This document shows positions 1 through 49,031 of a stretch of 49,031 bases of DNA, in pieces (position 1 is the stretch's first letter; each line of letters begins with the position of its first letter). The position numbers and the translations under genes were made by a program. The notes below the pieces were generated by a model. It searched no databases, was not told where the DNA came from, and saw only the letters and a list, made by a program, of their open reading frames with translations. Source of the DNA: Candidatus Limnocylindrales bacterium (GTDB taxonomy: Bacteria; Chloroflexota; Limnocylindria; Limnocylindrales; CSP1-4); contig DASUMJ010000217.1 of assembly GCA_036277775.1 (NCBI GenBank), positions 1 through 49,031 on the forward strand, written 5' to 3'.

Positions 1-107
1 GACGAGCGCGCCGCCCGGCGTCCGAGCCGGTCGGTCCAGGCCTGCATGGCCCCGGCTTGGTCCTCCGTCGTCCCCGGCATGCGGCCGCCGTGGTGGGTGA
101 GCAGCAA
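1..107 (-). CDS. Partial hypothetical protein (N-terminus only; the gene runs off the left edge)
   Basis: The minus-strand frame is open from 206 to 1 with no stop. A TTG at 107 sits 10 nt after GAGGA and gives 'LLLTHHGGRMPGTTEDQAGAMQAWTDRLG', which looks like the start of a small alpha/beta-barrel protein. In-frame alternative starts are ATG 203 and GTG 206. It lies divergent to the promoter at 229-258. Confidence 0.3.
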   Translation of the reverse strand, partial: MLLTHHGGRMPGTTEDQAGAMQAWTDRLGRRAARS

Positions 108-228
108 GTCCGCAGTGTCCTCGGGTCCTCGCTGCGGCCACGCGGTTCGTCGCTCCCCTGCCTTGACGGTGGAGCGGGGACCCCGGGAATCGACAGGCCG
201 CATCACTGTCGGCGAGCCGTCCCACGGC

Positions 229-273
229 TTGACGCCGGACTGCAGCCCCTCGTATCCTCGATAATCGATGATC
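229..273 (+). promoter_or_regulatory. Promoter plus operator box A upstream of the SDR operon
   Basis: TTGACG (229-234), 18-nt spacer, TATCCT (253-258). The box TCGATAATCGATGATC (258-273) follows immediately. This is an AT-rich island in GC-rich DNA, and the same 21-nt string TATCCTCGATAATCGATGATC recurs at 16984-17004. Confidence 0.7.
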
Positions 274-349
274 TGTCGACGCTCCGCGCGGCGCGAGGCG
301 CCCCCGACGACGGACGTGACACGGGACCACCGCCCCGGAGGGACGACGC

Positions 350-1201
350 ATGCGCGACGAGGCAGCCACGCCCCCTGACGAGGAGGTCCGACGCGAGGGC
401 GAGCCGGCCGCTGCCTTCGCACCCGACGCCCGCTTCCGCCTCGACGGTCGCGTCGCGCTCATCGCCGGTGGCGGCGGCGCCATCGGCTCGGCGATCGGAG
501 CGGCATTCGCCGGCGCCGGCGCCCGCGTGGTCGTCGTCGATCGGACCCCGGACCGCGCTGCCGAGTCGGCGGAGCGGGCCTGCGCGCTCGGTGGCATCTG
601 CAAGGGCGTGACTGCGGACCTGACCGACGAGGCCGATGCGGAACGGATCGTGCAGGAGGCGGTCGATGCCTTCGGCCGGCTCGACATCATCGTGAACGCC
701 GTGGGTGGGGGCGCCGGCAAGGTCCTGTTCGACGCTGAGGTCTACCCGCGCGATGCCTGGGACTGGATCTTCGAGCTGAACGTGCGGAGCACCCTCGTCG
801 CGACGCAACCCGCCGTCCGCGCGATGATCGCCGGTGGTCGTGGCGGCCGGGTTCTCAACATCAGCTCGGTCCGGGCGTCGCTCGGGATCAACGCCGGCTA
901 CTCCGCCTACGTCGCTGCGAAGGGGGCCGTCAGCTCGCTCACCCGCCAGTGGGCGACGGAGTGGGCCAAGCACGGCATCACCGTCAACGCCATCGCCCCG
1001 ACGTTCGTCGACACGCCGCAGGTCGCGATGCTGCTCGGGGATCCAGCATTCAAGGCCGGGATCGTCAGCCGGATTCCGCTCGGCCGGGTCGGCACGACGG
1101 CCGACCTCACCGGCCCGGCGCTCTTCTTCTGTTCCGATGCCGCGGGCTTCGTCACCGGCCAGATCCTCGGGATCGACGGTGGCCTGACCGCGACGCAGTA
1201 G
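350..1201 (+). CDS. SDR family NAD(P)-dependent oxidoreductase
   Basis: GGAGGGA lies 6 nt before the ATG. It has the Rossmann motif 'IAGGGGAIGSAIG', 'IVNAVG', and the catalytic YxxxK 'YSAYVAAKGAV'. Confidence 0.93.
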   Translation: MRDEAATPPDEEVRREGEPAAAFAPDARFRLDGRVALIAGGGGAIGSAIGAAFAGAGARVVVVDRTPDRAAESAERACALGGICKGVTADLTDEADAERIVQEAVDAFGRLDIIVNAVGGGAGKVLFDAEVYPRDAWDWIFELNVRSTLVATQPAVRAMIAGGRGGRVLNISSVRASLGINAGYSAYVAAKGAVSSLTRQWATEWAKHGITVNAIAPTFVDTPQVAMLLGDPAFKAGIVSRIPLGRVGTTADLTGPALFFCSDAAGFVTGQILGIDGGLTATQ

Positions 1202-1219
1202 CCCGGAGGACCTGGTCCG

Positions 1220-2131
1220 ATGCTCGAGGCCGTCTCGATGATGGAATCGGTGACGCCGAACGTCTTCACGACGACGAAGCTCCGGGGCTGCAACCCGAGC
1301 TTCGTCACGACCGCCGACGGCGTCGTCGTGATCGACACGCCACAGCTGCCGACGAAGGCCGTCGCGATGCGGGCCGAGGCCGAGTCCCACGGACCGATCC
1401 GCTACCTCGTCAACACCGAACATCACGTCGATCACATCTTCGGCAACTACTTCTTCAAAGGTGCCGGCCGGGTCGTCAACCACCGGGGCCTGTACGAGCG
1501 GTTCATGGTCGTGTTCCCCGAGCTCGATCCGTTCGCCTACGCGTATGAGTCGGTGCCCGGCGACAACCCGAAGGGGACCGACCTCGACGCCCCCGAGGCA
1601 CTTGCGCTCTGGCCCGATCGCGACGAGTACTACCGCGACCCGAACAAGGGAACGATCATCTTCACCGGCGACCTGACGCTGCGGGTCGGCGACCACACCT
1701 TCAACTGCCTGCACACGCCCGGCCATACGCCCGGCCAGCTGGCCGTCCACGTTCCTGAGGAGCGGGTCGTCTTCACCGGGGACACGATCTTCTCCGGCTG
1801 CCAGACGTGGCTGATGACCTCGGACGTCCCGCAGTGGCTCGAGGCCCTCGAGCGGATCCGGACCCTCGATGTCGACTGGATCGTGCCGGGCCACGGCCCG
1901 GTCGTCTCGAAGCAGTACCTCGACGTCCAGCGCTCCCACCTCCTCGAGTGGACGAGTGCCGTCGCCGCCGCGATCGCGAAGGGCTGGAGTCGCGAGGAGA
2001 CGATGGCCAGGGTGCACTTCCGGGACCGCTTCGGGCCGGTCGACATCGGGCAGGGCTACATGCTCGACTACATCCAGACGCGGAACGCCGGTGCCCTCTA
2101 CGACAAGCTGACGGCACCCGCCGGCGCCTGA
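1220..2131 (+). CDS. MBL-fold metallo-hydrolase
   Basis: It has the HxHxDH motif 'EHHVDHIFGN', downstream metal ligands 'HTPGHTPG' and 'VPGHGP', and a GGAGGA RBS. Confidence 0.9.
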   Translation: MLEAVSMMESVTPNVFTTTKLRGCNPSFVTTADGVVVIDTPQLPTKAVAMRAEAESHGPIRYLVNTEHHVDHIFGNYFFKGAGRVVNHRGLYERFMVVFPELDPFAYAYESVPGDNPKGTDLDAPEALALWPDRDEYYRDPNKGTIIFTGDLTLRVGDHTFNCLHTPGHTPGQLAVHVPEERVVFTGDTIFSGCQTWLMTSDVPQWLEALERIRTLDVDWIVPGHGPVVSKQYLDVQRSHLLEWTSAVAAAIAKGWSREETMARVHFRDRFGPVDIGQGYMLDYIQTRNAGALYDKLTAPAGA

Positions 2132-2178
2132 ACGGCGCATCACCCGATTCTGAGCCGGCAGGCAGGAGTGCCGCTGCG

Positions 2179-4368
2179 GTGAGCCTCGTCTACGACTGCG
2201 ACCATCGCCACGACCGGCCGGCCGCCGAGGTCACCGCCCTCGTGGGCGGAAAGGCCGCCAACCTCGCGATCATGGCCGGCGACCTCGGGTTGCCCGTGCC
2301 GCCGGCCTTCACTGTCACGACCGAGGCCTGCCGCGAGTACCTGGCCACGGGCTGGCCGCCGAGCCTCGACATGGAGCTTCGCGAACGCATGGCCCGCATG
2401 GAGGAGTTGGCCGGGCACAGCTTCGGCGACCCCGCCGACCCACTCCTCGTGAGCGTTCGGTCCGGGGCGCCGGTGTCCATGCCCGGGATGATGGACACGA
2501 TCCTGAACCTCGGACTCAACGACGCCACGACGGCCGGCCTCGCGGCCGCTTCGGGCAGCCCCCGCTTCGCGGCCAACTGCCGCGAGCGCTTCGAGACGAT
2601 GTTCCGCGAGACCGTCGGGGTCGCCGAGATTCCCGCCGACCCGTGGCAGCAGCTTCGGGCCGCGATCGAGGCCGTCTTCCGATCGTGGAACGGCGATCGC
2701 GCCCGCGCCTACCGGCAACGCGAGGGCATCCCGGACGACCTCGGTACCGCGGTGACGGTCCAGGCCATGGTCTACGGGAATCGCTCGGTCGACTCGGCGA
2801 CCGGTGTGCTGTTCACTCGCAACCCCGCGACCGGCGAGCCCGTGCTCTACGGCGACATCCTCTTCAATGCCCAGGGCGAGGACGTCGTGGCGGGAACCCA
2901 TCCGACCGAGCCGATCTCGGTCCTCGGCGAGCGCATGCCGGCGGTGGCGCGGGAGCTTCGCGCTGCGGCGGATCGACTCGAGCGCCACCACGCGGACCTC
3001 TGCGACATCGAATTCACGATCGAGCACGGTCGCCTGTGGCTCCTCCAGTGCCGCATCGGGAAGCGGAGCCCGCGGGCGGCGCTGCGGATCGCGCGCGACA
3101 TGGCCGAGACCCCGGACTTCCCGCTGACGCGGGCCGAGGCCGTCGCGCGGGTTGCCCACCTCCTCGCCGACCCACCGCGGATCGCGATCGACCCCGTAGG
3201 CGTGACGCCGATCGCGACCGGCCTGCCCGCCTCGCCGGGCCGCGCCGGTGGCGACCTGGTCGTGACTCCCGAGGGCGCCATCGCCGCGGCGGAGGCCGGT
3301 CGCGCCGTCATCCTGGCCCGCGCGGAGACCTCGCCCGACGACGTCCACGGCATGGCCGTCGCCGCCGGCATCCTCACCTCGACCGGCGGGCTCGCCAGCC
3401 ACGCGGCGGTGGTGGCGCGGGGCTGGGCGATCCCGGCGGTGGTCGGGGCTCGTGAGGTGCGAGTCGATGGCGACGGCATCGAGGTCGCCGGGCGTCGCTT
3501 CGACCTCGGCGCGGCGATCACGGTCGACGGCGACACCGGCGAGGTCTTCGCCGGCCTCATCGACGGGGCGTACGTCGTGGTCCCCGAGGCCCCGGTCCTC
3601 CGGGCCTGGGCCGACGAGCTCGGGATTCCGGTCGGCGGCCAGCCCGCATCGCCGTCACCGGTCGCTGGGGCGAGGGAAGACGAAGCCCACGACGCGGCAC
3701 GCGACGGTTCACTCGAGTCCCCGCCCGCGCCGGGCGAGGCGGTGCTCGAGCTGCTGACCGATGACGTGCTGACGATGCTCCTCGTGAAGGGCTACACGAC
3801 GGCCGAAGGCGCAGCCGTGGCCCTCGCCACCGGTGTCGACCGAGCGACAGCGGCGATCGATGCCCTCGTGGCGGACGGGCTCGCGGAACCGGCGGCGGGC
3901 GCGTTCCGGCTGACTGCCGAAGGACGCGAACGGGCTCGCGCGGCGGTTGCCCGGACCGCCGCCGCGTGGGGTCCGGCAGCCGCCGCCGCCGCGCTCGATG
4001 CCTTCTTGGCCCTCGACCAGCGAATGAAGGCGACCGTCACCCACTGGCAGGTCCGCGAGGACGGCGACGAGCAGGTCCTGAACGACCACACCGACCCCGA
4101 GTACGACGCCGGCGTGCTCGCGGAGCTGTCCTCCCTTCACGCCGATGCGATCGAGTGGCTGGGACCGGTCGCCGAGGGCCTCCCTCGGCTCCGGACCTAC
4201 GTCGACCGCCTCGAGCGGGCGTTCGCCGCCGCCCGCGCCGGAGACGGTCGGTACGTCGCCTCGCCGCGGGTCGACAGCTATCACGGCTGCTGGTTCGAGC
4301 TCCACGAGGACCTCATCCTCCACGCCGGCCGGACGCGGGCGGACGAGGTCGCGGCCGGTCGGGCGTGA
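2179..4368 (+). CDS. Pyruvate,phosphate dikinase-like protein: ATP-grasp nucleotide domain plus phosphohistidine swivel domain, no PEP/pyruvate TIM barrel, and a winged-helix-like C-terminal region
   Basis: The start is trimmed to the in-frame GTG at 2179 (GCAGGAG 10 nt upstream), because the longer ORF overlaps the MBL gene. The N-terminus 'VYDCD..LVGGKAANLAIMAGDLGLPVPPAFTVTTEACREYL' matches PPDK_N. The swivel motif is 'TSTGGLASHAAVVARGWAIPAVVG'. The last ~230 aa ('LLVKGYTTAEGAAVALATGVDRATAAIDALVADGLAE..FRLTAEGRERA') look like a MarR-type wHTH rather than the TIM barrel. Confidence 0.85.
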   Translation: MSLVYDCDHRHDRPAAEVTALVGGKAANLAIMAGDLGLPVPPAFTVTTEACREYLATGWPPSLDMELRERMARMEELAGHSFGDPADPLLVSVRSGAPVSMPGMMDTILNLGLNDATTAGLAAASGSPRFAANCRERFETMFRETVGVAEIPADPWQQLRAAIEAVFRSWNGDRARAYRQREGIPDDLGTAVTVQAMVYGNRSVDSATGVLFTRNPATGEPVLYGDILFNAQGEDVVAGTHPTEPISVLGERMPAVARELRAAADRLERHHADLCDIEFTIEHGRLWLLQCRIGKRSPRAALRIARDMAETPDFPLTRAEAVARVAHLLADPPRIAIDPVGVTPIATGLPASPGRAGGDLVVTPEGAIAAAEAGRAVILARAETSPDDVHGMAVAAGILTSTGGLASHAAVVARGWAIPAVVGAREVRVDGDGIEVAGRRFDLGAAITVDGDTGEVFAGLIDGAYVVVPEAPVLRAWADELGIPVGGQPASPSPVAGAREDEAHDAARDGSLESPPAPGEAVLELLTDDVLTMLLVKGYTTAEGAAVALATGVDRATAAIDALVADGLAEPAAGAFRLTAEGRERARAAVARTAAAWGPAAAAAALDAFLALDQRMKATVTHWQVREDGDEQVLNDHTDPEYDAGVLAELSSLHADAIEWLGPVAEGLPRLRTYVDRLERAFAAARAGDGRYVASPRVDSYHGCWFELHEDLILHAGRTRADEVAAGRA

Positions 4369-5168
4369 ACGCGGCCACCGTGCCCCGCGGGATCGGCGTG
4401 ACGCTGGCCGACGGCCGCTTCGTCGTGACGGGTGCCTCGAGCGGACTTGGCGCGGCGATCGTCCGGCACCTCGCCCTCCTCGGCGCACCGATCGTGGCAG
4501 CGGCACGCCGGATCGACCGGCTGGAGGCCCTCGCGGCGGAGCTCGAGGCGGCCCCCGGTCGGGTCGTCCCGGTGCGGGCCGACGTCACCGACGAGGACGA
4601 CGTGGCGGCGCTCATCGAGGCGGCAGTGAAGGCCCTCGGCGGCATCGATGTCCTCGTGAACAACGCCGGCAGCGAGGTCCAGGGCCCGATCGACACGCTG
4701 CCGGACGAGGCCTTCGAGGGCATGCTGAGGGCGAACGTCCTGAGCATCGTGCGCGTGACGCGGGCCGCCCTCCCGGCGCTCCGCGAATCCCGCGGGATGG
4801 TCGTCAATCTCGGCTCGACGGTCGTCAGCCGCCCTCCTCGCAACCGCTTCGGCTACGTCGCGAGCAAGGGTGCGGTCGAGGCGATGAGCCGGGCCCTCGC
4901 GCTCGACCTCGGCCGGGAAGGCATCCGGGTCAACGTCATCCGGCCCGGGATCATCCCGTCCGAGCTCCGGGGCCTGTCCGAGGACGAGGAGCGGGCTCGT
5001 TTCGCGACCGGGGTCGCGTTCGGACGGCAGGCCCTGTCGGTGGTCGGGGATGGTCGTGACGTCGCCGAGGCAGTGGCATGGCTCGCCGGACCGGGCGGGC
5101 GCTGGATCACGGGGGCCGTGATCGACGTGGACGGGGGCTACGTGCTTGGGGCGGCTGACGCGATCTGA
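4365..5168 (+). CDS. SDR family oxidoreductase
   Basis: The GTG start overlaps the upstream stop (GTGA at 4365-4368). Motifs are 'VVTGASSGLGAAIVRHL', 'NNAG' and the YxxxK 'YVASKGAVEAM'. Confidence 0.9.
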   Translation: MNAATVPRGIGVTLADGRFVVTGASSGLGAAIVRHLALLGAPIVAAARRIDRLEALAAELEAAPGRVVPVRADVTDEDDVAALIEAAVKALGGIDVLVNNAGSEVQGPIDTLPDEAFEGMLRANVLSIVRVTRAALPALRESRGMVVNLGSTVVSRPPRNRFGYVASKGAVEAMSRALALDLGREGIRVNVIRPGIIPSELRGLSEDEERARFATGVAFGRQALSVVGDGRDVAEAVAWLAGPGGRWITGAVIDVDGGYVLGAADAI

Positions 5169-5210
5169 CCCTCGGGGGTGTCGGGCGCGGCCTCGAGCCG
5201 TGCGGCAGGG

Positions 5211-6266
5211 TCAGTCCGGGGCGACGATGATCTTGATGGCGCCGCTGCCTCGGTCGTTGAACGTGCTGAGGGCCTCCTGGTAGGCCGACAGCGGGAAGCG
5301 ATGGGTGATGACCTCGTTGACCCGGATCCGCCCCTGCTCCACGAGGGGCATGACGCGGCGCATCTCGCCGGCCGTCGCCCGTGATCCGACGAGCTCCAGC
5401 TCGTCGAGGACGAGCCGCTGCAGTGCGATCTCCACACCGCTGGTCGGGATGCCGACGGCAGCGCAGCGGCCGCCCCGGCGGAGCATGCGGATCGCCCAGC
5501 CGATCGTCTCGGGCGTCCCGGCGCACTCAAGCACGACGTCCGCCCCGACACCGGTCAGCTCCCGAACGGCTTGGACCGGGTCGCCGTCGGCAGTGTCCAC
5601 GGTCTCGGAGCCCATGGCGGCCGCCTTGGCAAGTCGCCCGCCACGGCCGACGACGATGACCCGTGCGGCACCCCGGACGCGGGCGGCGTCGGCTCCGAGC
5701 AGTCCGATCGCACCAGCGCCGGTGATGGCGACGGTGTCGCCCGGGGAGATCCCGCCGCGGTTCGCGACGTGGAGGGCGATCGACGCCGGGTCGACGACCG
5801 CGCCGGCCTCGAAGCTCAGGCCATCGGGGAGCCGGAAGATCGTCTTGATCCCCTGGACGACGTACGTCGCGTCGGCGCCCTGGACGGTGTGGCCGTACTG
5901 CTTGTGGAGTCCCGCCACCCCGTAGTTCTCGCAGAGGTTGTAGCGGCCCTCGACGCACTTCTGACAGGCGCCGCAGGCGTCGTGGCTGGTGCCCGCCACG
6001 CGGTCGCCCACCCGCCACCCGTACCGGTCGGCGCCGGGACCCAGCTCGACGAGCTCGCCGGCCCACTCGTGGCCCGGGGTGAACGGGAAGGCCGGCGGCC
6101 AGAAGCCCGGGTAGTCGCCGCGGATGAGATGGGCGTCGGTGCCGCAGATCGAGACCGCCCGGACCCGGGCTCGGACCTCGTTGAACCCGGGGCTCGGTAC
6201 CGGGACTTCCCGGATCTCGAAGCGGTTCGGCTCGAGGACGACGAGCGCCTCCATGGTCTCGGGCAC
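5211..6266 (-). CDS. Zinc-dependent alcohol dehydrogenase (MDR family, sorbitol/threonine-DH-like)
   Basis: It has the catalytic Zn motif 'GHEWAGELVELG', the structural Zn cysteines 'CGACQKCVEGRYNLC', and the Rossmann motif 'ITGAGAIGLLG'. Confidence 0.93.
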   Translation of the reverse strand: MPETMEALVVLEPNRFEIREVPVPSPGFNEVRARVRAVSICGTDAHLIRGDYPGFWPPAFPFTPGHEWAGELVELGPGADRYGWRVGDRVAGTSHDACGACQKCVEGRYNLCENYGVAGLHKQYGHTVQGADATYVVQGIKTIFRLPDGLSFEAGAVVDPASIALHVANRGGISPGDTVAITGAGAIGLLGADAARVRGAARVIVVGRGGRLAKAAAMGSETVDTADGDPVQAVRELTGVGADVVLECAGTPETIGWAIRMLRRGGRCAAVGIPTSGVEIALQRLVLDELELVGSRATAGEMRRVMPLVEQGRIRVNEVITHRFPLSAYQEALSTFNDRGSGAIKIIVAPD

Positions 6267-6281
6267 GGGCCGGCCTCCTCC

Positions 6282-7169
6282 TCAGACGACGGCGACGGGG
6301 TCGACCATCGACCCGGTCGCGCCGCGGATCTTCACGGGCAGGGCGACGAACAGGAACTCGTAAAGTCGCTGGCTTGCGAGCGCCTCGAGGTCGAGGCTCT
6401 CGAGCAGGTAGATCCCGTTCTCGATGAGCAGCAGCGTGTGGACCGGCTGGGGGTTGCCGGTGGGGCCGGGATCCGGGGCCGGCTGGACCTCGTAGGTCTC
6501 GGTGTCCGTCCCGGTCGCGACGATCCCGCGTTCCAGGAGCCAGCGCGCGGCGGAGATGTCCGGGCCGGGCGTCCGGTGGGCGGCCATCCGCTCGGCGTCG
6601 GGCCACAGCGACATGTAGCCGGTCCGGATGACCACGACGTCCCATGGCCGGACCTCGACACCTTCCGCGTCCGCGATCGCCTCCAGCTCCGCCGCGTCGA
6701 TCGGGGCGCCCCTCGGCAGGCAGGCCAGGCCCCGGTGGCCCGCCGCGTCGAGGAGCACGCCCCGGGTGAAGAACGGCGGCAGCGTCGAGGCGTCGAGGTG
6801 GTTCGGGCCGAAGTCCGTCAGGTGGTCGTCTGCCCGTCCCCCGCCGAACCAGTGCATGTCCTCGCCGACGGTCATGTGGGCGAGCGCGTCGACGTGAGCG
6901 CCGGAGTGGGACGTCGCCATGACGTACTCGGCCATGTAGCCGAGACCCGCGTCGTTGACTGGTCCCCATGGGCGGGCGCCGGTGACGCGGATGCCGCGCG
7001 GGGTCCGGGCGTTGAGGACCTGGAACGGCGGGTGCCCGGGGAAGAGCGGCATGCCGGGGAACCGCGCCGCGGCGAGCGAGATCGTCCGGCCCTCGCGGAC
7101 GAGACCCGCGGCGCGCACGACCTGGTCGGCGGGGAGTCGGCCGATCGGGCCGATGTCCGGGGCGGTCAT
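6282..7169 (-). CDS. Cyclase family protein (kynurenine formamidase / isatin hydrolase-like metal amidohydrolase)
   Basis: It has the HxGxHxDxxxH motif 'HSGAHVDALAHM'. The start overlaps the stop of the Mo subunit gene (ATGA at 7166-7169). Confidence 0.88.
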   Translation of the reverse strand: MTAPDIGPIGRLPADQVVRAAGLVREGRTISLAAARFPGMPLFPGHPPFQVLNARTPRGIRVTGARPWGPVNDAGLGYMAEYVMATSHSGAHVDALAHMTVGEDMHWFGGGRADDHLTDFGPNHLDASTLPPFFTRGVLLDAAGHRGLACLPRGAPIDAAELEAIADAEGVEVRPWDVVVIRTGYMSLWPDAERMAAHRTPGPDISAARWLLERGIVATGTDTETYEVQPAPDPGPTGNPQPVHTLLLIENGIYLLESLDLEALASQRLYEFLFVALPVKIRGATGSMVDPVAVV

Positions 7170-9457
7170 GCGTCGTCCTCCGTGTGCTCCTCCGACCCGG
7201 ACGCGGCGCCGGAGTCGTCCCGATCGCGCTCCCGGAGTGCCCGCCAGACGCGCTCCGGCGTCAGCGGCAGGTCACGAATCCTGATCCCCGCTGCATCACG
7301 GACCGCGCCTGCCACGGCGGCCGAGACGCACAGCAGCGCGCCCTCGCTCATGCCCTTGGAGCCGTACGGCCCGGGGCCATCCTCGTTCTCGACGAAGTCA
7401 CTCACCATCTCGACGGGCAGGTCCATGCTCGTGGGAATGCGATAGTCGATCGCCCCGAGGTTCCGGATCCGGCCGGCGTCGTCGAGGATGTAGTGCTCCA
7501 TCAGGGTGTGTCCCAGGCCCTGGATCGCGGCGCCCTCGTCCTGCATCCGGACCTGCAGCGGGTTGATCGCCTTGCCCACGTCGGACACCGTCACGTGGCG
7601 GGTGAGCGTCACGTCGCCGGTCGCCTCGTCGACCTCGGCCTCGATGGCCGTGCAGTTGAACTCGAAGAACGCCGGTGCCCCGCCGAGCGGGTGTTCCGGC
7701 GCGGCGTCGAGCCGTGTCTCGCCGACCCCGATGAGCTCCCCGCCGAGCCGGCCCAGGCCGGGCCCGAGGAGCTCGCGGATCGGGATCTCCCGATCGGGCA
7801 GGACGGCGACACCTCGCTCAACCCGGATCGCCGCCTCGTCCACGCCGTGGACCCGGGCGGCGATCGCCCGGAGCCGCGCCTGAATGTCGCGGCAGGCGGC
7901 AAGGACGGCATTGCCCATCAGGACCGTGGAGCGGCTGGCCGAGGTCTGCTGGTCGTACGGAACGACCGCCGTGTCGCCCATGACGACCGTCACCCAGTCC
8001 AGCGGCGCGCCGAGCTCGTCGCCGGCGATCTGGGCGAGGACCGTCCGGGCACCCTGGCCCATGTCGGAGGTCCCGGCGTAGACCACGACGCTGCCGTCGG
8101 CGAGCAGCCGGACGGTCGAGTACGAGAGGCCCGTCGTGGGGCCGGACTTGATGCCGACGGCGATCCCGCGGCCGCGGCCGCGAACCGCGGGCCGGTCCCA
8201 GCCCACGAGCTCGGCGGCCCGCCGGACCACCTGCGCCCAGTCGCCGTCGGCCGGCGTGTCCCAGGGAATGAACGCCTCCCCCTTCCGGGCGAGGTTCATG
8301 AGCCGGATCTCCAGCCGATCGATGCCGAGACGGAGGGCGGCCTCGTCGAGGTTCGACTCGACCGCCCAGTTGACCTGGGGGTTGCCGAATCCACGGAAGG
8401 CCGTGGACGGCACGGTGTGGGACAGGATCGGCCGGGCGACGACCCGCGCGGACGGCATCCGGTAGGGCCCCGCGGCAAGGTAGCTGCCCTTGCCCACGAC
8501 CCGGTCGGCGATGTCGACGTACGCCCCGATGAGGTAGTCGGCCCTGACGTCCTGGAAGCAGAGGGTGCCGTCGAGCCTGAGGCCCGTGCGGACGTGGACC
8601 TCGGCCGCCGCGCGGCGGACGGCCAGGAACGTCTCCTCGAGGCTCAGCACGAGCCGGACCGGCCGGCCGGCCCGGAGGGCCATGAGCGCGACGAGCGGCT
8701 CGTACTTGGCGTGCTGCTTGCCGCCGAAGCCGCCGCCTGGGTCAGGGGCGAAGACACGGACCCGCGAGAGCGGCAGGCCGGTCAGCCCGGCGATGATCCG
8801 CTGCAGCCAATTCGGGTGCTGGATCGTGCTCCAGACGGCGATCCCGCCGTCGTCCGGCGCCGCGATGAAGGCGTGCGGCTCGATCGCGAAGTGGGTCACC
8901 ATCGGGAACGTCCAGGTCCCCTCGACGACGACGTCGGCCGGCGTCGAGTCGACGTCGCCCCAGCCGACCCGGTGTTCGCGGAGCACGTTCGTCCCGGCGA
9001 GCGGGTCGCCCGGTCGCAGGGACGGATCCTGGACGAGCGGCGCGCCGGGGGCGAGGGCCGCGGCGACGCTCGTCACCGCCGGCAGCTCCTCGTAACGGAC
9101 CGTCACGAGCGCGGCCGCGGCCTCCGCCGCGTCGCGGGACTCGGCGGCCACGGCCGCAACCGGTTGCCCGTGGTAGGTGATCTCGCCGTCGGCGAGGACG
9201 GGCCGGTCCCGGTACTGGGGCCCGAACCGCGGCATCGGTGCGGGCAGGTCGGCCGCGCTCATCACGAGGTGGACACCCGGCACCGCCCGGGCTGCAGCCG
9301 CGTCGATCCCGAGCACCCGTGCGTGGGCGACGGGAAGCGTGACGAGCTTCGCGTGGAGCTCGCCTGGGAGGTGGATGTCAGCGACGTACGCCTGGCCGCC
9401 CGTCACCCGGCCGATGCCGCCGACTCGGTTCGGCGAGCCTCCGACGCGGGCCGTCAT
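7166..9457 (-). CDS. Xanthine dehydrogenase family, molybdopterin-binding large subunit
   Basis: 763 aa. The N-terminus 'NRVGGIGRVTGGQAYVADI' is typical of aldehyde oxidase/XDH a/b hammerhead domains. The three-subunit gene order is conserved, and the start overlaps the FeS subunit stop (ATGA at 9454-9457). Confidence 0.93.
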   Translation of the reverse strand: MTARVGGSPNRVGGIGRVTGGQAYVADIHLPGELHAKLVTLPVAHARVLGIDAAAARAVPGVHLVMSAADLPAPMPRFGPQYRDRPVLADGEITYHGQPVAAVAAESRDAAEAAAALVTVRYEELPAVTSVAAALAPGAPLVQDPSLRPGDPLAGTNVLREHRVGWGDVDSTPADVVVEGTWTFPMVTHFAIEPHAFIAAPDDGGIAVWSTIQHPNWLQRIIAGLTGLPLSRVRVFAPDPGGGFGGKQHAKYEPLVALMALRAGRPVRLVLSLEETFLAVRRAAAEVHVRTGLRLDGTLCFQDVRADYLIGAYVDIADRVVGKGSYLAAGPYRMPSARVVARPILSHTVPSTAFRGFGNPQVNWAVESNLDEAALRLGIDRLEIRLMNLARKGEAFIPWDTPADGDWAQVVRRAAELVGWDRPAVRGRGRGIAVGIKSGPTTGLSYSTVRLLADGSVVVYAGTSDMGQGARTVLAQIAGDELGAPLDWVTVVMGDTAVVPYDQQTSASRSTVLMGNAVLAACRDIQARLRAIAARVHGVDEAAIRVERGVAVLPDREIPIRELLGPGLGRLGGELIGVGETRLDAAPEHPLGGAPAFFEFNCTAIEAEVDEATGDVTLTRHVTVSDVGKAINPLQVRMQDEGAAIQGLGHTLMEHYILDDAGRIRNLGAIDYRIPTSMDLPVEMVSDFVENEDGPGPYGSKGMSEGALLCVSAAVAGAVRDAAGIRIRDLPLTPERVWRALRERDRDDSGAASGSEEHTEDDA

Positions 9458-9984
9458 CGGGCTGCGTCCGGATCGCTGGCCGGCCCGTTTAGGAGCGTGT
9501 CATCAGCATGCCCGGCGGCGGCCAGCACGGCGCCCACGATCTGCTCGTAGCCGGCGCAGCGACAGAGATTGCCGGCGAGGCCCTCCTGGACCTCCGCGAC
9601 CGTCGGGTCGGCGATCCGGTCGAGGAGGTCCTGGGCCGCCATCAGTTGCCCAGGGATGCAGAAACCGCATTGGGCCGCGCCGCGGTCGAGGAAGGCCTGC
9701 TGAAGCCGGCTCAGCCTGGCCCCGTCCGCCAGGCCCTCGACCGTCGTCACGCTTCCGCCGTCGGCCTCGACCGCGAGGACGAGGCACGAGTCCACGATCC
9801 GGCCGTCCAGGCTGACGGTGCAGGCCCCGCACTCTCCGACGAGGCAGCACTCCTTCGTTCCGGTCAAGGCGAGATCGTCGCGGAGGACCTCAAGGAGCGT
9901 ATGGTGGGCGGCCACTTCGACGGCCCGACCCCGGCCGTTGACCGTCAGCTCGATCGCCACGCGGGTTTCTCCGGGCGCCGTCAC
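9454..9984 (-). CDS. (2Fe-2S)-binding small subunit of the Mo-hydroxylase
   Basis: Trimmed to the GTG at 9984, which overlaps the FAD subunit stop (GTGA). Two 2Fe-2S motifs are present: 'CLVGECGACTV' and 'CGFCIPG...CRCAGY'. Confidence 0.93.
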   Translation of the reverse strand: MTAPGETRVAIELTVNGRGRAVEVAAHHTLLEVLRDDLALTGTKECCLVGECGACTVSLDGRIVDSCLVLAVEADGGSVTTVEGLADGARLSRLQQAFLDRGAAQCGFCIPGQLMAAQDLLDRIADPTVAEVQEGLAGNLCRCAGYEQIVGAVLAAAGHADDTLLNGPASDPDAAR

Positions 9985-10859
9985 GGCCGCGCCCCTCCCC
10001 CGCCCGCCGCGAGCCGCGCGACCGCGGTCGCGAGCGCCCGGCGCGCCAGGACCCCGAGCATCGCGAGGCGGTACTCGGGGCTTGCCCGCATCGATCGGGG
10101 CGAGGGGCTGGCTCCTGCGAGCAGCTGCTCGAGGACGACGTCGCGGGCGGCGGCCGTCGCCGTCGGATCGGCCAGCGTGCCGCTCGGGTCGACGCCGAGC
10201 ACCGGGCGGGGCCCGAGGCTGCCGTACGCAAGGCGCGTGACCCCGGCCCCGTCCACCGAGCAGGCGAGCGTGACCGAGGCGAGATCGTGGCCCCGCCGGC
10301 GGGTCCGGCGGACGTGCGTCGATCCGAGGGGGCCGGCGGGCAGCGGCAGCTCGATGCTCGTGACGAGCTCCCCGGGACGGAGGGTCGTCTCGCCGGATCG
10401 GACGAAGAGCTCGTCGATCGGGACCCGCCGCGCACCGTCCGGGCCCACCGCCACGATCTCGGCGCCGAAGACGAGAAGGGCCGGTGCAGTATCGGCGGCC
10501 GGCGAGGCGTTGCAGAGGTTCCCGGCCAGCGTCGCCCGGTTCCTGATCTGAACGGAGCCGACGACCATCGCCGCTTCGGCCAGGGCCGTGAACCGCTGCC
10601 GGATCCGCTCGTCCGCGCCGATGTCGGTCATGACCGCCGTCGCCGGCACCACGAGCCGACCGCCGATCTCGCGGATGGCCGGGTCGAGCTCCGGGATCCG
10701 CTTCAGGTCGACGACGACGGCCGCGCGGGCCGAGCCGTCGCGGAGGCGGATGATGAGATCCGTTCCGCCGGCCAGGACTCGGGCATCGGGCCCGTGGGTG
10801 GCGAGCAGCGCCACGGCCTCGGCGATGCTGGCGGGGCGGGCGTAGCTGAACGGTCGCAT
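9981..10859 (-). CDS. FAD-binding medium subunit of the Mo-hydroxylase (CoxM/XdhB-like)
   Basis: 'MRPFSYARPASIAEAVALL...RVLAGGTDLIIRLR' is a typical FAD_binding_5 N-terminus. The start shares 1 nt with the upstream gene's stop (TGATG at 10859). Confidence 0.9.
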   Translation of the reverse strand: MRPFSYARPASIAEAVALLATHGPDARVLAGGTDLIIRLRDGSARAAVVVDLKRIPELDPAIREIGGRLVVPATAVMTDIGADERIRQRFTALAEAAMVVGSVQIRNRATLAGNLCNASPAADTAPALLVFGAEIVAVGPDGARRVPIDELFVRSGETTLRPGELVTSIELPLPAGPLGSTHVRRTRRRGHDLASVTLACSVDGAGVTRLAYGSLGPRPVLGVDPSGTLADPTATAAARDVVLEQLLAGASPSPRSMRASPEYRLAMLGVLARRALATAVARLAAGGGGARP

Positions 10860-11761
10860 CAGCCGGCCGAGAGGACCTTCTCGACCTCGTCGAGCAGCAC
10901 CTGCGGCGTGGCCGCCCGGATGAAGAAGAACGGCCGCTCACAGAAGCGGGCGACGAACTCCGCCCGTCGCCGCCGGAGGGCGTCGGTGTCGAGGAGGGGC
11001 ATGACGTGGCCGGGGGCCAGCAGCTCGTTCGTCAGGAAGTAGTTCTGGAGGGAGTGCAGGAACTGGAACTGGGCCTCGAATGGGATGAGCCGGTTGGTGG
11101 CGGGGTCGAAGTTGCCATCGATGGCGGGCACGACCACGAGGTCGATCTCGGGCGTCCCGTCGTAGAAGCCCCAACTCGGCATGTCGCCCCAGAACTTCTC
11201 CACGCCTCGGTTCGGTGCGGCCTTGTCGGACCGCTCGGTCCCCTCCGTCCGCTTGACGAGGAACGGCTCGACCGAGCCCATGACGGCCCGTCCCGCCTCG
11301 TCGATCACGGTCGTCTCGGATGCGACCTGGAGGCCGCCCCGGAGCCCGGTCTCGATCAGGCCCATGCTCTTGCCGTGGTTGGACTCGCCGCCGAGGAAGA
11401 GGATCGTTCGGCCCTGGTAGTGGACCGCCGCGCTGTGCGATGGGTGCAGGCCCGCGGCCTCCATCCGAAGAGCCAGGACCGCCACGATCACCTTCTGGAT
11501 CGGGCCCGCCGGCCAGTCGCCGCTGAACCTCACGACCCCCGCGTCGTATGTGATGTCCTTCGGGCCGTCGACGAGCCACACGATGTCCGGCGTGGGAAGG
11601 GTCACCTCCGGGGAGATCCGGACGTCGGCAAGTCGGTAGTTGAGGAAGCTGAGGTCGTCGAGGACGTGGGCCCTCGGCGGCCCGCCGACGACGTCGACCC
11701 GGAGGCGGGCCGCGCCCGCCGAGAACTCTTCGGTGAGCTGGGGCTGGACCTGGGCGTTCAT
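10859..11761 (-). CDS. Hypothetical P-loop protein, HPr kinase/phosphorylase C-terminal-domain-like
   Basis: Start set to ATG 11761 (AAAGGAA RBS). 'ILFLGGESNHGKSMGLIETGLRGGLQVASETTVID' parallels the HprK Walker-A region (GxSGxGKSExALELxxRGHxLxADD). No other recognisable domain. Confidence 0.65.
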   Translation of the reverse strand: MNAQVQPQLTEEFSAGAARLRVDVVGGPPRAHVLDDLSFLNYRLADVRISPEVTLPTPDIVWLVDGPKDITYDAGVVRFSGDWPAGPIQKVIVAVLALRMEAAGLHPSHSAAVHYQGRTILFLGGESNHGKSMGLIETGLRGGLQVASETTVIDEAGRAVMGSVEPFLVKRTEGTERSDKAAPNRGVEKFWGDMPSWGFYDGTPEIDLVVVPAIDGNFDPATNRLIPFEAQFQFLHSLQNYFLTNELLAPGHVMPLLDTDALRRRRAEFVARFCERPFFFIRAATPQVLLDEVEKVLSAG

Positions 11762-11783
11762 CGATTCCTTTCGCGTGGTGCGG

Positions 11784-12527
11784 TCAGGCGGGCTGCCTGG
11801 TGAGCTGGGGCAGGGACGCCGCATCGCCGTCGCCGCGCGCGTCCGATGGGGGCGTTACGGCGTCGCCGGTCCGGCTGGTCGCCCAGTGGCGGGCGAGTCC
11901 CGCCGCCGCGTCCTGGAAATGGCGGACGATGACATCGGCCGCCCGGCCCGCCTCGCGGCGGCGAAGGGTCTCCAGGATCACGAGGTGGCCGTCGGCGATC
12001 TGCCGGCGATCGGCGCCGGAGGCGCCGATGGTGATGTAGGTGCGGGAGAACGGCTCCAGCGTCCGCCAGACGCGGACAAGCGTAGCGTTGCCGGCGGCCT
12101 CGACGATCCGCCCGTGGAACGCGGCATCCGCGGTGGCTTCCGCGTAGACGTCGCCCGCGTCGGCCGCGTCCTGCATCCGTCCGATATCGACGGCGAATGC
12201 CTCGAGGTCGTCGTCGCCGAGCCGGGGGATTGCCAGCTCGATCGCGAGCGACTCGAGCGCCGCGCGGACCGCGAAGGCCTCGAGGAGCTCGTCCGCCGAT
12301 GGGCGGCGGACGCGAGCTCCCCGAAATGCCGCGGTCACGACAAGGCCAAGACCCTCCAGGTCGCGGAGCGCCTCCCGGACCGGCGCCTGGCTCGTGCCGA
12401 GCTCCCGGGCGACCCGGGTCTCGACGATCCGGGCGCCCGGCGGGTAGCGGCCGTCGAGGATCGCCTGGAGGAGGCGGTCCTTGACCTGGTCGCTGAGGAC
12501 GCTCCGCGAAACAGCCTGGCGAGTCAT
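11784..12527 (-). CDS. GntR family transcriptional regulator (FadR-type, FCD effector domain)
   Basis: Trimmed to ATG 12527. The wHTH is 'RIVETRVARELGTSQAPVREALRDLEGLGLVV', followed by a helical C-terminal domain. The gene is embedded in the catabolic operon. Confidence 0.9.
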   Translation of the reverse strand: MTRQAVSRSVLSDQVKDRLLQAILDGRYPPGARIVETRVARELGTSQAPVREALRDLEGLGLVVTAAFRGARVRRPSADELLEAFAVRAALESLAIELAIPRLGDDDLEAFAVDIGRMQDAADAGDVYAEATADAAFHGRIVEAAGNATLVRVWRTLEPFSRTYITIGASGADRRQIADGHLVILETLRRREAGRAADVIVRHFQDAAAGLARHWATSRTGDAVTPPSDARGDGDAASLPQLTRQPA

Positions 12528-12537
12528 CGTCGCGACG

Positions 12538-14316
12538 TCAGTCGCGCATCCCGACCGGGGCCACCGTCGCCACGGCGGCAAGGATCTCGACGACCCCGGT
12601 GCTCCCGTCCACGCGGATCTTGTCGCCGGTCTTGATCCGTGTCGTCGCGACGGACGTGCCGACGACGGCCGGGATTCCGTACTCGCGGGCCAGGACGGCC
12701 GGGTGCGAGACGGTTCCGCCGGCGTCCGTGACGACCGCCGTGATCTTCCCGTACAGAACCTGCCAGGCCGGGTTCGTCATCTCGCAGACGAGGACCTCGC
12801 CGACCTGGAGGCTGTCGAACTCGGCCTCGGACATGACGACGCGGGCCGTGCCCTCGACGACGCCGGGCGAGCCGGCGATGCCCTTGACCTTGCCGAACTC
12901 CTGTTCCTTCGAGCGGTAGAACTTGTCCGGGAAGCCCCACAGGTTCAGGTACGGGAAGGCGAGCTGGGTGGCGGTCACGGTTCCGACCCAGTCCTTCGGC
13001 CGGATCTTCTCGGCCTCGGCCCGCTTGGCCCGGGCTGCGGCCACGATCGCCCGGCCGTCGATGCCGGTCGGGTTGCCGATGAAGGCCCGCAGCTCGTTGT
13101 AGTGGAAGAGGATCACGTCGTCCGGGCGATCGAGAACGCCCATCTCGACGAGCTTCTCGCCGATGGCCATGAGGACGAGCCGGACGTGGGCGTTGGCGCC
13201 CTGGTCGATGTAGAAGTGATGATCCGGGGTGAGCGGGGCCATCTTCAGGTTGATCTCGTTGGCCGCACGCATCTCCTCGAGCGCCTCGCCCTCGAGACCC
13301 TCGAGGATCTCGACCGAGGCCGCGTCGATGTCGGCCTTGAGCTTCGCGACTGCAGCCGGGTAGTCGTAGCCCGACGCGTACTGATCGCGGACGAGCTGGA
13401 CGACCGGGGTCATGTCCTCCCGGAAGCTCGGGAAGATGAACTCGTGGCTCCAGACGGCGTGCCAGCCGAACTCCTTCTGGTACGGCACGACCCGCTCGTC
13501 GATGAACCGCCGCCCACGCTCGCTCGCCTGGAGCCGCGGGACGATCTCGGTCGCGGACGGGCTGTCGAAGGCCTTCGCCAGCTCGGCGTCGCCGCGGACC
13601 TCCTCCTGCATCTGCCAGAGGGACCGGATCTTGTCCCAGTTGCGGTCGTTGGCCGAGCTCTGGAGCCGGCCCAGCAGGACCTCGTCGATCTTGCCGTGGG
13701 TCTTCTCCATGACCGCCCGGAGGTTGAGCGTCGCGCTGAGCTGCGCGAAGTTCAGCATCCAGTGGATCTTCCAGTGGCGGTCGTGCATGTCGATGGCGTC
13801 CTCGAGGAGGACGGCCGTGTCGGCCAGGCTGAGCTCGGCCTTCTTGTCGAGCATGCCCTCGATGTAGTCGAAGTTCCGCTGCATCTCGGGCACGAACCGC
13901 GTCCGCCACCAGTGGACGAAGTTGTGGCCGTAGACGGGCAGGACCGCGCCCAGGTACGCCCCGATCTTGCCTGCGTAGCCGGCGTCGTCGCCCTGGGGAA
14001 CGATCGCGCGCGTCGCCAGGTCGTACTCCTGCGTCACGAGCTCGAGCCCGGCTTCGGCCGGGATCGCCGCGGTGTACAGGTAGCCGTTGATCTTCTTGTA
14101 GATCCAGTCCGTCGCGAACGGCGTCCCGAAGCGGCGGAACATGTGGTCGCAGGACAGCCACCAGCCGCCGATGTCCTCGTACATCGGGCTGAGCGGCTTC
14201 GGGCAGTGGAGGTCGTCGTAGACCCAGAAGAGCAACTTCTCGGTCTCCGACGTCCAGGCGATGGGGAATTCCTCGGTCCCGAGGTACTGGTCGAGGATCT
14301 CTTCCTTCAATGGCAC
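12538..14316 (-). CDS. PEP-utilising-enzyme family protein: large helical N-terminal domain plus C-terminal phosphohistidine swivel domain (PpsA / rifampin-phosphotransferase-like, no ATP-grasp)
   Basis: Start set to GTG 14316 (GAAGGAG 9 nt upstream). The C-terminal 'GSPGVVEGTARVV...VLVCEMTNPAW...TDAGGTVSHPAVLAREYGIPAVVG' is the mobile His domain. The N-terminal ~480 aa have no nucleotide-binding motif. Confidence 0.85.
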   Translation of the reverse strand: MPLKEEILDQYLGTEEFPIAWTSETEKLLFWVYDDLHCPKPLSPMYEDIGGWWLSCDHMFRRFGTPFATDWIYKKINGYLYTAAIPAEAGLELVTQEYDLATRAIVPQGDDAGYAGKIGAYLGAVLPVYGHNFVHWWRTRFVPEMQRNFDYIEGMLDKKAELSLADTAVLLEDAIDMHDRHWKIHWMLNFAQLSATLNLRAVMEKTHGKIDEVLLGRLQSSANDRNWDKIRSLWQMQEEVRGDAELAKAFDSPSATEIVPRLQASERGRRFIDERVVPYQKEFGWHAVWSHEFIFPSFREDMTPVVQLVRDQYASGYDYPAAVAKLKADIDAASVEILEGLEGEALEEMRAANEINLKMAPLTPDHHFYIDQGANAHVRLVLMAIGEKLVEMGVLDRPDDVILFHYNELRAFIGNPTGIDGRAIVAAARAKRAEAEKIRPKDWVGTVTATQLAFPYLNLWGFPDKFYRSKEQEFGKVKGIAGSPGVVEGTARVVMSEAEFDSLQVGEVLVCEMTNPAWQVLYGKITAVVTDAGGTVSHPAVLAREYGIPAVVGTSVATTRIKTGDKIRVDGSTGVVEILAAVATVAPVGMRD

Positions 14317-14419
14317 CGCAGTCTTCTCCTTCGGCTCGTGGCTCGCGTCGCCGGCCGGGCGACGTCTTCCGGCTCGTCCCTCGTCCGCGGCCCTGGCCGC
14401 GGCCCGCATCCGCCTCCCT

Positions 14420-15676
14420 TCAGCACCTCCCGGCCACGGCCGCCGGCAGGGGTTCGGCCCACACGCGATAGAGGTCGTCGAGGCGCTCGGCCATCGCGCG
14501 CCCGAACGCCGGGTCGTTGATATCGGTGGCCACCTCGACCACCTCGATGCCCGGGCGAAGCCCTGCCTTCAACTCCCGGGTCAGGGCTGCGTCGGCAGCC
14601 GGATCGTGGAACGGCCGCCCGGGGGCATCGAGCATCGACAGCCCGTCGCCTGGGACGAACACGACCAGCGGGCCGGTCGCCTCGTTCAGCTTCCGGGCCA
14701 GCACGCGACCGAGCTCCGCGCACTCCGCCTCGCTGGTCCGCATGAGCGTGACCGCGGCGTTGTGCTCCACGAGGGTGCGGCCGCGGAACCGGCGCGGGAC
14801 GGTGTCGAGCGGCCCGAAGTTCACCATGTCGAGGGCGCCGAGAGATACCACCTGCGGCAGTCCGAGTGTGCCGGCCGCTTCGAGCCGGTCGGGGCCGGCG
14901 GAGCAGACCCCGCCGACGAGGTCGTCGGCCAGCTCGCTCGTGGTCACGTCGAGGACACCGGTAATGACGCCTGAACGGATGAGGTCCTCCATGGCGCGTC
15001 CGCCCGTGCCGGTCGCATGGAAGACGAGGACCTCGTAGCCGCGCGACTCGAGGACCTCGCGGGCGGCGGTCACGCAGGGTGTCGTCACGCCGAACATCGT
15101 CGCCCCGATGCATGGTCGGCCGTCGGGTCGGTCGTCGGCTCGCGAGGCTTGCCGGGCCATGCCGGCGGTGGCGGCGGCAGCGTTGGCGAGGACCCGGCGC
15201 GAAATTCGGTTGAGCCCGGCGATGTCGACGATCGAGTGCATGAGCGTGACGTCACTCGTGCCGACATACGGCCGCGTGTCGCCGGAGGCCATCGTCGAGA
15301 CGAGGAGCTTCGGGACACCGATCGGGAGGGCGCGCATGGCCGCGGCCACGAGCGCGGTGCCGCCGGAGCCGCCGAGCCCGGCGATGGCGTCGAGTCGGCC
15401 TTCAGCATGGAGCTGCCGGACGACCTCGATCGCACCGCGTGTCATCGACGCAATCGCGTGCCCCCGGTCGCCGCCGGCAGCGAGGGCGGTCCGGTCGGCC
15501 CCGCCGGCGGCTGCCACGACGTCCGACGAGACGTCCGCAAGCGATGACGGTTCGAGGACACCCGCGTCCACGAGGATGGTGTCGCATCCGGCCCTGCGAA
15601 CCTCGTCCCGCACGAAGCGGAACTCGGGACCCTTGGTATCGAGCGTGCCCAGGAGGACGACCGTGGCCACGTGCAT
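14420..15676 (-). CDS. UPF0261 / Tm-1-like ATP-binding domain protein
   Basis: 'MHVATVVLLGTLDTKGPEFRFVRDEV' matches the family N-terminus (GTxDTKG). An alternative GTG start at 15670 lies 6 nt after GGAG. The 817-aa ORF in the track is an artefactual extension that runs antisense through the transaldolase gene. Confidence 0.85.
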   Translation of the reverse strand: MHVATVVLLGTLDTKGPEFRFVRDEVRRAGCDTILVDAGVLEPSSLADVSSDVVAAAGGADRTALAAGGDRGHAIASMTRGAIEVVRQLHAEGRLDAIAGLGGSGGTALVAAAMRALPIGVPKLLVSTMASGDTRPYVGTSDVTLMHSIVDIAGLNRISRRVLANAAAATAGMARQASRADDRPDGRPCIGATMFGVTTPCVTAAREVLESRGYEVLVFHATGTGGRAMEDLIRSGVITGVLDVTTSELADDLVGGVCSAGPDRLEAAGTLGLPQVVSLGALDMVNFGPLDTVPRRFRGRTLVEHNAAVTLMRTSEAECAELGRVLARKLNEATGPLVVFVPGDGLSMLDAPGRPFHDPAADAALTRELKAGLRPGIEVVEVATDINDPAFGRAMAERLDDLYRVWAEPLPAAVAGRC

Positions 15677-15700
15677 CTCCAGCTCGCCACGGGACGCACA

Positions 15701-15750
15701 TCGATAATCGATTGTCGATGACAGTAGCCCCGATGCCGGGGACGCGTCAA
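15701..15750 (-). promoter_or_regulatory. Promoter plus operator box B for the minus-strand nine-gene operon
   Basis: Read on the minus strand: TTGACG (15750-15745), 18-nt spacer, TACTGT (15726-15721), then the 18-bp near-palindrome TCGACAATCGATTATCGA (15718-15701), which has one mismatch. Confidence 0.65.
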
Positions 15751-15776
15751 GGCAGAATCGCGGGGCTCGCGCGGGC

Positions 15777-15806
15777 TTGCCACTGAACAATCGATGATCG
15801 ATGATA
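15777..15806 (+). promoter_or_regulatory. Promoter plus operator box C upstream of transaldolase
   Basis: TTGCCA (15777-15782) is followed by the box TCGATGATCGATGATA (15791-15806), which overlaps the expected -10 position. The box contains the 13-bp palindrome ATCGATgATCGAT. Confidence 0.55.
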
Positions 15807-15835
15807 CAAGGAACGATACCCCGGAGGTGACGGTC

Positions 15836-16933
15836 ATGGTGGTCGCGGCGGCGCTCGACAGCCCCCTCCTGCAGATGACCCAGGAGACGCGCACCCAGTA
15901 CTGGAACGACTCCTGCGCGGTGGACGAGCTCGCCTACGCCGTCGAGCGCGGGGCCACCGGTGCGACGTCGAACCCCAGCATCGTCCTCGAGGTCCTCCGG
16001 AAGGAGCGAGCGTACTGGGCCCGCCGCGTCGAGCAGCTCGCCGAAGCGGAGCCGACCGCCTCGGAGGTGGACCTCACCTGGGCAGTCGTCGAAGAGATGG
16101 CTGTGCGCGGCGCCGCCGTGCTCGGGCCGGTCCATGAGCGGACCAAGGGCAAGGCCGGCCGCCTCTCGCTGCAACTCAACCCTGCCAACCACCGCAACCC
16201 GAAACGGATGGTCGAGCAGGCCGTTCGATTCCACGGTCTCGCGCCGAACATGCAGGTGAAGTTCCCCTGCACGGCCGCGGGCATCGTCGGGATGGAGGAG
16301 GCGACGGCCCAGGGCATCAGCATCAACTCGACCGTCAGCTTCACGGTGCCCCAGGCGCTCGCCGCCGCGGAGGCTGTGGAGCGCGGCCTCACCCGTCGCG
16401 AGTCCGCCGGCCTCGACACGTCCTCGATGTCGCCGATCGTGACGATCATGATCGGCCGGCTCGACGACTGGTTGAAGGTCGTCGTGGAACGTGACCGCCT
16501 GTCCGTCCACCCCGACGCGGTGAACTGGGCCGGGATCGCGGCGTTCAAGCGGACGTATGCCCTCTTCCGCGAGCGGGGCTACCGATCCCGCTTGCTCGCG
16601 GCGGCCTATCGTCACCGGCTCCACTGGACCGAGCTCGTCGGCGGCGACGTGAGCTTGACGATGCCCCATGCCTGGCAGGTCCGGTTCAACGCCAGCGGCA
16701 TCCGGCCCGAGCCACGGATGGACGTCCCGGTCGACGCCGACCTCATCGAGGATCTCGAGCAGCGGATCCCCGACTTCCGTCGGGCCTACGAGCCCGATGG
16801 GCTGGCGCCCGAGGCGTTCGAAGGCTTCGGGGCGAGTGCCCGGACACTCCGCGCCTTCATTGCCGCCTATCACGACCTCCAGGGCGCGATCCGGGACCTG
16901 GTCCTCCCCGATCCCGACGCTCCGAGCCGCTGA
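15836..16933 (+). CDS. tal: Transaldolase family protein
   Basis: Start set to ATG 15836 (GGAGGTG 6 nt upstream). It has the 'GATGATSNPSIV' motif and the Schiff-base lysine context 'MQVKFPCTAAGI'. Confidence 0.9.
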   Translation: MVVAAALDSPLLQMTQETRTQYWNDSCAVDELAYAVERGATGATSNPSIVLEVLRKERAYWARRVEQLAEAEPTASEVDLTWAVVEEMAVRGAAVLGPVHERTKGKAGRLSLQLNPANHRNPKRMVEQAVRFHGLAPNMQVKFPCTAAGIVGMEEATAQGISINSTVSFTVPQALAAAEAVERGLTRRESAGLDTSSMSPIVTIMIGRLDDWLKVVVERDRLSVHPDAVNWAGIAAFKRTYALFRERGYRSRLLAAAYRHRLHWTELVGGDVSLTMPHAWQVRFNASGIRPEPRMDVPVDADLIEDLEQRIPDFRRAYEPDGLAPEAFEGFGASARTLRAFIAAYHDLQGAIRDLVLPDPDAPSR

Positions 16934-16958
16934 GGGGTGGCCGCGGTCGCGATCCCCG

Positions 16959-17004
16959 CGCTCCCGGCTTGCAAATTGCGGCCCTTGACCTACTATCCTC
17001 GATA
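16959..17004 (+). promoter_or_regulatory. Promoter plus operator box D upstream of the ABC transporter operon
   Basis: TATCCT (16984-16989) is fused to TCGATAATCGATGATC (16989-17004), a 21-nt string identical to site A. The candidate -35 TTGCAA (16959-16964) gives a long 19-nt spacer. Confidence 0.65.
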
Positions 17005-17091
17005 ATCGATGATCCGCCTCACCGGCGGAGATCGACGGTCAGTTCGTCCCAGAGTGGTGCGTCCCCTGCTCCGTTCGGAGGCGGTCGCGCG

Positions 17092-17205
17092 ATGACCAAC
17101 CGGCCAGTGTTCGATGGGGGCGACACGCGGAGCCCCATCGATCCCGCAGCGCCCTTGGCGGGCGGCGGGGAGAGGCCACGGCCACCGGTGCCGGCGGCCG
17201 GCTGA
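17092..17205 (+). CDS. Candidate 37-codon upstream ORF / leader peptide
   Basis: ATG 17092 has GGAGG 10 nt upstream. Its TGA stop overlaps the permease ATG (TGATG at 17203-17207). GC3 is high, but the peptide is Pro/Gly-rich and unrecognised. Confidence 0.3.
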   Translation: MTNRPVFDGGDTRSPIDPAAPLAGGGERPRPPVPAAG

Positions 17206-18077
17206 TGGAGTTCATCACCCAGAGCCTCGTCATCGGGCTCACCGAGCACGCCCCGCTGGTCCTTGCCGCGATCGGCTTCGCCCTGCTCTACCGCCTCACC
17301 GGTCTCATCAACGTCGCCTACTCGGAGACGATCACGCTCGGCGCGTACTTCGGGATGTGGGCCAACACGACGTTCGAGCTGAACTTCTACACGGTCCTCC
17401 TTCCCGCGGGGCTGCTCGCCGGGCTCGTGAGCGTGGCGAGCTATCTGCTGGTCTTCCGGCCCGCCAAGCAGCGCGGGGTGGGCGTGCTGGAGCTCATCAT
17501 CATCTCGTTCGGGCTGTCGATCTTCCTGCGGCACGGCCTCCAGTTCATCTTCGGCTACCCCGTCCGTTTCTACGACGTCCCGCCACCCGACACGATCCCG
17601 GTTCTCGGCGTCGGCGTCAGCTCGTTCCGGCTGCTCGCCCTCGTCAGCGTCGCCGTGCTGGCACTGCTGCTCTACCTGTTCATCCAGCGTTCCAGCCTCG
17701 GCCTCAAGATCCGGGCCCTGGCCAGCGACGAGGGCCTGGCCCAGGTGAGCGGCATCCGGCCGCTCGTGGTGACGGTCCTGATCTGGTTCATCGCCGGTGT
17801 CGCGGGCGGGCTGGCCGGCGCCTTCTACGGCGTCGGGTCGAACGTTGCGCCGCTGCTCGGCTGGCGCCAGTTCCTGATGATCCTGATGGTCGCGCTCGTG
17901 GGCGGAACGTGGGGGCTGGGCGGGGTCATCCTCGTCGGGGTCGGCACGAGCGTGGCGCTGGCTGCCATGGCGCTCCAGTTCGACCAGGTCCTGTATGCGC
18001 AGCTGGTGCTGATCGTCGCGTTCGTCGTCGTCCTGAAGATCCGTGGGCGGCGGGTCGCCGAGACGGCGAAGGTGTAG
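17205..18077 (+). CDS. Branched-chain amino acid-type ABC transporter permease (LivH-like)
   Basis: 290 aa, polytopic and hydrophobic. 'ITQSLVIGLTEHAPLVLAAIGFALLYRLTGLINVAY' is typical of the BPD_transp_2 family. Confidence 0.9.
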   Translation: MEFITQSLVIGLTEHAPLVLAAIGFALLYRLTGLINVAYSETITLGAYFGMWANTTFELNFYTVLLPAGLLAGLVSVASYLLVFRPAKQRGVGVLELIIISFGLSIFLRHGLQFIFGYPVRFYDVPPPDTIPVLGVGVSSFRLLALVSVAVLALLLYLFIQRSSLGLKIRALASDEGLAQVSGIRPLVVTVLIWFIAGVAGGLAGAFYGVGSNVAPLLGWRQFLMILMVALVGGTWGLGGVILVGVGTSVALAAMALQFDQVLYAQLVLIVAFVVVLKIRGRRVAETAKV

Positions 18078-18081
18078 GCAG

Positions 18082-19032
18082 ATGAACCTCGACTGGCTCG
18101 ACGCCTTCCTGATCACCGGGCTGTTCCAGGTCGTGATGGTGATCGGCCTCGGGCTGCTCCTCCATCTCCAGCTGGGGCTCGCCCGAATCGCCAACTTCGG
18201 CGTCGTCGGGTTCTGGGGCCTCGGGATGTACGCCTTCGGCGTGCTGTACGTCCGGGTCGACTGGCCGTTCGGGGAGCCTTGGCAGTTCCTCGTCTGCGCC
18301 GCCGCCGCAACGCTCATCGCCGGCCTCGCCGGACTCCTCGTCGGCTGGCTGATCGCCGACCTCGACACCGACGGCGTGCTCGTGGGCACACTCGGGTTTG
18401 CTACCGCGGTCCAGCTCCTGGCGACGACCGAGGACGACCTCACCGGCGGCGCGCGCGGCATGGGGGGACTCGGCTTCCCGTACGACATCGGCCGGGTCAA
18501 GGAGGACGAGCTGCTGTGGCTGGTGATCACGGCGGTCGTCGTCGTCGCGATCTTCCTTTATGCCTGGCGGGTCCACCGCTCGCCCTACGGGCGGCTACTC
18601 ATCGCCGTCGGTGGCAACGAGCCCCTGACCCGCAGCCTCGGGAAGTCGACATTCCGAGCCAAGCTCTGGCTGTTCACCGTCACGTCGGCTGCGATGGGCC
18701 TCCTCGGCGCGATGAACGGGGTCATGGTGCGCTACCTCGACATCGGCAACGTGGGGGTCGGCGTCACCCTCGCCGCGATGGTCGGGCTCGTGCTGGGCGG
18801 CACCGCACGCGTCTGGGGAGCGGTGGTCGGGGTGATCCTCACCGTGGGGCTGTTCGACATCGTGGTCCAGTCCTACCTGCCGCTCCCCCAGGATTGGTAC
18901 ACGCAGGCGATCCCGGTCCTGCGGGAGGCCGCGTTCGGCCTGACCCTGATGGTCGTCCTGCTGTTCCGGCCGCTCGGCCTGCTCGGGGACATGCGGCGCG
19001 ACGAGCTGATGCGGAAGCTCCATGGTCGCTGA
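18082..19032 (+). CDS. Branched-chain amino acid-type ABC transporter permease (LivM-like)
   Basis: Trimmed to ATG 18082, 4 nt after the LivH-like stop. The protein is hydrophobic and polytopic, and is the second permease of the Liv-type order. Confidence 0.9.
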   Translation: MNLDWLDAFLITGLFQVVMVIGLGLLLHLQLGLARIANFGVVGFWGLGMYAFGVLYVRVDWPFGEPWQFLVCAAAATLIAGLAGLLVGWLIADLDTDGVLVGTLGFATAVQLLATTEDDLTGGARGMGGLGFPYDIGRVKEDELLWLVITAVVVVAIFLYAWRVHRSPYGRLLIAVGGNEPLTRSLGKSTFRAKLWLFTVTSAAMGLLGAMNGVMVRYLDIGNVGVGVTLAAMVGLVLGGTARVWGAVVGVILTVGLFDIVVQSYLPLPQDWYTQAIPVLREAAFGLTLMVVLLFRPLGLLGDMRRDELMRKLHGR

Positions 19033-19816
19033 AGCCGCCGACGCGCCGGCCATCACCCGTCCCCGGCTTCGCGTGAAAGGGGCGGTGAAGAGCTTCTCGG
19101 GTCGCATCGTCGTGGACGTCGACGATCTCGTCCTCGGCGACCGGCCGATCGAGGGCCTCATCGGCCCAAACGGTGCCGGCAAGACGACGCTGATGCGCAT
19201 GATCATGCACTCGACCTCGCTCGATCGGGGCACCATCTCGCTCCTGCCGAGTGACGGTGGCGAAGTGGTCCTGTCGACGCTGCCGGCCTACCGGCTGGCG
19301 CGCCTCGGCGTCGTCAAGAGCAACCAGGTGATCATGGACTTCCCCAAGCTGACCATCTGGGACTCGCTCCTGCTCGCGGTCGCCGGGTCCCGGTACGAGC
19401 AGCCGCACCGGATCTTCAGTGAACGAGCGGTCTTCGAGCAGCACGAGTCCGAGATCCGGCAGTACCTCGACTACTTCGGGTTCAGGGACCCGACGCTGTA
19501 CGCGATGTCGGCCGGCGAGAAGAAGCTCCTCGACATCGTCCGCTGCCTGCTCCTGAAACCCAGGTTCCTCCTGCTCGATGAGCCCACGGCCGGCCTGCCT
19601 GCCGACCTGACCGACAAGGTCATGGCCGTGGTCCGGGACCTGGCGGCGGCGGGGACGTCGGTCGTGGTCGTCGAGCACGACCTCAACGTCATCTGGAACC
19701 TCTGCGACGAGGTCCTCTTCATGGCCGAGGGCAGCGTCATCCTGCGCGGCGACCCCAAGACGATCCGCGAGAACCGGACCGTCGTCGAAAAGTACCTCGG
19801 AGAGGGCCATGTCTGA
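19022..19816 (+). CDS. ABC transporter ATP-binding protein (LivG-like)
   Basis: It has Walker A 'GPNGAGKTT', the signature 'MSAGEKKLL' and Walker B 'LLLDEPTAGL'. It overlaps the upstream gene by 11 nt. Confidence 0.92.
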   Translation: MVAEAADAPAITRPRLRVKGAVKSFSGRIVVDVDDLVLGDRPIEGLIGPNGAGKTTLMRMIMHSTSLDRGTISLLPSDGGEVVLSTLPAYRLARLGVVKSNQVIMDFPKLTIWDSLLLAVAGSRYEQPHRIFSERAVFEQHESEIRQYLDYFGFRDPTLYAMSAGEKKLLDIVRCLLLKPRFLLLDEPTAGLPADLTDKVMAVVRDLAAAGTSVVVVEHDLNVIWNLCDEVLFMAEGSVILRGDPKTIRENRTVVEKYLGEGHV

Positions 19817-20525
19817 GATGGCCCGACCCGTCACCCTCGAGGTCCAGGGGTTGCGCAGCGGCTACCACGGGGTCACCGTCCTCAAAGGCCTCGACTTCAG
19901 CGTCGGCGACGAGATCTTCGCGATCCTGGGAGCCAACGGTGCCGGCAAGACGACGCTGCTCGCGACGCTGGCGCGGCTCATCCCCCTCATGGCCGGGTCG
20001 ATCCGGTTCCAGGGCGAGGACGTGTCGGCGCTGCCGCCGTACGAGACCGCGAGTCGGGGGGTTGGCTACGTGCCCCAGGAGAAGGGCACCTTCGCCGACC
20101 TCAGTGTCATCGAGAACCTCAACATCGGCGGAATGATCGGCCGGCGCCCGCGCGATGAGCGGCTGGCCGAGGTCTTCGAGCTGTTTCCCGCCCTGAAGGA
20201 GCACCAAGCCCAGCCCGCGGGCACGCTCAGCGGGGGTGAGTCACGGATGCTGGCGTGCGCGCGGGCCCTGATGCAGGACCCGAAGGTGTTGCTGCTCGAC
20301 GAGCCGACGGCCGGACTGTCGCCCCTCTACGTCGAGATGTTCTTCGAGAAGGTCAGGGAGATCCACGAGTCCCGGGGGGTCGCCATCGTCCTTGCCGAGC
20401 AGAACGCCACGAAGGCGCTCCAGGTGGCCGACCGGGTGATGGTCCTGAGCCTCGGTGAGGCATTTGCGGTGATGCAGGCATCTGATCTGACAACCCAGCA
20501 GCTCAAGGAGGGATACCGGATCTGA
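19809..20525 (+). CDS. ABC transporter ATP-binding protein (LivF-like)
   Basis: It has Walker A 'GANGAGKTT', the signature 'LSGGESRML' and Walker B 'LLLDEPTAGL'. An alternative in-frame ATG lies at 19818. Confidence 0.92.
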   Translation: MSEMARPVTLEVQGLRSGYHGVTVLKGLDFSVGDEIFAILGANGAGKTTLLATLARLIPLMAGSIRFQGEDVSALPPYETASRGVGYVPQEKGTFADLSVIENLNIGGMIGRRPRDERLAEVFELFPALKEHQAQPAGTLSGGESRMLACARALMQDPKVLLLDEPTAGLSPLYVEMFFEKVREIHESRGVAIVLAEQNATKALQVADRVMVLSLGEAFAVMQASDLTTQQLKEGYRI

Positions 20526-20564
20526 CGTACCGCGCAAGAGTTAGCAAGGATGAGGAGGAACGGA

Positions 20565-21959
20565 ATGACGGTCGGTAGAACGAACTGGGCCCGCACCATG
20601 ATCGGGATCACGGTGCTTGCCCTGGCCGCCGGCGCATGCGGCGGCGGCAGCAGCGCGTCGCCCGACACATCGGCGGTCGCCACGGGCACGCCGGGCACGA
20701 CCGAGCCGCCCTCGACCGAGCCCGTGGTGGTCTGCGAGCTGGCGTACTACACCGGCTCGTTCGCCGCCTACGGCAAGTCGCTCACCGAGGACGTGGCCTT
20801 CCCGATCAACGAGGTCATCAACGAGGACCCGCCGCTGGGCCGGACCTGGACCCTCGTGTCGGAGGACATCGGGGATGACAAGGAAGGCCAGGCGGCGAAG
20901 ACCTGTCTCGAGCAGCGCGGCGCCGAGATCGTCGTGAGCATCGCGCACCAGTACCGGACGTACCGCGAGTACATGATGGAGTACTGGCAGGACAACGACT
21001 CGCCGCTCGGGCCGTCGGTCCACGGCGGGGCCATCCCCGCCAACCTCGGCGGGAAGGCGGCGGAGCCGATCTTCCGCGCACAGGGCCTCGACGAGGCGCT
21101 CGGCATGTCCGGGATCCTGTATGCCGAGACGATCAACGCCGAGAAGATCGTCATCTTCGCCACGCAGGTCGAGGGCTTCCAGCTCGCGGCGAATGCGGCG
21201 GAGAAGGCCGCCGAGGCCGTCGGCATGGAGGTCCTGGCACGAATCGACGTTCAGGCGGAGCAGGCGTCCTACGGCGCCGAAGCCCAGCGGATCGCCACGC
21301 TCGACCCGGACGCCGTCATCGTCCAGGCCGGGTCGGTCGAGTCGGCCGCCCTGATCAAGGCGGCAGCCGAGGCCGGCCTGTCGCTCAACTGGATCGGCGA
21401 AACCGGGTGGATCCAGACCGAGTTCATCGGCACGCTGGGCACCGAGCCCATTGCCTCGCAGAAGGGGATCGGCTTCGCGGCGTTCTCGTACGACGACACC
21501 ACCCCGGCCTGGGACTTCTTCTCGGAGGCATGGACGAACGCGGATCACACAGCGCCCGAGGACGAGGACCCGAAGGGCCTCTACCACTTCTCGACCTACG
21601 ACCTGCTCGTCCAGACGGCCCTGGCCGTCGAGTGGGGCGGGTCGTACAAGGCGAGCGACTGGGCGCCCGCCATGCACGAGGTCGGCGAGGCCCCCGGTGA
21701 GGTCTGCTACACGTATGCCGAGTGCCTGGAGCTCATCCGGGCCGGAACGGACGTGGACTACGAGGGAATCACCGGCAACGGCACCTACACCGACGGTGGC
21801 GTGAACCACGTCGTCCAGTCGTACACACCGTTCGGACTCGACGGCAAGGCCGGCACGCCGGTCATCCTCGACGCCGAGCGGGCGATCGAGATCATGGAGC
21901 AGATCGTGACCAGGGCGGAGTGCGAGCCCGAGGATCCGCCCAACGAGTGTGAGTGGTAA
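20565..21959 (+). CDS. ABC transporter substrate-binding lipoprotein (type I periplasmic-binding fold, Liv family)
   Basis: ATG 20565 lies 6 nt after GAGGAGG. The lipobox is 'LALAAGAC-GG'. The size and gene context fit a Liv-type solute-binding protein. Confidence 0.88.
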   Translation: MTVGRTNWARTMIGITVLALAAGACGGGSSASPDTSAVATGTPGTTEPPSTEPVVVCELAYYTGSFAAYGKSLTEDVAFPINEVINEDPPLGRTWTLVSEDIGDDKEGQAAKTCLEQRGAEIVVSIAHQYRTYREYMMEYWQDNDSPLGPSVHGGAIPANLGGKAAEPIFRAQGLDEALGMSGILYAETINAEKIVIFATQVEGFQLAANAAEKAAEAVGMEVLARIDVQAEQASYGAEAQRIATLDPDAVIVQAGSVESAALIKAAAEAGLSLNWIGETGWIQTEFIGTLGTEPIASQKGIGFAAFSYDDTTPAWDFFSEAWTNADHTAPEDEDPKGLYHFSTYDLLVQTALAVEWGGSYKASDWAPAMHEVGEAPGEVCYTYAECLELIRAGTDVDYEGITGNGTYTDGGVNHVVQSYTPFGLDGKAGTPVILDAERAIEIMEQIVTRAECEPEDPPNECEW

Positions 21960-21989
21960 GGGCGGGCGACAGTCCGTCGACCTGATGAA

Positions 21990-22024
21990 GGGGTCCTCCC
22001 GCCACCCGGCGGAGGACCCCTTTT
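21990..22024 (+). terminator. Rho-independent terminator after the ABC operon
   Basis: GGGGTCCTCCCGCC-ACC-CGGCGGAGGACCCC forms a 13-bp stem with one bulge, followed by TTTT (22021-22024), 30 nt after the stop. Confidence 0.8.
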
Positions 22025-22036
22025 CCATCCCGCCTC

Positions 22037-22080
22037 TTGACCGGGGAATCCATCGTGCCTATTCTCGATAATCGATTATC
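22037..22080 (+). promoter_or_regulatory. Promoter plus operator box E upstream of the cupin/transketolase operon
   Basis: TTGACC (22037-22042), 17-nt spacer, TATTCT (22060-22065). This is fused to TCGATAATCGATTATC (22065-22080), which contains the perfect 14-bp palindrome GATAATCGATTATC (22067-22080). Confidence 0.75.
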
Positions 22081-22121
22081 AGTCGGCGACCCACCGGTCA
22101 GGTGGATGGCGAGGTGATCGG

Positions 22122-22490
22122 ATGATCAAGCGCGTGGCCAGATCCGAGTCCGAGGTGGTTCCCCTCCCCGGCCGGACCTGGCACTCCTACTTCGGCCCTC
22201 GGAACAGCGCGGCGCGGAACGTCTCGATGGGCGTCTCTGTGTTCCCGCCTGGGTCCCGCCCCGCAGGCCACGTCCACCCGGCCGAGGAGGAGACGATCTA
22301 CTGTGCCGCGGGCCGCGGCCGGATCGTGACCCCCGACGGCACGGCCGAGGTCGAGCCGGGCGTCGTCGTCCATGTCTCGCCCGGAACCTTCCACGCGACC
22401 GAGAGCGACGGGCCCGGCGATCTCGAGCTCGTGTGCGTCTTCTCGCCGCCGGTCGTGCCCGGCTCGTACGAGGCGAAGCCGGCGTCGTGA
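22122..22490 (+). CDS. Cupin domain protein
   Basis: GAGGTGA RBS. The cupin motifs are 'GHVHPAEEETIYCAAGRG' and 'VHVSPGTFH'. Confidence 0.85.
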   Translation: MIKRVARSESEVVPLPGRTWHSYFGPRNSAARNVSMGVSVFPPGSRPAGHVHPAEEETIYCAAGRGRIVTPDGTAEVEPGVVVHVSPGTFHATESDGPGDLELVCVFSPPVVPGSYEAKPAS

Positions 22491-23392
22491 CGACCGCGAT
22501 CGGCGCCGCGCCGCCCGACCTCGGCCACCTCCGGGAGATGGCCCGGCGGATCCGGGTCGAGGTGATCCGATCCGTCAACCACGCCCGGGCCGGCCACATC
22601 GGCGGGCCCCTCTCGGCCGCGGACATCCTCGCGGTCCTGTACTTCCACGTGCTCCGGATCCGTCCCGACCACCCGGCCTGGCCGGACCGCGATCGATTCA
22701 TCCTGTCGAAGGGCCACTCGTCGATCGGCCTGTACGCGGCGATGGCGCTGCGGGGCTACTTCCCGGTCGAGGAGCTGCTGACGTTCGACGCTGCGCGCTC
22801 GCGGCTCCAGGGCCATCCCGACATGACCCGACTCCCGGGGCTCGACATGTCGACCGGCTCGCTCGGGATGGGTATCTCGGCGGCCATGGGGATCGCCCTC
22901 GGGGCCCGACTCACCGGTCGCGACGTCCGGGCGTTCGTCATGCTCGGCGACGGCGAGTGCCAGGAAGGGGAGGTCTGGGAGGCCGCCATGTCCGCGCCCC
23001 GGTACGGCCTCGACAACCTCATCGCGATCGTCGACGCGAATCGGCTCCAGCAGTACGGCTGGCCCGGCGATGGCCCCGACGGCCGGATCCCACCGCAGCG
23101 CGAGGGCGAGCTCGCGGCGAAGTGGGCGGCCTTCGGCTGGCGGGTCCTCGAGGTCGACGGCCATGACGTCGGCGAACTCGTCCGGATCCTCGGGCAGGCC
23201 GTTGCCGGCGACGGCCGGCCATGTGTCGTCATCGCCCACACCGTGAAGGGCAAGGGCGTGTCGTTCATGGAGGGCCACTACTTCTGGCACACCCGGGCGA
23301 TCAAGCCTGAGGAGCTCTCCGCGGCGATGGCCGAGCTCGGGGAGCCGCCGCCGGACGTCGGCGGCCCGGCGACGACCGAGGCCGGGCGATGA
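22487..23392 (+). CDS. Transketolase, N-terminal (TPP-binding) subunit
   Basis: The GTG start overlaps the cupin stop (GTGA). Motifs are 'AGHIGGPLSAADILAVLYF' and 'GDGECQEGEVWEAA'. Confidence 0.92.
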   Translation: MTTAIGAAPPDLGHLREMARRIRVEVIRSVNHARAGHIGGPLSAADILAVLYFHVLRIRPDHPAWPDRDRFILSKGHSSIGLYAAMALRGYFPVEELLTFDAARSRLQGHPDMTRLPGLDMSTGSLGMGISAAMGIALGARLTGRDVRAFVMLGDGECQEGEVWEAAMSAPRYGLDNLIAIVDANRLQQYGWPGDGPDGRIPPQREGELAAKWAAFGWRVLEVDGHDVGELVRILGQAVAGDGRPCVVIAHTVKGKGVSFMEGHYFWHTRAIKPEELSAAMAELGEPPPDVGGPATTEAGR

Positions 23393-24342
23393 CGCTCACG
23401 ACGCCGCTGCCGACCGGCCGGCCGATGCGCGAGATCTTCGGCGAAACGGTCGCCGAGCTGGCCGCGGAGGACCCCCGGATCTACATGCTCGATGGGGACG
23501 TCGGCAGCTCGACCCGAGCCGACATCTTCGAGAAGGCCCACCCCGACCGCTACCTCCAGATGGGCATCGCCGAGCAGAACATGCTCGGCGTAGCCGCCGG
23601 GATGGCCACGATGGGCCTCGTCCCGTTCATCAGCACGTTCGTCTCGTTCGCGGTGGTCCGCCCGCTCGACCAGATCCGGGTCCTGATCGCCCAGCCCCGC
23701 CTGAACGTGAAGATCACGCCGAGCTACGCCGGGCTGTTCACCGGCCAGACGGGGATGAGCCACATCATCGTCGACGACCTGGCCATCATGCGATCGCTGC
23801 CGAACATGGTCTGCGTTGCCCCGGCCGACCACGTCGAGGCCCGGCTCGCGCTTCGCTGGGCCGCCGGGTACGACGGGCCGTGCTACGTACGGCTCGGTCG
23901 CGACGCGACCGCCCAACTGTTCGACGACGACCACCGCTTCGAGCTCGGCCGGGCGCTCTGGATCCGGGAAGGGCGCGACGTCACGCTCGTCTCGACGGGG
24001 GCCCAGACGACCCGGACCGTCGAGGCCGCCGAGCTCCTGGCGGCCGAGGGCATCTCGGCCGGGGTCCTCCACGTCGCGACCGTCAAGCCGCTCGACGTCG
24101 AGGCTCTCGTCGCGGCGGCCGAGCGAACCGACCACGTCGTCACGGTCGAGGAGCACACGATCCTCGGCGGGCTCGGGGGCGCGGTCGCCGAGGTCCTGTC
24201 GGAGCACCGGCCGACGCGGATCCATCGGATCGGTCTCCGGGACGTGGACGTCGAGTCGGGCCCGAACGCCGAGCTCCTCGACCTCTACGGCCTGTCGTCG
24301 GAGCGGGTGGCCGAGCAGGTCCGGGCGCTGGTCCGGGCCTGA
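23389..24342 (+). CDS. Transketolase, C-terminal (pyrimidine-binding) subunit
   Basis: ATGA overlap with the N-terminal subunit gene. 'GIAEQNMLGVAAGMA' is typical of the transketolase Pyr domain. Confidence 0.92.
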   Translation: MTLTTPLPTGRPMREIFGETVAELAAEDPRIYMLDGDVGSSTRADIFEKAHPDRYLQMGIAEQNMLGVAAGMATMGLVPFISTFVSFAVVRPLDQIRVLIAQPRLNVKITPSYAGLFTGQTGMSHIIVDDLAIMRSLPNMVCVAPADHVEARLALRWAAGYDGPCYVRLGRDATAQLFDDDHRFELGRALWIREGRDVTLVSTGAQTTRTVEAAELLAAEGISAGVLHVATVKPLDVEALVAAAERTDHVVTVEEHTILGGLGGAVAEVLSEHRPTRIHRIGLRDVDVESGPNAELLDLYGLSSERVAEQVRALVRA

Positions 24343-24359
24343 GCCCTCCCGGCCCGTCG

Positions 24360-25028
24360 TCAGGCCGGCTTCGACCCCTCGTCGTGCCACGGCTCGGTGA
24401 GATGGCTGCTGGCCTGTTCGAAGTGGTCACGAAGCGCGGCCACCACGGCCTCCGGGTCCCGGGTCCGGAGGGCCTCGACGATTTGCGGATGGAGACCCGC
24501 CGTCCAGTGCGTATCGGCCCCCACGACCGAGATGTACGTCCGGGAGTAGGGCTCGAGCGAGCGCCAGACCCGGGCGAGCGTCGCGTTGTCCGACAGCTGC
24601 AGGAGTCGCCCGTGGAAGGTCGCGTCGGCGAGGGCCACGGCGTGTCGGTCGCCCGTGTCGGCGGCGCGCTCCATCTCGGCGAGGAGGTCTTCGATGTCGG
24701 CCAGGTCACGATCCGTCATCATCGGCACGCCGAGCCTGGCGCCGAGCGCCTCGAGCTCGGCGCGGATCGTGTACGCCTCGAGCAGCTCGCTTCGGGACGG
24801 ATGGCGCACTCGAGCGCCTCGGAAGGGCAGGATCTCGACGACGCCAAGCGCCTCGAGGCCTCGAAGCGCCTCACGGACGGGGGCCTGGCTCGTACCAAGC
24901 TCGCGCGCCACGCGGGTCTCGATGATCCGTGACTTCGCCGGGTACCGACCGGACAGGATGTCCTCGAGGAGCCGGTCCTTCACCTGTTCCGCAAGGACGT
25001 TGCGCGAGACAACCCGAGCGTCGGTCAT
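24360..25028 (-). CDS. GntR family transcriptional regulator (FadR-type), paralog of 11784-12527
   Basis: Trimmed to ATG 25028 (GGGAG RBS). The wHTH 'RIIETRVARELGTSQAPVREALRGLEALGVVE' is nearly identical to the first GntR. Confidence 0.9.
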   Translation of the reverse strand: MTDARVVSRNVLAEQVKDRLLEDILSGRYPAKSRIIETRVARELGTSQAPVREALRGLEALGVVEILPFRGARVRHPSRSELLEAYTIRAELEALGARLGVPMMTDRDLADIEDLLAEMERAADTGDRHAVALADATFHGRLLQLSDNATLARVWRSLEPYSRTYISVVGADTHWTAGLHPQIVEALRTRDPEAVVAALRDHFEQASSHLTEPWHDEGSKPA

Positions 25029-25104
25029 CTGGGCTCCCGTGGCGGACTGGGCTGCTCCGCAGTCTAGCGCCGCGCCGGTCGCCTCGCGGCACGTGCGCCT
25101 GTGC

Positions 25105-25638
25105 TCATCGACCCTCCCCGGCCGGGCCGATCCGAGGATCGGCGGCCGGTTCCGCGGGCCTGGCGCGGCGGTCCCGCCCGAGATCGTCGGCAAGCGGACC
25201 GACACGCCCGACGACGAACTCGAGCTGCCGGAGGCATGCGGTGCGCCAGGCCCCAGAAGCCAGGAACGCGTCGTGCCCGCCCGGGGCCCGGAGGTCGACG
25301 CCCGTCAGGGATCGGCAATCGACGGCGCCGAACTCGGTCTCGAAGTCGTCGAGGAGGGCTGCCACGGCCCCACGGGCCATCAGCTTCGCTTCCTGGTGAT
25401 CCGGCAGGCGGCGCGCCGCGAGGAGGCCGATCGCCAGGGCGGCGCCGGTCACCGCGCCGCACGGCCCGCCGCTGTAGGCAAGCCCGCCGTTCAGGGCCAT
25501 CGCGGCGGCGGAGTCGGCGGGGTCAGGGAGACCGTAGCGAGCCTTCAGGACCATGAACGCCGTCTCGGCACAACCGTGCAGACCTCCCTCGGCCAGGAAG
25601 ATCGATCGAACGGCCTGGGTCGCGGCGACCTGGTCCAT
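25105..25638 (-). CDS. C_GCAxxG_C_C family protein (putative redox-active)
   Basis: It has 'LHGCAETAFMVL', 'GGPCGAVTGA', 'VDCRSLTG' and 'ACLRQLEF', in the cysteine pattern of that family. ATG 25638 lies 4 nt after GGGGAGG. Confidence 0.75.
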   Translation of the reverse strand: MDQVAATQAVRSIFLAEGGLHGCAETAFMVLKARYGLPDPADSAAAMALNGGLAYSGGPCGAVTGAALAIGLLAARRLPDHQEAKLMARGAVAALLDDFETEFGAVDCRSLTGVDLRAPGGHDAFLASGAWRTACLRQLEFVVGRVGPLADDLGRDRRARPAEPAADPRIGPAGEGR

Positions 25639-25723
25639 CACGCCTCCCCGGGCGCCATCCGCGGTTCCGCAAGTCGGACGACACCCCCTGCTTGATCTCG
25701 CAAGATTATGCTACGATCTGCGC

Positions 25724-26530
25724 GTGGCGCAAGCAGTCCTGCAAGTTTCTGACACCGACGAGCCCCGCCAGGAGCTGGCTGTCCACCGCCGCCAGCGACT
25801 GGTCCATCTCGTCGAGGCGCGCGGCGCGGCGCGCCTGGAGGAACTGAGCGCGGCACTCGGGGTTTCGCAGGCGACGGTGCGTCGCGATCTCAACGCCGTC
25901 AGCGAGGCAGGCCGCCTGCGGCGGGTCCACGGCGGCGCGGTCGCGGTCGACCAGCGGCTCGACGAGCTTCACTTCGACGTGAAGGCCGGCGCCGCTGCGG
26001 CCGAGAAGGGCCGGATCGCGGCGGCCGCGGCCAGGCTCCTCTCGCCGACGGACACCGTCTACCTCGACAGCGGCAGCACCGTACTGGCCCTCGCCCGCCT
26101 GCTCCACGGCTGGACGCGCCTGACGGTCGTCACGAACAGCCTTCCCGTCGCGATGGAGCTCGTGGGTCGGGGACCGCGCCTGATCCTGCTCGGCGGCGAG
26201 CTTCGGGCGACGAGCCGGGCGATCGTCGGGCCGCTGACCCGCCACCTGCTCGAGGACCTCCACGTCGACCGCGCGGTGATGGGCACGTTCGCCCTGTCGC
26301 TCGAGGAGGGGCTCATGACGACCGATCCGGCGGAGGCCTTCACGAAGCAGCTCGTCCTGTCGCGAGCTCGCGAGGTCATCCTGCTGGCCGACAGCTCGAA
26401 GCTCGGAACGCGGTCCTTCGTCGGAGCCGGCCGCCTCGCGGACATCGACGTCTTCGTGACCGACTCGGCGATCGAAGCCGGGGTGGCGCGGAAGCTCGGT
26501 CGCCGTGGCATCCGGGTGATCACGGCATGA
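25724..26530 (+). CDS. DeoR/GlpR family transcriptional regulator
   Basis: The HTH is 'RLEELSAALGVSQATVRRDLNAV', followed by a sugar-phosphate-binding DeoR C-terminal domain ('VYLDSGSTVLALA','TNSLPVA'). The GTG start at 25724 is an inference. Confidence 0.85.
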   Translation: MAQAVLQVSDTDEPRQELAVHRRQRLVHLVEARGAARLEELSAALGVSQATVRRDLNAVSEAGRLRRVHGGAVAVDQRLDELHFDVKAGAAAAEKGRIAAAAARLLSPTDTVYLDSGSTVLALARLLHGWTRLTVVTNSLPVAMELVGRGPRLILLGGELRATSRAIVGPLTRHLLEDLHVDRAVMGTFALSLEEGLMTTDPAEAFTKQLVLSRAREVILLADSSKLGTRSFVGAGRLADIDVFVTDSAIEAGVARKLGRRGIRVITA

Positions 26531-26558
26531 CGCGGGATCGCGCTGCTGGCAGGGCCCG

Positions 26559-28889
26559 ATGACTCGGAGGACGCCGGCCATCGTAGCTCCGACGTATCGC
26601 AGCGACGCGCGTCCGGACTTCGCACCGTTCGAGGAAGCGTGCGGGATGGTCCGGGGTTTCAGCTTCGACGGGACCGTCGCAGCGGAGGTCGCGGCGGGCC
26701 GCCTGACGGATGTCGATGCCCTGGCGCTGCTCGACGACATGCTCGCGATCCGGGAGCTCGAGGAGATGATCGTGCAGCTCCGGTCGGGTGGCTACGATCC
26801 GCTGCCGGGCTTCGACTACCGCGGCCCAACCCACGTGTCGATCGGCCAGGAGGCGGCGGCGGTGGGTACCGCCTCGGCGCTCCAGGCCGGCGACTACATC
26901 ACGAGCAGCCATCGCGGCCATGGCGACGCCATCGCCAAAGGCTTCGCCGCGATCCGGGGGATGACCGTGGACGGGCTCCGTGCTCGGGTCCCCGGCGCGG
27001 CCACGACGCGCGGTGAGCTCCTGGACGCCGCCCTCGAGGAGCACGTCTACCGGACCATCGCCGAGCTGTTCGGCAAGGAGGAGGGGTACTGCCGGGGGCG
27101 CGGCGGCGGGATGCACATCGGCGACTTCGCGACAGGCCACCTCGGGGCCAATGCGATCGTCGGCGGCAGCGTCCCGATCGCGACGGGCGCAGCGATGGCC
27201 GTCCGCTACCAGGGGACGGGCCAGGTCGTGTGCTGCATGGCCGGTGACGGAGCGTACGCCAACGGGGTGGTCCTCGAATCGCTGAACTGGGCGGCCCAGC
27301 ACCAGTGGACGAACCACCTCGCCGGCGACCGGGCCGCCGGTCTGCCGATCATCTACGTCATCCAGAACAACCACTACGGGATGACCCATCGGACCGACGA
27401 GGAGGTGATGGGGGTCCGCCACCTCGCTCGACGGGCGGCCGGCTTCGCCGAGAACAACATGCACGCGGAGGTCGTGAACGGGATGGACGTCCTCGCGGTC
27501 CGGGACGCGGTCGCTCGCGCGGCGGCGATCTGCCGGGCCGGCGAGGGGCCGGTCCTCCTCGAGCTGAGCACCTACCGCTACTACGGCCACTCCCTGTCCG
27601 ATCCCCGAAACGAGTACCGCACCCGGGAGGAGGAGGCCGCGTGGCGGGCGGTCGATCCGATCGAGCGGCTGCGGGGGCAGATCATCGAGGCGGGCGCCGC
27701 CGACCGCGGAGCCGCCGAAGCCGCCCTCGCCGCGGTCGCGTCCCGGGCGGCCGATCGCAACGCGCGGGCGGCCGTCCGCGCCGCAGCGGCGACCGACCCC
27801 GATCCGGCGGACCTCCTGGCCCACCTCTACACCGACACGGTCGCGGATGTCGTTCCGGAAGGCTCGCGCGCGGTCACGATCGAGGCCGACCCGCCCGTCG
27901 CCGTGCGCGACGCGGCGGGCCAGATCAGCTACCGCGACGCGCTCCGCGAAGCGCTCGCCGAGGAGATGGCCCGCGACAGTCGGATCATCCTCTACGGCGA
28001 GGACATCGCCGACTACGGCGGAGCTTTCAAGCTGACGAAGGGTCTCCTCGAGACCTTCGGGCGAGCGCGCGTCTTCAACACGCCGATCTCCGAGGCCGCG
28101 ATCTGCGGCACGGCCGTCGGGGCAGCGATCGTCGGGCTCCGCCCCGTCGTGGAGCTCATGTACATGGACTTCGCGCTGATGGCCTCGGACCAGATCGCGA
28201 ACCAGGCCGCGAAGTGGCACTTCATGAGTGGCGCGCAGGTCGAGGTCCCGCTCGTCATCCGGGCCTCGGTCGGGGCCGGCAAGGGGTACGGCGGCCAGCA
28301 CTCCCAGTCGCTCGAGAGCCTCTTCACGCACATGCCGGGCCTGTACGTCCTCTACCCGGCCACGCCCGAGGACGCCAAGGGCCTCCTGAAGTCGGCGATC
28401 CGGACGAACAACCCCGTGCTCTTCGTCGAGAGCCAGGGGCTGTACGGCACGAAGGGCGTCGTGCCCGACGAGGAGACCCTCACCCCGATCGGGGTGGCCC
28501 GCGTCGCTCGCCGCGGGACCGACGTGACCCTCGTCGGCTGGGGGCCGGCCGTCCCGGACCTGCTCACGGCCGCCGCGGCGCTGGAGGCGGAGCACGGCAT
28601 CTCATGCGAGGTCATCGACCTCCGGAGCCTCGTGCCGCTCGACATCGGGACGGTCCTGGACTCCGTCCGCCGGACCGGCCGCTGCGTGGTGGCGAGCCAG
28701 GCGGTCCTCATCGGCAGCTTCGTGAACGAGCTCATCGCCCGGATCCAGGCCGAGGCGTTCGACGATCTCGACGGGCCGATCGGTCGGGTCGGCGCCGCGA
28801 ACGGCATCTCGCCCCAGGCGGAGGGCCTGGAGCGGGCCTTCCTCCCGGGACCGGACGACATCGTGCGCGCCGTCCTCGCGATCGGCTGA
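26559..28889 (+). CDS. 2-oxoacid (acetoin/pyruvate/BCKA-type) dehydrogenase E1 component, fused alpha-beta
   Basis: 776 aa. The alpha part has the TPP motif 'GDGAYANG...NNHYGM'. The beta part has 'RVFNTPISEAAICGTAVGAA' and 'FVESQGLYG'. Confidence 0.9.
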   Translation: MTRRTPAIVAPTYRSDARPDFAPFEEACGMVRGFSFDGTVAAEVAAGRLTDVDALALLDDMLAIRELEEMIVQLRSGGYDPLPGFDYRGPTHVSIGQEAAAVGTASALQAGDYITSSHRGHGDAIAKGFAAIRGMTVDGLRARVPGAATTRGELLDAALEEHVYRTIAELFGKEEGYCRGRGGGMHIGDFATGHLGANAIVGGSVPIATGAAMAVRYQGTGQVVCCMAGDGAYANGVVLESLNWAAQHQWTNHLAGDRAAGLPIIYVIQNNHYGMTHRTDEEVMGVRHLARRAAGFAENNMHAEVVNGMDVLAVRDAVARAAAICRAGEGPVLLELSTYRYYGHSLSDPRNEYRTREEEAAWRAVDPIERLRGQIIEAGAADRGAAEAALAAVASRAADRNARAAVRAAAATDPDPADLLAHLYTDTVADVVPEGSRAVTIEADPPVAVRDAAGQISYRDALREALAEEMARDSRIILYGEDIADYGGAFKLTKGLLETFGRARVFNTPISEAAICGTAVGAAIVGLRPVVELMYMDFALMASDQIANQAAKWHFMSGAQVEVPLVIRASVGAGKGYGGQHSQSLESLFTHMPGLYVLYPATPEDAKGLLKSAIRTNNPVLFVESQGLYGTKGVVPDEETLTPIGVARVARRGTDVTLVGWGPAVPDLLTAAAALEAEHGISCEVIDLRSLVPLDIGTVLDSVRRTGRCVVASQAVLIGSFVNELIARIQAEAFDDLDGPIGRVGAANGISPQAEGLERAFLPGPDDIVRAVLAIG

Positions 28890-28908
28890 CTCGGGACAGG
28901 CGGGAGCG

Positions 28909-30183
28909 ATGGCACACGCGGTCCGGATGCCGAAACCCGGACAGATGACCGAGGAATGCCTGCTCACCCTGTGGCGGAAGGCCGAGGGCGAGCTCGTGGC
29001 CAAGGGCGACGTCCTGTTCGAGATCGAGACCGACAAGTCGACGATGGAGGTCGAGTCCTTCCACGACGGCGTACTCCTGCGGCACGTCGTCCCGGCCGGC
29101 GAGTTCGTGCCCGTGAACGCCGTATGCGCCTGGATCGGGGATCCGGGGGAATCGATTCCGGACGGTGCGTCGGCCCTGGACGCAGCCGCACCGACGCAGA
29201 CGGAGCCCGAGCCGACGGCAGACACGGCCAGGGCCCCGGCAACGCAGCGAGCGGCGCCTGCCGGGGCGGCGGCCGCAGCCGCATCACCGCAAGAGCCGAG
29301 TCGCGATCCGGACGGTCCCGTCCCGGCCATCAGCCCGCGGGCCCGCCGGCTCGCTTCCGCGAGCGGCCTGGATCCGCGCTCGGTTGCCGGCTCCGGTCCC
29401 GGCGGCCGGATCGTCGAGCGCGACGTGCAGGCAGCCCTCGCGGCCGGCGCAGCGCTCGCACGGAACGGCGAGCTCGCTGGACCGACCGAGGACGAGGCCG
29501 CACCCCGCCCGCTAAGCCGGATGCGTCGTGTCATTGCCGAGCGCCTGACCCTCAGCGCGACCACGATCCCGACGTTCTCGGTCACGGTCACGGCCGACGT
29601 CAGCCGCCTCCTCGCGCTCCGGGACGAGCTGCGGGCGGCCGGTGTCCACCTGACGGTGACCGATGTGGTCCTGTTCGCCACCGCGCAGACCCTGGCGGAG
29701 TTCCCGGACGTCAACTCTCGCACGGACGGCGTCCAGGTCTGGCCGAGGCGGCGGGTCCATCTCGGCCTGGCCATCGCGCTGCCGGCCGGCCTCGTCGTCG
29801 CGGTGCTCCGGGATGCCGATCGGCTTGGGGTCGTCGAGATCCATGACCAGGCTGCCGCTCTGGTCACCGCGGCCCGTGCCGGGACGCTGGGCGTCGACGA
29901 CCTCCGCGGCAGCACGTTCACCGTGAGCAACCTCGGGATGTACGGCGTCGACGACTTCACGGCCATCGTCAACCCGGGTGAATCCGGGATCCTCGCGGTT
30001 GCCGCTGCCGTCCCGACCCCGGTCGTGATCGGCGACGGAATCGCCGTGAGGACGCTCATGAAGCTGACGCTGTCGGCCGACCACCGGCTTGTCGACGGGG
30101 AGCTCGGCGCCAGGTTCCTCAACGCGGTCCGGCGTCGGCTCGAGGACGCGACCGCCGTGCGTCGGGAGCTCGCGAGCAGCTAG
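28909..30183 (+). CDS. Dihydrolipoamide acyltransferase (E2 component)
   Basis: It has the lipoyl motif 'EIETDKSTMEVES', a subunit-binding domain 'ISPRARRLASASGLD', and the catalytic motif 'LSADHRLVDG'. Confidence 0.92.
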   Translation: MAHAVRMPKPGQMTEECLLTLWRKAEGELVAKGDVLFEIETDKSTMEVESFHDGVLLRHVVPAGEFVPVNAVCAWIGDPGESIPDGASALDAAAPTQTEPEPTADTARAPATQRAAPAGAAAAAASPQEPSRDPDGPVPAISPRARRLASASGLDPRSVAGSGPGGRIVERDVQAALAAGAALARNGELAGPTEDEAAPRPLSRMRRVIAERLTLSATTIPTFSVTVTADVSRLLALRDELRAAGVHLTVTDVVLFATAQTLAEFPDVNSRTDGVQVWPRRRVHLGLAIALPAGLVVAVLRDADRLGVVEIHDQAAALVTAARAGTLGVDDLRGSTFTVSNLGMYGVDDFTAIVNPGESGILAVAAAVPTPVVIGDGIAVRTLMKLTLSADHRLVDGELGARFLNAVRRRLEDATAVRRELASS

Positions 30184-30225
30184 CCCCGCGGGCGGCCCCG
30201 GCTGCCCGGGTCCCGAGCGTCCGGG

Positions 30226-30546
30226 CTACTCGCGGGCGTAGGTGACGACGATCGGCCCGGTTGCGTCACCCCTGCGAGCGTCGCCCGCGGTGCCGGGGGC
30301 TCCGTCGCCGCCCCCGAGCTCCATCACCGCCGTGTAGCCGTGGGTCTGGAGGACGGCCGCCTCGTCCATGCGGCGTCGACGCGCCCCGGCGTCATAGCGG
30401 CGCACGATGAGCGGCGCGGTCCAGCGGTCCGTCTCCCGTGCCAGCTCATGCCGGACCTCCCAGTCGGACGAGGCGCTCATGACGATCGCCACGGTCCCGA
30501 CGATGGCGACGAGGATGATCGCAGTCAGGCCCGGATCGGCGGTCAC
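30226..30546 (-). CDS. Hypothetical small membrane protein
   Basis: GTG 30546 lies 8 nt after GGAGG. One TM helix ('LTAIILVAIVGTVAIVM'). It sits downstream of the cytochrome c gene on the same strand. No recognised family. Confidence 0.45.
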   Translation of the reverse strand: MTADPGLTAIILVAIVGTVAIVMSASSDWEVRHELARETDRWTAPLIVRRYDAGARRRRMDEAAVLQTHGYTAVMELGGGDGAPGTAGDARRGDATGPIVVTYARE

Positions 30547-30643
30547 GCGTCGCACCTCCGTTCCATCGGTGGCGGGTACGTTCGAGCGTACCCCTCGGAT
30601 CGGGTTGCCGCCGCCGGCCGTGCCGGCGGACCGCCCGCTGCCG

Positions 30644-31528
30644 CTACCCGCCCGGGAACGGCAGGGTCGGGAGCCTGGCGCCGGCGGAGGGCGGGGTCGC
30701 GTTGATCTCGTGGCAGAGGAGGCAGGTCGAGTCCTCGCGGAGCGCGTGGTCGATCGGCAGCCCGCCCGTCTGGGCCGACTGGTGGCACTCCCGGCAGCCG
30801 ATCGCCGGCTCCAGCACGTGCGGGTACTCGGGCGGTGGCAGCTCCGTCGGCCGGTGGCAGAGCCAGCACTCGTTCTCGTCCTTCGCGACCATGCTCGTGG
30901 GCAGGTGGGCGAACGTCCCGTGGCAGTCGAGGCACTGCTGGTCCTGGAGCTCCGAGTGCGGCTGGGTGATCGACGGGCCTTCCGGCGGGAGCTTGTGGCA
31001 GTTCAGGCACTCGACCTCGGGGATGTCGGTGTGGCCCGGAGCGCTCCGACCGAGGTCCTCGTCGGTGTGGCAGGTGACGCAGCGGCGCCAGCCCTCGAGG
31101 GGATGGCCGATCGCCGGGATCGTCTTCAACCCGCCCGATCCGCCGGTCTCGTGACAGAGGAGGCAGCTGCTGCTCGTCGGGATGTGGGCGAGGCCCATCG
31201 ACATGAGGTCGATCGACGGTTCGGCGGTCGCCCGGTCGGGGCGGCCGGCCGGGTCGGCGAACGAAGTCAGGAAGACGATCGCGAGCAGCCCGATGACGAG
31301 GGCGTTCGCGACGAGGAGCGCCCGGATCGCGAGCTCGATCGGGCCGCGGACGCCCCGGATCCGGAACCGCCGGATGCCGCGCCGGGCAGGCTTCGCCGGC
31401 GGCGTCGCCGCGTCGAGCTCGGGCGCCGTCGCGGACGGCGGCCCGGGCGGCGTCCCGGGCGGCGGCTCGGGGGCCGCGTCGGGGAGCGGCTCGTCCGCGG
31501 GCGGCGGGGGCAGCTCCGGGTCGGTCAT
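30644..31528 (-). CDS. Membrane-anchored heptaheme c-type cytochrome
   Basis: There are seven CxxCH motifs: CLLCH, CVTCH, CLNCH, CLDCH, CWLCH, CRECH, CLLCH. The N-terminus is Pro-rich and followed by one TM helix ('ALLVANALVIGLLAIVFL'). The ATG overlaps the cytochrome b stop (ATGA at 31525-31528). Confidence 0.85.
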   Translation of the reverse strand: MTDPELPPPPADEPLPDAAPEPPPGTPPGPPSATAPELDAATPPAKPARRGIRRFRIRGVRGPIELAIRALLVANALVIGLLAIVFLTSFADPAGRPDRATAEPSIDLMSMGLAHIPTSSSCLLCHETGGSGGLKTIPAIGHPLEGWRRCVTCHTDEDLGRSAPGHTDIPEVECLNCHKLPPEGPSITQPHSELQDQQCLDCHGTFAHLPTSMVAKDENECWLCHRPTELPPPEYPHVLEPAIGCRECHQSAQTGGLPIDHALREDSTCLLCHEINATPPSAGARLPTLPFPGG

Positions 31529-32343
31529 TCGACCTTCTCCAGGAGCTCCGGCCCGCCGTCGCGCGCCTCGAGGATCTCCTCGCGGGTCACGTACTTGAAG
31601 CCGCTGAAGATGCTCGAGAGGAGCCCGTTCTTCTCGAGATGGTCCACGAGGACGCAGCTGTAGAGATGGAAGAGGGAGATCGCGAGGATCGCCCACATCG
31701 CCAGGTGGTGGATGAGCCGGACGAGCTGCGGTCCGAGGACGCCGAGCACCCAGCCGAAGCCCGTCGCACCGGGCTCGGAGCCGAGCAGGCCGTCGAGGGC
31801 GAAGCCGGTGATCGTCTCGACGAGGAGCAGCCCCCAGAGGATCAGGTACGCCGAGGCGGCCAGCTGGTTGTGGCCGAGGATCCGCGGGATCTCCTTGCGC
31901 AGGAACGCGTAGAACGCGGCCTGCCGGAAGACCTCGGTCGCCTGGTTCCAGGTCGTCGGGATGAATGCCGACCAGCGCGCGAACCGGTTACCGGTGAGGA
32001 GCCAGATCACCCGCAGGAGCCCGGACGCGAGCAGGGTGAACGCGGCAATCATGTGGACGAGGCGGACGGTCGTCATCACCGCGCCGCCGGGCGGCAGGAG
32101 GAACGGATCGGCGATGTAGAGCCCGGTGACGCTGAGGACGACGATGCAGGCCGCCGTCACCCAGTGGGTGATCCGGACGGGCACCTCCCAGACGTAGAGG
32201 CGGAAGCGCTCCTCCGCCCGGCCGGCGCCGTGGCCGTGGGCAGGCGCTGCCAGCGTCCCCGGTGCCGCGGTCGTGGCCGGCGTTGCCGGGGCGGGCACGA
32301 CGATGGGCTCGGCGGTGGCGGTCATCGGGGCGACGTCCTCCAT
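31525..32343 (-). CDS. Ni/Fe-hydrogenase b-type cytochrome subunit (HyaC/HupC-like)
   Basis: 'RFRLYVWEVPVRITHWVTAACIVVLSVTGLYI' matches the family N-terminus, and the protein has four TM helices. The ATG shares 1 nt with the large-subunit stop (TGATG at 32341-32345). An alternative start lies at 32325. Confidence 0.85.
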   Translation of the reverse strand: MEDVAPMTATAEPIVVPAPATPATTAAPGTLAAPAHGHGAGRAEERFRLYVWEVPVRITHWVTAACIVVLSVTGLYIADPFLLPPGGAVMTTVRLVHMIAAFTLLASGLLRVIWLLTGNRFARWSAFIPTTWNQATEVFRQAAFYAFLRKEIPRILGHNQLAASAYLILWGLLLVETITGFALDGLLGSEPGATGFGWVLGVLGPQLVRLIHHLAMWAILAISLFHLYSCVLVDHLEKNGLLSSIFSGFKYVTREEILEARDGGPELLEKVE

Positions 32344-34046
32344 CACTGCACCGCGCAGGCCGGGCACGGGTCGAACGAGTGGACCGTCCGAAGGACCTCG
32401 ATCGGATTCGCGAGGTCGGGCACGGGCGTGCCGACGAGGGCCTCCTCGAGCGCGCCCCGGCGGCCCCGGCTGTCGCGCGGCGAGAGGTTCCAGGTGCTCC
32501 CGTCGACGACCTGGTACGCGGTGACGCGGCGGTCCCGGATCCGGAGCCAGTGGCCCACGGTGCCCTTCCCGGACTCGCCGAGCGACCAGCCCTCGGCCTC
32601 GGCCGGCCAGGTGGCGGGATCCCAGCGCGAGATGTCGGCGAACGCGAGGTCGCCCGCCGCGAGGTTCGCGACGAGGTCCGCGAGCCAGGCGTCGAGGCGG
32701 TCGGCCACGATCTTCGCTTCGATCGCCCGGGCGACGGTCCGGCCGAGCGTGCTCGAGAAGGCGTCCAGGTCGAGGTCGAGGTTCTCGAGGACCCGGGCGA
32801 CGGTCCGGCCGGCATCGCCGCCGACGGCGTGGGCGACGAGCAGCCGGGCGGCCGGCCCCACCTCCACCGGGTCGTCGAAGTAGCGCGGCGCCTTCGACCA
32901 GCTGTACCGGGCGGCGCCCTGGAGCGTGGTGACCGGCGGCGGCGGGCCCTGGTAGTGGGGGTCGGTGGATCCGTCATACGGGTGCCGGACCTCGGCGCCC
33001 GAGCCGCGGTCGTGGGTCGTGGCGACGCCCTCGCCGAATCCCGCCTGGTCGACCGTGTCGAGCTCGTCGAGGACCCCGTCCATCAGGCGCCCGCGGGGCA
33101 GCAGGAGGGCCGGATCGTCCTCGTCATCCTCCGGGAACTCTCCGGCCGCGAGGTAGTTGCCGATGCCCCGCCCGACACCCGCCTGGTCGCGATAGATGTC
33201 GGCGAGGTAGAGGACGTCCGGCAGGTAGACCTCGTCGACGAACGCCCTCGTGCGGGTGACGAGATCGGCGATCTGGGCGAGCCCGCGCTCCCCGAGCGCC
33301 GCGGGCGCTTCCGACTGCGGCCGGCGCGGGTGCTCGCCCGTCGTGGCCCGGGCGGGGCCGCCCCACGGCGGCGTCAGGGCGAGACCGCCGACGAGGAAGG
33401 TCTGCGGGTGGGGGCTCTTGCCGCCGAAGAAGGTGTGGAGCCGGGTCATGCCACGGCGCCAGTCCAGCGCCTCGAGGGCGTGGGCCGCGACCATGAGATT
33501 CGCCGACGACGTGAGGCGGTGCGCGGCCCCGCCGGCCCCGGCCCGCCCGAACGTCCCGAGGTCGCCCGACGCGACGAGGCTCGCCAGCCGCTCGCGCGCC
33601 CGACGGAAGTAGACGAGGTCGGTGCGCGGCCCCTCGGCGACGGAGCGCGCGATCCCGGACGCCGTCGCCGGATCCCCCGATGCCCCGGCGACGAGATCCG
33701 CCCAGTCCGGAGCGTGCCGCTGGTAGAAGCCGGTCACGTGGCTCGTCACGAGCTGCGACCCGGCCACGAGGTTCCGGACGAGCCGCGCATTCGGTGGGAT
33801 GCGGATCTTCAGCGCCCGTTCGACGGCCCGGACCGACGCGAGGCCGTGGACCCCGTTGCAGGACCCGCAGATCCGCTCCGCGAGGAGCCAGGCGTCGCGC
33901 GGGTCGCGCCCCACGAGCGACCGCTCGATCCCGCGGAACATCGTGGCGGCGCTCCAGGCGTCGACGACGACGCCCCGCTCGACCTCGACCTCGATTCGGA
34001 GCTGGCCGCCGACCCGCGTCACGGGATCGATGACGAGGCGGGTCAT
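32343..34046 (-). CDS. [NiFe]-hydrogenase large subunit (group 1-like, atypical motifs)
   Basis: It has 'FRGIERSLVGRDPRDAWLLAERICGSCNGVH' (the N-terminal Ni-Cys pair), 'GGKSPHPQTFLVGG', and the C-terminal 'LRTVHSFDPCPACAVQ' followed directly by the stop. ATGA overlap with the small subunit gene. Confidence 0.93.
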   Translation of the reverse strand: MTRLVIDPVTRVGGQLRIEVEVERGVVVDAWSAATMFRGIERSLVGRDPRDAWLLAERICGSCNGVHGLASVRAVERALKIRIPPNARLVRNLVAGSQLVTSHVTGFYQRHAPDWADLVAGASGDPATASGIARSVAEGPRTDLVYFRRARERLASLVASGDLGTFGRAGAGGAAHRLTSSANLMVAAHALEALDWRRGMTRLHTFFGGKSPHPQTFLVGGLALTPPWGGPARATTGEHPRRPQSEAPAALGERGLAQIADLVTRTRAFVDEVYLPDVLYLADIYRDQAGVGRGIGNYLAAGEFPEDDEDDPALLLPRGRLMDGVLDELDTVDQAGFGEGVATTHDRGSGAEVRHPYDGSTDPHYQGPPPPVTTLQGAARYSWSKAPRYFDDPVEVGPAARLLVAHAVGGDAGRTVARVLENLDLDLDAFSSTLGRTVARAIEAKIVADRLDAWLADLVANLAAGDLAFADISRWDPATWPAEAEGWSLGESGKGTVGHWLRIRDRRVTAYQVVDGSTWNLSPRDSRGRRGALEEALVGTPVPDLANPIEVLRTVHSFDPCPACAVQ

Positions 34047-35257
34047 GCCGGCGCTCCCGGAGTGCCCGCCGGTTCATCGGGCGGCGGCACCGGTGCCGGA
34101 GCCTCCGCGACGACCTCGTCCGCTGCACGGGCCGCCCGGGCCGCCTGCGCGGCCCGCCGCCGGGCGATGAACCCGTTCCGGACCTCGCGGGCGTAGGTCG
34201 CGGCGCCGTGGGCGACCGTGACCGCCCCGACCGCACCGACGAGCCCGAGGCCGATCTGGTCCGCGGTCAGGTTCGGGACGAACGGGATCGTCGCCGGGAG
34301 CCGAGCGTAGGCCGGGCCCATCGAGTCCCAGAACCGGGGCATGACGCAGCCGACGCAGCCGTGGCCGGCCTTGATGTTCCAGCTCGTCTTCGACGCGTAC
34401 TGCGCGGTCGCGCAATTCGCGAACGTCTCGGGTCCCTTGCACCCGAGCTTGTAGAGGCACCAGCCCTTCTGGGCTCCCTCGTCGCCCCAGGCCAAGGCGA
34501 ACTCGCCGAACTCGTAGTGGGCCCGCCGTTCGCACTGGTTGTGGATCAGGTCGCCGTACGCGAAGTACGGCCGGCGGCGCCCGTCCGCGGGCGGCAGCTC
34601 GCCGAACGTGAGGTAGTGGACGATCGTCGCCACGAGGTTGTCGACGTTCATCGGGCTGCCGGGCAGGACGATGAGCCGGGACGTGTCGACGACGTCCGCG
34701 ACGCCGACGGACCGGGTCAGGTCGGGGCTCGCCGCGGCCGCGCCGCCGTCGAACGCGCACGACCCGACCGCGATCGTCGCGATCGCGCCGTCGGAGACCT
34801 CGCGGACGAGGTCGCGGAACGGGCGGCCGCCGATCGCGCAGGCCATCCCGTCCTCGGCCGTCGGGATGGCACCCTCGACGATCGCGAGGTAGCCGTTCGG
34901 GTGGCGCGTCATCGTCGTGGTCCGGGCGAGGGTCGCGGCTTCGCCGGATTCCGCCATGAGCGATTCGAGGTAGCCGACCGAGACGACCTCGAGCAGCAGT
35001 TCCCCGATCGTCGGCTTCGCCGCGGCGAGGAACGCCTCCATCTCGCCGCCGCAGCCCTGCCCCCGGAGCCAGATGACCGGGAAGCGCGGCGCGGCCTCGA
35101 CCGCGGCCGCGATCCGCGGGGCGTAGGTGGCCGGAAGCGCGAGCGCGGCCGCCATGGCGGCGCTGAACCGGAGGAACGCCCGGCGCGTCATCCCGTGGCG
35201 GACGAGCGCGGCATAGAGCCCGTCATCCGGCCTGGTCATCGGTTCCACGTCACTCAT
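34043..35257 (-). CDS. [NiFe]-hydrogenase small subunit, Tat-exported, with C-terminal membrane anchor
   Basis: The twin-arginine signal is '[20 protein letters not shown]'. Distal and medial cluster motifs are 'HNQC','[12 protein letters not shown]','ANC','GHGCVGC'. The C-terminal TM helix is '[19 protein letters not shown]'. An alternative start lies at 35239. Confidence 0.93.
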
Positions 35258-35528
35258 CGGTCGGCCGCCGTCGAGCCGGACCCGGAGGTGGGTCGCAGCA
35301 GTCGGGCCGGCAGCCCTTCCGTGGCTCGATGATGGGCGGCGGATCGGGCCCGGCCACGAGCCGTCGGTCCGCAACGACCGGGCCAAACGGCATCGAGCAG
35401 GTGGCCGAACGGCCGGGGCGGCCGGGCGCATGGGCGGCCCGGCGCCGCGGCCCCGCGGCGGCGCCCTCGCTTCATGGCGCCTAGACTCGGTTCGGCAGGT
35501 CCCCGGCCTCCATGACCAGGAGGATGAC

Positions 35529-37964
35529 GTGACGAAGACCCACGACGCGGTCGACGCAGCCGGAACAGCCGGCGCAGCCGGGACAGCCGGTGCAGCCGGT
35601 GCAGCCGGCCCCCTCTCCCCCGCCGAGCTCGACCGGATCGACGCCTGGTGGCGGGCCGCCAACTACCTGTCCGTCGGCCAGATCTACCTCCTCGACAACC
35701 CGCTCGTCCGGGAGCCGCTGCGCCCCGAGCACGTGAAGCCCCGGCTCCTTGGCCACTGGGGCACGACGCCGGGAATCAACTTCATCTACGCCCACATGAA
35801 TCGCGTGATCCGGAGCTGGGACCTCGATGCGATCTACGTCATCGGGCCCGGCCACGGGGGCCCGGCGACGGTCGCCAACGCGTACCTCGAGGGGACCTAC
35901 TCGGAGGTCTACCCGAGCATCACCCGCGACCTCGACGGCCTGCGGCGGCTCTTCCGCCAGTTCTCGTTCCCGGGCGGCATCCCGAGCCACGTCGCGCCCG
36001 AGACGCCCGGTTCCATCCACGAGGGCGGCGAGCTCGGGTATGCGCTGTCGCACGCCTACGGGGCCGCCTTCGACAACCCCGATCTCGTCGTCTGCTGCGT
36101 CGTCGGGGACGGCGAGGCGGAGACGGGTCCGCTCGCCACGAGCTGGCACTCGAACAAGTTCCTCAACCCGGTGACGGACGGCGCGGTCCTGCCGATCCTC
36201 CACCTGAACGGCTACAAGATCGCGAACCCGACGGTCCTCGCGCGGATCCCCGAGTCGGAGCTCCGGTCGCTCCTCGAGGGTTACGGACACCACCCGTACT
36301 TCGTGACCGGCGACGAGCCGGCGGTGGTCCACCAGCAGATGGCGGCGGTCATGGACACCGTCATCGAGGAGATCCACGCGATCCAGCGAGCGGCCCGCGA
36401 GGAGGGGGCGACCGCGCGACCGGCCTGGCCGATGATCGTCCTCCGGACGCCGAAGGGCTGGACCGGCCCGAAGGAGATCGACGGGAAGCCCGTCGAGGGG
36501 ACGTGGCGCTCCCACCAGGTCCCGATGGGCGAGGTCCGGACCAACGCCGCGAACCGCCAGGTCCTCGAGGACTGGCTCCGGAGCTACCACCCCGAGGAGC
36601 TGTTCGACGAGGCCGGGACGCTCGTGCCGGACCTGGCGTCGCTCCCGCCCCGCGCGCACCGGCGGATGAGCGCAAACCCGAACGCCAACGGCGGGCTCCT
36701 GCTTCGCGACCTCGCCATGCCCGACTTCCGGGACTACGCGGTCGACGTCCCAGCGCCGGGAACGACGACGAGCGAGGCGACGCGGGTCCTCGGCGGGTTC
36801 CTTCGCGACGTCATGCGGCGGAACAGCTCGAGCTTCCGGGTGTTCGGGCCGGACGAGACGGCCTCGAACCGGCTCGGCGCGCTGTTCGAGGCCACGGACA
36901 AGGCGTGGATGGCCGAGGTCCTGCCGACCGACGAAGGCCTGGCGCCCGACGGCCGGGTCATGGAGGTGCTCTCGGAGCACCAGTGCCAGGGCTGGCTGGA
37001 GGGCTACCTGCTCACCGGCCGGCACGGCCTCTTCAACTGCTACGAGGCCTTCATCCACATCATCGATTCGATGTTCAACCAGCATGCGAAGTGGCTGAAG
37101 GTGACGGCCGACATCCCGTGGCGCCGCCCGATCGCGTCGCTCAACTACGTCCTGAGCTCGCTCGTCTGGCGCCAGGACCACAACGGCTTCAGCCACCAGG
37201 ACCCAGGCTTCATCGACCACGTCGTGAACAAGAAGGCCGAGCACATCCGGGTCTACCTGCCGCCCGACGCGAACACCCTCCTGTCGGTCGGCGACCACTG
37301 CCTCCGGAGCCGCAACTACGTCAACGTGATCATCGCGGGGAAGCAGGCGGCACCGAACTGGCTGCCGATGGACCAGGCGATCCTCCACTGCTCGCGGGGC
37401 ATCGGGATCTGGGAGTTCGCGAGCAACGACGAGGGCGGCGAGCCGGACGTCGTCCTGGGCTGCGCGGGCGACATCCCGACCCTCGAGACGCTCGCCGCGG
37501 TCGACATCCTCCGGCGCGAGCTGCCCGAGCTGAAGGTCCGGGTCGTCAACGTCGTCGACCTCATGCGACTCCAACCGCCCTCGGAGCACCCGCACGGCCT
37601 GTCGGACGGCGAGTTCGACTCGCTGTTCACGACCGACAAGCCGATCGTGTTCGCCTACCACGGCTACCCGTGGCTGATCCACCGGCTCACGTATCGCCGC
37701 CGGAACCACGGCAACCTCCACGTCCGCGGGTACAAGGAGGAGGGCACGACGACGACCCCGTTCGACATGGTCATGCTCAACGACCTCGATCGGTTCCACC
37801 TCGTGCTCGACGTCATCGACCGGGTGCCGGGGCTCGCCGACCGGGCCGGCCGCCTCCGCCAGCGGATGGTCGACCGGCGGCTCGAATGCCGGGCGTATAC
37901 CCGCCTCGAGGGTGAGGACGCCCCGGAGATCAGAACATGGGCCTGGCCCGGCGACGGCCAATGA
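35529..37964 (+). CDS. xfp: Phosphoketolase (xylulose-5-P/fructose-6-P phosphoketolase)
   Basis: GTG 35529 lies 4 nt after AGGAGGA. It has '[15 protein letters not shown]', '[10 protein letters not shown]' and '[15 protein letters not shown]'. 811 aa. Confidence 0.95.
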
Positions 37965-39136
37965 GCGACGGCGACGGCTCGGCGCCGACCGGCCACGGGG
38001 TCGCGGGTCCGACCGGCGACGGGGCCGCGGGGCCGATCCTCGTCGTCAATGCCGGCTCGAGCAGCCTGAAGCTCCGGCTCCTCGACGCGCTCGACGCCGT
38101 CGTCGGCACGGCGGACCTGCCGGCACCGCGCGGCGCCGCCGACGCATCCGCGATCGCGGGTGCGATCGCCGGCTTCGGGGCGCCCGGGTCGATCCGCGCG
38201 GTCGGTCACCGGATCGTCCACGGCGGCACCCGGTACCGGACCGCGGTCCGCCTCGACGCCGAGGTGGAGGCCGGGATCCGGGCCCTCACGGACCTGGCGC
38301 CGCTCCACCAGCCGAAGTCGCTCGCCGCGCTCGCCGCGGTTCGCGCGGCGCTTCCAGAGACGCCGGCGGTCGCCTGCTTCGACACCGCGTTCCACGCGAC
38401 GATGCCGCCCGCCGCCACGACCTACGCGATCCCGCCGGAGTGGCGGAAGCGCTGGGCGCTCCGCAAGTACGGCTTCCACGGCCTGTCCCACGCGTACGCC
38501 TCCCGGCGGGCGGCGGCCATCGTCGGGCGGCCCCTCGAGGAGCTCCGGATCGTGACCTGCCACCTCGGGGCGGGCGCCTCGCTCGCGGCGGTCCAGGGCG
38601 GCCGCTCGGTCGACACGACGATGGGCTTCACGCCCCTCGACGGGCTCGTCATGGCGACCCGCTCCGGGACGATCGACCCGGGGCTCGTGCTGTGGCTGGC
38701 GTCGCACGTCGGCATGCCGCCCGAGGAGCTCGCGGCGACGCTCGAACATCGGTCCGGGCTGCTCGGGCTCGCCGGGACCGACGACATGCGCGAGATCCTC
38801 GCGGCCGAGGCGAGCGGCGACGAGGCCGCGGCGCTCGCGATCGCCGTCTACCTCCACCGCCTCACGGCCTCGATCGCGGCGATGGCGGCCGCGATGGACG
38901 GCCTCGACGTCATCGTGTTCACGGGCGGTGTCGGCGAGCGGTCGGCGCCGATCCGCGAGCGGGCTGCGGCCGGCCTCGGGTTCCTCGGCGTCGCCCTGGA
39001 CGCGGCGAAGAACACCGAGGTGGCGGGCGACGCCGAGATCGGGCGGGCCGGCGCCACGGTCCGTGCGGTCGTCGTCGTTGCCCGCGAGGACCTCGAGATC
39101 GCGCGCGAGGTCCGGGCGGTGCTCGACCCCGGCTGA
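37961..39136 (+). CDS. ackA: Acetate kinase
   Basis: The ATG overlaps the xfp stop (ATGA at 37961-37964). It has '[15 protein letters not shown]', 'HRIVHGG' and 'GFHGLSH'. Confidence 0.93.
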
Positions 39137-39158
39137 GGCGGCGCTTCCCGCCAGTCGC

Positions 39159-39764
39159 TCAGTCGGGTGCCGGAGTCGTCGGGGGCGGCAGCCCGAGCCC
39201 GAGGCGGATGGCCGATCCCGCGGCGAACACGGTCGCGACCGCGTCCGCGAGGCGCGTGTCGATCGTCGGGTCGGGGTCCTGCGGATCGACGACGAGCTGC
39301 TCGTAGACCTCCTTGACCGTGGTCAGGGCCTCGATCATCGTGTCCCGGTGGACCGCGAGGTCGGCGGGCAGGTCGATCCGCCCGAGCGCCTCGATCGCGG
39401 CCGCATCAGCCTCGACGTAGAGCTGATAGGCCGCGCTCGCCTCCGCGTCGTTCGTCGCCGCACCCACCGCGGCGCTCGCCACCGCCTGGGCTGCCCCGAA
39501 GTCGGCGACGTACTCGAGGTACTGCTCGGCGAGCGCCTCGAGGTCCGGCGTGGGTTCAGGTGTCGGCGTGGGCGGAGCGGTCGGGGCGGCCGTCGGTGTC
39601 GCCATGGGCGTCGGGGTCGGCGTCGTCGCCGGCGCCTCGCTCGCGGCCCCGCCACAGCCAGCGAGGGCGATCGACAGGAGCAGCGTGGCTCCGGCGATCC
39701 GGGCGGCGCGCGTCGAACCCCGGCCCAGCGGCGAGCGACGGCGTTCCGGATGCGGTCGTGACAT
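39159..39764 (-). CDS. Hypothetical lipoprotein
   Basis: ATG 39764 follows an AGGAGGA RBS. It has the signal/lipobox 'LLLSIALAGC-GG' and a Thr/Pro-rich linker. No recognised family. Confidence 0.7.
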   Translation of the reverse strand: MSRPHPERRRSPLGRGSTRAARIAGATLLLSIALAGCGGAASEAPATTPTPTPMATPTAAPTAPPTPTPEPTPDLEALAEQYLEYVADFGAAQAVASAAVGAATNDAEASAAYQLYVEADAAAIEALGRIDLPADLAVHRDTMIEALTTVKEVYEQLVVDPQDPDPTIDTRLADAVATVFAAGSAIRLGLGLPPPTTPAPD

Positions 39765-39949
39765 GGAATCCTCCTGCCGGCGCCACGTCGGGTTCGGGGT
39801 CCGGGCGCGCGATGCGTCCATGGTCCGTTCCCTGCCGCGCCGCCCGCATGGGGTGGTTGCCCTAGATCGGGCGGTGAGCGCTCCTCATTCCGACGCCCGA
39901 GGGGCGGCGAATGTCGACATCGACGTCGAGCGCCATCGCCTCGGTGCGG

Positions 39950-42055
39950 CTACGGTGACGGCCAACCCTCGGCGATGAGGTTCGCGACGAGCGCCGTCCA
40001 GCCGGCCTGGGCGTCCGCGCCGAGGCCCTCACCCGTGTCGCCGTCGAAGTACTCGTGGAAGCGGCCGGTGGCCGCCCAGTCCGCCTCGACCATCGCCACG
40101 ACCCGTTCGCGGAGGTCGGCCGCGAGCGCCGGGTCGACCGCCTCCAGGGCGTGGACGAGGAGGTAGTTGATCGGCACCCAGACCGGGCCGCGCCAGTTCG
40201 AGTTCACGCCGCCGCTTCGGGCGTAGCCGGGCTCGTAGATGACGCTGAACGCCGAGGTCGACCGGACGCCGCCCTCGGACAGGAACTGCGCCGGGTCGCG
40301 CAGCGCGTCGACGACGGGCCCGAGGCGGTCCGCCGGGACGATCCCGGCGATGAGCGGGATGAGCCCCGTGTACGACTTCGTGGGGATGAAGCCCTGGCCG
40401 TCCTCGTCGATGTCGTAGTAGAAGCCGGAGCCCTCGTCCCAGAGGTGCGCGTTGACGGCCGCGGCGATCACCTCGATGTCCGCCTCGTACGCCGCCGCGG
40501 CGCCGTCGTCGCCGAGCGTTCGGGCGATGGCCGCGAGGTCGCGGGCGAAGAACGCCATCCAGGCGCTGGCATCGGCCTGGGCCCGGCCGTCGCCGCCCCG
40601 CGGCAGGTTGTCCATGCCGAGGAAGCCGCCGCTGAACAGTCCCGCGGGCTCGACCGCATTCGCGACCCACCAGTAGTCGTAGAGCGACCGCAGCCCCGGG
40701 TAGACGTCCCGGAGGAAGTCCGTCCCGGCCCCGGCGTCCGCGACCCGCCGCGCCGCCCAGGCGAAGACCGGCGGGCACTCGGTGGCCATGACCCACTCGG
40801 CGCATGGGAGGTGGCCATCGGGCTGCTGCCAGTCACCGGAGAAGAGGAACCGCAGCTGATCGGCGCCCAGCTGCGGGTCGACAAGCGCCGCGGTGACCGC
40901 GTGGAAGCCCGTATCCCAGGTCGCGAGCCACGGGAACTCCCACTTGTCCGGCAGGATCAGGACGTCGTCCGCGTCGACCTTCCCGGCCCAGCCCTCGTCG
41001 TACGACGACGTGCCGTCCCAGGTGTAGAGGGCCTGGCTCCAGAGGAGGCCCTCGAGGGCGGCACGGTAGAGGTCCTCGTGCGCGGTGACCTCGCCGCGGA
41101 AGAGGCCGTCCGCCTCGGTTCGTCGGAACCCGAGAATCGCGTCCGCGGCGCCGACGAGGCCACGGGCCCGGTCTTCGGCGGCGCCCGGATCGGCATCCTC
41201 GGCCCAGGCCAGCCGGATCGTGCCGGAGCCCGCCGCCGCGAGGTCGAGCCGGTACGCGAGCGCCCCGATGTGCCCCGGGCCCTCCCCGACGAGGGCGCCG
41301 TCGCGGAGGTTGCCGTCGATCGCCCGCTTCTCGGCGCTGACCTGGGCGCTCGCCGGCGCGGGTCCGACGATGGCCACGCTCGTGGCGCTGCCGCGGAGGA
41401 GGAGGCCGCCGTCGTCGAGGAGCTCGACCCGGAGCGCCGGATCGTGGAACCAGCCCTTGAGGACCACGTGGAGCTCGGCCGTGCCGTCGCCGGTGTTCGT
41501 CGCGGTGGCCCGCAGGATGCCGGACGTGTCGTCGACGCGCGCGCTCTCGAAGTCGATGTCGAAGACCGGGTCCTGGTTCGGGTAGCGGAGCTCGGCGCTC
41601 GTGTAGCTCGAGGTCGGCGTGTTTGCCCCGAACGTCCGGAGATCGACGATCGCCTCGCCGTGCTCCCCGACCGGGTTGCTCCAGCCGAAGAGGCGCTCGA
41701 TGACCCGGACCCCCTTGCCGTCCCAGACCGCCCAGCCGAGGTTGAACGCCCCGTCCCGCGTCGTGAGGCCGGCGATGCCGTCCTCGCCCGTGGCGTATTC
41801 CCGGCGGATCGCGTCGAGGTAGTCGAGGCCCCAGCCGTCGCCCCCGATCGCCTCGCGCGGTGTGCCCCACTGGCGTTCGGGGAGATACGTCCCCCAGCGC
41901 GCGTCGAGCTCGTTCCAAGCCGCCAGGTCGCGGAGCGGGTCGTTCGCCAGCCGCTGCCAGAAGACCCCGGCCGCCACCATGAGGACGGCGACCGCCGCCA
42001 GGATCGTGAGGAAGAGGCGGGTGGTCGGGCGGGCGGGATTCTCTGTCGACGTCAT
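39950..42055 (-). CDS. GH63-like (alpha/alpha)6-barrel glycoside hydrolase (YgjK / MGH1-like glucosidase) with N-terminal TM anchor
   Basis: 701 aa. It has 'WEFPWLATWDTGFH', 'QPDGHLPCAEW', 'GMDNLPRGG', 'GGVRSTS' and 'NWRGPVWVPINYLLVHAL'. The N-terminal TM helix is 'LFLTILAAVAVLMVAAGVF'. Confidence 0.8.
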   Translation of the reverse strand: MTSTENPARPTTRLFLTILAAVAVLMVAAGVFWQRLANDPLRDLAAWNELDARWGTYLPERQWGTPREAIGGDGWGLDYLDAIRREYATGEDGIAGLTTRDGAFNLGWAVWDGKGVRVIERLFGWSNPVGEHGEAIVDLRTFGANTPTSSYTSAELRYPNQDPVFDIDFESARVDDTSGILRATATNTGDGTAELHVVLKGWFHDPALRVELLDDGGLLLRGSATSVAIVGPAPASAQVSAEKRAIDGNLRDGALVGEGPGHIGALAYRLDLAAAGSGTIRLAWAEDADPGAAEDRARGLVGAADAILGFRRTEADGLFRGEVTAHEDLYRAALEGLLWSQALYTWDGTSSYDEGWAGKVDADDVLILPDKWEFPWLATWDTGFHAVTAALVDPQLGADQLRFLFSGDWQQPDGHLPCAEWVMATECPPVFAWAARRVADAGAGTDFLRDVYPGLRSLYDYWWVANAVEPAGLFSGGFLGMDNLPRGGDGRAQADASAWMAFFARDLAAIARTLGDDGAAAAYEADIEVIAAAVNAHLWDEGSGFYYDIDEDGQGFIPTKSYTGLIPLIAGIVPADRLGPVVDALRDPAQFLSEGGVRSTSAFSVIYEPGYARSGGVNSNWRGPVWVPINYLLVHALEAVDPALAADLRERVVAMVEADWAATGRFHEYFDGDTGEGLGADAQAGWTALVANLIAEGWPSP

Positions 42056-42068
42056 CGGCGGGCCGGGG

Positions 42069-42644
<576 letters not shown>

Positions 42645-42994
42645 GCGGTCCCTCCCTGGCGGCTGATGGTAGCCGACGTCCCCGCCACGCTCATTGCGGC
42701 AGATCGGGGACCCGGTCGACCGACGAGCGGCGGGGACGTCAGACTCGCTCGTCCGCCGGCGAGGCGCCGGCGTTGCGCGAGTGCGGCACCACGAATCTCA
42801 GCCGATCACGGTGCTCGCCCGTGCCTGGGATTCCTGAGGCGGGATCACCGAGATGACGAGCACGGCAATCGCCGCGAGGTCACTGCTCGAGCGCCCTGAT
42901 GTAGAGGTCGATGAGGGGCGCGAGCCAGTCGACGAAGGAGTCGACGAAGGAGTCGATGCCACGACCGGTAGGTCGACGGCCCTTCCGCAGACGC

Positions 42995-43024
42995 GCGAGA
43001 GGGCCGGCCCGCCGGCCCTCTCGC
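42995..43024 (-). terminator. GC-rich hairpin (putative terminator) after the small secreted-protein gene
   Basis: GCGAGAGGGCCGG-cccg-CCGGCCCTCTCGC forms a perfect 13-bp stem, 20 nt downstream of the stop at 43044. There is no clear U-tract. Confidence 0.55.
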
Positions 43025-43043
43025 CTGTTCGACCGTCGGGCGG

Positions 43044-43337
43044 TCAGTCGCCGTGGACCTGGCCACCGGGATTCGGGACGGCTGGGCACGGCAGGGCCGC
43101 ACCGGGGCGGAACGCCACGACCCCGTTCGACGCGTCGTCGACGATGGCGGGCGAGGCGGCATGGCAATGGGCCTGGGCCCAGGGGTTCGAAATGGGGCCC
43201 GCGACGACGGGTGCGTCCATCGACGGCGGCTGGACGACCTGGGAGTGGGCCAGGGTCGAGCCGGCGAGGGCGATCAGGAGGAGCGAGGCGCCGGCCGTGG
43301 CGGCGAGGACGCGGCGGATGGTGCTCGAGGGACGCAT
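43044..43337 (-). CDS. Small secreted hypothetical protein
   Basis: AAAGGAG lies 6 nt before the ATG. The signal peptide is 'LAATAGASLLLIALAGSTLAHS'. The mature ~70 aa contain 'HCH' and a second Cys. Confidence 0.7.
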   Translation of the reverse strand: MRPSSTIRRVLAATAGASLLLIALAGSTLAHSQVVQPPSMDAPVVAGPISNPWAQAHCHAASPAIVDDASNGVVAFRPGAALPCPAVPNPGGQVHGD

Positions 43338-43349
43338 GGGTAGCTCCTT

Positions 43350-43868
43350 TCAGACGAGGGTTGAGGCGGGACGCGCCGACGCGACGCGGCTGGTGAGGGC
43401 CACGCCGTTCGGCCGCAGCAGGGCCAGGTAGATCGGGCATCGCGCGCGCCACGCGGCGAGCATCGATTCGACGTCCTCCGCCGGGTCTGGCGAGTGGATC
43501 TCGATGTCGAGCTCGAGGGAGGTCAGCTCAGCCGATGTGTCGTCGATCCCGAGGAGCCCGCGCGCGTCCGACGCGCAGCGGGCCGTCGCGGTTACGGCGT
43601 CCACCCGAACGCCGAACTGGGGGGCAAGCGTGTCGCTGAGGAATGCCACGGCGCAGCCGGCCAGGGCACCGAGGAGGTAGGCCGTGGGGCTTGGAGCAAG
43701 GTTGCCGCCGCCCAGCGAGGCGGGCAGGTCGGCGTCCCAGTTGAAGGCGCCGGCCGAGAGGCGGGCGTGGCCGTTGACGAGGGTGGCCGTGACAGTAGGA
43801 GTCGAGCGGGCGGCGGACGGATCCCCGCGGAATCGCTCGAGTGTGTCGGCGATCGCCGGACTGAGCAT
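43350..43868 (-). CDS. OsmC family protein (peroxiredoxin-like)
   Basis: Trimmed to ATG 43868 (GAAGGAG RBS). It has 'GGGNLAPSPTAYLLGALAGCAV' and 'ARCPIY', the conserved Cys contexts of OsmC/Ohr. Confidence 0.82.
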   Translation of the reverse strand: MLSPAIADTLERFRGDPSAARSTPTVTATLVNGHARLSAGAFNWDADLPASLGGGNLAPSPTAYLLGALAGCAVAFLSDTLAPQFGVRVDAVTATARCASDARGLLGIDDTSAELTSLELDIEIHSPDPAEDVESMLAAWRARCPIYLALLRPNGVALTSRVASARPASTLV

Positions 43869-44008
43869 CGGCGCTCCTTCGCGCTGGTCCGCGACGTGCG
43901 GGATGCGCCGAACGCTACGCGCGGGCAGCGCGTCGGCGGAACCGCGCCACCACGCAGTCGCCACGACGCCCGACCCGCCGGATGGCGGGATGCACGCAAC
44001 GGCCCTTG

Positions 44009-45118
44009 TCAGGCCAGCCCGCGCCGGATCACCTCCGCGACCGCGCCGGCGCGAGCCGCCTTGCCGGAGGTCCCGAGCTTGCCGTAGGCGTTCGAAAGGT
44101 GGCGTTCGACGGTCCGGATGCTCAGCCCCAGCGAGGCGGCAATCTCGGCGTTCGCGAGACCCTTGGCGGCCGCGCGGATGACATCCAGCTCGCGTGGCGA
44201 GAGCGACTCGACTCCCGGCTCGCCGGAGTCGGCGAGCGTCCGTCGATCTGGCTCCAGGAAGGCCGTCATCTCGGCCATGAAGACCGGCCAGGCGGGCTCG
44301 TCGGCGAGGAGGATGTGGTTCCGGCTCTCGAGGGGCACCATGCGAGCGTTCGAGATTCGCGATGCTGCCGCCACCGCAGCCGTGAACGGGGTTGCCCGCT
44401 CGCCGACGGCATGGAGGATGAGCGTCGGCGCCTCGATCTTCGGCAGCTCGTCCCAGACGTCGGTCTGCTGTCGCGCGATCCGCGCGCTGACGGCGTTCTC
44501 CGGCGAGGTCGACATTCGCTGGAGGGCGTCGAACCACTGCATCTGCGGCTCGTCGGCGTCAGGAATGTAGATCGAGGTGAAGACGCGGCGGAAGATCGGG
44601 TCCTCCTTGGCCCAGCCCACTCGGATCATGCTCCGGTAGGTCTCCTCCTCGGGGAGCGCCTCGGGGTCGAACGTTCGAAGTCGGCCCGATCCCGAGCCGT
44701 AGAGCGCCAGCCGGGTCACGCGATCCGGATTCCGAGCCGCGTAGGCCAGCGCCACGACCGAGCCACCGGACATGCCCAGGAGCGCGAACCGCTCCAAACC
44801 CGCGCTCTCGATCACCGCCTCCAGGTCGCGGAGGCGCGGCTCGAGCGAGAAGTCGGCGACCGCCCAGTCCGACATCCCGAAGCCGCGCTCGTCGTAACGC
44901 ACGAGCGTGGAGATCGCGCCCAGGTCATCGAGGAAGTGGCGCCAGACGGGGCTCTGCCAATCGTGCTGGAGGTGGCTCAGCCAGCAGGAGACCACGACGA
45001 GTGGCGGTCCGCTGCCGTGCGCCGACCAGGCGATCCGGACGCCGTCGTCGCTCGCGGCGAACCGAACCTGCTGGCCGGGGTCGGTGCGAGGGTGCCTGGA
45101 CGGACGCGCGACGACCAT
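44009..45118 (-). CDS. Alpha/beta hydrolase domain fused to a LuxR-type C-terminal HTH
   Basis: Trimmed to ATG 45118. The hydrolase part has 'PPLVVV', '[10 protein letters not shown]' and the nucleophile elbow 'LLGMSGGS'. The C-terminal part has '[44 protein letters not shown]'. Confidence 0.85.
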
Positions 45119-45269
45119 GGTCGGCCCATCGTACCGGCCGGCGTCCAGCGACGGGCTTTCGCGGCATCGGGATCTGTCGCGGCCGCGGCGCGCGGAGGGT
45201 CCCGCACACCGAGACGGCAGATCCACCACGCGCAACCCCCGGGTGCGGGCTCGGACGGCTGCCGCCACC

Positions 45270-46802
45270 ATGTGGGCAATGCGGCCCACCCTGCGCGTCC
45301 TGGAGCCCGAGCTCATCGACCGCATCCTCGACGAGGCACTGCGCGTCCTCGCGACCTCGGGCATGGAGGTCCGCGGGGCGGAGCTGCGACGCCGACTCCT
45401 GGCAGCCGGGCTGCCCCTCGACGCCGCCGGCGAGCGGGTCCTCTTCCCGCGCGACGTCGTCGAGGCGGCGATCGCGAGCGCACCGTCGTCCTTCACGCTC
45501 TTCGATCGCGACGGCAGTCCCCACGCCGACCTCGGTGGGGATCGCGTCCACTTCGTCCCCGGCTCGTCGGGGCTGAAGGTCCAGGACCATCGGACCGGCG
45601 AGGTCCGGCTGGCCGGGACGACCGACTTCGTCGAGTACGTCCGGCTCGCAGACGGGCTCCGGAACATCGCCTACCTCGCGACGGCCTTCTCGACGAACGA
45701 CGACATCGAGGTCGCGGTCGCCGATGCGTGGCGGCTCTTCCTCGTCCTCACGAACTCGAAGCGGCCGGTCGTCTCGGGCGCGTTCACCGAGCATGGCGTC
45801 GAGCGGATGGTCGAGATGCAGCAGCTCTTCCGCCGCGACCGGGCGGACCTCGTCGCCCGCCCGATGTCGATCTTCACGATCACCGCATCGGGCAACTTTC
45901 GGTACAGCGAGGACTCCTGCCAGAACCTCATCGACTGCGTCGAGGCCGGGATCCCGGTCGAGATCGTGCCGGTCACGCTCCAGGGGCTGATCGCCCCCGT
46001 GACGACCGTCGGCGCGACGGTCTTCCACGCGGTCGACGTCCTCGCCGGGATCACGATGGCCCAGGTCGTCCGCCCGGGGGCGCCGGTGCTGTTCGGTGGC
46101 GCGCCGGCCACGTTCCACATGAAGATCGCGAGCTCGCCGATGGCGGCCATCGAGGCGCTCCAGCTCGACGTCGCCTACGTCGAGGTGGCCAAGGCCCTGG
46201 GCCTGCCCTGCCAGTCGTACATGGCGCTCTCGGACGCGAAGGTCCTGGACGCCCAGGCCGGAGCCGAGACGTTCGGGAGCGCGCTGCTCGCGGCGCTGGC
46301 CGGCGTGAACAGCGTGTCGGGCCCCGGGATGCTCGACTTCCTCCTCGTCTTCAGCCTGCCGAAGCTGCTCTTCGACGACGAGGTCTGCGGGCAGGTCCTC
46401 CACTTCGTCCGGGACGTCCATCCGGTCGACGACCTGCCCGTCGACGCCCTCCTCGACCAGCTCCGCGCAGACCAGCACCTGATCATGGCCGAGCACACCA
46501 CCGCGCACTGGCCGACGGAGCTCTACCTTCCGTCGCGGCTCTGGGAGCGCGACAACCGCGAGAACTGGGTGAAGGCCGGCGCCGCCGACACAGCGGAACG
46601 GGCCGCGGTCGAGGTGGACCGCCGCCTCGCGGCGTACCAGCCGGTCGAGACGGACCCGGTCGCCGTCGCGGAGCTCGAGCGGATCATCCGGAGCGGCCTG
46701 CAGGACCAGACCGAGCTGCCTCTTGTGCCGCCCGCCGACGCACCGGTGGCGCTGGCCGAGGCGGGCGACGCCCGCCGACGGAACCGCCGCCGCGGGGGCT
46801 GA
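45270..46802 (+). CDS. Trimethylamine methyltransferase (MttB) superfamily protein, non-pyrrolysine type
   Basis: The N-terminus '[24 protein letters not shown]' and the overall ~500-aa length fit the MttB family. There is no in-frame TAG. An alternative start lies at 45279. Confidence 0.8.
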
Positions 46803-46865
46803 GCGGTCCCCGGAATCGGGACGAATCGCCCGTAACCGACGCCGGGTGCGTGGCGTCGCATCACC

Positions 46866-48221
46866 ATGAGACGACTGACCGCAGTCCTGGCGTCCGTCAT
46901 CCTCGTCGCGGCCTGTGCCGGCGGCACCTCGCCGAGCCCGTCGCCGACCCAGGCGCCCACCGCCACGCCAGGCGACACGGCAGCTCCGGCGCCGTCGCCG
47001 ACCGAGCCCTCCGCGTCGACGATCGAGCTCGCCCGATCTGACGTCGCTCGGCTCGCGGGCGACCCGGCCCGTGCTGCCGCCGCCGCGGCGGCCCTGAACG
47101 CCTTCGGCCTCGACGTCTATGGACGCCTGGCCGCGGCGCCGGGCAACGTCGTGGTGTCGCCGGCGAGCATCGCCATCGCCCTGTCGATGGCCCGCGCCGG
47201 CGCCCGCGGGGCGACCGCCGCCGAGATGGACGCTGTCCTGCGGAACCTTGGGGCCGAGGATCTGGCGGATGCGGCCAGCGCCCTCGACGCAGCGCTTGCC
47301 GCCCGAACCGGCACCTTCGAGGACGCGGCCGGTGACGCACACGAGGTCACCCTCCGGATCGCGAACGCGCTCTTCGCGCAGCGGGACATGGCGCTCGTGT
47401 CGGCCTTCCTCGACGCGATGGCCGCGCGCTACGGGGCCGGCATCTGGACGGTCGACTTCATGACCGATCCGGAGGCCGCGCGCGTGGCGATCAACGCCTG
47501 GGTCGCCGAACAGACAGAGGACCGGATCGAGGAGATCCTCAAGCCAGGCCAGATCACCGCCGCGACCCGCCTGGCGATCGCCAACGCCATCTACCTCAAG
47601 GCGCCGTGGTTCTACCCGTTCGACGAGGACGAGACCGTGGGCGGGACGTTCACGGCGATGGACGGCAGCACGGTCCAGGCGCCGTTCATGCACCTCGTCA
47701 GCACCCATGTCAGCGGGGCCAAGGGCAGCGGCTGGGTCGCCGTGGAGCTGCCGTACGTCGGACGCAGCCTTGCGATGACCCTCATCCTGCCCGACGACCT
47801 CGGAGCCTTCGAGTCGACGTTCGATGCCGCAGCCTTCGGCGCGATCACGGGCGCGCTCCAGCCGGCCCAGGTCGACCTGAGGATGCCGGCCTTCGACACC
47901 GAATCACGGGTCGAGCTCTCGTCCTTGCTCGCGGCCCTCGGGATGCCGACGGCATTCGACGCCGCCGCCGACTTCTCCGGCATGACCACCGAGGAGAAGC
48001 TCCACATCGGCTTCGTCATCCACCAGGCGAACATCACCGTCGACGAGGCGGGTACCGAAGCGGCGGCCGCCACGGTCGTGGGCATGGACACGAGCGGCGG
48101 CGGGCCGACCCTGGAGATCGACCTCACGCTCGACCACCCGTTCCTGTTCGTGCTCCGAGACGTTCCGACCGGCGCGATCGTGTTCATGGGCCGCGTCGAC
48201 GACCCCGGCACGACGCCGTGA
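46866..48221 (+). CDS. Serpin family protein with lipoprotein signal
   Basis: The lipobox is 'ILVAAC-AGG'. The serpin core has 'NVVVSPASIAIALSMA'. The hinge/RCL is 'EAGTEAAAATVVGMDTSGG', and the C-terminal motif is 'DHPFLFVLRD'. Confidence 0.9.
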   Translation: MRRLTAVLASVILVAACAGGTSPSPSPTQAPTATPGDTAAPAPSPTEPSASTIELARSDVARLAGDPARAAAAAAALNAFGLDVYGRLAAAPGNVVVSPASIAIALSMARAGARGATAAEMDAVLRNLGAEDLADAASALDAALAARTGTFEDAAGDAHEVTLRIANALFAQRDMALVSAFLDAMAARYGAGIWTVDFMTDPEAARVAINAWVAEQTEDRIEEILKPGQITAATRLAIANAIYLKAPWFYPFDEDETVGGTFTAMDGSTVQAPFMHLVSTHVSGAKGSGWVAVELPYVGRSLAMTLILPDDLGAFESTFDAAAFGAITGALQPAQVDLRMPAFDTESRVELSSLLAALGMPTAFDAAADFSGMTTEEKLHIGFVIHQANITVDEAGTEAAAATVVGMDTSGGGPTLEIDLTLDHPFLFVLRDVPTGAIVFMGRVDDPGTTP

Positions 48222-48237
48222 CGGCCTGAGCGACCTT

Positions 48238-49031
48238 CTAGCCGTCGAGGTCCGCCGCGAGCACGGCCGGGTTGCCTTCCGGGGCACCCACAGGCTCGAG
48301 GCTGACGCCGAACGTCCCACCGTCGTCGAACGAGATCGTCGCCCACTCGTCGAGGGAGCCGTTCCAGAACGCCGTCCCGCCGGCGAACCACATCTTCCCG
48401 ACGGGAGAGCGGGAGCCGCCCTTCTCGAGCCAGCAGCGGTACTCGCGGTCGGCCGGCGGGGCATCGAGTGACTTCGTGAGCACGACGATGTCATGGCGCG
48501 ACCAGGCGAGCGAGCCGCGGGCGATGCCGTCGGCCCCGACGAGCGCGACGACCTTGTGGTCCGGGTCCCGGAGGATCCGGTCCACGGTCGCGGCCACGGA
48601 CTCGAGGGCCGCCGTCTCCGCGCCGGCGCGGTCGAGGCGGGCCACCTGGTCGAGGAGGAGCGCGCCGCCGACGGCCACGACCGCGAGGACGGCGACGAGC
48701 GGCAGGACGAGGCGAGCAACGCGACGGGGCCGCGGCTCGGCGGCCCGGTCCACGACTCCGGCCCCGGCCGGTGGCTGGGCCGCGGGACCCGAAGCCACGA
48801 CGAGAGCTGGGCGTGCGGCGGTTCGGTCCGCGGCGATCGCCGCGGCGTCGGGGGCCCGTCGAATCGCCTCCGCGACGGCGGCGCGGAGGCCGGGTGGCGC
48901 GGGGATCGGGGCGTCGGCGGCAAGGTCGGCAAGGTCGAGGCGTTCCGGCCCGGATCCCCGGGCGACCTCGATCACCGCCGCCGTGCGGCGCCAGGCCTCC
49001 ACGTCGCGGGTGCAGACCTCGCAGGTCGCGA
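48238..49031 (-). CDS. Anti-sigma factor (RskA-like extracytoplasmic domain), partial: the N-terminus lies beyond the window
   Basis: The C-terminal part 'YRCWLEKGGSRSPVGKMWFAGGTAFWNGSL...FGVSLEP' is RskA-like, with a TM helix 'VLPLVAVLAVVAVGGALLL'. The frame stays open to 49031, where 'CEVCTRD' resembles a zf-HC2 anti-sigma N-terminus. Confidence 0.75.
   Translation of the reverse strand, partial: ATCEVCTRDVEAWRRTAAVIEVARGSGPERLDLADLAADAPIPAPPGLRAAVAEAIRRAPDAAAIAADRTAARPALVVASGPAAQPPAGAGVVDRAAEPRPRRVARLVLPLVAVLAVVAVGGALLLDQVARLDRAGAETAALESVAATVDRILRDPDHKVVALVGADGIARGSLAWSRHDIVVLTKSLDAPPADREYRCWLEKGGSRSPVGKMWFAGGTAFWNGSLDEWATISFDDGGTFGVSLEPVGAPEGNPAVLAADLDG

What the first reader, a model, noticed from the sequence alone, without database searches (positions are those of the whole stretch)
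30644..32343. A heptaheme c-type cytochrome is stop-start fused to the hydrogenase cytochrome b gene
The small subunit, large subunit, cytochrome b and cytochrome c genes are linked by ATGA/TGATG overlaps at 34043-34046, 32341-32345 and 31525-31528, so they form one translational unit. The last protein has a Pro-rich N-terminus, one TM helix and seven CxxCH motifs. These appear in a partly repeated arrangement: 'CLLCHETGGSGGLKTIPAIGHPLEGWRRCVTCH' versus 'CRECHQSAQTGGLPIDHALREDSTCLLCH'. Quinone-reducing HyaC-type and cytochrome-c3-type electron exits are normally alternatives. Having both in one operon suggests an extended wire from H2, or from whatever this atypical enzyme oxidises, to an extracytoplasmic acceptor or from an extracellular donor.
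Basis: partly seen in the sequence, partly recalled or inferred. Interest (0 to 1): 0.65.

Follow-up and report, generated by a model that had tools for sequence, protein, structure and literature searches.

The report
Heptahaem cytochrome subunit of soil hydrogenase
The last gene of a hydrogenase operon from an uncultured soil Chloroflexota bacterium encodes a membrane-anchored cytochrome with seven haems; it is always found with one unusual, undescribed hydrogenase lineage and probably gives that enzyme a second electron route besides the quinone pool.

Summary
On the minus strand, hydS (35257-34043), hydL (34046-32343), a HyaC-type cytochrome b gene (32343-31525) and a 294-aa multihaem cytochrome c gene (31528-30644) are joined by ATGA/TGATG/ATGA overlaps. 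The last protein has a Pro-rich N-terminus, one TM helix and seven CxxCH motifs, the only seven in the whole window.

All 119 aligned homologues have exactly seven CxxCH and seven further invariant His, which fits seven bis-His haems in a roughly 24-residue repeat. The family occurs only in Ca. Limnocylindria-type Chloroflexota MAGs. It always follows hydS-hydL-cytB, usually after a maturation protease gene. Twelve relatives carry a System II cytochrome c synthesis gene just downstream.

When loci were sampled from the large subunit instead, the heptahaem gene tracked one clade exactly. That clade has lost the "universal" proton-gate glutamate. Canonical sister hydrogenases lack the heptahaem, but some carry other cytochromes c (DmsE-type decahaem, c7 trihaem).

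The closest paralogue ends a Qrc-like cytochrome/FeS/NrfD cluster. I read the protein as a dedicated outer-face haem wire linking the hydrogenase and cytochrome b to the cytochrome c network. Direction, partner and catalytic competence are untested. I found no prior description, and rate it a new variant of a known kind.

The parts
34043..35257 (-). hydS: [NiFe]-hydrogenase small subunit, 404 aa. It has a twin-arginine signal (RR at residues 24-25) and a C-terminal TM anchor from about residue 337. Medial and distal FeS ligands are canonical. In the proximal cluster, the Cys20 equivalent is Glu72 (35042-35044) and the Cys149 equivalent is Ser201 (34655-34657).
   Evidence: TIGR00391 at 2.4e-106, PF14720 and PF01058. 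Residue-level alignment to R. eutropha HoxK. Family columns.
32343..34046 (-). hydL: [NiFe]-hydrogenase large subunit, 567 aa. The four Ni-Fe Cys are present (C60, C63, C561, C564). The proton-gate Glu is replaced by Gly13 (34008-34010) and the pendant Arg by Lys494 (32565-32567). The protein ends ...DPCPACAVQ with no C-terminal extension.
   Evidence: PF00374 at 1.8e-154. Best solved relative is 3MYR_B at 6e-147, with residue alignment. Family columns. C-termini.
31525..32343 (-). cytB: HyaC/HydC-type dihaem cytochrome b, 272 aa. His60, 97, 158, 212, 213 and 226 are invariant.
   Evidence: TIGR02125 at 135.8 bits (cut-off 121.5) and PF01292. Aligns to E. coli HyaC 4GD3_A at 1.2e-20. His columns are 70/70.
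30644..31528 (-). MHC: signal-anchored heptahaem c-type cytochrome, 294 aa. This is the finding.
31346..31528 (-). MHC residues 1-61: a Pro/Ala-rich tail predicted to be cytoplasmic, ending in a basic stretch (RRGIRRFRIRGVRG). It is variable or absent in homologues.
31262..31345 (-). MHC residues 62-89: the single TM helix (signal anchor). N-in/C-out orientation is inferred from the positive-inside rule.
   Evidence: AF2 helix 62-89 with pLDDT 81-95. Hydropathy maximum at residues 63-95.
30710..31186 (-). Haem domain. Seven CxxCH motifs lie at 31151-31165, 31067-31081, 30995-31009, 30920-30934, 30854-30868, 30782-30796 and 30710-30724. Seven invariant putative distal His are H115, 142, 166, 191, 208, 237 and 261.
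30647..30709 (-). C-terminal Pro/Ser/Ala/Gly-rich tail ending in GG.
34043..34046 (-). ATGA stop/start overlap between hydS and hydL.
32341..32345 (-). TGATG stop/start overlap between hydL and cytB. An alternative GTG start at 32367 would also overlap.
31525..31528 (-). ATGA stop/start overlap between cytB and MHC, with GGAG at 31537-31540.

Best explanation
The ORF at 31528-30644 encodes a lineage-specific extra subunit, or obligate redox partner, of a membrane-bound, TAT-exported group-1 [NiFe]-hydrogenase-type complex. The host is a soil bacterium of the Ca. Limnocylindria type (Chloroflexota).

**Proposed mechanism.**
1. The protein inserts N-in/C-out through one TM helix.
2. Seven c-type haems, all bis-His, are attached on the outer face by a System II (Ccs) synthase.
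3. They form a compact chain with one haem per roughly 24 residues.
4. This chain sits beside HydS and cytochrome b. It gives electrons a second path between the distal FeS cluster or outer haem b and other outer-face c-type cytochrome complexes. The canonical path through cytochrome b to menaquinone remains available.
5. The most likely partner is the Qrc/NrfCD-like cytochrome/FeS/NrfD/cytochrome complex, whose last subunit is this protein's closest paralogue.

**Shown here:**
- the gene structure and overlaps;
- the invariance of the motifs;
- the strict genomic linkage to this hydrogenase clade;
- linkage to a ccs gene in some relatives;
- the context of the paralogue.

**Inferred:**
- membrane topology;
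- covalent haem attachment;
- physical association with the complex;
- the direction of electron flow and the identity of the partner.
For: - **Operon structure.** The four genes overlap in one operon.
- **Haem sites.** Seven CxxCH and seven extra His are invariant in 119 homologues, and all 119 have exactly seven motifs. The haem domain has exactly 14 Cys and 14 His.
- **Distribution.** The family has 361 database homologues. It appears in 80 species-level genome loci, nearly all labelled Chloroflexota or Limnocylindria.
- **Linkage from the MHC side.** Every locus with enough upstream DNA has hydS-hydL-cytB in front of the MHC gene. In 61 loci a HycI/HupD-type protease gene lies between cytB and MHC.
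- **Reverse test from the HydL side.** In metagenome contigs, 15 of 15 Glu-less HydL loci with at least 1.9 kb downstream carry the heptahaem gene. None of 38 canonical-Glu loci does.
- **Haem attachment machinery.** Twelve relatives carry a System II cytochrome c biogenesis gene about 0.6 kb downstream on the same strand. It scores 204.6 bits on TIGR03144 (cut-off 187.6) and 5.7e-42 on PF01578.
- **The rest of the complex looks intact.** Cytochrome b keeps all conserved His. HydS keeps its C-terminal anchor and its medial and distal ligands.
- **Paralogue context.** The closest paralogue family (35-44% identity, 7 CxxCH) ends a cytochrome/FeS/NrfD/cytochrome cluster. It also overlaps the preceding membrane-subunit gene. 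That cluster lies directly upstream of the hydrogenase operon in L087 and next to hypA and a hypB-like gene in L088.
- **Weak expression hint.** A sediment metatranscriptome holds contigs of 170 and 203 nt, 93-98% identical, on 30922-31173.
Against: - There is no direct evidence of haem attachment, of complex formation or of H2 oxidation.
- Structure prediction failed (pLDDT 47.5 and 51.8), so no docking geometry is available.
- The hydrogenase may be catalytically impaired. The whole clade lacks the proton-gate Glu. The window enzyme also has Lys for the pendant Arg and only two of the four proximal-cluster Cys. The 'H2' part of the model is therefore uncertain for this particular organism.
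- The window holds no ccs, hyp or Qrc-like genes.
- One genome (L056) keeps the MHC gene behind only a hydS signal stub, so the MHC can persist without the hydrogenase, at least briefly.
- The co-distribution with Glu loss probably reflects a single evolutionary event, so it does not prove functional coupling.
- The RNA evidence is marginal, and DNA carry-over cannot be excluded.
Confidence: 0.6

Rival explanations
1. Mco-like module. Cytochrome b and the heptahaem act together as a menaquinol:cytochrome c oxidoreductase, like the VhtC-type cytochrome b plus 7-11-haem pair proposed in ANME-2. Under this reading the MHC talks to the quinone pool through haem b, not to the hydrogenase FeS chain. 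H2-derived electrons would reach it only through the quinone pool or haem b.
For: - A hydrogenase-type cytochrome b next to a 7-11-haem cytochrome, without hydrogenase genes, is described as Mco in ANME-2a/b (PMC9012536).
- Both this MHC and its paralogue are encoded immediately after a quinone-interacting membrane subunit, HyaC-type cytochrome b or NrfD.
Against: - In 61 loci the MHC gene follows the protease gene, not cytB.
- No locus shows cytB plus MHC without hydSL.
- L056 keeps the MHC without cytB.
- Homology to ANME McoB was not tested.
Confidence: 0.15
2. Electron reservoir for oxygen protection. Seven low-potential haems would store electrons that flow back through the FeS chain. This would re-reduce an O2-attacked active site in an aerobic soil bacterium whose enzyme lacks the six-Cys proximal cluster of O2-tolerant hydrogenases.
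For: - The hosts come from oxic soils.
- The proximal cluster lacks the supernumerary Cys and is itself atypical.
- The MHC is exclusive to this hydrogenase clade.
Against: This is purely inferential. Nothing in the sequence distinguishes a store from a wire. Sister enzymes carry DmsE-type or c7 cytochromes, which are typical transfer proteins.
Confidence: 0.1
3. Extracellular electron transfer. The haem wire and its Pro/Ser-rich tail reach through the envelope to reduce, or take electrons from, insoluble or humic substrates.
For: - The haem domain is predicted to face outward, and there is a Pro/Ser/Ala/Gly-rich C-terminal tail.
- The same haem unit builds giant proteins with 76-131 CxxCH motifs.
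- Some sister hydrogenase loci carry DmsE/MtrA-type decahaems.
Against: - Seven haems span only a few nanometres.
- No additional outer cytochrome is encoded in the operon.
- The closest paralogue belongs to a membrane quinone-linked complex.
Confidence: 0.1
4. The hydrogenase-like core no longer oxidises H2, at least in the window's sub-lineage. The MHC and cytochrome b would then serve a different redox function, with HydSL acting as an FeS scaffold or as a catalyst for something else.
For: - Glu-to-Gly at the proton gate is found across the whole clade (0 of 60 have Glu).
- In the window the pendant Arg is Lys, and in its nearest relatives it is Gly.
- The window has lost two of the four proximal-cluster Cys, the C-terminal extension and the linked protease.
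- E28 is described as a 'universal proton gate' and R509 as 'strictly conserved', and R509K is 100-fold slower (PMC8020662).
Against: - All four Ni-Fe Cys are kept in 58 of 60 sequences.
- Most of the clade keeps the Arg (48 of 60), the C-terminal extension and the maturation protease.
- hypA and a hypB-like gene lie near the paralogous cluster.
- A Gly at this position could admit a water molecule as a substitute proton relay.
Confidence: 0.05

Closest known systems
HyaABC / HydABC / HoxKGZ membrane-bound [NiFe]-hydrogenases (E. coli Hyd-1, W. succinogenes, R. eutropha MBH)
   Same: A TAT-exported small subunit with a C-terminal anchor, a large subunit with four Cys, a four-helix dihaem cytochrome b, and the gene order S-L-cytB(-protease).
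   Different: An extra heptahaem cytochrome c gene. No proton-gate Glu. The proximal cluster lacks the Cys20 equivalent. The window enzyme also has Lys for Arg509 and no C-terminal extension or protease.
Allochromatium vinosum HynSL (PDB 3MYR; Isp-type by my own knowledge of HydDB)
   Same: It is the best solved relative of the large subunit, at 494 bits and 6e-147 over the full length.
   Different: From my own knowledge, that enzyme uses Isp1/Isp2 partners rather than HyaC plus a cytochrome c. It also has the canonical TRIEGH and PRG motifs.
Desulfovibrio periplasmic hydrogenase, tetrahaem cytochrome c3 and the Qrc complex (own knowledge)
   Same: A periplasmic hydrogenase hands electrons to bis-His multihaem cytochromes. 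These feed a cytochrome/FeS/NrfD quinone reductase. A Qrc/DsrOP-like cluster with a paralogous heptahaem exists in the same bacterial class.
   Different: Here the cytochrome is membrane-anchored, has seven haems, does not reach the class III c3 model's cut-off, and coexists with a HyaC-type cytochrome b.
Mco of ANME-2 archaea (VhtC-like cytochrome b plus a 7-11-haem cytochrome c; PMC9012536)
   Same: A hydrogenase-type cytochrome b is genetically paired with a multihaem cytochrome of similar haem count.
   Different: Mco has lost the hydrogenase catalytic genes, whereas here they are always present. Homology between the cytochromes c was not tested.
TM-anchored multihaem subunits of NrfD-type complexes (ActA of ACIII, QrcA, NhcA; own knowledge)
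   Same: An N-terminal anchor with an outer-face haem chain that wires a membrane quinone module. The closest paralogue is encoded right after an NrfD gene.
   Different: No significant sequence match to any solved cytochrome (best PDB profile E = 0.0076). The partner membrane subunit here is a cytochrome b.

Membership tests
Group 1 membrane-bound respiratory [NiFe]-hydrogenase (HyaABC type) | Twin-arginine signal on the small subunit | tested here: met
   The TRRAFLRF motif is visible and TIGR00391 covers residues 11-357. The TAT models themselves score just below their cut-offs (PF10518 16.9 vs 22.7; TIGR01409 15.9 vs 16.7).
Group 1 membrane-bound respiratory [NiFe]-hydrogenase (HyaABC type) | Four Cys ligands of the Ni-Fe site (L1 RxCGxC, L2 DPCxxC) | tested here: met
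   C60, C63, C561 and C564 are present. They are kept in 58 of 60 relatives.
Group 1 membrane-bound respiratory [NiFe]-hydrogenase (HyaABC type) | Proton-gate glutamate (E28 in Hyd-1; TRIEGH motif) | tested here: not met
   The window has TRVGGQ. None of 60 clade members has Glu (G 49, N 7, D 2, S 2). Sister lineages have TRIEGH.
Group 1 membrane-bound respiratory [NiFe]-hydrogenase (HyaABC type) | Pendant arginine (R509 in Hyd-1) | tested here: not met
   It is Lys494 in the window. In the clade it is Arg in 48 of 60, Gly in 10, Lys in 1 and Gln in 1.
Group 1 membrane-bound respiratory [NiFe]-hydrogenase (HyaABC type) | Small-subunit FeS ligands (proximal 4 Cys; medial 3 Cys; distal His + 3 Cys) | tested here: not met
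   The medial and distal ligands are present. In the proximal cluster the Cys20 equivalent is Glu (N/D/E across the clade) and the Cys149 equivalent is Ser in the window.
Group 1 membrane-bound respiratory [NiFe]-hydrogenase (HyaABC type) | C-terminal extension of the large subunit, cleaved by a dedicated endopeptidase | tested here: not met
   The window protein ends at ...CAVQ and the window holds no protease gene. Most relatives have a 15-23-aa extension, and 61 loci have a HycI-type gene.
Group 1 membrane-bound respiratory [NiFe]-hydrogenase (HyaABC type) | HyaC/HydC-type dihaem cytochrome b with conserved His | tested here: met
   TIGR02125 scores 135.8, above its 121.5 cut-off. It aligns to 4GD3_A. 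Six His are invariant in 70 of 70 sequences.
c-type multihaem cytochrome (covalent haem, bis-His) | CxxCH motifs with matching distal His, in an exported domain | tested here: met
   Seven CxxCH and seven further invariant His. The signal-anchor topology is inferred. A ccs gene is linked in 12 relatives.
c-type multihaem cytochrome (covalent haem, bis-His) | Haem actually attached covalently | not testable with these tools
   This needs haem staining or mass spectrometry.
Class III tetrahaem cytochrome c3 | Match to the class III model; a soluble four-haem fold of about 110-130 aa | tested here: not met
   PF02085 scores 21.2, below its 22.9 cut-off. The looser PF14537 scores 26.4 against 25. 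The protein has seven haems and is TM-anchored.
NrfB-like pentahaem cytochromes | Whole-protein match to NrfB models | tested here: inconclusive
   PF22678 scores 32.8 (cut-off 27) but covers only residues 149-202. The NCBIfam NrfB equivalogs score 33 and 28 bits against cut-offs of 184 and 167.
NapC/NrfH/CymA quinol dehydrogenases | TM-anchored tetrahaem matching the NrfH model | tested here: not met
   TIGR03153 scores 20.2 bits against a cut-off of 134.2.
ANME Mco (cytochrome b plus MHC) | Hydrogenase-type cytochrome b adjacent to a 7-11-haem cytochrome, with no hydrogenase catalytic genes | tested here: not met
   The adjacency is met in the window, but hydSL are always present. Homology of the cytochromes c was not tested.

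The most novel reading that the evidence does not exclude
The heptahaem gene marks a re-engineered [NiFe]-hydrogenase lineage. Loss of the otherwise universal proton-gate glutamate and gain of a built-in seven-haem wire would be parts of one functional shift. One possibility is an enzyme poised at high potential that passes H2-derived electrons directly into the cytochrome c and oxidase network of aerobic soil bacteria. Another, for the window's sub-lineage (Lys or Gly for the pendant Arg, no C-terminal processing, degraded proximal cluster), is a hydrogenase-derived redox module that no longer works on H2.
Probability: 0.15. Interest if true: 0.85.

Novelty: new variant of a known kind. Interest (0 to 1): 0.6.

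Why it matters
Ca. Limnocylindria (Ellin6529/Edaphomicrobia) are abundant, uncultured soil and freshwater bacteria, and their hydrogen metabolism has so far been discussed only in terms of group 1h/1l enzymes. This locus shows a second, membrane-bound enzyme lineage in the class. It has a dedicated seven-haem subunit and lacks the glutamate regarded as the universal proton gate of [NiFe]-hydrogenases.

If the enzyme is active, it would show that the canonical proton pathway is dispensable. It would also show that a quinone-linked hydrogenase can be wired directly into the cytochrome c network of a bacterium thought to have a single membrane. If it is inactive, it would be a natural example of a hydrogenase scaffold put to another use. 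Either result bears on how soil bacteria route electrons from trace gases, and on which residues a [NiFe] catalyst really needs.

Tried and rejected
- **Structure prediction.** AlphaFold2 on the full protein with 15 sequences gave pLDDT 47.5. The haem domain with 119 sequences gave 51.8. Only the TM helix is confident.
- **Fold and sequence comparison.** Foldseek against the PDB gave no matches. A profile search of PDB sequences found nothing better than E = 0.0076.
- **Promoter and terminator scan.** No sites were found around the operon. This says little for a 72% G+C genome.
- **RNA reads.** Two runs from a study that holds the sequence gave depth of 0.4 or less. The only hint is a few short contigs in a sediment metatranscriptome.
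- **Literature.** I searched hydrogenase with Limnocylindria, Ellin6529, heptahaem, multihaem plus cytochrome b, and group 1m. No description of an S-L-cytB-MHC hydrogenase turned up.
  - Groups 1l and 1m were considered and rejected. They are relatives of group 1h with a different gene order. The window's HydL matches the 1h structure 5AA5 only at 1e-26.
  - A search for 'HynABC3' found nothing.
- **Maturation genes in the window.** Neither hyp nor ccs genes are present.
- **HydDB subgroup.** This could not be assigned, because no reference set was available.
Full report
**1. What is in the window**

The window is about 72% G+C. Four genes lie head to tail on the minus strand:

| Gene | Coordinates | Length |
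|---|---|---|
| hydS | 35257-34043 | 404 aa |
| hydL | 34046-32343 | 567 aa |
| cytB | 32343-31525 | 272 aa |
| MHC | 31528-30644 | 294 aa |

A GGAG lies 8 nt upstream of the MHC start.

Family searches give the following:
- HydS is a hydrogenase small subunit (TIGR00391, 2.4e-106).
- HydL is a large subunit (PF00374, 1.8e-154).
- CytB is a Ni/Fe-hydrogenase b-type cytochrome (TIGR02125, 135.8 bits against a cut-off of 121.5).
- The last protein gives only weak, partial hits to generic multihaem models (NrfB-like, c7, c3_2).

The MHC frame has GC3 of 0.97. All seven CxxCH motifs found anywhere in the six-frame translation of the 49-kb window lie in this ORF. Its haem domain has exactly 14 Cys and 14 His. 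There is one hydrophobic helix (residues 62-89; AF2 pLDDT 81-95). It is preceded by a strongly basic stretch, so I infer an N-in/C-out signal anchor. That puts the haems on the same side as the TAT-exported hydrogenase.

**2. The cytochrome family**

The protein has 361 database homologues. The named ones come from Chloroflexota or Ca. Limnocylindrales MAGs. In alignments of 15 and 119 sequences, the seven CxxCH motifs and seven further His (H115, 142, 166, 191, 208, 237, 261) are invariant. Every member has exactly seven motifs. That is the signature of seven bis-His haems.

The spacing is periodic (H-x7-CxxCH-x11-13). Non-overlapping dihaem segments align to one another. The Pro-rich N-terminus is not conserved.

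Two structure predictions failed for the haem domain (pLDDT 47.5 and 51.8). Foldseek found nothing. No solved cytochrome matches at the sequence level (best E = 0.0076).

**3. Genomic linkage, tested in both directions**

*Starting from the cytochrome.* A scan of one genome per species returned 80 loci. Nearly all are labelled Chloroflexota, Limnocylindria or 'uncultured Chloroflexia'. In every locus with enough upstream DNA, hydS, hydL and cytB precede the MHC gene.

In 61 loci a HycI/HupD-type maturation protease gene lies between cytB and the MHC gene. The common arrangement is therefore hydS-hydL-cytB-protease-MHC, and the window's four-gene form is a minority.

The one exception, L056, keeps only the signal-peptide stub of hydS, fused in front of the MHC gene. 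It looks like a deletion.

*Starting from the large subunit.* A scan of JGI metagenome contigs returned 80 loci, from 70% down to 44% identity.
- All 15 loci whose HydL lacks the proton-gate Glu and that have at least 1.9 kb downstream carry the heptahaem gene.
- None of the 38 loci with the canonical TRIEGH motif does.
- Fisher's test gives p of about 1.6e-13. The pattern probably reflects one evolutionary event, so I read it as a shared clade character and not as proof of coupling.

**3b. Maturation**

Neither the window nor its flanks hold ccs or hyp genes. In 12 related loci, however, a System II cytochrome c biogenesis gene lies about 0.6 kb downstream of the MHC gene on the same strand. 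It scores 5.7e-42 on PF01578 and 204.6 bits on TIGR03144 (cut-off 187.6). This is the best indirect evidence that the product is a real c-type cytochrome.

Expression evidence is thin. Reads from two RNA runs were negligible. A sediment metatranscriptome holds two short contigs, 93-98% identical, on 30922-31173.

**4. The enzyme it belongs to is atypical**

The nearest solved large subunit is A. vinosum 3MYR at 494 bits. Residue-level alignment shows TRVGGQ where canonical enzymes have TRIEGH.

Across 60 clade members, none has Glu at this position: Gly 49, Asn 7, Asp 2, Ser 2. This Glu (E28 in Hyd-1) is described as 'a universal proton gate'. The pendant Arg (R509) is described as 'strictly conserved', and R509K is 100-fold slower (PMC8020662).

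Other departures from the canonical enzyme:
- **Pendant Arg.** It is Arg in 48 of 60 clade members, but Lys in the window and Gly in its closest relatives.
- **Proximal FeS cluster.** The Cys20 equivalent is Asn, Asp or Glu across the clade. The same substitution (mostly Asn) occurs in many canonical-Glu sister loci, so it is not specific to this clade. The window also has Ser for Cys149. The medial and distal ligands and the C-terminal anchor are normal.
- **C-terminal processing.** In the window and in nine related loci, HydL has no C-terminal extension, and none of those nine has the protease gene in the cluster.

The four Ni-Fe Cys are kept in 58 of 60 sequences. Cytochrome b keeps six invariant His. 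The clade is therefore still built like a Ni-Fe enzyme. Its catalytic competence is an open question, above all in the window's sub-lineage.

**5. Relatives of the cytochrome elsewhere**

A profile search of 1.84 billion representative proteins found 863 hits.

The closest paralogue family (35-44% identity, seven CxxCH) is also from Limnocylindria. It ends a four-gene cluster:
- a six-haem cytochrome;
- a DsrO/NrfC/QrcC-like FeS protein;
- an NrfD-type membrane protein;
- the heptahaem.

The heptahaem gene again overlaps the stop of the membrane-subunit gene. In L087 this cluster lies directly upstream of a hydS-hydL-cytB-MHC operon on the same strand. In L088 a variant with an eight-haem cytochrome lies next to hypA and a hypB-like gene.

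The same haem unit also builds giant proteins of 2,095-3,592 aa with 76-131 CxxCH motifs.

**6. Is cytochrome b plus cytochrome c unusual?**

Canonical-Glu sister loci from soil and peat metagenomes show other cytochromes c near the hydrogenase genes:
- Six carry a DmsE/MtrA-family decahaem gene downstream on the same strand. It scores 255-265 bits on TIGR03508 (cut-off 192). Five of the six also have cytB.
- Three carry a c7-type trihaem gene right after the protease gene (TIGR04257, 50-54 bits; cut-off 40).
- Several more have decahaem genes on the opposite strand.

Linking a c-type cytochrome to a HyaC-type hydrogenase thus recurs with unrelated cytochromes. This strengthens the idea that these enzymes exchange electrons with the periplasmic cytochrome network. 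It makes the window's case one variant of a wider theme that, as far as I could find, has not been described.

**7. Mechanism I commit to (confidence about 0.6)**

The heptahaem is a dedicated, membrane-anchored subunit or partner of the HydSL-cytochrome b complex. It provides an outer-face haem chain between the distal FeS cluster or outer haem b and other c-type cytochrome complexes. The most plausible partner is the Qrc-like complex that carries its paralogue. The cytochrome b to menaquinone route remains available.

Shown: operon structure, motif invariance, two-way linkage, ccs linkage and paralogue context. Inferred: topology, haem attachment, physical association, and the direction and partner of electron flow.

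Rivals:
- an Mco-like quinol:cytochrome c module (0.15);
- an electron store for oxygen protection (0.1);
- extracellular electron transfer (0.1);
- a hydrogenase-derived module that no longer uses H2 (0.05).

**8. Comparison and novelty**

The complex works like a HyaABC-type membrane-bound hydrogenase with a built-in equivalent of the Desulfovibrio cytochrome c3. The cytochrome b plus MHC pairing resembles the Mco proposed for ANME-2 (PMC9012536).

It fails several defining features of canonical group 1 enzymes. Across the clade these are the proton-gate Glu and a full set of proximal-cluster Cys. In the window they also include the pendant Arg and C-terminal processing. The cytochrome does not belong to the c3, NrfB or NrfH families by their curated cut-offs.

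Literature searches found no description of this arrangement. Groups 1l and 1m, the hydrogenases so far reported for this class or for soils, are different enzymes.

My verdict is a new variant of a known kind, with interest 0.6.

Noticed in passing
window 34002-34019 (HydL residues 10-15); L001-L083 and L090-L169: The whole MHC-linked hydrogenase clade lacks the 'universal' proton-gate glutamate. The motif is TRxGGx instead of TRIEGH, and 0 of 60 sequences have Glu. Sister lineages at 44-52% identity keep it.
   Followed up: yes
window 32343-32372 and 32565-32567: HydL ends ...DPCPACAVQ with no C-terminal extension, and has Lys494 where the pendant Arg should be. Nine related loci also lack the extension, and none of them has the maturation protease gene in the cluster. 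The nearest relatives have Gly at the Arg position.
   Followed up: yes
window 35042-35053 and 34655-34657 (HydS): The proximal FeS cluster ligands are atypical. The Cys20 equivalent is Glu (Asn/Asp/Glu across the clade, and Asn in many canonical-Glu relatives too). The Cys149 equivalent is Ser in only three of 54 aligned sequences, the window among them.
   Followed up: partly
L085 6021-9810; L086 5973-9807; L087 265-4065; L088 4767-8897: A Qrc/DsrOP-like cluster (six-haem cytochrome, FeS protein, NrfD, then a hepta- or octahaem paralogue of the window's cytochrome) occurs in Limnocylindria. In L087 it lies directly upstream of the hydrogenase operon. In L088 it lies next to hypA and a hypB-like gene.
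   Followed up: partly
L089 9817-11301; also L010-L013, L021, L025, L030/31, L045, L076, L084: A System II cytochrome c biogenesis gene (TIGR03144/PF01578) and an unknown 162-aa ORF follow the MHC gene on the same strand in 12 relatives.
   Followed up: yes
P0122, P0128, P0124, P0125, P0130, P0137 (representative library): Giant multihaem proteins of 2,095-3,592 aa with 76-131 CxxCH motifs are built from the same roughly 24-residue haem unit, with up to 33 matched stretches. Their organisms are unknown.
   Followed up: partly
L125, L128, L140, L145, L152, L160 (decahaem); L144, L155, L156 (trihaem); L141, L150, L154, L166, L169 (opposite strand): Some canonical-Glu sister hydrogenase loci from soil and peat metagenomes carry DmsE/MtrA-family decahaem genes or c7-type trihaem genes next to hydSL. 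Most also have cytB and the protease gene, but L145 has no cytB hit. This hints at H2 linked to periplasmic or extracellular cytochrome chains in other phyla.
   Followed up: partly
L056 7838-8762: Only the TAT-signal stub of hydS remains, directly followed by the MHC gene. The rest of hydS, hydL and cytB are missing. This is either a natural deletion or an assembly artefact.
   Followed up: partly
L026 3523-13351: The whole five-gene cluster appears twice in tandem with near-identical match scores. This is either a duplication or an assembly artefact.
   Followed up: no
window 30647-30709; alignment A2: The cytochrome ends in a Pro/Ser/Ala/Gly-rich tail (median 23 aa). In 48 of 119 homologues the last two residues are Gly-Gly. 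This may be a processing or anchoring signal.
   Followed up: no
window 35430-39136 (+): Phosphoketolase (xfp) and acetate kinase genes lie divergently upstream of hydS. The same neighbourhood is kept in L001. The hydrogenase thus sits among sugar-phosphate genes (transketolase, transaldolase, ABC transporter) and not among hyp genes.
   Followed up: no
window 7166-10859 (-), 44907-46802 (+), 46866-48221 (+): Other genes in the window: a molybdopterin dehydrogenase of the CoxL/xanthine dehydrogenase type with its FAD subunit, an MttB-family methyltransferase homologue, and a serpin.
   Followed up: no

Follow-up and report, generated by a model that had tools for sequence, protein, structure and literature searches.

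The window (the whole stretch of DNA that was analysed, 49,031 nucleotides from a Candidatus Limnocylindrales bacterium) carries on its minus strand a predicted operon of four translationally coupled genes, encoding a Tat-exported small subunit, a large subunit, a dihaem cytochrome b and a membrane-anchored heptahaem cytochrome c (Table 1). The start of the small subunit was picked by alignment to the small subunit of a related locus, L001. Its stop codon overlaps the start of the large-subunit gene (ATGA), and the large-subunit stop overlaps the start of the cytochrome b gene (TGATG). By family profile (PF00374 over residues 38-566 in a profile search) and by fold, the large subunit is of the group-1 [NiFe]-hydrogenase type; its AF2 model aligns with Allochromatium vinosum 3MYR in Foldseek with a TM-score of 0.89. 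The mean pLDDT of the model is 72.7, falling below 50 over residues 8-14 (the GG loop) and 209-248 (the insertion region). The protein does not reach NCBIfam equivalog status (414 bits vs a cut-off of 1101). Measured against L001, all four genes have a dN/dS of 0.24-0.33 (0.32 for the large subunit), which, with a reference that is 69% identical, tells only that the ratio is well below 1; the whole operon appears to be under purifying selection. Neighbouring genes of the operon were found at 98-99% identity in two independent assemblies, P0121 and P0241. The gene neighbourhoods compared here are the loci of relatives, as no further contig encoding the window protein itself was found.

Table 1. 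Features of the operon, with positions counted from the first nucleotide of the window
Feature	Position	Strand	Basis
Small subunit, 398 aa from ATG at 35239; Tat signal, three Fe-S cluster sites, C-terminal membrane helix	34043..35239	-	PF01058 and PF14720; TIGR00391, E 5.9e-106
Twin-arginine export motif TRRAFLRF, small-subunit residues 18-25	35165..35188	-	PF10518, weak match
GCGGE; first proximal-cluster Cys kept (Hyd-1 C17), Glu at the Hyd-1 C20 position	35042..35056	-	Alignment
PGSP; fourth proximal-cluster ligand (Hyd-1 C149) replaced by Ser	34652..34663	-	Alignment
C-terminal hydrophobic helix of the small subunit (membrane anchor)	34190..34255	-	Kyte-Doolittle, 19-residue window, peak at residue 329
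Large subunit, 567 aa	32343..34046	-	PF00374, E 1.8e-154; top solved relative A. vinosum 3MYR, E 6e-147
DPVTRVGGQ; proton-gate Glu (Hyd-1 E28) to Gly13, His30 to Gln15	34002..34028	-	Alignment; relatives read DPxTRIEGH
L1 motif RICGSCNGVH, both Cys kept; gas-gate Val (Hyd-1 V78, D. fructosovorans V74) to Ser62	33846..33875	-	Alignment
Degraded His-rich motif VTSHVTGFYQRH; Asp118 to Ser102, His119 kept, Leu126 (D. fructosovorans L122, gas gate) to Arg110	33714..33749	-	Alignment
Clade-specific insertion WGGPARATTGEHP, W228-P240, 13 residues	33327..33365	-	Clade vs canonical alignment; AF2 confidence <50
ESGKGTVGHW; pendant Arg (Hyd-1 R509, PRG motif) to Lys494, Pro508 to Gly	32547..32576	-	Alignment
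VVDGSTWN; Hyd-1 Val530 to Asp515, Pro531 to Gly	32487..32510	-	Clade vs canonical alignment
L2 motif DPCPACAVQ and stop codon; both Cys kept, terminal His to Gln, no C-terminal extension	32343..32372	-	Sequence, alignment
b-type cytochrome subunit (HyaC-like), 272 aa from ATG at 32343; alternative start GTG at 32367	31525..32343	-	TIGR02125, E 1.5e-39, above cut-off
Membrane-anchored heptahaem cytochrome c, 294 aa; TM helix at residues 64-90	30644..31528	-	Weak NrfB-like/c7 Pfam matches
Seven CxxCH motifs of the cytochrome c	31151-31165, 31067-31081, 30995-31009, 30920-30934, 30854-30868, 30782-30796, 30710-30724	-	

The initial annotation had paired the large subunit with a small subunit that is exported by Tat and anchored in the membrane, and both the TRRAFLRF motif and the C-terminal hydrophobic helix agree with this; the twin arginine is present in 120/120 of the closest small subunits. 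The proximal cluster of the window small subunit is unusual in that its ligand positions read Cys, Glu, Cys, Ser, which is neither four Cys nor three Cys with an Asp or Asn. Among the 120 homologues the C20 position is Asn in 70, Asp in 39, Glu in 11 and Cys in none. The nearest canonical relatives, too, mostly have Asn or Asp here and Cys in a minority of cases, so this substitution is no marker of the clade. The C149 position, on the other hand, is Cys in 118/120 vs Ser only in P0241 and P0334; as P0241 is an independent assembly with 99% identity, the Ser is not a sequencing error. The ligands of the distal [4Fe-4S] cluster (His and three Cys) and of the medial cluster are kept in the window copy and in 120/120 small subunits.

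The conserved His columns of the cytochrome b are all kept in 14/14 members of the clade described below. Each of the 120 best homologues of the cytochrome c has exactly seven CxxCH motifs, and its family comprises 361 clusters, every one annotated as hypothetical. The heptahaem gene follows the cytochrome b gene in 16/16 clade loci vs 0/84 canonical loci (Fisher p = 7e-19), and no hydrogenase operon with such a cytochrome was found described in open-access papers or on bioRxiv. The predicted electron wire is thereby conserved along its length, each haem c motif and each conserved haem-b His being invariant and the Fe-S ligands nearly so.

Residues around the metal site

Residues were mapped by alignment of the window protein to A. 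vinosum 3MYR_B, Salmonella Hyd-5 and E. coli Hyd-1, with no gap around the proton-gate Glu. The initial annotation had reported four metal-binding Cys (in RICGSCNGVH and DPCPACAVQ) together with a Gly for the Glu and a Gln for the His of DPVTRVGGQ, and the alignment to these three solved enzymes bears out both observations. It had also considered that the Glu might be present in a shifted position. This was ruled out: the sole nearby Glu, E19 in LRIEVE, is also found in canonical enzymes. The description of the Glu as near-universal stands, for it occurs in 50/50 of the nearest canonical relatives, with the qualification that it is not universal (76/90 diverse representatives at 50% identity). 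Both features then listed as changed, the Glu motif and the C-terminus, are real; the list was too narrow, as further active-site residues, the proximal cluster and the heptahaem cytochrome c belong on it.

The canonical relatives have E28, H30, V78, D118, L126, R509 and V530 (Hyd-1 numbering) in 50/50 sequences and P531 in 49/50. By contrast, the 130 sequences of the clade have Glu at the E28 position in none and Val at the V78 position in 5, and D118 is lost in 38. The R509 position is Arg in 83, Gly in 40, Lys in 4, Gln in 2 and Val in 1, so that 47 are without Arg; all nearest relatives of the window protein have Gly. V530, which we take from D. vulgaris MF numbering (V500-P501-S502) to adjoin the Fe-CO/CN pocket, is Asp in 130/130. 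A WGGP...HP segment missing from 50/50 canonical relatives (98% at the P240 column) is inserted in the clade; its W, G, P and H are common to all 130 members (100%), the second G to 98% and P240 to 97%. The metal ligands themselves are largely retained: all four Cys are present in the window protein and in 115/130 members, three of the positions being 99-100% conserved and the fourth 88%, with an Asp in place of a bridging Cys in a sister branch inside the clade. The L1 His and Asp574 are also kept.

Across the 50 canonical relatives, 165 columns are invariant at ≥98%. Among these, 15 active-site shell positions defined a priori have a mean retention of 0.60 in the clade vs 0.88 for the rest (Mann-Whitney p = 0.0013), and E28, V530, P531 and V78 are four of the five least-retained columns. 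Judged from these alignments, the divergence of the clade is concentrated at the active site. The window copy is among its most derived members, combining Lys for Arg, Ser for Asp118, the absence of an extension and a proximal cluster with two Cys.

The Glu-less clade and its maturation apparatus

In a neighbour-joining tree the Glu-less sequences, at least 130 in number, form one monophyletic clade with no EGH sequence within it. The clade is mostly from Chloroflexota and adjoins ordinary group-1f-like membrane-bound uptake [NiFe]-hydrogenases; it lies beside, not inside, the sequences from taxa typical of group 1f, and its sisters (L004 and L005) are canonical enzymes from Limnocylindrales/Chloroflexia. 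The traits found throughout the clade are replacement of the Glu, Asp at V530, the WGGP...HP insertion, its own heptahaem cytochrome c and a maturation endopeptidase without the invariant His. Lost within it, mostly several times, are Arg509, Asp118, the gas-gate Val and Leu, the terminal His, the extension with the protease gene, and sometimes a bridging Cys. Database entries for clade proteins read 'nickel-dependent hydrogenase large subunit' or 'Ni,Fe-hydrogenase I large subunit'.

As had been noted initially, the window protein has neither the His/Arg cleavage residue nor a C-terminal extension: it terminates at Q567, where relatives carry the cleavage His, and no in-frame remnant of an extension was found downstream of the stop. 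The end point is shared by 26 of the closest relatives and so cannot be blamed on assembly; nor does the premature stop envisaged in the initial annotation account for it. The reported lack of protease and hyp genes was also confirmed: across the 49 kb of the window, tblastn turned up no homologue of HycI/HupD (best E 2.3), and HypC/D/E motifs were absent. HypC/D/E motifs were seen in 0/16 clade loci vs 12/40 long canonical loci, a motif-based difference in small numbers that is not significant.

Two-thirds of the clade keep an extension of 15-21 aa together with a protease gene, and the extension was lost separately at least 4-5 times. The protease gene is present in 9/9 extension-bearing loci vs 0/6 extension-less loci (p = 2e-4). 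Its product lacks the invariant His in all clade copies (0/11 vs 89/89 canonical copies); canonical relatives all have an extension of 14-23 aa, nearly all with a His-bearing HupD. Loss of the Glu thus appears to be independent of loss of the extension, the former marking the clade and the latter having occurred repeatedly within it. Of the combination for which the initial annotation asked whether it defines a clade, the loss of Glu does define one, and the absence of an extension does not. The conserved extension and dedicated protease in two-thirds of the members argue for Hyp-type metal insertion still occurring. A group 1 clade lacking the Glu was not found described in open-access papers or on bioRxiv, so that within this literature the family is not an already described subgroup; the lineage, mainly from Chloroflexota and widespread in soil, is apparently undescribed.

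Possible functions of the complex

Our preferred reading, held with moderate confidence, is that the operon encodes a membrane redox complex descended from a hydrogenase, in which textbook H2 catalysis at the metal site has ceased. The complex would be exported by Tat and lie on the outer face of the membrane, where electrons would move among the four-Cys metal site, the three Fe-S clusters, the quinone pool (via cytochrome b) and the heptahaem cytochrome. At the metal site, textbook H2 heterolysis, with Arg as the base and a Cys-to-Glu proton relay, would be lost, and Asp515 would serve the remodelled site either as a new ligand or by accepting protons. The outcome would be slow H2 turnover at best, or a different substrate. 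More tentatively, this group-1-derived family might lie outside hydrogen chemistry, with a different metal centre having Asp by the Fe ligands, no nickel-dependent proteolytic proofreading, and another periplasmic redox reaction or extracellular electron transfer through the heptahaem cytochrome. Against a non-hydrogenase reading speak the four retained Cys, the extension and protease in two-thirds of the clade, and the behaviour of the Glu14Gln variant of Thiocapsa roseopersicina Hyn, which keeps about 50% of its in vitro activity (PMC3325256). Since that variant remains active, loss of the Glu alone is no proof of lost function.

The strongest competing reading, less likely than the preferred one, is that the complex is a working H2-oxidising uptake hydrogenase in which the proton is rerouted through water near Gly13, through Asp515 and/or along an Arg-Asp-His path, with electrons passing via cytochrome b to quinone or via the heptahaem cytochrome to an external acceptor. 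The four Cys, the L1 His and Asp574 are kept, the Fe-S chain and cytochrome b are intact, and extension and protease persist in most of the clade; in addition, the invariant Asp515 arose along with the loss of Glu, as a compensatory change would. For T. roseopersicina Hyn, the closest characterised type, a second proton route through Arg487-Asp103-His104 has been suggested; in favour of the preferred reading, engineered changes at the pendant Arg or at Asp103 of that enzyme abolish activity or maturation (PMC3325256). In the window protein the Arg-Asp-His route is also broken (Lys for Arg, Ser for Asp103/118), and Arg509 is Gly in 40/130 members including all its nearest relatives. Gas-gate residues are now polar or charged, the bridging Cys is Asp in the sister branch, and the protease has no invariant His. 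Such repeated, independent erosion of residues invariant in 50/50 relatives is not expected under selection for H2 catalysis.

The contrast between perfectly conserved electron-transfer ligands and a drifting active-site shell, with a clade-specific cytochrome c as the second end of the wire, might instead mean that the large subunit is a structural passenger for Tat co-export and small-subunit folding, the complex being a conduit from quinol and cytochrome b to the heptahaem cytochrome c and, for example, extracellular acceptors. We consider this improbable: three metal-binding Cys positions are conserved at 99-100% and the fourth at 88%, the site has gained new invariant residues (Asp515 and WGGP...HP), and the dN/dS of the large subunit is like that of the other subunits, which together points to a site that is still in use.

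A regulatory-type H2 sensor (group 2b) would suit an extension-less large subunit with the low catalytic competence expected from the substitutions, but is very unlikely given the Tat signal and membrane anchor of the small subunit, the two cytochromes in the operon and a phylogenetic position inside group 1 and not group 2; the initial annotation, which brought up extension-less sensors, had itself rightly flagged them as a poor fit. No histidine kinase or response regulator lies beside the operon in the four annotated loci (the flanks in the window, L001, L082 and L083); at L084 a response-regulator gene lies just downstream on the opposite strand. Equally slight is the chance of an artefact or decaying pseudogene due, for instance, to a premature stop or MAG assembly errors, for although the source is metagenome-assembled and several 'essential' residues are missing together, the ORF is full-length, its third-position GC (0.95) is unsurpassed in the window and its dN/dS is low, its stop overlaps the start codon of the cytochrome b gene and no trace of an extension follows, 26 close relatives share its end, and P0121 and P0241 carry near-identical neighbours.

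With the Glu proton gate and the pendant Arg, both central to the current [NiFe] mechanism, the clade has in effect run an experiment in nature: more than 100 sequence clusters persist without the Glu, about a third also without the Arg, and members exist in graded states with or without extension, protease, Arg and bridging Cys. The clade also suggests by what steps endopeptidase-independent maturation can arise: first the protease lost its invariant His, then extension and protease were lost together. If these proteins are not hydrogenases, estimates of H2 oxidisers for Chloroflexota in soil and sediment metagenome surveys are inflated. Should the site have a new function, the clade would represent a metalloenzyme family not known before, served by a heptahaem cytochrome of its own; a family outside hydrogen chemistry would be a second independent repurposing of the hydrogenase module, after complex I and Ehr, caught at intermediate stages.

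Comparison with known systems

The closest canonical sequences (44-54% identical) come from Limnocylindrales, Geobacteraceae, Acidobacteriota and Deferribacter; we label them group 1f (the Frankia synton-3 / Geobacter Hya type) by taxa and operon shape. Group 1f has a HupS-HupL-HupC-HupD operon, with a large subunit of about 570 aa (about 573 with extension) and a small subunit of about 400-420 aa (PMC11879354). The window operon resembles it in the order small subunit, large subunit, cytochrome b, in subunit sizes, in the Tat signal of the small subunit and in a C20 position that is mostly Asn or Asp. Unlike the clade, the canonical 1f-like neighbours retain the active-site residues listed above and have neither the WGGP insertion nor a heptahaem cytochrome c gene. 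The HupSLCD layout of group 1f is not that of the window operon, which has no HupD, no extension and an extra heptahaem gene.

Among solved structures the top match is a group 1e Hyn enzyme, A. vinosum 3MYR (E 6e-147, TM-score 0.89), a type that includes T. roseopersicina HynSL. Unlike the window protein, Hyn has the Glu, the Arg, Asp103, a full His-rich motif and the extension. Hyn enzymes partner with Isp1/Isp2, not with a cytochrome b and a heptahaem cytochrome. Group 1e (Isp type) was ruled out by the HyaC-type cytochrome b (TIGR02125) gene after the large-subunit gene. In group 1l, known from Limnocylindria-type lineages, five TM-protein genes separate the large- and small-subunit genes, the partner is of Rieske type and the closest structure is that of group 1h, 5AA5 (bioRxiv 10.1101/2020.08.06.239558). 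It was ruled out, as the two subunit genes of the window overlap and 5AA5 covers residues 6-103 (E 1e-26) vs 6e-147 for 3MYR.

Changing E28 to Gln or Asp, or R509 to Lys, strongly reduces Hyd-1 activity; in 2016 Evans et al. reportedly saw an approximately 100-fold loss with R509K. The engineered enzymes (PDB 5LMM, 5LRY and 4UE3) are altered at the same two positions as the window protein, and among the Hyd-1 entries 4UE3 (R509K) scores highest, as it has the Lys in common with the window protein. They are, however, single changes in an intact enzyme, whereas the window protein combines several, including Asp118Ser, Val78Ser, Leu126Arg and Val530Asp, and the combined substitutions of the clade appear to have been fixed by natural selection.

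HoxBC (group 2b) and the Ech/Coo enzymes (group 4) also have large subunits without a C-terminal extension and need no endopeptidase; unlike the complex described here they are cytoplasmic or membrane-integral, without a Tat signal, and belong to other phylogenetic groups with other partners. The periplasmic [NiFe]-hydrogenase of Desulfovibrio offers a working analogy, a periplasm-facing module with a multihaem c-type cytochrome as its partner, but cytochrome c3 is soluble and tetrahaem, whereas the window cytochrome is membrane-anchored and heptahaem, forms a separate family and is encoded beside a cytochrome b. Finally, NuoD/NuoB of complex I and the Ehr complexes (group 4) are precedents for [NiFe]-hydrogenase modules in which the Fe-S wire outlived a catalytic site that was lost or put to new use. 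In those systems the Cys ligands are gone and the origin is in group 4; the present clade mostly keeps its Cys and descends from a periplasmic group 1 ancestor.

The large subunit and its operon

The nickel-dependent hydrogenase family covers the large subunit end to end (E 1.8e-154), and among proteins of solved structure it comes closest to periplasmic or membrane-bound hydrogenases of group 1: the A. vinosum enzyme (3MYR, 6e-147), Hyd-5 of Salmonella and Hyd-1 of E. coli. The AF2 model (pLDDT 72.7, pTM 0.83) gave a TM-score of 0.89 on 3MYR. Since alignments to three solved enzymes are gapless around the N-terminal motif, where DPITRIEGH faces DPVTRVGGQ, the equivalents of Hyd-1 E28 and H30 are Gly13 and Gln15. 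The initial annotation had proposed these two replacements, the absence of a C-terminal extension and a lack of protease and hyp genes in the window, and all of these held up. The protein ends in DPCPACAVQ, the stop codon overlapping the cytochrome b start codon by one base, with no trace of an extension remnant in frame downstream; a HupD/HycI query of the 49-kb window found no homologue, and all of its frames were searched for a HypC/D/E signature with the same outcome.

The picture of the large subunit was incomplete, however, as further active-site positions differ in the same alignments. Lys (ESGKGTVGHW) replaces the pendant Arg (Hyd-1 R509, in EAPRGALGHW), Ser replaces both the Arg's partner, Asp118, and the gas-gate residue Val78, Leu126 (L122 in D. 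fructosovorans) is Arg, and Val530-Pro531 has become Asp-Gly. The His-rich motif is VTSHVTGFYQRH, compared with IHDHVMHFYHLH in solved enzymes, and a 13-residue insertion, WGGPARATTGEHP, directly follows GGKSPHPQTFLVGG. The spatial role of Asp515, at the V530 position, is presumed from D. vulgaris numbering (V500-P501-S502, with an offset of 30 from R479/R509) and from beta-strand geometry. In the small subunit, the proximal-cluster equivalents of Hyd-1 C17, C20, C115 and C149 are Cys, Glu, Cys and Ser (numbering follows E. coli HyaA and, for the protease, HybD). Among 120 homologues, Ser at the fourth position is found only in the window and in the database proteins P0241 and P0334; P0241, 99% identical and from an independent assembly, confirms it. 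Together with the Glu at C20, this Ser leaves a proximal site with just two Cys.

The four minus-strand genes are translationally coupled, with junctions ATGA, TGATG and ATGA. Purifying selection acts on all of them (dN/dS 0.24-0.33, measured against the 69%-identical operon of genomic locus L001). The cytochrome c is one of a compact family, 361 clusters in all, every one of them annotated 'hypothetical'; each of the best 120 has exactly seven CxxCH motifs.

Coordinates of the operon, of other genes in the window and of features in compared sequences
Feature	Position	Strand	Remarks
Small subunit with Tat signal	34043-35239	-	TIGR00391
PGSP motif of small subunit	34652-34663		Ser at fourth proximal-cluster Cys
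Large subunit, 567 aa	32343-34046	-	PF00374
HyaC-type cytochrome b	31525-32343	-	TIGR02125, above cut-off
Cytochrome c	30644-31528	-	one N-terminal TM helix, seven CxxCH
109-aa ORF, candidate gene	30226-30555	-	one hydrophobic segment; directly downstream of cytochrome c gene
Phosphoketolase (XFP) and acetate kinase genes	35430-39136	+	divergent from hydrogenase-like operon; same arrangement in L001 (1-2876), absent in more distant clade members
776-aa fused E1 alpha and E1 beta (transketolase-like) of 2-oxoacid dehydrogenase, then lipoyl-bearing E2 acyltransferase	26559-30183	+	
CoxL/CoxM-type (xanthine or CO dehydrogenase) molybdenum hydroxylase genes	7166-10937	-	
MttB-family (trimethylamine methyltransferase-like) gene, then bacterial serpin	44898-48221	+	serpin with lipoprotein-like N-terminus
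His-less HupD/HycI-type protease, locus L082	12522-13073		also L009, L010, L014, L015, L019, L043, L051, L090, L092, L128
RICGSDNGVH branch of large subunits			P0013-15, P0017, P0020-23, P0025-27, P0031; locus L114 listed with them

A clade without the proton-gate Glu

The Glu is missing in all 120 best database relatives, where the position holds Gly (110), Asn (6), Asp (2), Ser (1) or Ala (1); here and below, counts are alignment-column counts among retrieved sequences. We placed 180 large subunits, drawn from the 120 relatives, the sequences of 81 genomic loci, A. vinosum and Hyd-1, in a neighbour-joining tree, where the 130 that are Glu-less group together as one clade without any Glu-bearing member. 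The initial annotation had raised the possibility that the altered motif and the missing extension together mark a clade. Loss of the Glu does define one, but the extension was lost several times within it, as were, judging from tree order, Arg509, Asp118 and the terminal His, each independently. The clade's sisters are L004 and L005, from Limnocylindrales and Chloroflexia, which are canonical throughout (EGH, CGVC, PRG, a 15-aa extension and a HupD gene); the next neighbours belong to Geobacteraceae, Acidobacteriota, Deferribacter and Anaerolineae. Group 1f sizes and the hupS-hupL-hupC-hupD layout (PMC11879354) fit these canonical neighbours. Near the group-1f-like enzyme, the Chloroflexota loci L005 (with two large-subunit ORFs), L012 and L035 have a second canonical large subunit of 494-519 aa with CGVCPxxH. 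Nearly every clade locus that can be named belongs to a Chloroflexota MAG, a Solirubrobacterales label is attached to one protein, and no cultured carrier of the operon was found among the relatives retrieved. Outside the clade, five shorter [NiFe] large subunits of 470-505 aa with RICGIC or RICGTC (P0395, P0423, P0464, P0486, P0505) have His, Asn or Ser in place of the Glu. Additional Glu-less lineages may exist.

Three changes set the clade apart from its 50 canonical neighbours at a level of at least 90%: E28 to Gly; Asp at V530, in 130/130 members versus Val in 50/50; and a WGGP...HP insertion (four positions at 100%, two at 97-98%) that is missing from the canonical set. We then pooled genome and metagenome loci. 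Where at least 1.8 kb of downstream sequence was available, a window-type cytochrome c gene followed cytochrome b in 16/16 loci of the clade and in 0/84 canonical ones (Fisher p = 7e-19). The invariant His of the HupD/HycI protease was retained in 89/89 canonical neighbours versus 0/11 in the clade, whose proteases have variable or deleted sequence at the S-P-H-Q motif and keep two other, acidic ligand positions as canonical ones do. This His, His93 in HybD, is reportedly a nickel-recognition ligand, a finding attributed to Fritsche et al. in 1999. Within the clade, the protease gene lies between cytochrome b and cytochrome c in all 9 extension-bearing members and in none of the 6 extension-less ones (p = 2e-4).

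Erosion and retention within the clade

Sequence erosion in the clade is concentrated on the catalytic shell. The 50 canonical neighbours share 165 columns with at least 98% invariance, and 15 of these had been singled out in advance for being first- or second-sphere, proton-path or gas-gate residues. The canonical residue was kept, on average, in 60% of the clade at these shell columns versus 88% at the other 150 (Mann-Whitney p = 0.0013), and the five least-retained columns include E28, V530, P531 and V78. The Arg509 column reads R83/G40/K4/Q2/V1 and the Asp118 column D92/S23/G7/A4/N3, while 19 members have Gln in place of the terminal His. On the RICGSDNGVH branch, beside that of the window, the second Cys of the N-terminal motif, a bridging metal ligand, is Asp, with the Arg mostly kept; in 3-4 further sequences (L114, P0033, P0115, P0098) it is Ala or Ser. 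A standard four-Cys Ni-Fe site is impossible in those proteins. In contrast to the eroding shell, the parts that carry electrons have stayed fixed: 120/120 small subunits keep the Tat motif and the ligands of the distal and medial clusters, the cytochrome b His columns are intact in 14/14 clade members, and 120/120 cytochrome c homologues have the seven haem motifs.

Readings of the complex and its known relatives

The complex has all it needs to be exported by the Tat pathway, to be anchored in the membrane and to pass electrons among three Fe-S clusters, two b haems, seven c haems and a metal site with Cys ligands. In all characterised group 1 enzymes, H2 heterolysis and proton removal are carried out by, or depend on, residues that are missing here. 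We propose that the clade ancestor altered the chemistry of the site by losing the Glu, gaining an Asp beside the Fe ligands and making gas-gate residues polar. Its protease would have ceased to recognise nickel in the usual way, and a new redox partner would have been gained at the same time as the site change. Selection would afterwards no longer have guarded the other 'hydrogenase' residues, leaving them to piecemeal loss. The window copy, in which Arg is Lys, Asp118 is Ser, the extension is missing and the proximal cluster has two Cys, would stand near the end of this path. Because of this proposed course we favour, at about an even chance, a hydrogenase-derived redox enzyme whose remodelled site would have little or no conventional H2 activity.

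The main alternative, to which we give less weight, is that H2 would still be oxidised over a re-routed proton path. Four observations speak for it: the four Cys are kept, most of the clade retains extension and protease, the new Asp appears compensatory, and T. roseopersicina Hyn E14Q retains about half its activity; however, Arg487 and Asp103 are indispensable in that enzyme (PMC3325256), and both are altered in the window protein. That the large subunit is purely structural is improbable, and an H2 sensor, or an artefact or pseudogene, can be given hardly any credence.

Searches of open-access papers and bioRxiv turned up no description of the clade, the heptahaem partner or the His-less protease. 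Group 1l, reported for Limnocylindria-like lineages, was ruled out by gene layout and similarity, and we assign the window's enzyme to no named subgroup. Its relatives are the group 1f/1e uptake hydrogenases, but several of their defining features are missing: it has neither the Glu nor the Arg/Asp pair, no extension or protease, and its proximal cluster is not a four-ligand one. Partial functional likeness is found in the engineered Hyd-1 variants E28Q and R509K and, for the complex, in Desulfovibrio hydrogenase with cytochrome c3. Complex I and Ehr resemble it in evolutionary logic, as hydrogenase modules that were repurposed.

Follow-up and report, generated by a model that had tools for sequence, protein, structure and literature searches.

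Recurrent serine at a proximal-cluster ligand position in a putative group-1f-type [NiFe] hydrogenase from Candidatus Limnocylindrales, encoded beside an altered large subunit

The stretch of DNA analyzed here, referred to as the window, is a 49,031-nucleotide contig (GCA_036277775.1 DASUMJ010000217.1:1-49031) from the MAG of a soil bacterium assigned to Candidatus Limnocylindrales (Chloroflexota). It carries an operon for a hydrogenase small subunit, a large subunit, a b-type cytochrome and a seven-haem cytochrome c (Table 1). All four genes are translationally coupled, with intact reading frames and strong codon bias. The large-subunit start overlaps the small-subunit stop (ATGA), the cytochrome b length is counted from an ATG that overlaps the large-subunit stop, and a further ATGA overlap joins the cytochrome b and cytochrome c genes. 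The small subunit contains PF01058 and PF14720 and scores 356 bits against TIGR00391; its NCBI record (HEX5590730.1) starts at Met7 and is 398 aa long. Residues R25, R26 and F28 of its Tat motif are invariant in the homologue alignment. The best PDB match of the large subunit is 3MYR_B (E = 6e-147), and a TM helix is predicted in the cytochrome c, whose gene is kept downstream in the closest loci. GC3 is 0.94 for the small-subunit gene and 0.95 for the large-subunit gene. Because the small subunit deviates at just 3 of 125 highly conserved columns, and thus is not an outlier, and because of its GC3 and the coupling of the genes, the window gene looks intact. No hyp maturation genes were found within the window, nor did tblastn detect a HycI-like protease gene there.

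Table 1. Features of the hydrogenase operon, with positions counted from the first nucleotide of the window
Feature	Position	Strand	Basis
Small subunit gene (hyoS-like), 404 aa	34043..35257	-	Pfam/NCBIfam matches, PDB alignment
Tat signal motif T-R-R-A-F-L-R, residues 24-30	35168..35188	-	PF10518 weak match
Proximal motif C69-G-G-E72	35042..35053	-	Homologue alignments, codons checked
Cys69 (TGC), equivalent to Hyd-1 Cys17	35051-35053	-	Alignment and codon check
Glu72 (GAG), at the Hyd-1 Cys20 position	35042-35044	-	Alignment and codon check
Cys167, equivalent to Hyd-1 Cys115 (ligand 3), in G-S-C-A-F-D-G-G	34757..34759	-	Alignment
Ser201 (AGC), at Hyd-1 Cys149 (ligand 4), in L-P-G-S-P-M-N	34655..34657	-	Alignment
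Distal ligands His239, Cys242, Cys267, Cys273	34439..34543	-	Alignment
Medial ligands Cys282, Cys301, Cys304	34346..34414	-	Alignment
C-terminal hydrophobic anchor, small subunit	34190..34261	-	Aligns with HoxK anchor region, up to residue 357
Large subunit gene (hyoL-like), 567 aa	32343..34046	-	PF00374 at 516 bits
R-V-G-G-Q in place of R-I-E-G-H: Gly13 for the proton-gate Glu (Hyd-1 E28), Gln15 for His	34002..34016	-
L1 nickel-iron ligands Cys60 and Cys63 (C-G-S-C)	33858..33869	-
Ser102 at canopy Asp118 (Hyd-1 numbering)	33741..33743	-
His213, counterpart of Hyd-1/Hyd-5 His229, a residue directed at the proximal cluster	33408..33410	-
Gly493-Lys494 for Pro508-Arg509 (pendant Arg to Lys)	32565..32570	-
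L2 D-P-C-P-A-C-A-V-Q, followed by the stop codon	32346..32372	-
b-type cytochrome subunit (HyoE-like), 272 aa	31525..32343	-	TIGR02125 at 135.7 bits
Membrane-anchored cytochrome c, seven CxxCH motifs, 294 aa	30644..31528	-	Weak NrfB/c7/c3 family matches

Proximal-cluster ligands are numbered here as Cys17, Cys20, Cys115 and Cys149 of E. coli Hyd-1. A first-pass annotation, made by eye, had proposed that the small subunit keeps only two of these four cysteines, with Cys20 changed to Glu and Cys149 to Ser. This assignment is borne out at every codon and coordinate. The phmmer alignment to the C. necator HoxK and E. coli HyaA chains is gap-free across all three proximal motifs, and the identical register is recovered by MAFFT with 120, 257 or 150 homologues, with no other cysteine at a ligand position. 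All seven medial and distal ligands are present, as the annotation had also held, and Asn294 at the Pro242 position leads us to expect a 3Fe medial cluster. The protein has nine cysteines in total: the two proximal ones, those among the medial and distal ligands, and C140, which corresponds to the non-ligand Cys88 of HyaA and is conserved family-wide. None of the nine is a lineage-specific cysteine that could replace the lost ligands, and a compensating cysteine is ruled out; the window protein lacks even the common non-ligand Cys at position 103. Gly occupies both of the supernumerary sites (19 and 120), and the Met73 that follows Glu72 is seen only in the window's lineage. An AlphaFold2 model of the small subunit, built from a 25-sequence alignment, is too poor for geometry (mean pLDDT 60, ligand loops below 50). 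The ligand assignment is read directly from the residues and is no statistical pattern, so it calls for no chance expectation; the control that matters is the family.

In a family set of 257 small-subunit sequences aligned by MAFFT, position 20 is Asn in 155, Asp in 67, Glu in 27, Cys in 7 and Gln in 1. Glu72 is therefore a common trait of the family, not one peculiar to the window gene, and the non-Cys state of position 2 across the family (Asn, Asp or Glu) suggests that a three-cysteine proximal site is ancestral. Position 149, by comparison, is Cys in 253 sequences and Ser in 4. All remaining Fe-S cysteine ligand columns, including Cys17 and Cys115, are Cys in 257/257; position 19 is Gly in 257/257 and position 120 in 256/257. 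The motifs G-x-C-A-x-D-G-G and P-G-x-P-x-N are kept around the proximal site, as is Glu76 (255/257). This conservation of Cys17, Cys115, Glu76 and the local motifs, together with that of large-subunit His229, gives the proximal site the look of one that is retained. Among 150 representatives of group 1 at large, taken at 50% identity, no full-length protein outside the clade has a residue other than Cys at position 149. The exceptions are fragments, and the fragmentary P0291 is without Cys17 as well.

The first-pass annotation did not recognize the combined ligand pattern. For ligand 2 the pattern is not new: non-Cys residues at this position are already published for groups 1f and 2a, with Asp or Asn documented for the group 1f enzymes of Roseiflexus, Geobacter and Frankia (PMC5364354), and the G. 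metallireducens replacement is listed in Table 1 of a survey in which Glu at ligand positions is rare (PMC4070099). For Cys149 to Ser the impression of novelty holds. Our literature search found no description of Ser at position 149, nor of a clade that lacks the Arg and Glu discussed below. A Cys-to-Ser study of A. vinelandii HoxK reportedly exists.

The closest genomic relatives are in Chloroflexota, followed by Roseiflexus, Geobacteraceae, Deferribacter, Acidobacteriota and Acidimicrobiia, and each of them has an SSU-LSU-cytochrome b operon. In the literature, the enzymes of the latter five taxa are classed as group 1f, or HyoSLE (PMC5364354, PMC6896113, PMC6776052, PMC11879354). The window therefore probably encodes a Tat-exported, group-1f-type (Hyo) hydrogenase, a class that is drawn from the taxa of its relatives. 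Several group 1 features are found, namely PF00374 with the L1 and L2 cysteines, a Tat signal, three Fe-S sites and a cytochrome b partner. Proximal ligation departs from the four-Cys pattern (Cys/Glu/Cys/Ser), as do the second-sphere residues from theirs, and the C-terminal extension and endopeptidase are missing. The window shares with Roseiflexus, Geobacter, Deferribacter, Acidobacterium ailaaui and Frankia synton-3, the group 1f examples compared, a Tat-exported anchored small subunit and the SSU-LSU-cytochrome b order, and Glu72 supplies the non-Cys ligand 2 of that group. Subunit sizes are also close (404 and 567 aa, versus 410-420 and ~573 aa for Frankia group 1f; PMC11879354). However, whereas hyoS-hyoL-hyoE is followed by a maturation protease gene in group 1f operons (PMC6896113), here S-L-E is present, the protease is absent and the seven-haem cytochrome c gene is added. 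The window also lacks the R-I-E-G-H, P-R-G, Asp118 and C-terminal extension of canonical group 1f enzymes, and has Ser at proximal ligand 4.

Other hydrogenases with unusual proximal sites are more distant. The small subunit gives an E value of about 4e-73 to group 1d/1e chains (HoxK) versus 6e-18 to 5AA5_A, the C. necator group 1h enzyme, in which three cysteines and an Asp hold a proximal cluster tied to O2 insensitivity (PMC11023054). The first-pass annotation had pointed to such an actinobacterial-type cluster; it does serve as a precedent for non-Cys ligation, but the Tat signal and the E value speak against membership in group 1h, which is cytoplasmic, has no Tat signal (PMC5364354) and keeps its other three cysteines. 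M. smegmatis Huc, of group 2a (7UTD/8DQV), has Asn at proximal ligand 2 (PMC4070099, PMC5364354) and a [3Fe-4S] proximal cluster held by three Cys; its other two clusters are 3Fe as well (PMC10017518). Huc is cytosolic and binds menaquinone, and matches the window protein at E ~1e-18; by analogy, its proximal site could plausibly stand for the ancestral state of the family. Among solved small subunits, group 1d HoxK and HyaA (3RGW, 3UQY) score best; they are ~45% identical and share the anchor and cytochrome b partner. These have six proximal cysteines, including Cys19 and Cys120, whereas the window protein has Gly at both positions and two cysteines left. In the A. macleodii hydrogenase, non-Cys residues at ligand positions can give active enzyme (PMC4070099). 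The substitutions tested there do not include Ser at ligand 4, to which a "privileged" position that tolerates almost no substitution maps tentatively, given a numbering offset.

Ser149 occurs in nine sequences from separate assemblies, which form three 90%-identity clusters, and is fixed in all nine. All three lineages use the AGC codon, and their nearest Cys149-bearing relatives are 92% (L008), 92% (P0149) and 75% identical. Ser149 arose on three independent occasions, and is found only at shallow tips of the tree. In the P0094 lineage it persists over up to 12% protein divergence with a dN/dS of ~0.18, indicating purifying selection. Among the Ser-bearing operons L081, L084 and L085 (pairwise dS 0.21-0.37), the small subunit has a dN/dS of 0.17-0.19 and the large subunit one of 0.17-0.20; cytochrome b, protease and cytochrome c lie close to these values. 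Purifying selection is thus measured in the P0094 lineage; the window's own lineage offers only nine codon differences (five synonymous, four not). This recurrence, fixation and selection indicate that Ser149 is neither error nor decay, and that Cys149 to Ser is the new part of the ligand pattern, being rare, recurrent and probably maintained by selection.

Cys149 is replaced only by Ser. Of the seven non-stop substitutions that a single step from TGC can produce, two yield Ser, so the chance that all three events led to Ser is ~0.02. All three events occurred on Asp or Glu at position 20 although 60% of the clade has Asn, for a chance of ~0.06; with three events behind them, both arguments are weak. 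Strict covariation of Glu72 with Ser201 was rejected, since Glu is a clade trait of the P0094 lineage, Cys-bearing relatives included, and P0169 has Asp. What remains is a weaker apparent preference of Ser149 for carboxylate backgrounds. Met at position 21 (Met73) and Asp at position 127 (Asp179) occur in the window lineage alone (2/257 each), and in two of the three Ser events Pro122 has changed to Ala. Because Met73 and Asp179 are both missing from the other two Ser lineages, there is no common compensating residue, and no convincing large-subunit changes are shared across the Ser lineages.

In the large subunit, the four Ni-Fe cysteines (60, 63, 561 and 564) are present and conserved. However, of the residues equivalent to Glu28, Arg509, Asp118 and Asp574, only the last (Asp559) is retained. 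Glu28, Arg509 and Asp118 are described as crucial or strictly conserved, and engineered R-to-K variants retain 1-10% activity (PMC10430524). Those variants, E. coli Hyd-1 R509K and Hyd-2 R479K, were made by design, whereas the window carries the R-to-K change naturally, combined with others and under selection. L2 retains Cys561 and Cys564 and has Gln in place of the terminal His, and the protein ends without a C-terminal extension; a HycI-like protease gene is present in 62/68 loci whose large subunit has the extension. An apparent loss of His229 was rejected, because the His-to-Gly change at residue 173, when numbered against Hyd-5/Hyd-1, falls at the equivalent of His189, which is Ser in HoxG. 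The His229 equivalent is His in 121/121 large subunits.

The Ser-bearing relatives of the P0094 lineage keep Arg509, Asp118 and the protease, and the window large subunit has more catalytic-site changes than theirs. Across the clade that contains it, no member has the proton-gate Glu, ~39% of members carry Gly, Lys, Gln or Val instead of the pendant Arg, Ser or Gly frequently stands at Asp118, and one sub-branch has Asp for the bridging Cys79. Arg-less relatives of the large subunit have a dN/dS of 0.19-0.23. Together with the missing extension and protease gene and the seven-haem cytochrome c, these traits appear to define a widespread clade under selection, for which we found no description. 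The large subunit, which the first-pass annotation overlooked, is far more unusual than the adjacent small subunit.

The reading we favor, with some reservation, is that the gene product would serve for electron transfer in a functional group-1f-type enzyme, periplasmic and bound to the membrane, with an O-ligated proximal cluster that is retained but shifted in potential. By analogy with solved relatives, the three-Cys site of the family would hold a [3Fe-4S] cluster with a polar cap, as Huc does, or a carboxylate-ligated [4Fe-4S] cluster like that of the C. necator actinobacterial-type enzyme. In the window lineage, ligand 4 would have been exchanged for the isosteric Ser, whose O-gamma may replace the Cys149 thiolate or at minimum fill its space, while Glu72 would give a negative charge or a ligand. 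The expected cluster would thus have two thiolates plus O-donors and a shifted reduction potential, and electrons would pass through the canonical medial and distal clusters to cytochrome b, the seven-haem cytochrome c or both. Tolerance and recurrence of the Ser change in this clade may be due to the remodelled active-site canopy of the partner large subunit. With no Glu28, Arg509 changed to Lys and Asp118 to Ser, turnover is probably slow or mechanistically different, altering the demands on the proximal relay. Ser ligation of Fe-S clusters is rare in nature, and a proximal cluster on two thiolates alone is, to our knowledge, unprecedented. At the publication date of one survey, Ser ligation of an Fe-S cluster was unknown (PMC4070099). 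Precedents for related chemistry include the Asp-ligated proximal [4Fe-4S] cluster of group 1h and the three [3Fe-4S] clusters of Huc (PMC11023054, PMC10017518), and a Glu-ligated [4Fe-4S] cluster in NfnL (PMC9503767).

The cluster could instead be kept with Ser201 as no ligand at all, iron being bound by Glu72, by Met73 or Asp179, or by water or hydroxide, or with a [3Fe-4S] cluster held by a different set of three residues. Consistent with this are the Asp/Glu background of every Ser event, the confinement of Met at 21 and Asp at 127 to the window lineage, and the Pro122-to-Ala changes. We consider it unlikely, however, because the two other Ser lineages lack Met73 and Asp179, and because the exclusive choice of Ser argues for a continuing role of the residue-149 side chain. 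Quite improbable, in our judgment, is a proximal site that is empty or holds a smaller cluster, with no useful relay from the Ni-Fe site, so that the protein would act as a sensor or scaffold or perform chemistry elsewhere. Only two cysteines are left, the partner lacks three residues reported as crucial or strictly conserved (PMC10430524), neither C-terminal processing nor a protease gene is evident, and the P0291 fragment has lost Cys17 too. Nevertheless, the two cysteines, Glu76, large-subunit His229 and the medial and distal ligands are invariant or, for Glu76, nearly so, and the isosteric Ser is the sole substitute, Gly, Arg, Tyr, Phe and Trp never being seen. Moreover, the operon retains cytochrome b and the seven-haem cytochrome, which is sensible only given electron flow. 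General knowledge of hydrogenase structures also argues against an empty site, since without a proximal cluster the distance from Ni-Fe to the medial cluster is too great for physiological tunnelling.

The remaining explanation, that the Ser codon reflects an error or a mildly harmful mutation in a gene being lost, is largely refuted and very improbable. It would account for the shallow placement of Ser149, the alterations at several conserved large-subunit positions and the absence of hyp genes from the window. Sequencing error and a pseudogene are nevertheless rejected by the nine independently assembled sequences, by the intact, coupled frames with their strong codon bias, and by dN/dS, both for Ser149 across its protein divergence and for the Arg-less large subunits. 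The small subunit is, furthermore, no outlier at conserved columns.

A broader interpretation, which we put forward tentatively, is that the operon represents an undescribed, selection-maintained clade derived from group 1f in soil and freshwater Chloroflexota (Limnocylindrales and relatives). Its members may have dismantled the H2-activation apparatus, dropped proteolytic maturation in ~40% of cases, recruited a seven-haem cytochrome c and come to tolerate proximal O-donors. Either another second-sphere mechanism would then act on H2, or the pocket, now opened over the Ni-Fe site, would bind a different small molecule.

The proximal cluster sets the O2 tolerance and catalytic bias of [NiFe] hydrogenases, and its ligands have so far been varied chiefly through mutagenesis. 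Here, a single clade offers a natural series under selection, with Asn, Asp or Glu at ligand 2 and with or without Ser at ligand 4, which provides ready-made constructs on the tuning of a cluster by O-donors. It also offers a large subunit that is naturally without the Glu and Arg, yet in many soil Chloroflexota is under purifying selection. Should these enzymes still oxidize H2, another route will have to be added to models of H2 activation. If not, H2-oxidizing capacity is overestimated in metagenomic surveys where they are counted as group-1f uptake hydrogenases.

The first-pass annotation had reported that the small subunit retains only two of the four canonical proximal-cluster cysteines, with one Cys changed to Glu and another to Ser, and that its medial and distal cluster ligands are canonical. 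Both observations hold. By phmmer, the protein aligns with the HoxK and HyaA chains with zero gaps across the three proximal-cluster motifs, and the register is identical in each of three independent MAFFT alignments. When homologues are aligned, the ligand positions remain Cys69, Glu72, Cys167, and Ser201; no other Cys fits, and a search of the whole small subunit for a substitute found no extra Cys. Positions 19 and 120 (E. coli Hyd-1 numbering, used below for family positions) are both Gly.

Features of the hydrogenase operon and its altered residues
Feature	Coordinates	Strand	Remarks
Small subunit gene	34043-35257	-	First of four-gene operon; Pfam, NCBIfam; NCBI HEX5590730.1
Large subunit gene	32343-34046	-	Pfam, NCBIfam
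b-type cytochrome gene	31525-32343	-	Pfam, NCBIfam
Cytochrome c gene	30644-31528	-	Membrane-anchored; seven CxxCH motifs; directly behind cytochrome b gene
Hyd-1 Cys17 position			Small subunit Cys69
Hyd-1 Cys20 position			Small subunit Glu72 (codon GAG)
Hyd-1 Cys115 position			Small subunit Cys167
Hyd-1 Cys149 position			Small subunit Ser201 (codon AGC)
R-V-G-G-Q for R-I-E-G-H	34002-34016	-	Large subunit, N-terminal; Gly for Hyd-1 E28 (proton-gate Glu)
Ser for canopy Asp118	33741-33743	-	Large subunit
G-K-G for P-R-G	32565-32570	-	Large subunit; Gly-Lys for Pro508-Arg509 (pendant Arg509 to Lys)
D-P-C-P-A-C-A-V-Q, then stop	32343-32372	-	Large subunit end; no C-terminal extension

Two neighboring residues are also unusual. 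Met73 (35039-35041) directly follows Glu72, at a position that is otherwise Thr or Ser. In the loop behind Cys167, Asp179 (34721-34723) replaces a nearly invariant Gly/Asn. Each is found in just 2 of 257 aligned family sequences, namely the window protein and P0001, which comes from an independent assembly within this lineage. Both could be compensating residues near the proximal site.

The small subunit, large subunit, and cytochrome b are unambiguous family matches. Metagenomes contain many close homologues (60-75% identity), which derive from Chloroflexota MAGs. A tier at 44-52% identity includes Roseiflexus, Geobacteraceae/Desulfuromonadales, Deferribacter, Acidobacteriota, and Acidimicrobiia, in every case with small subunit-large subunit-cytochrome b operons. 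The enzymes of these taxa are classed as group 1f, or HyoSLE, which is described as polyphyletic and little studied (PMC6896113, PMC6776052, PMC11879354). The window enzyme probably descends from, and works like, the group-1f uptake hydrogenases; however, it lacks several defining features of canonical group 1 enzymes. The actinobacterial-type enzyme, to which it had been compared, is a different type, as judged by phmmer against solved chains.

Substitution at the second ligand has been described previously. Mohammadi et al. noted Asn or Asp in place of one proximal Cys in group 1f (PMC5364354), and Yonemoto et al. list "proximal, position 2, Cys to Asp" for G. metallireducens and Glu as rare at ligand positions (PMC4070099). 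Position 20 is Asn in 155, Asp in 67, Glu in 27, Cys in 7, and Gln in 1 of 257 family sequences. Glu72 is therefore one of the usual variants of a trait already published for this family. Thus, the Glu half of the pattern that the first-pass annotation did not recognize was already known (PMC5364354, PMC4070099), and the novelty lies in the Ser half: no description of Ser at proximal ligand 4 was found in the literature searched.

At position 149, 253 of the 257 sequences carry Cys and 4 carry Ser, and every other Fe-S cysteine ligand except position 20 is Cys in all 257. In a set of 150 wider group 1 representatives, no full-length protein outside the clade has a non-Cys residue at 149. Expansion of the three Ser-containing 90%-identity clusters yielded nine sequences from different assemblies, all with Ser, and the codon is AGC in each of the three lineages. 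Because two of these lineages have Cys-bearing nearest relatives at 92% identity, Ser149 arose at least three times. In the Ser-bearing lineage represented by P0094, three operons separated by dS values of 0.21-0.37 have a small-subunit dN/dS of 0.17-0.19 and a large-subunit dN/dS of 0.17-0.20, and their other genes give similar values; all selection estimates here come from sister lineages of the window's. Of 125 highly conserved columns, the window small subunit departs from consensus at 3, which does not make it an outlier. Given this distribution, the independent origins, the low dN/dS, and the few deviant columns, Ser201 is a real and rare change that has recurred and that is compatible with function.

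The residues, their distribution, their recurrence, and the selection on them are what the sequences show; beyond this, we infer that the proximal cluster is most likely kept. It would be bound by Cys69 and Cys167, with Ser201 filling the Cys149 ligand position and Glu72 adding charge or ligation, and its potential would be altered. Retention is supported by the conservation in family alignments of Glu76 and large-subunit His213 (the His229 equivalent), residues that adjoin the proximal cluster in known structures. The replacement of Cys149 is always Ser (chance ~0.02), and this Ser always accompanies Asp or Glu at ligand 2, though Asn is commoner there (chance ~0.06); with three events only, these regularities point weakly towards a retained site. 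Among enzymes with solved structures, three Cys bind the proximal [3Fe-4S] cluster of Huc (group 2a; PMC10017518), and group 2a alignments show Asn at proximal ligand 2 (PMC4070099, PMC5364354). The proximal [4Fe-4S] cluster of the group 1h enzyme has an Asp ligand (PMC11023054), and a Glu-ligated [4Fe-4S] cluster is known from NfnL (PMC9503767). By analogy, Huc and the group 1h enzyme may bracket the ancestral state of the family's proximal site. One fragmentary small subunit homologue, P0291 (262 aa), has Ile/Glu/Cys/Ser at the four ligand positions, leaving one Cys, and its lineage may have lost the proximal cluster completely.

The large subunit departs further from the usual pattern than the small one. 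PMC10430524 describes the Glu and pendant Arg as "crucial for activity" and the latter also as "strictly conserved", and reports 1-10% activity for engineered R-to-K variants. Among the 120 closest homologues of the window large subunit, the Glu28 position is Gly in 111, Asn in 6, and Glu in 0. Arg509 is replaced in ~39% (Arg 74, Gly 39, Lys 5, Gln 2, Val 1), and the Asp118 position holds Asp in 83, Ser in 24, and Gly in 7. I-E-G-H is intact in 51/51 canonical group-1f loci. Members lacking the Arg have dN/dS of 0.19-0.23 at dS 0.43-0.55. The residue changes and the missing C-terminal extension are clade traits rather than accidents.

The bridging Ni-Fe ligand Cys79 is Asp in 12 of the 120 (P0346-P0348, P0350, P0353-P0356, P0358-P0360, and P0364; locus L088, 411-2009). 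This sister sub-branch, 65-68% identical to the window large subunit, carries the motif R-I-C-G-S-D-N-G-V-H in otherwise intact, extension-less proteins from the same operon type.

The C-terminal extension is missing in 47 of ~120 closest large subunits. A HycI-like protease gene is present in 62/68 loci whose large subunit bears the extension and is absent from extension-less loci (the window and loci L001, L025, and L086-L088). The usual terminal His is Gln in the window protein, as in 20 of 121 relatives (His in 101). No hyp/maturation or protease genes were found across the whole window.

The four operon genes are translationally coupled, with an ATGA-type overlap at every junction, and have third-position GC of 0.94-0.97. 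The remaining genes of the window are ordinary metabolic ones. Phosphoketolase and acetate kinase genes (35430-39136, +) lie divergently immediately upstream of the operon, and a 2-oxoacid dehydrogenase E1/E2 pair (26520-30183) lies downstream. Elsewhere, a molybdenum hydroxylase of the CO dehydrogenase/xanthine dehydrogenase family is represented by its large and FAD subunits (7166-10937, -), and there is an MttB-family methyltransferase homologue (44898-46802, +).

In a comparison of 80 genome loci, all detections of the seven-haem cytochrome gene were in loci with a Glu28-less large subunit; none was in a canonical group-1f locus. All three Ser149 events fall within this Glu28-less clade, for which no description was found in the literature searched. 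As far as that literature shows, Glu72 is known, and what is new is Ser201 together with a cytochrome-c-linked clade of hydrogenases that lacks Glu28 and often Arg509.
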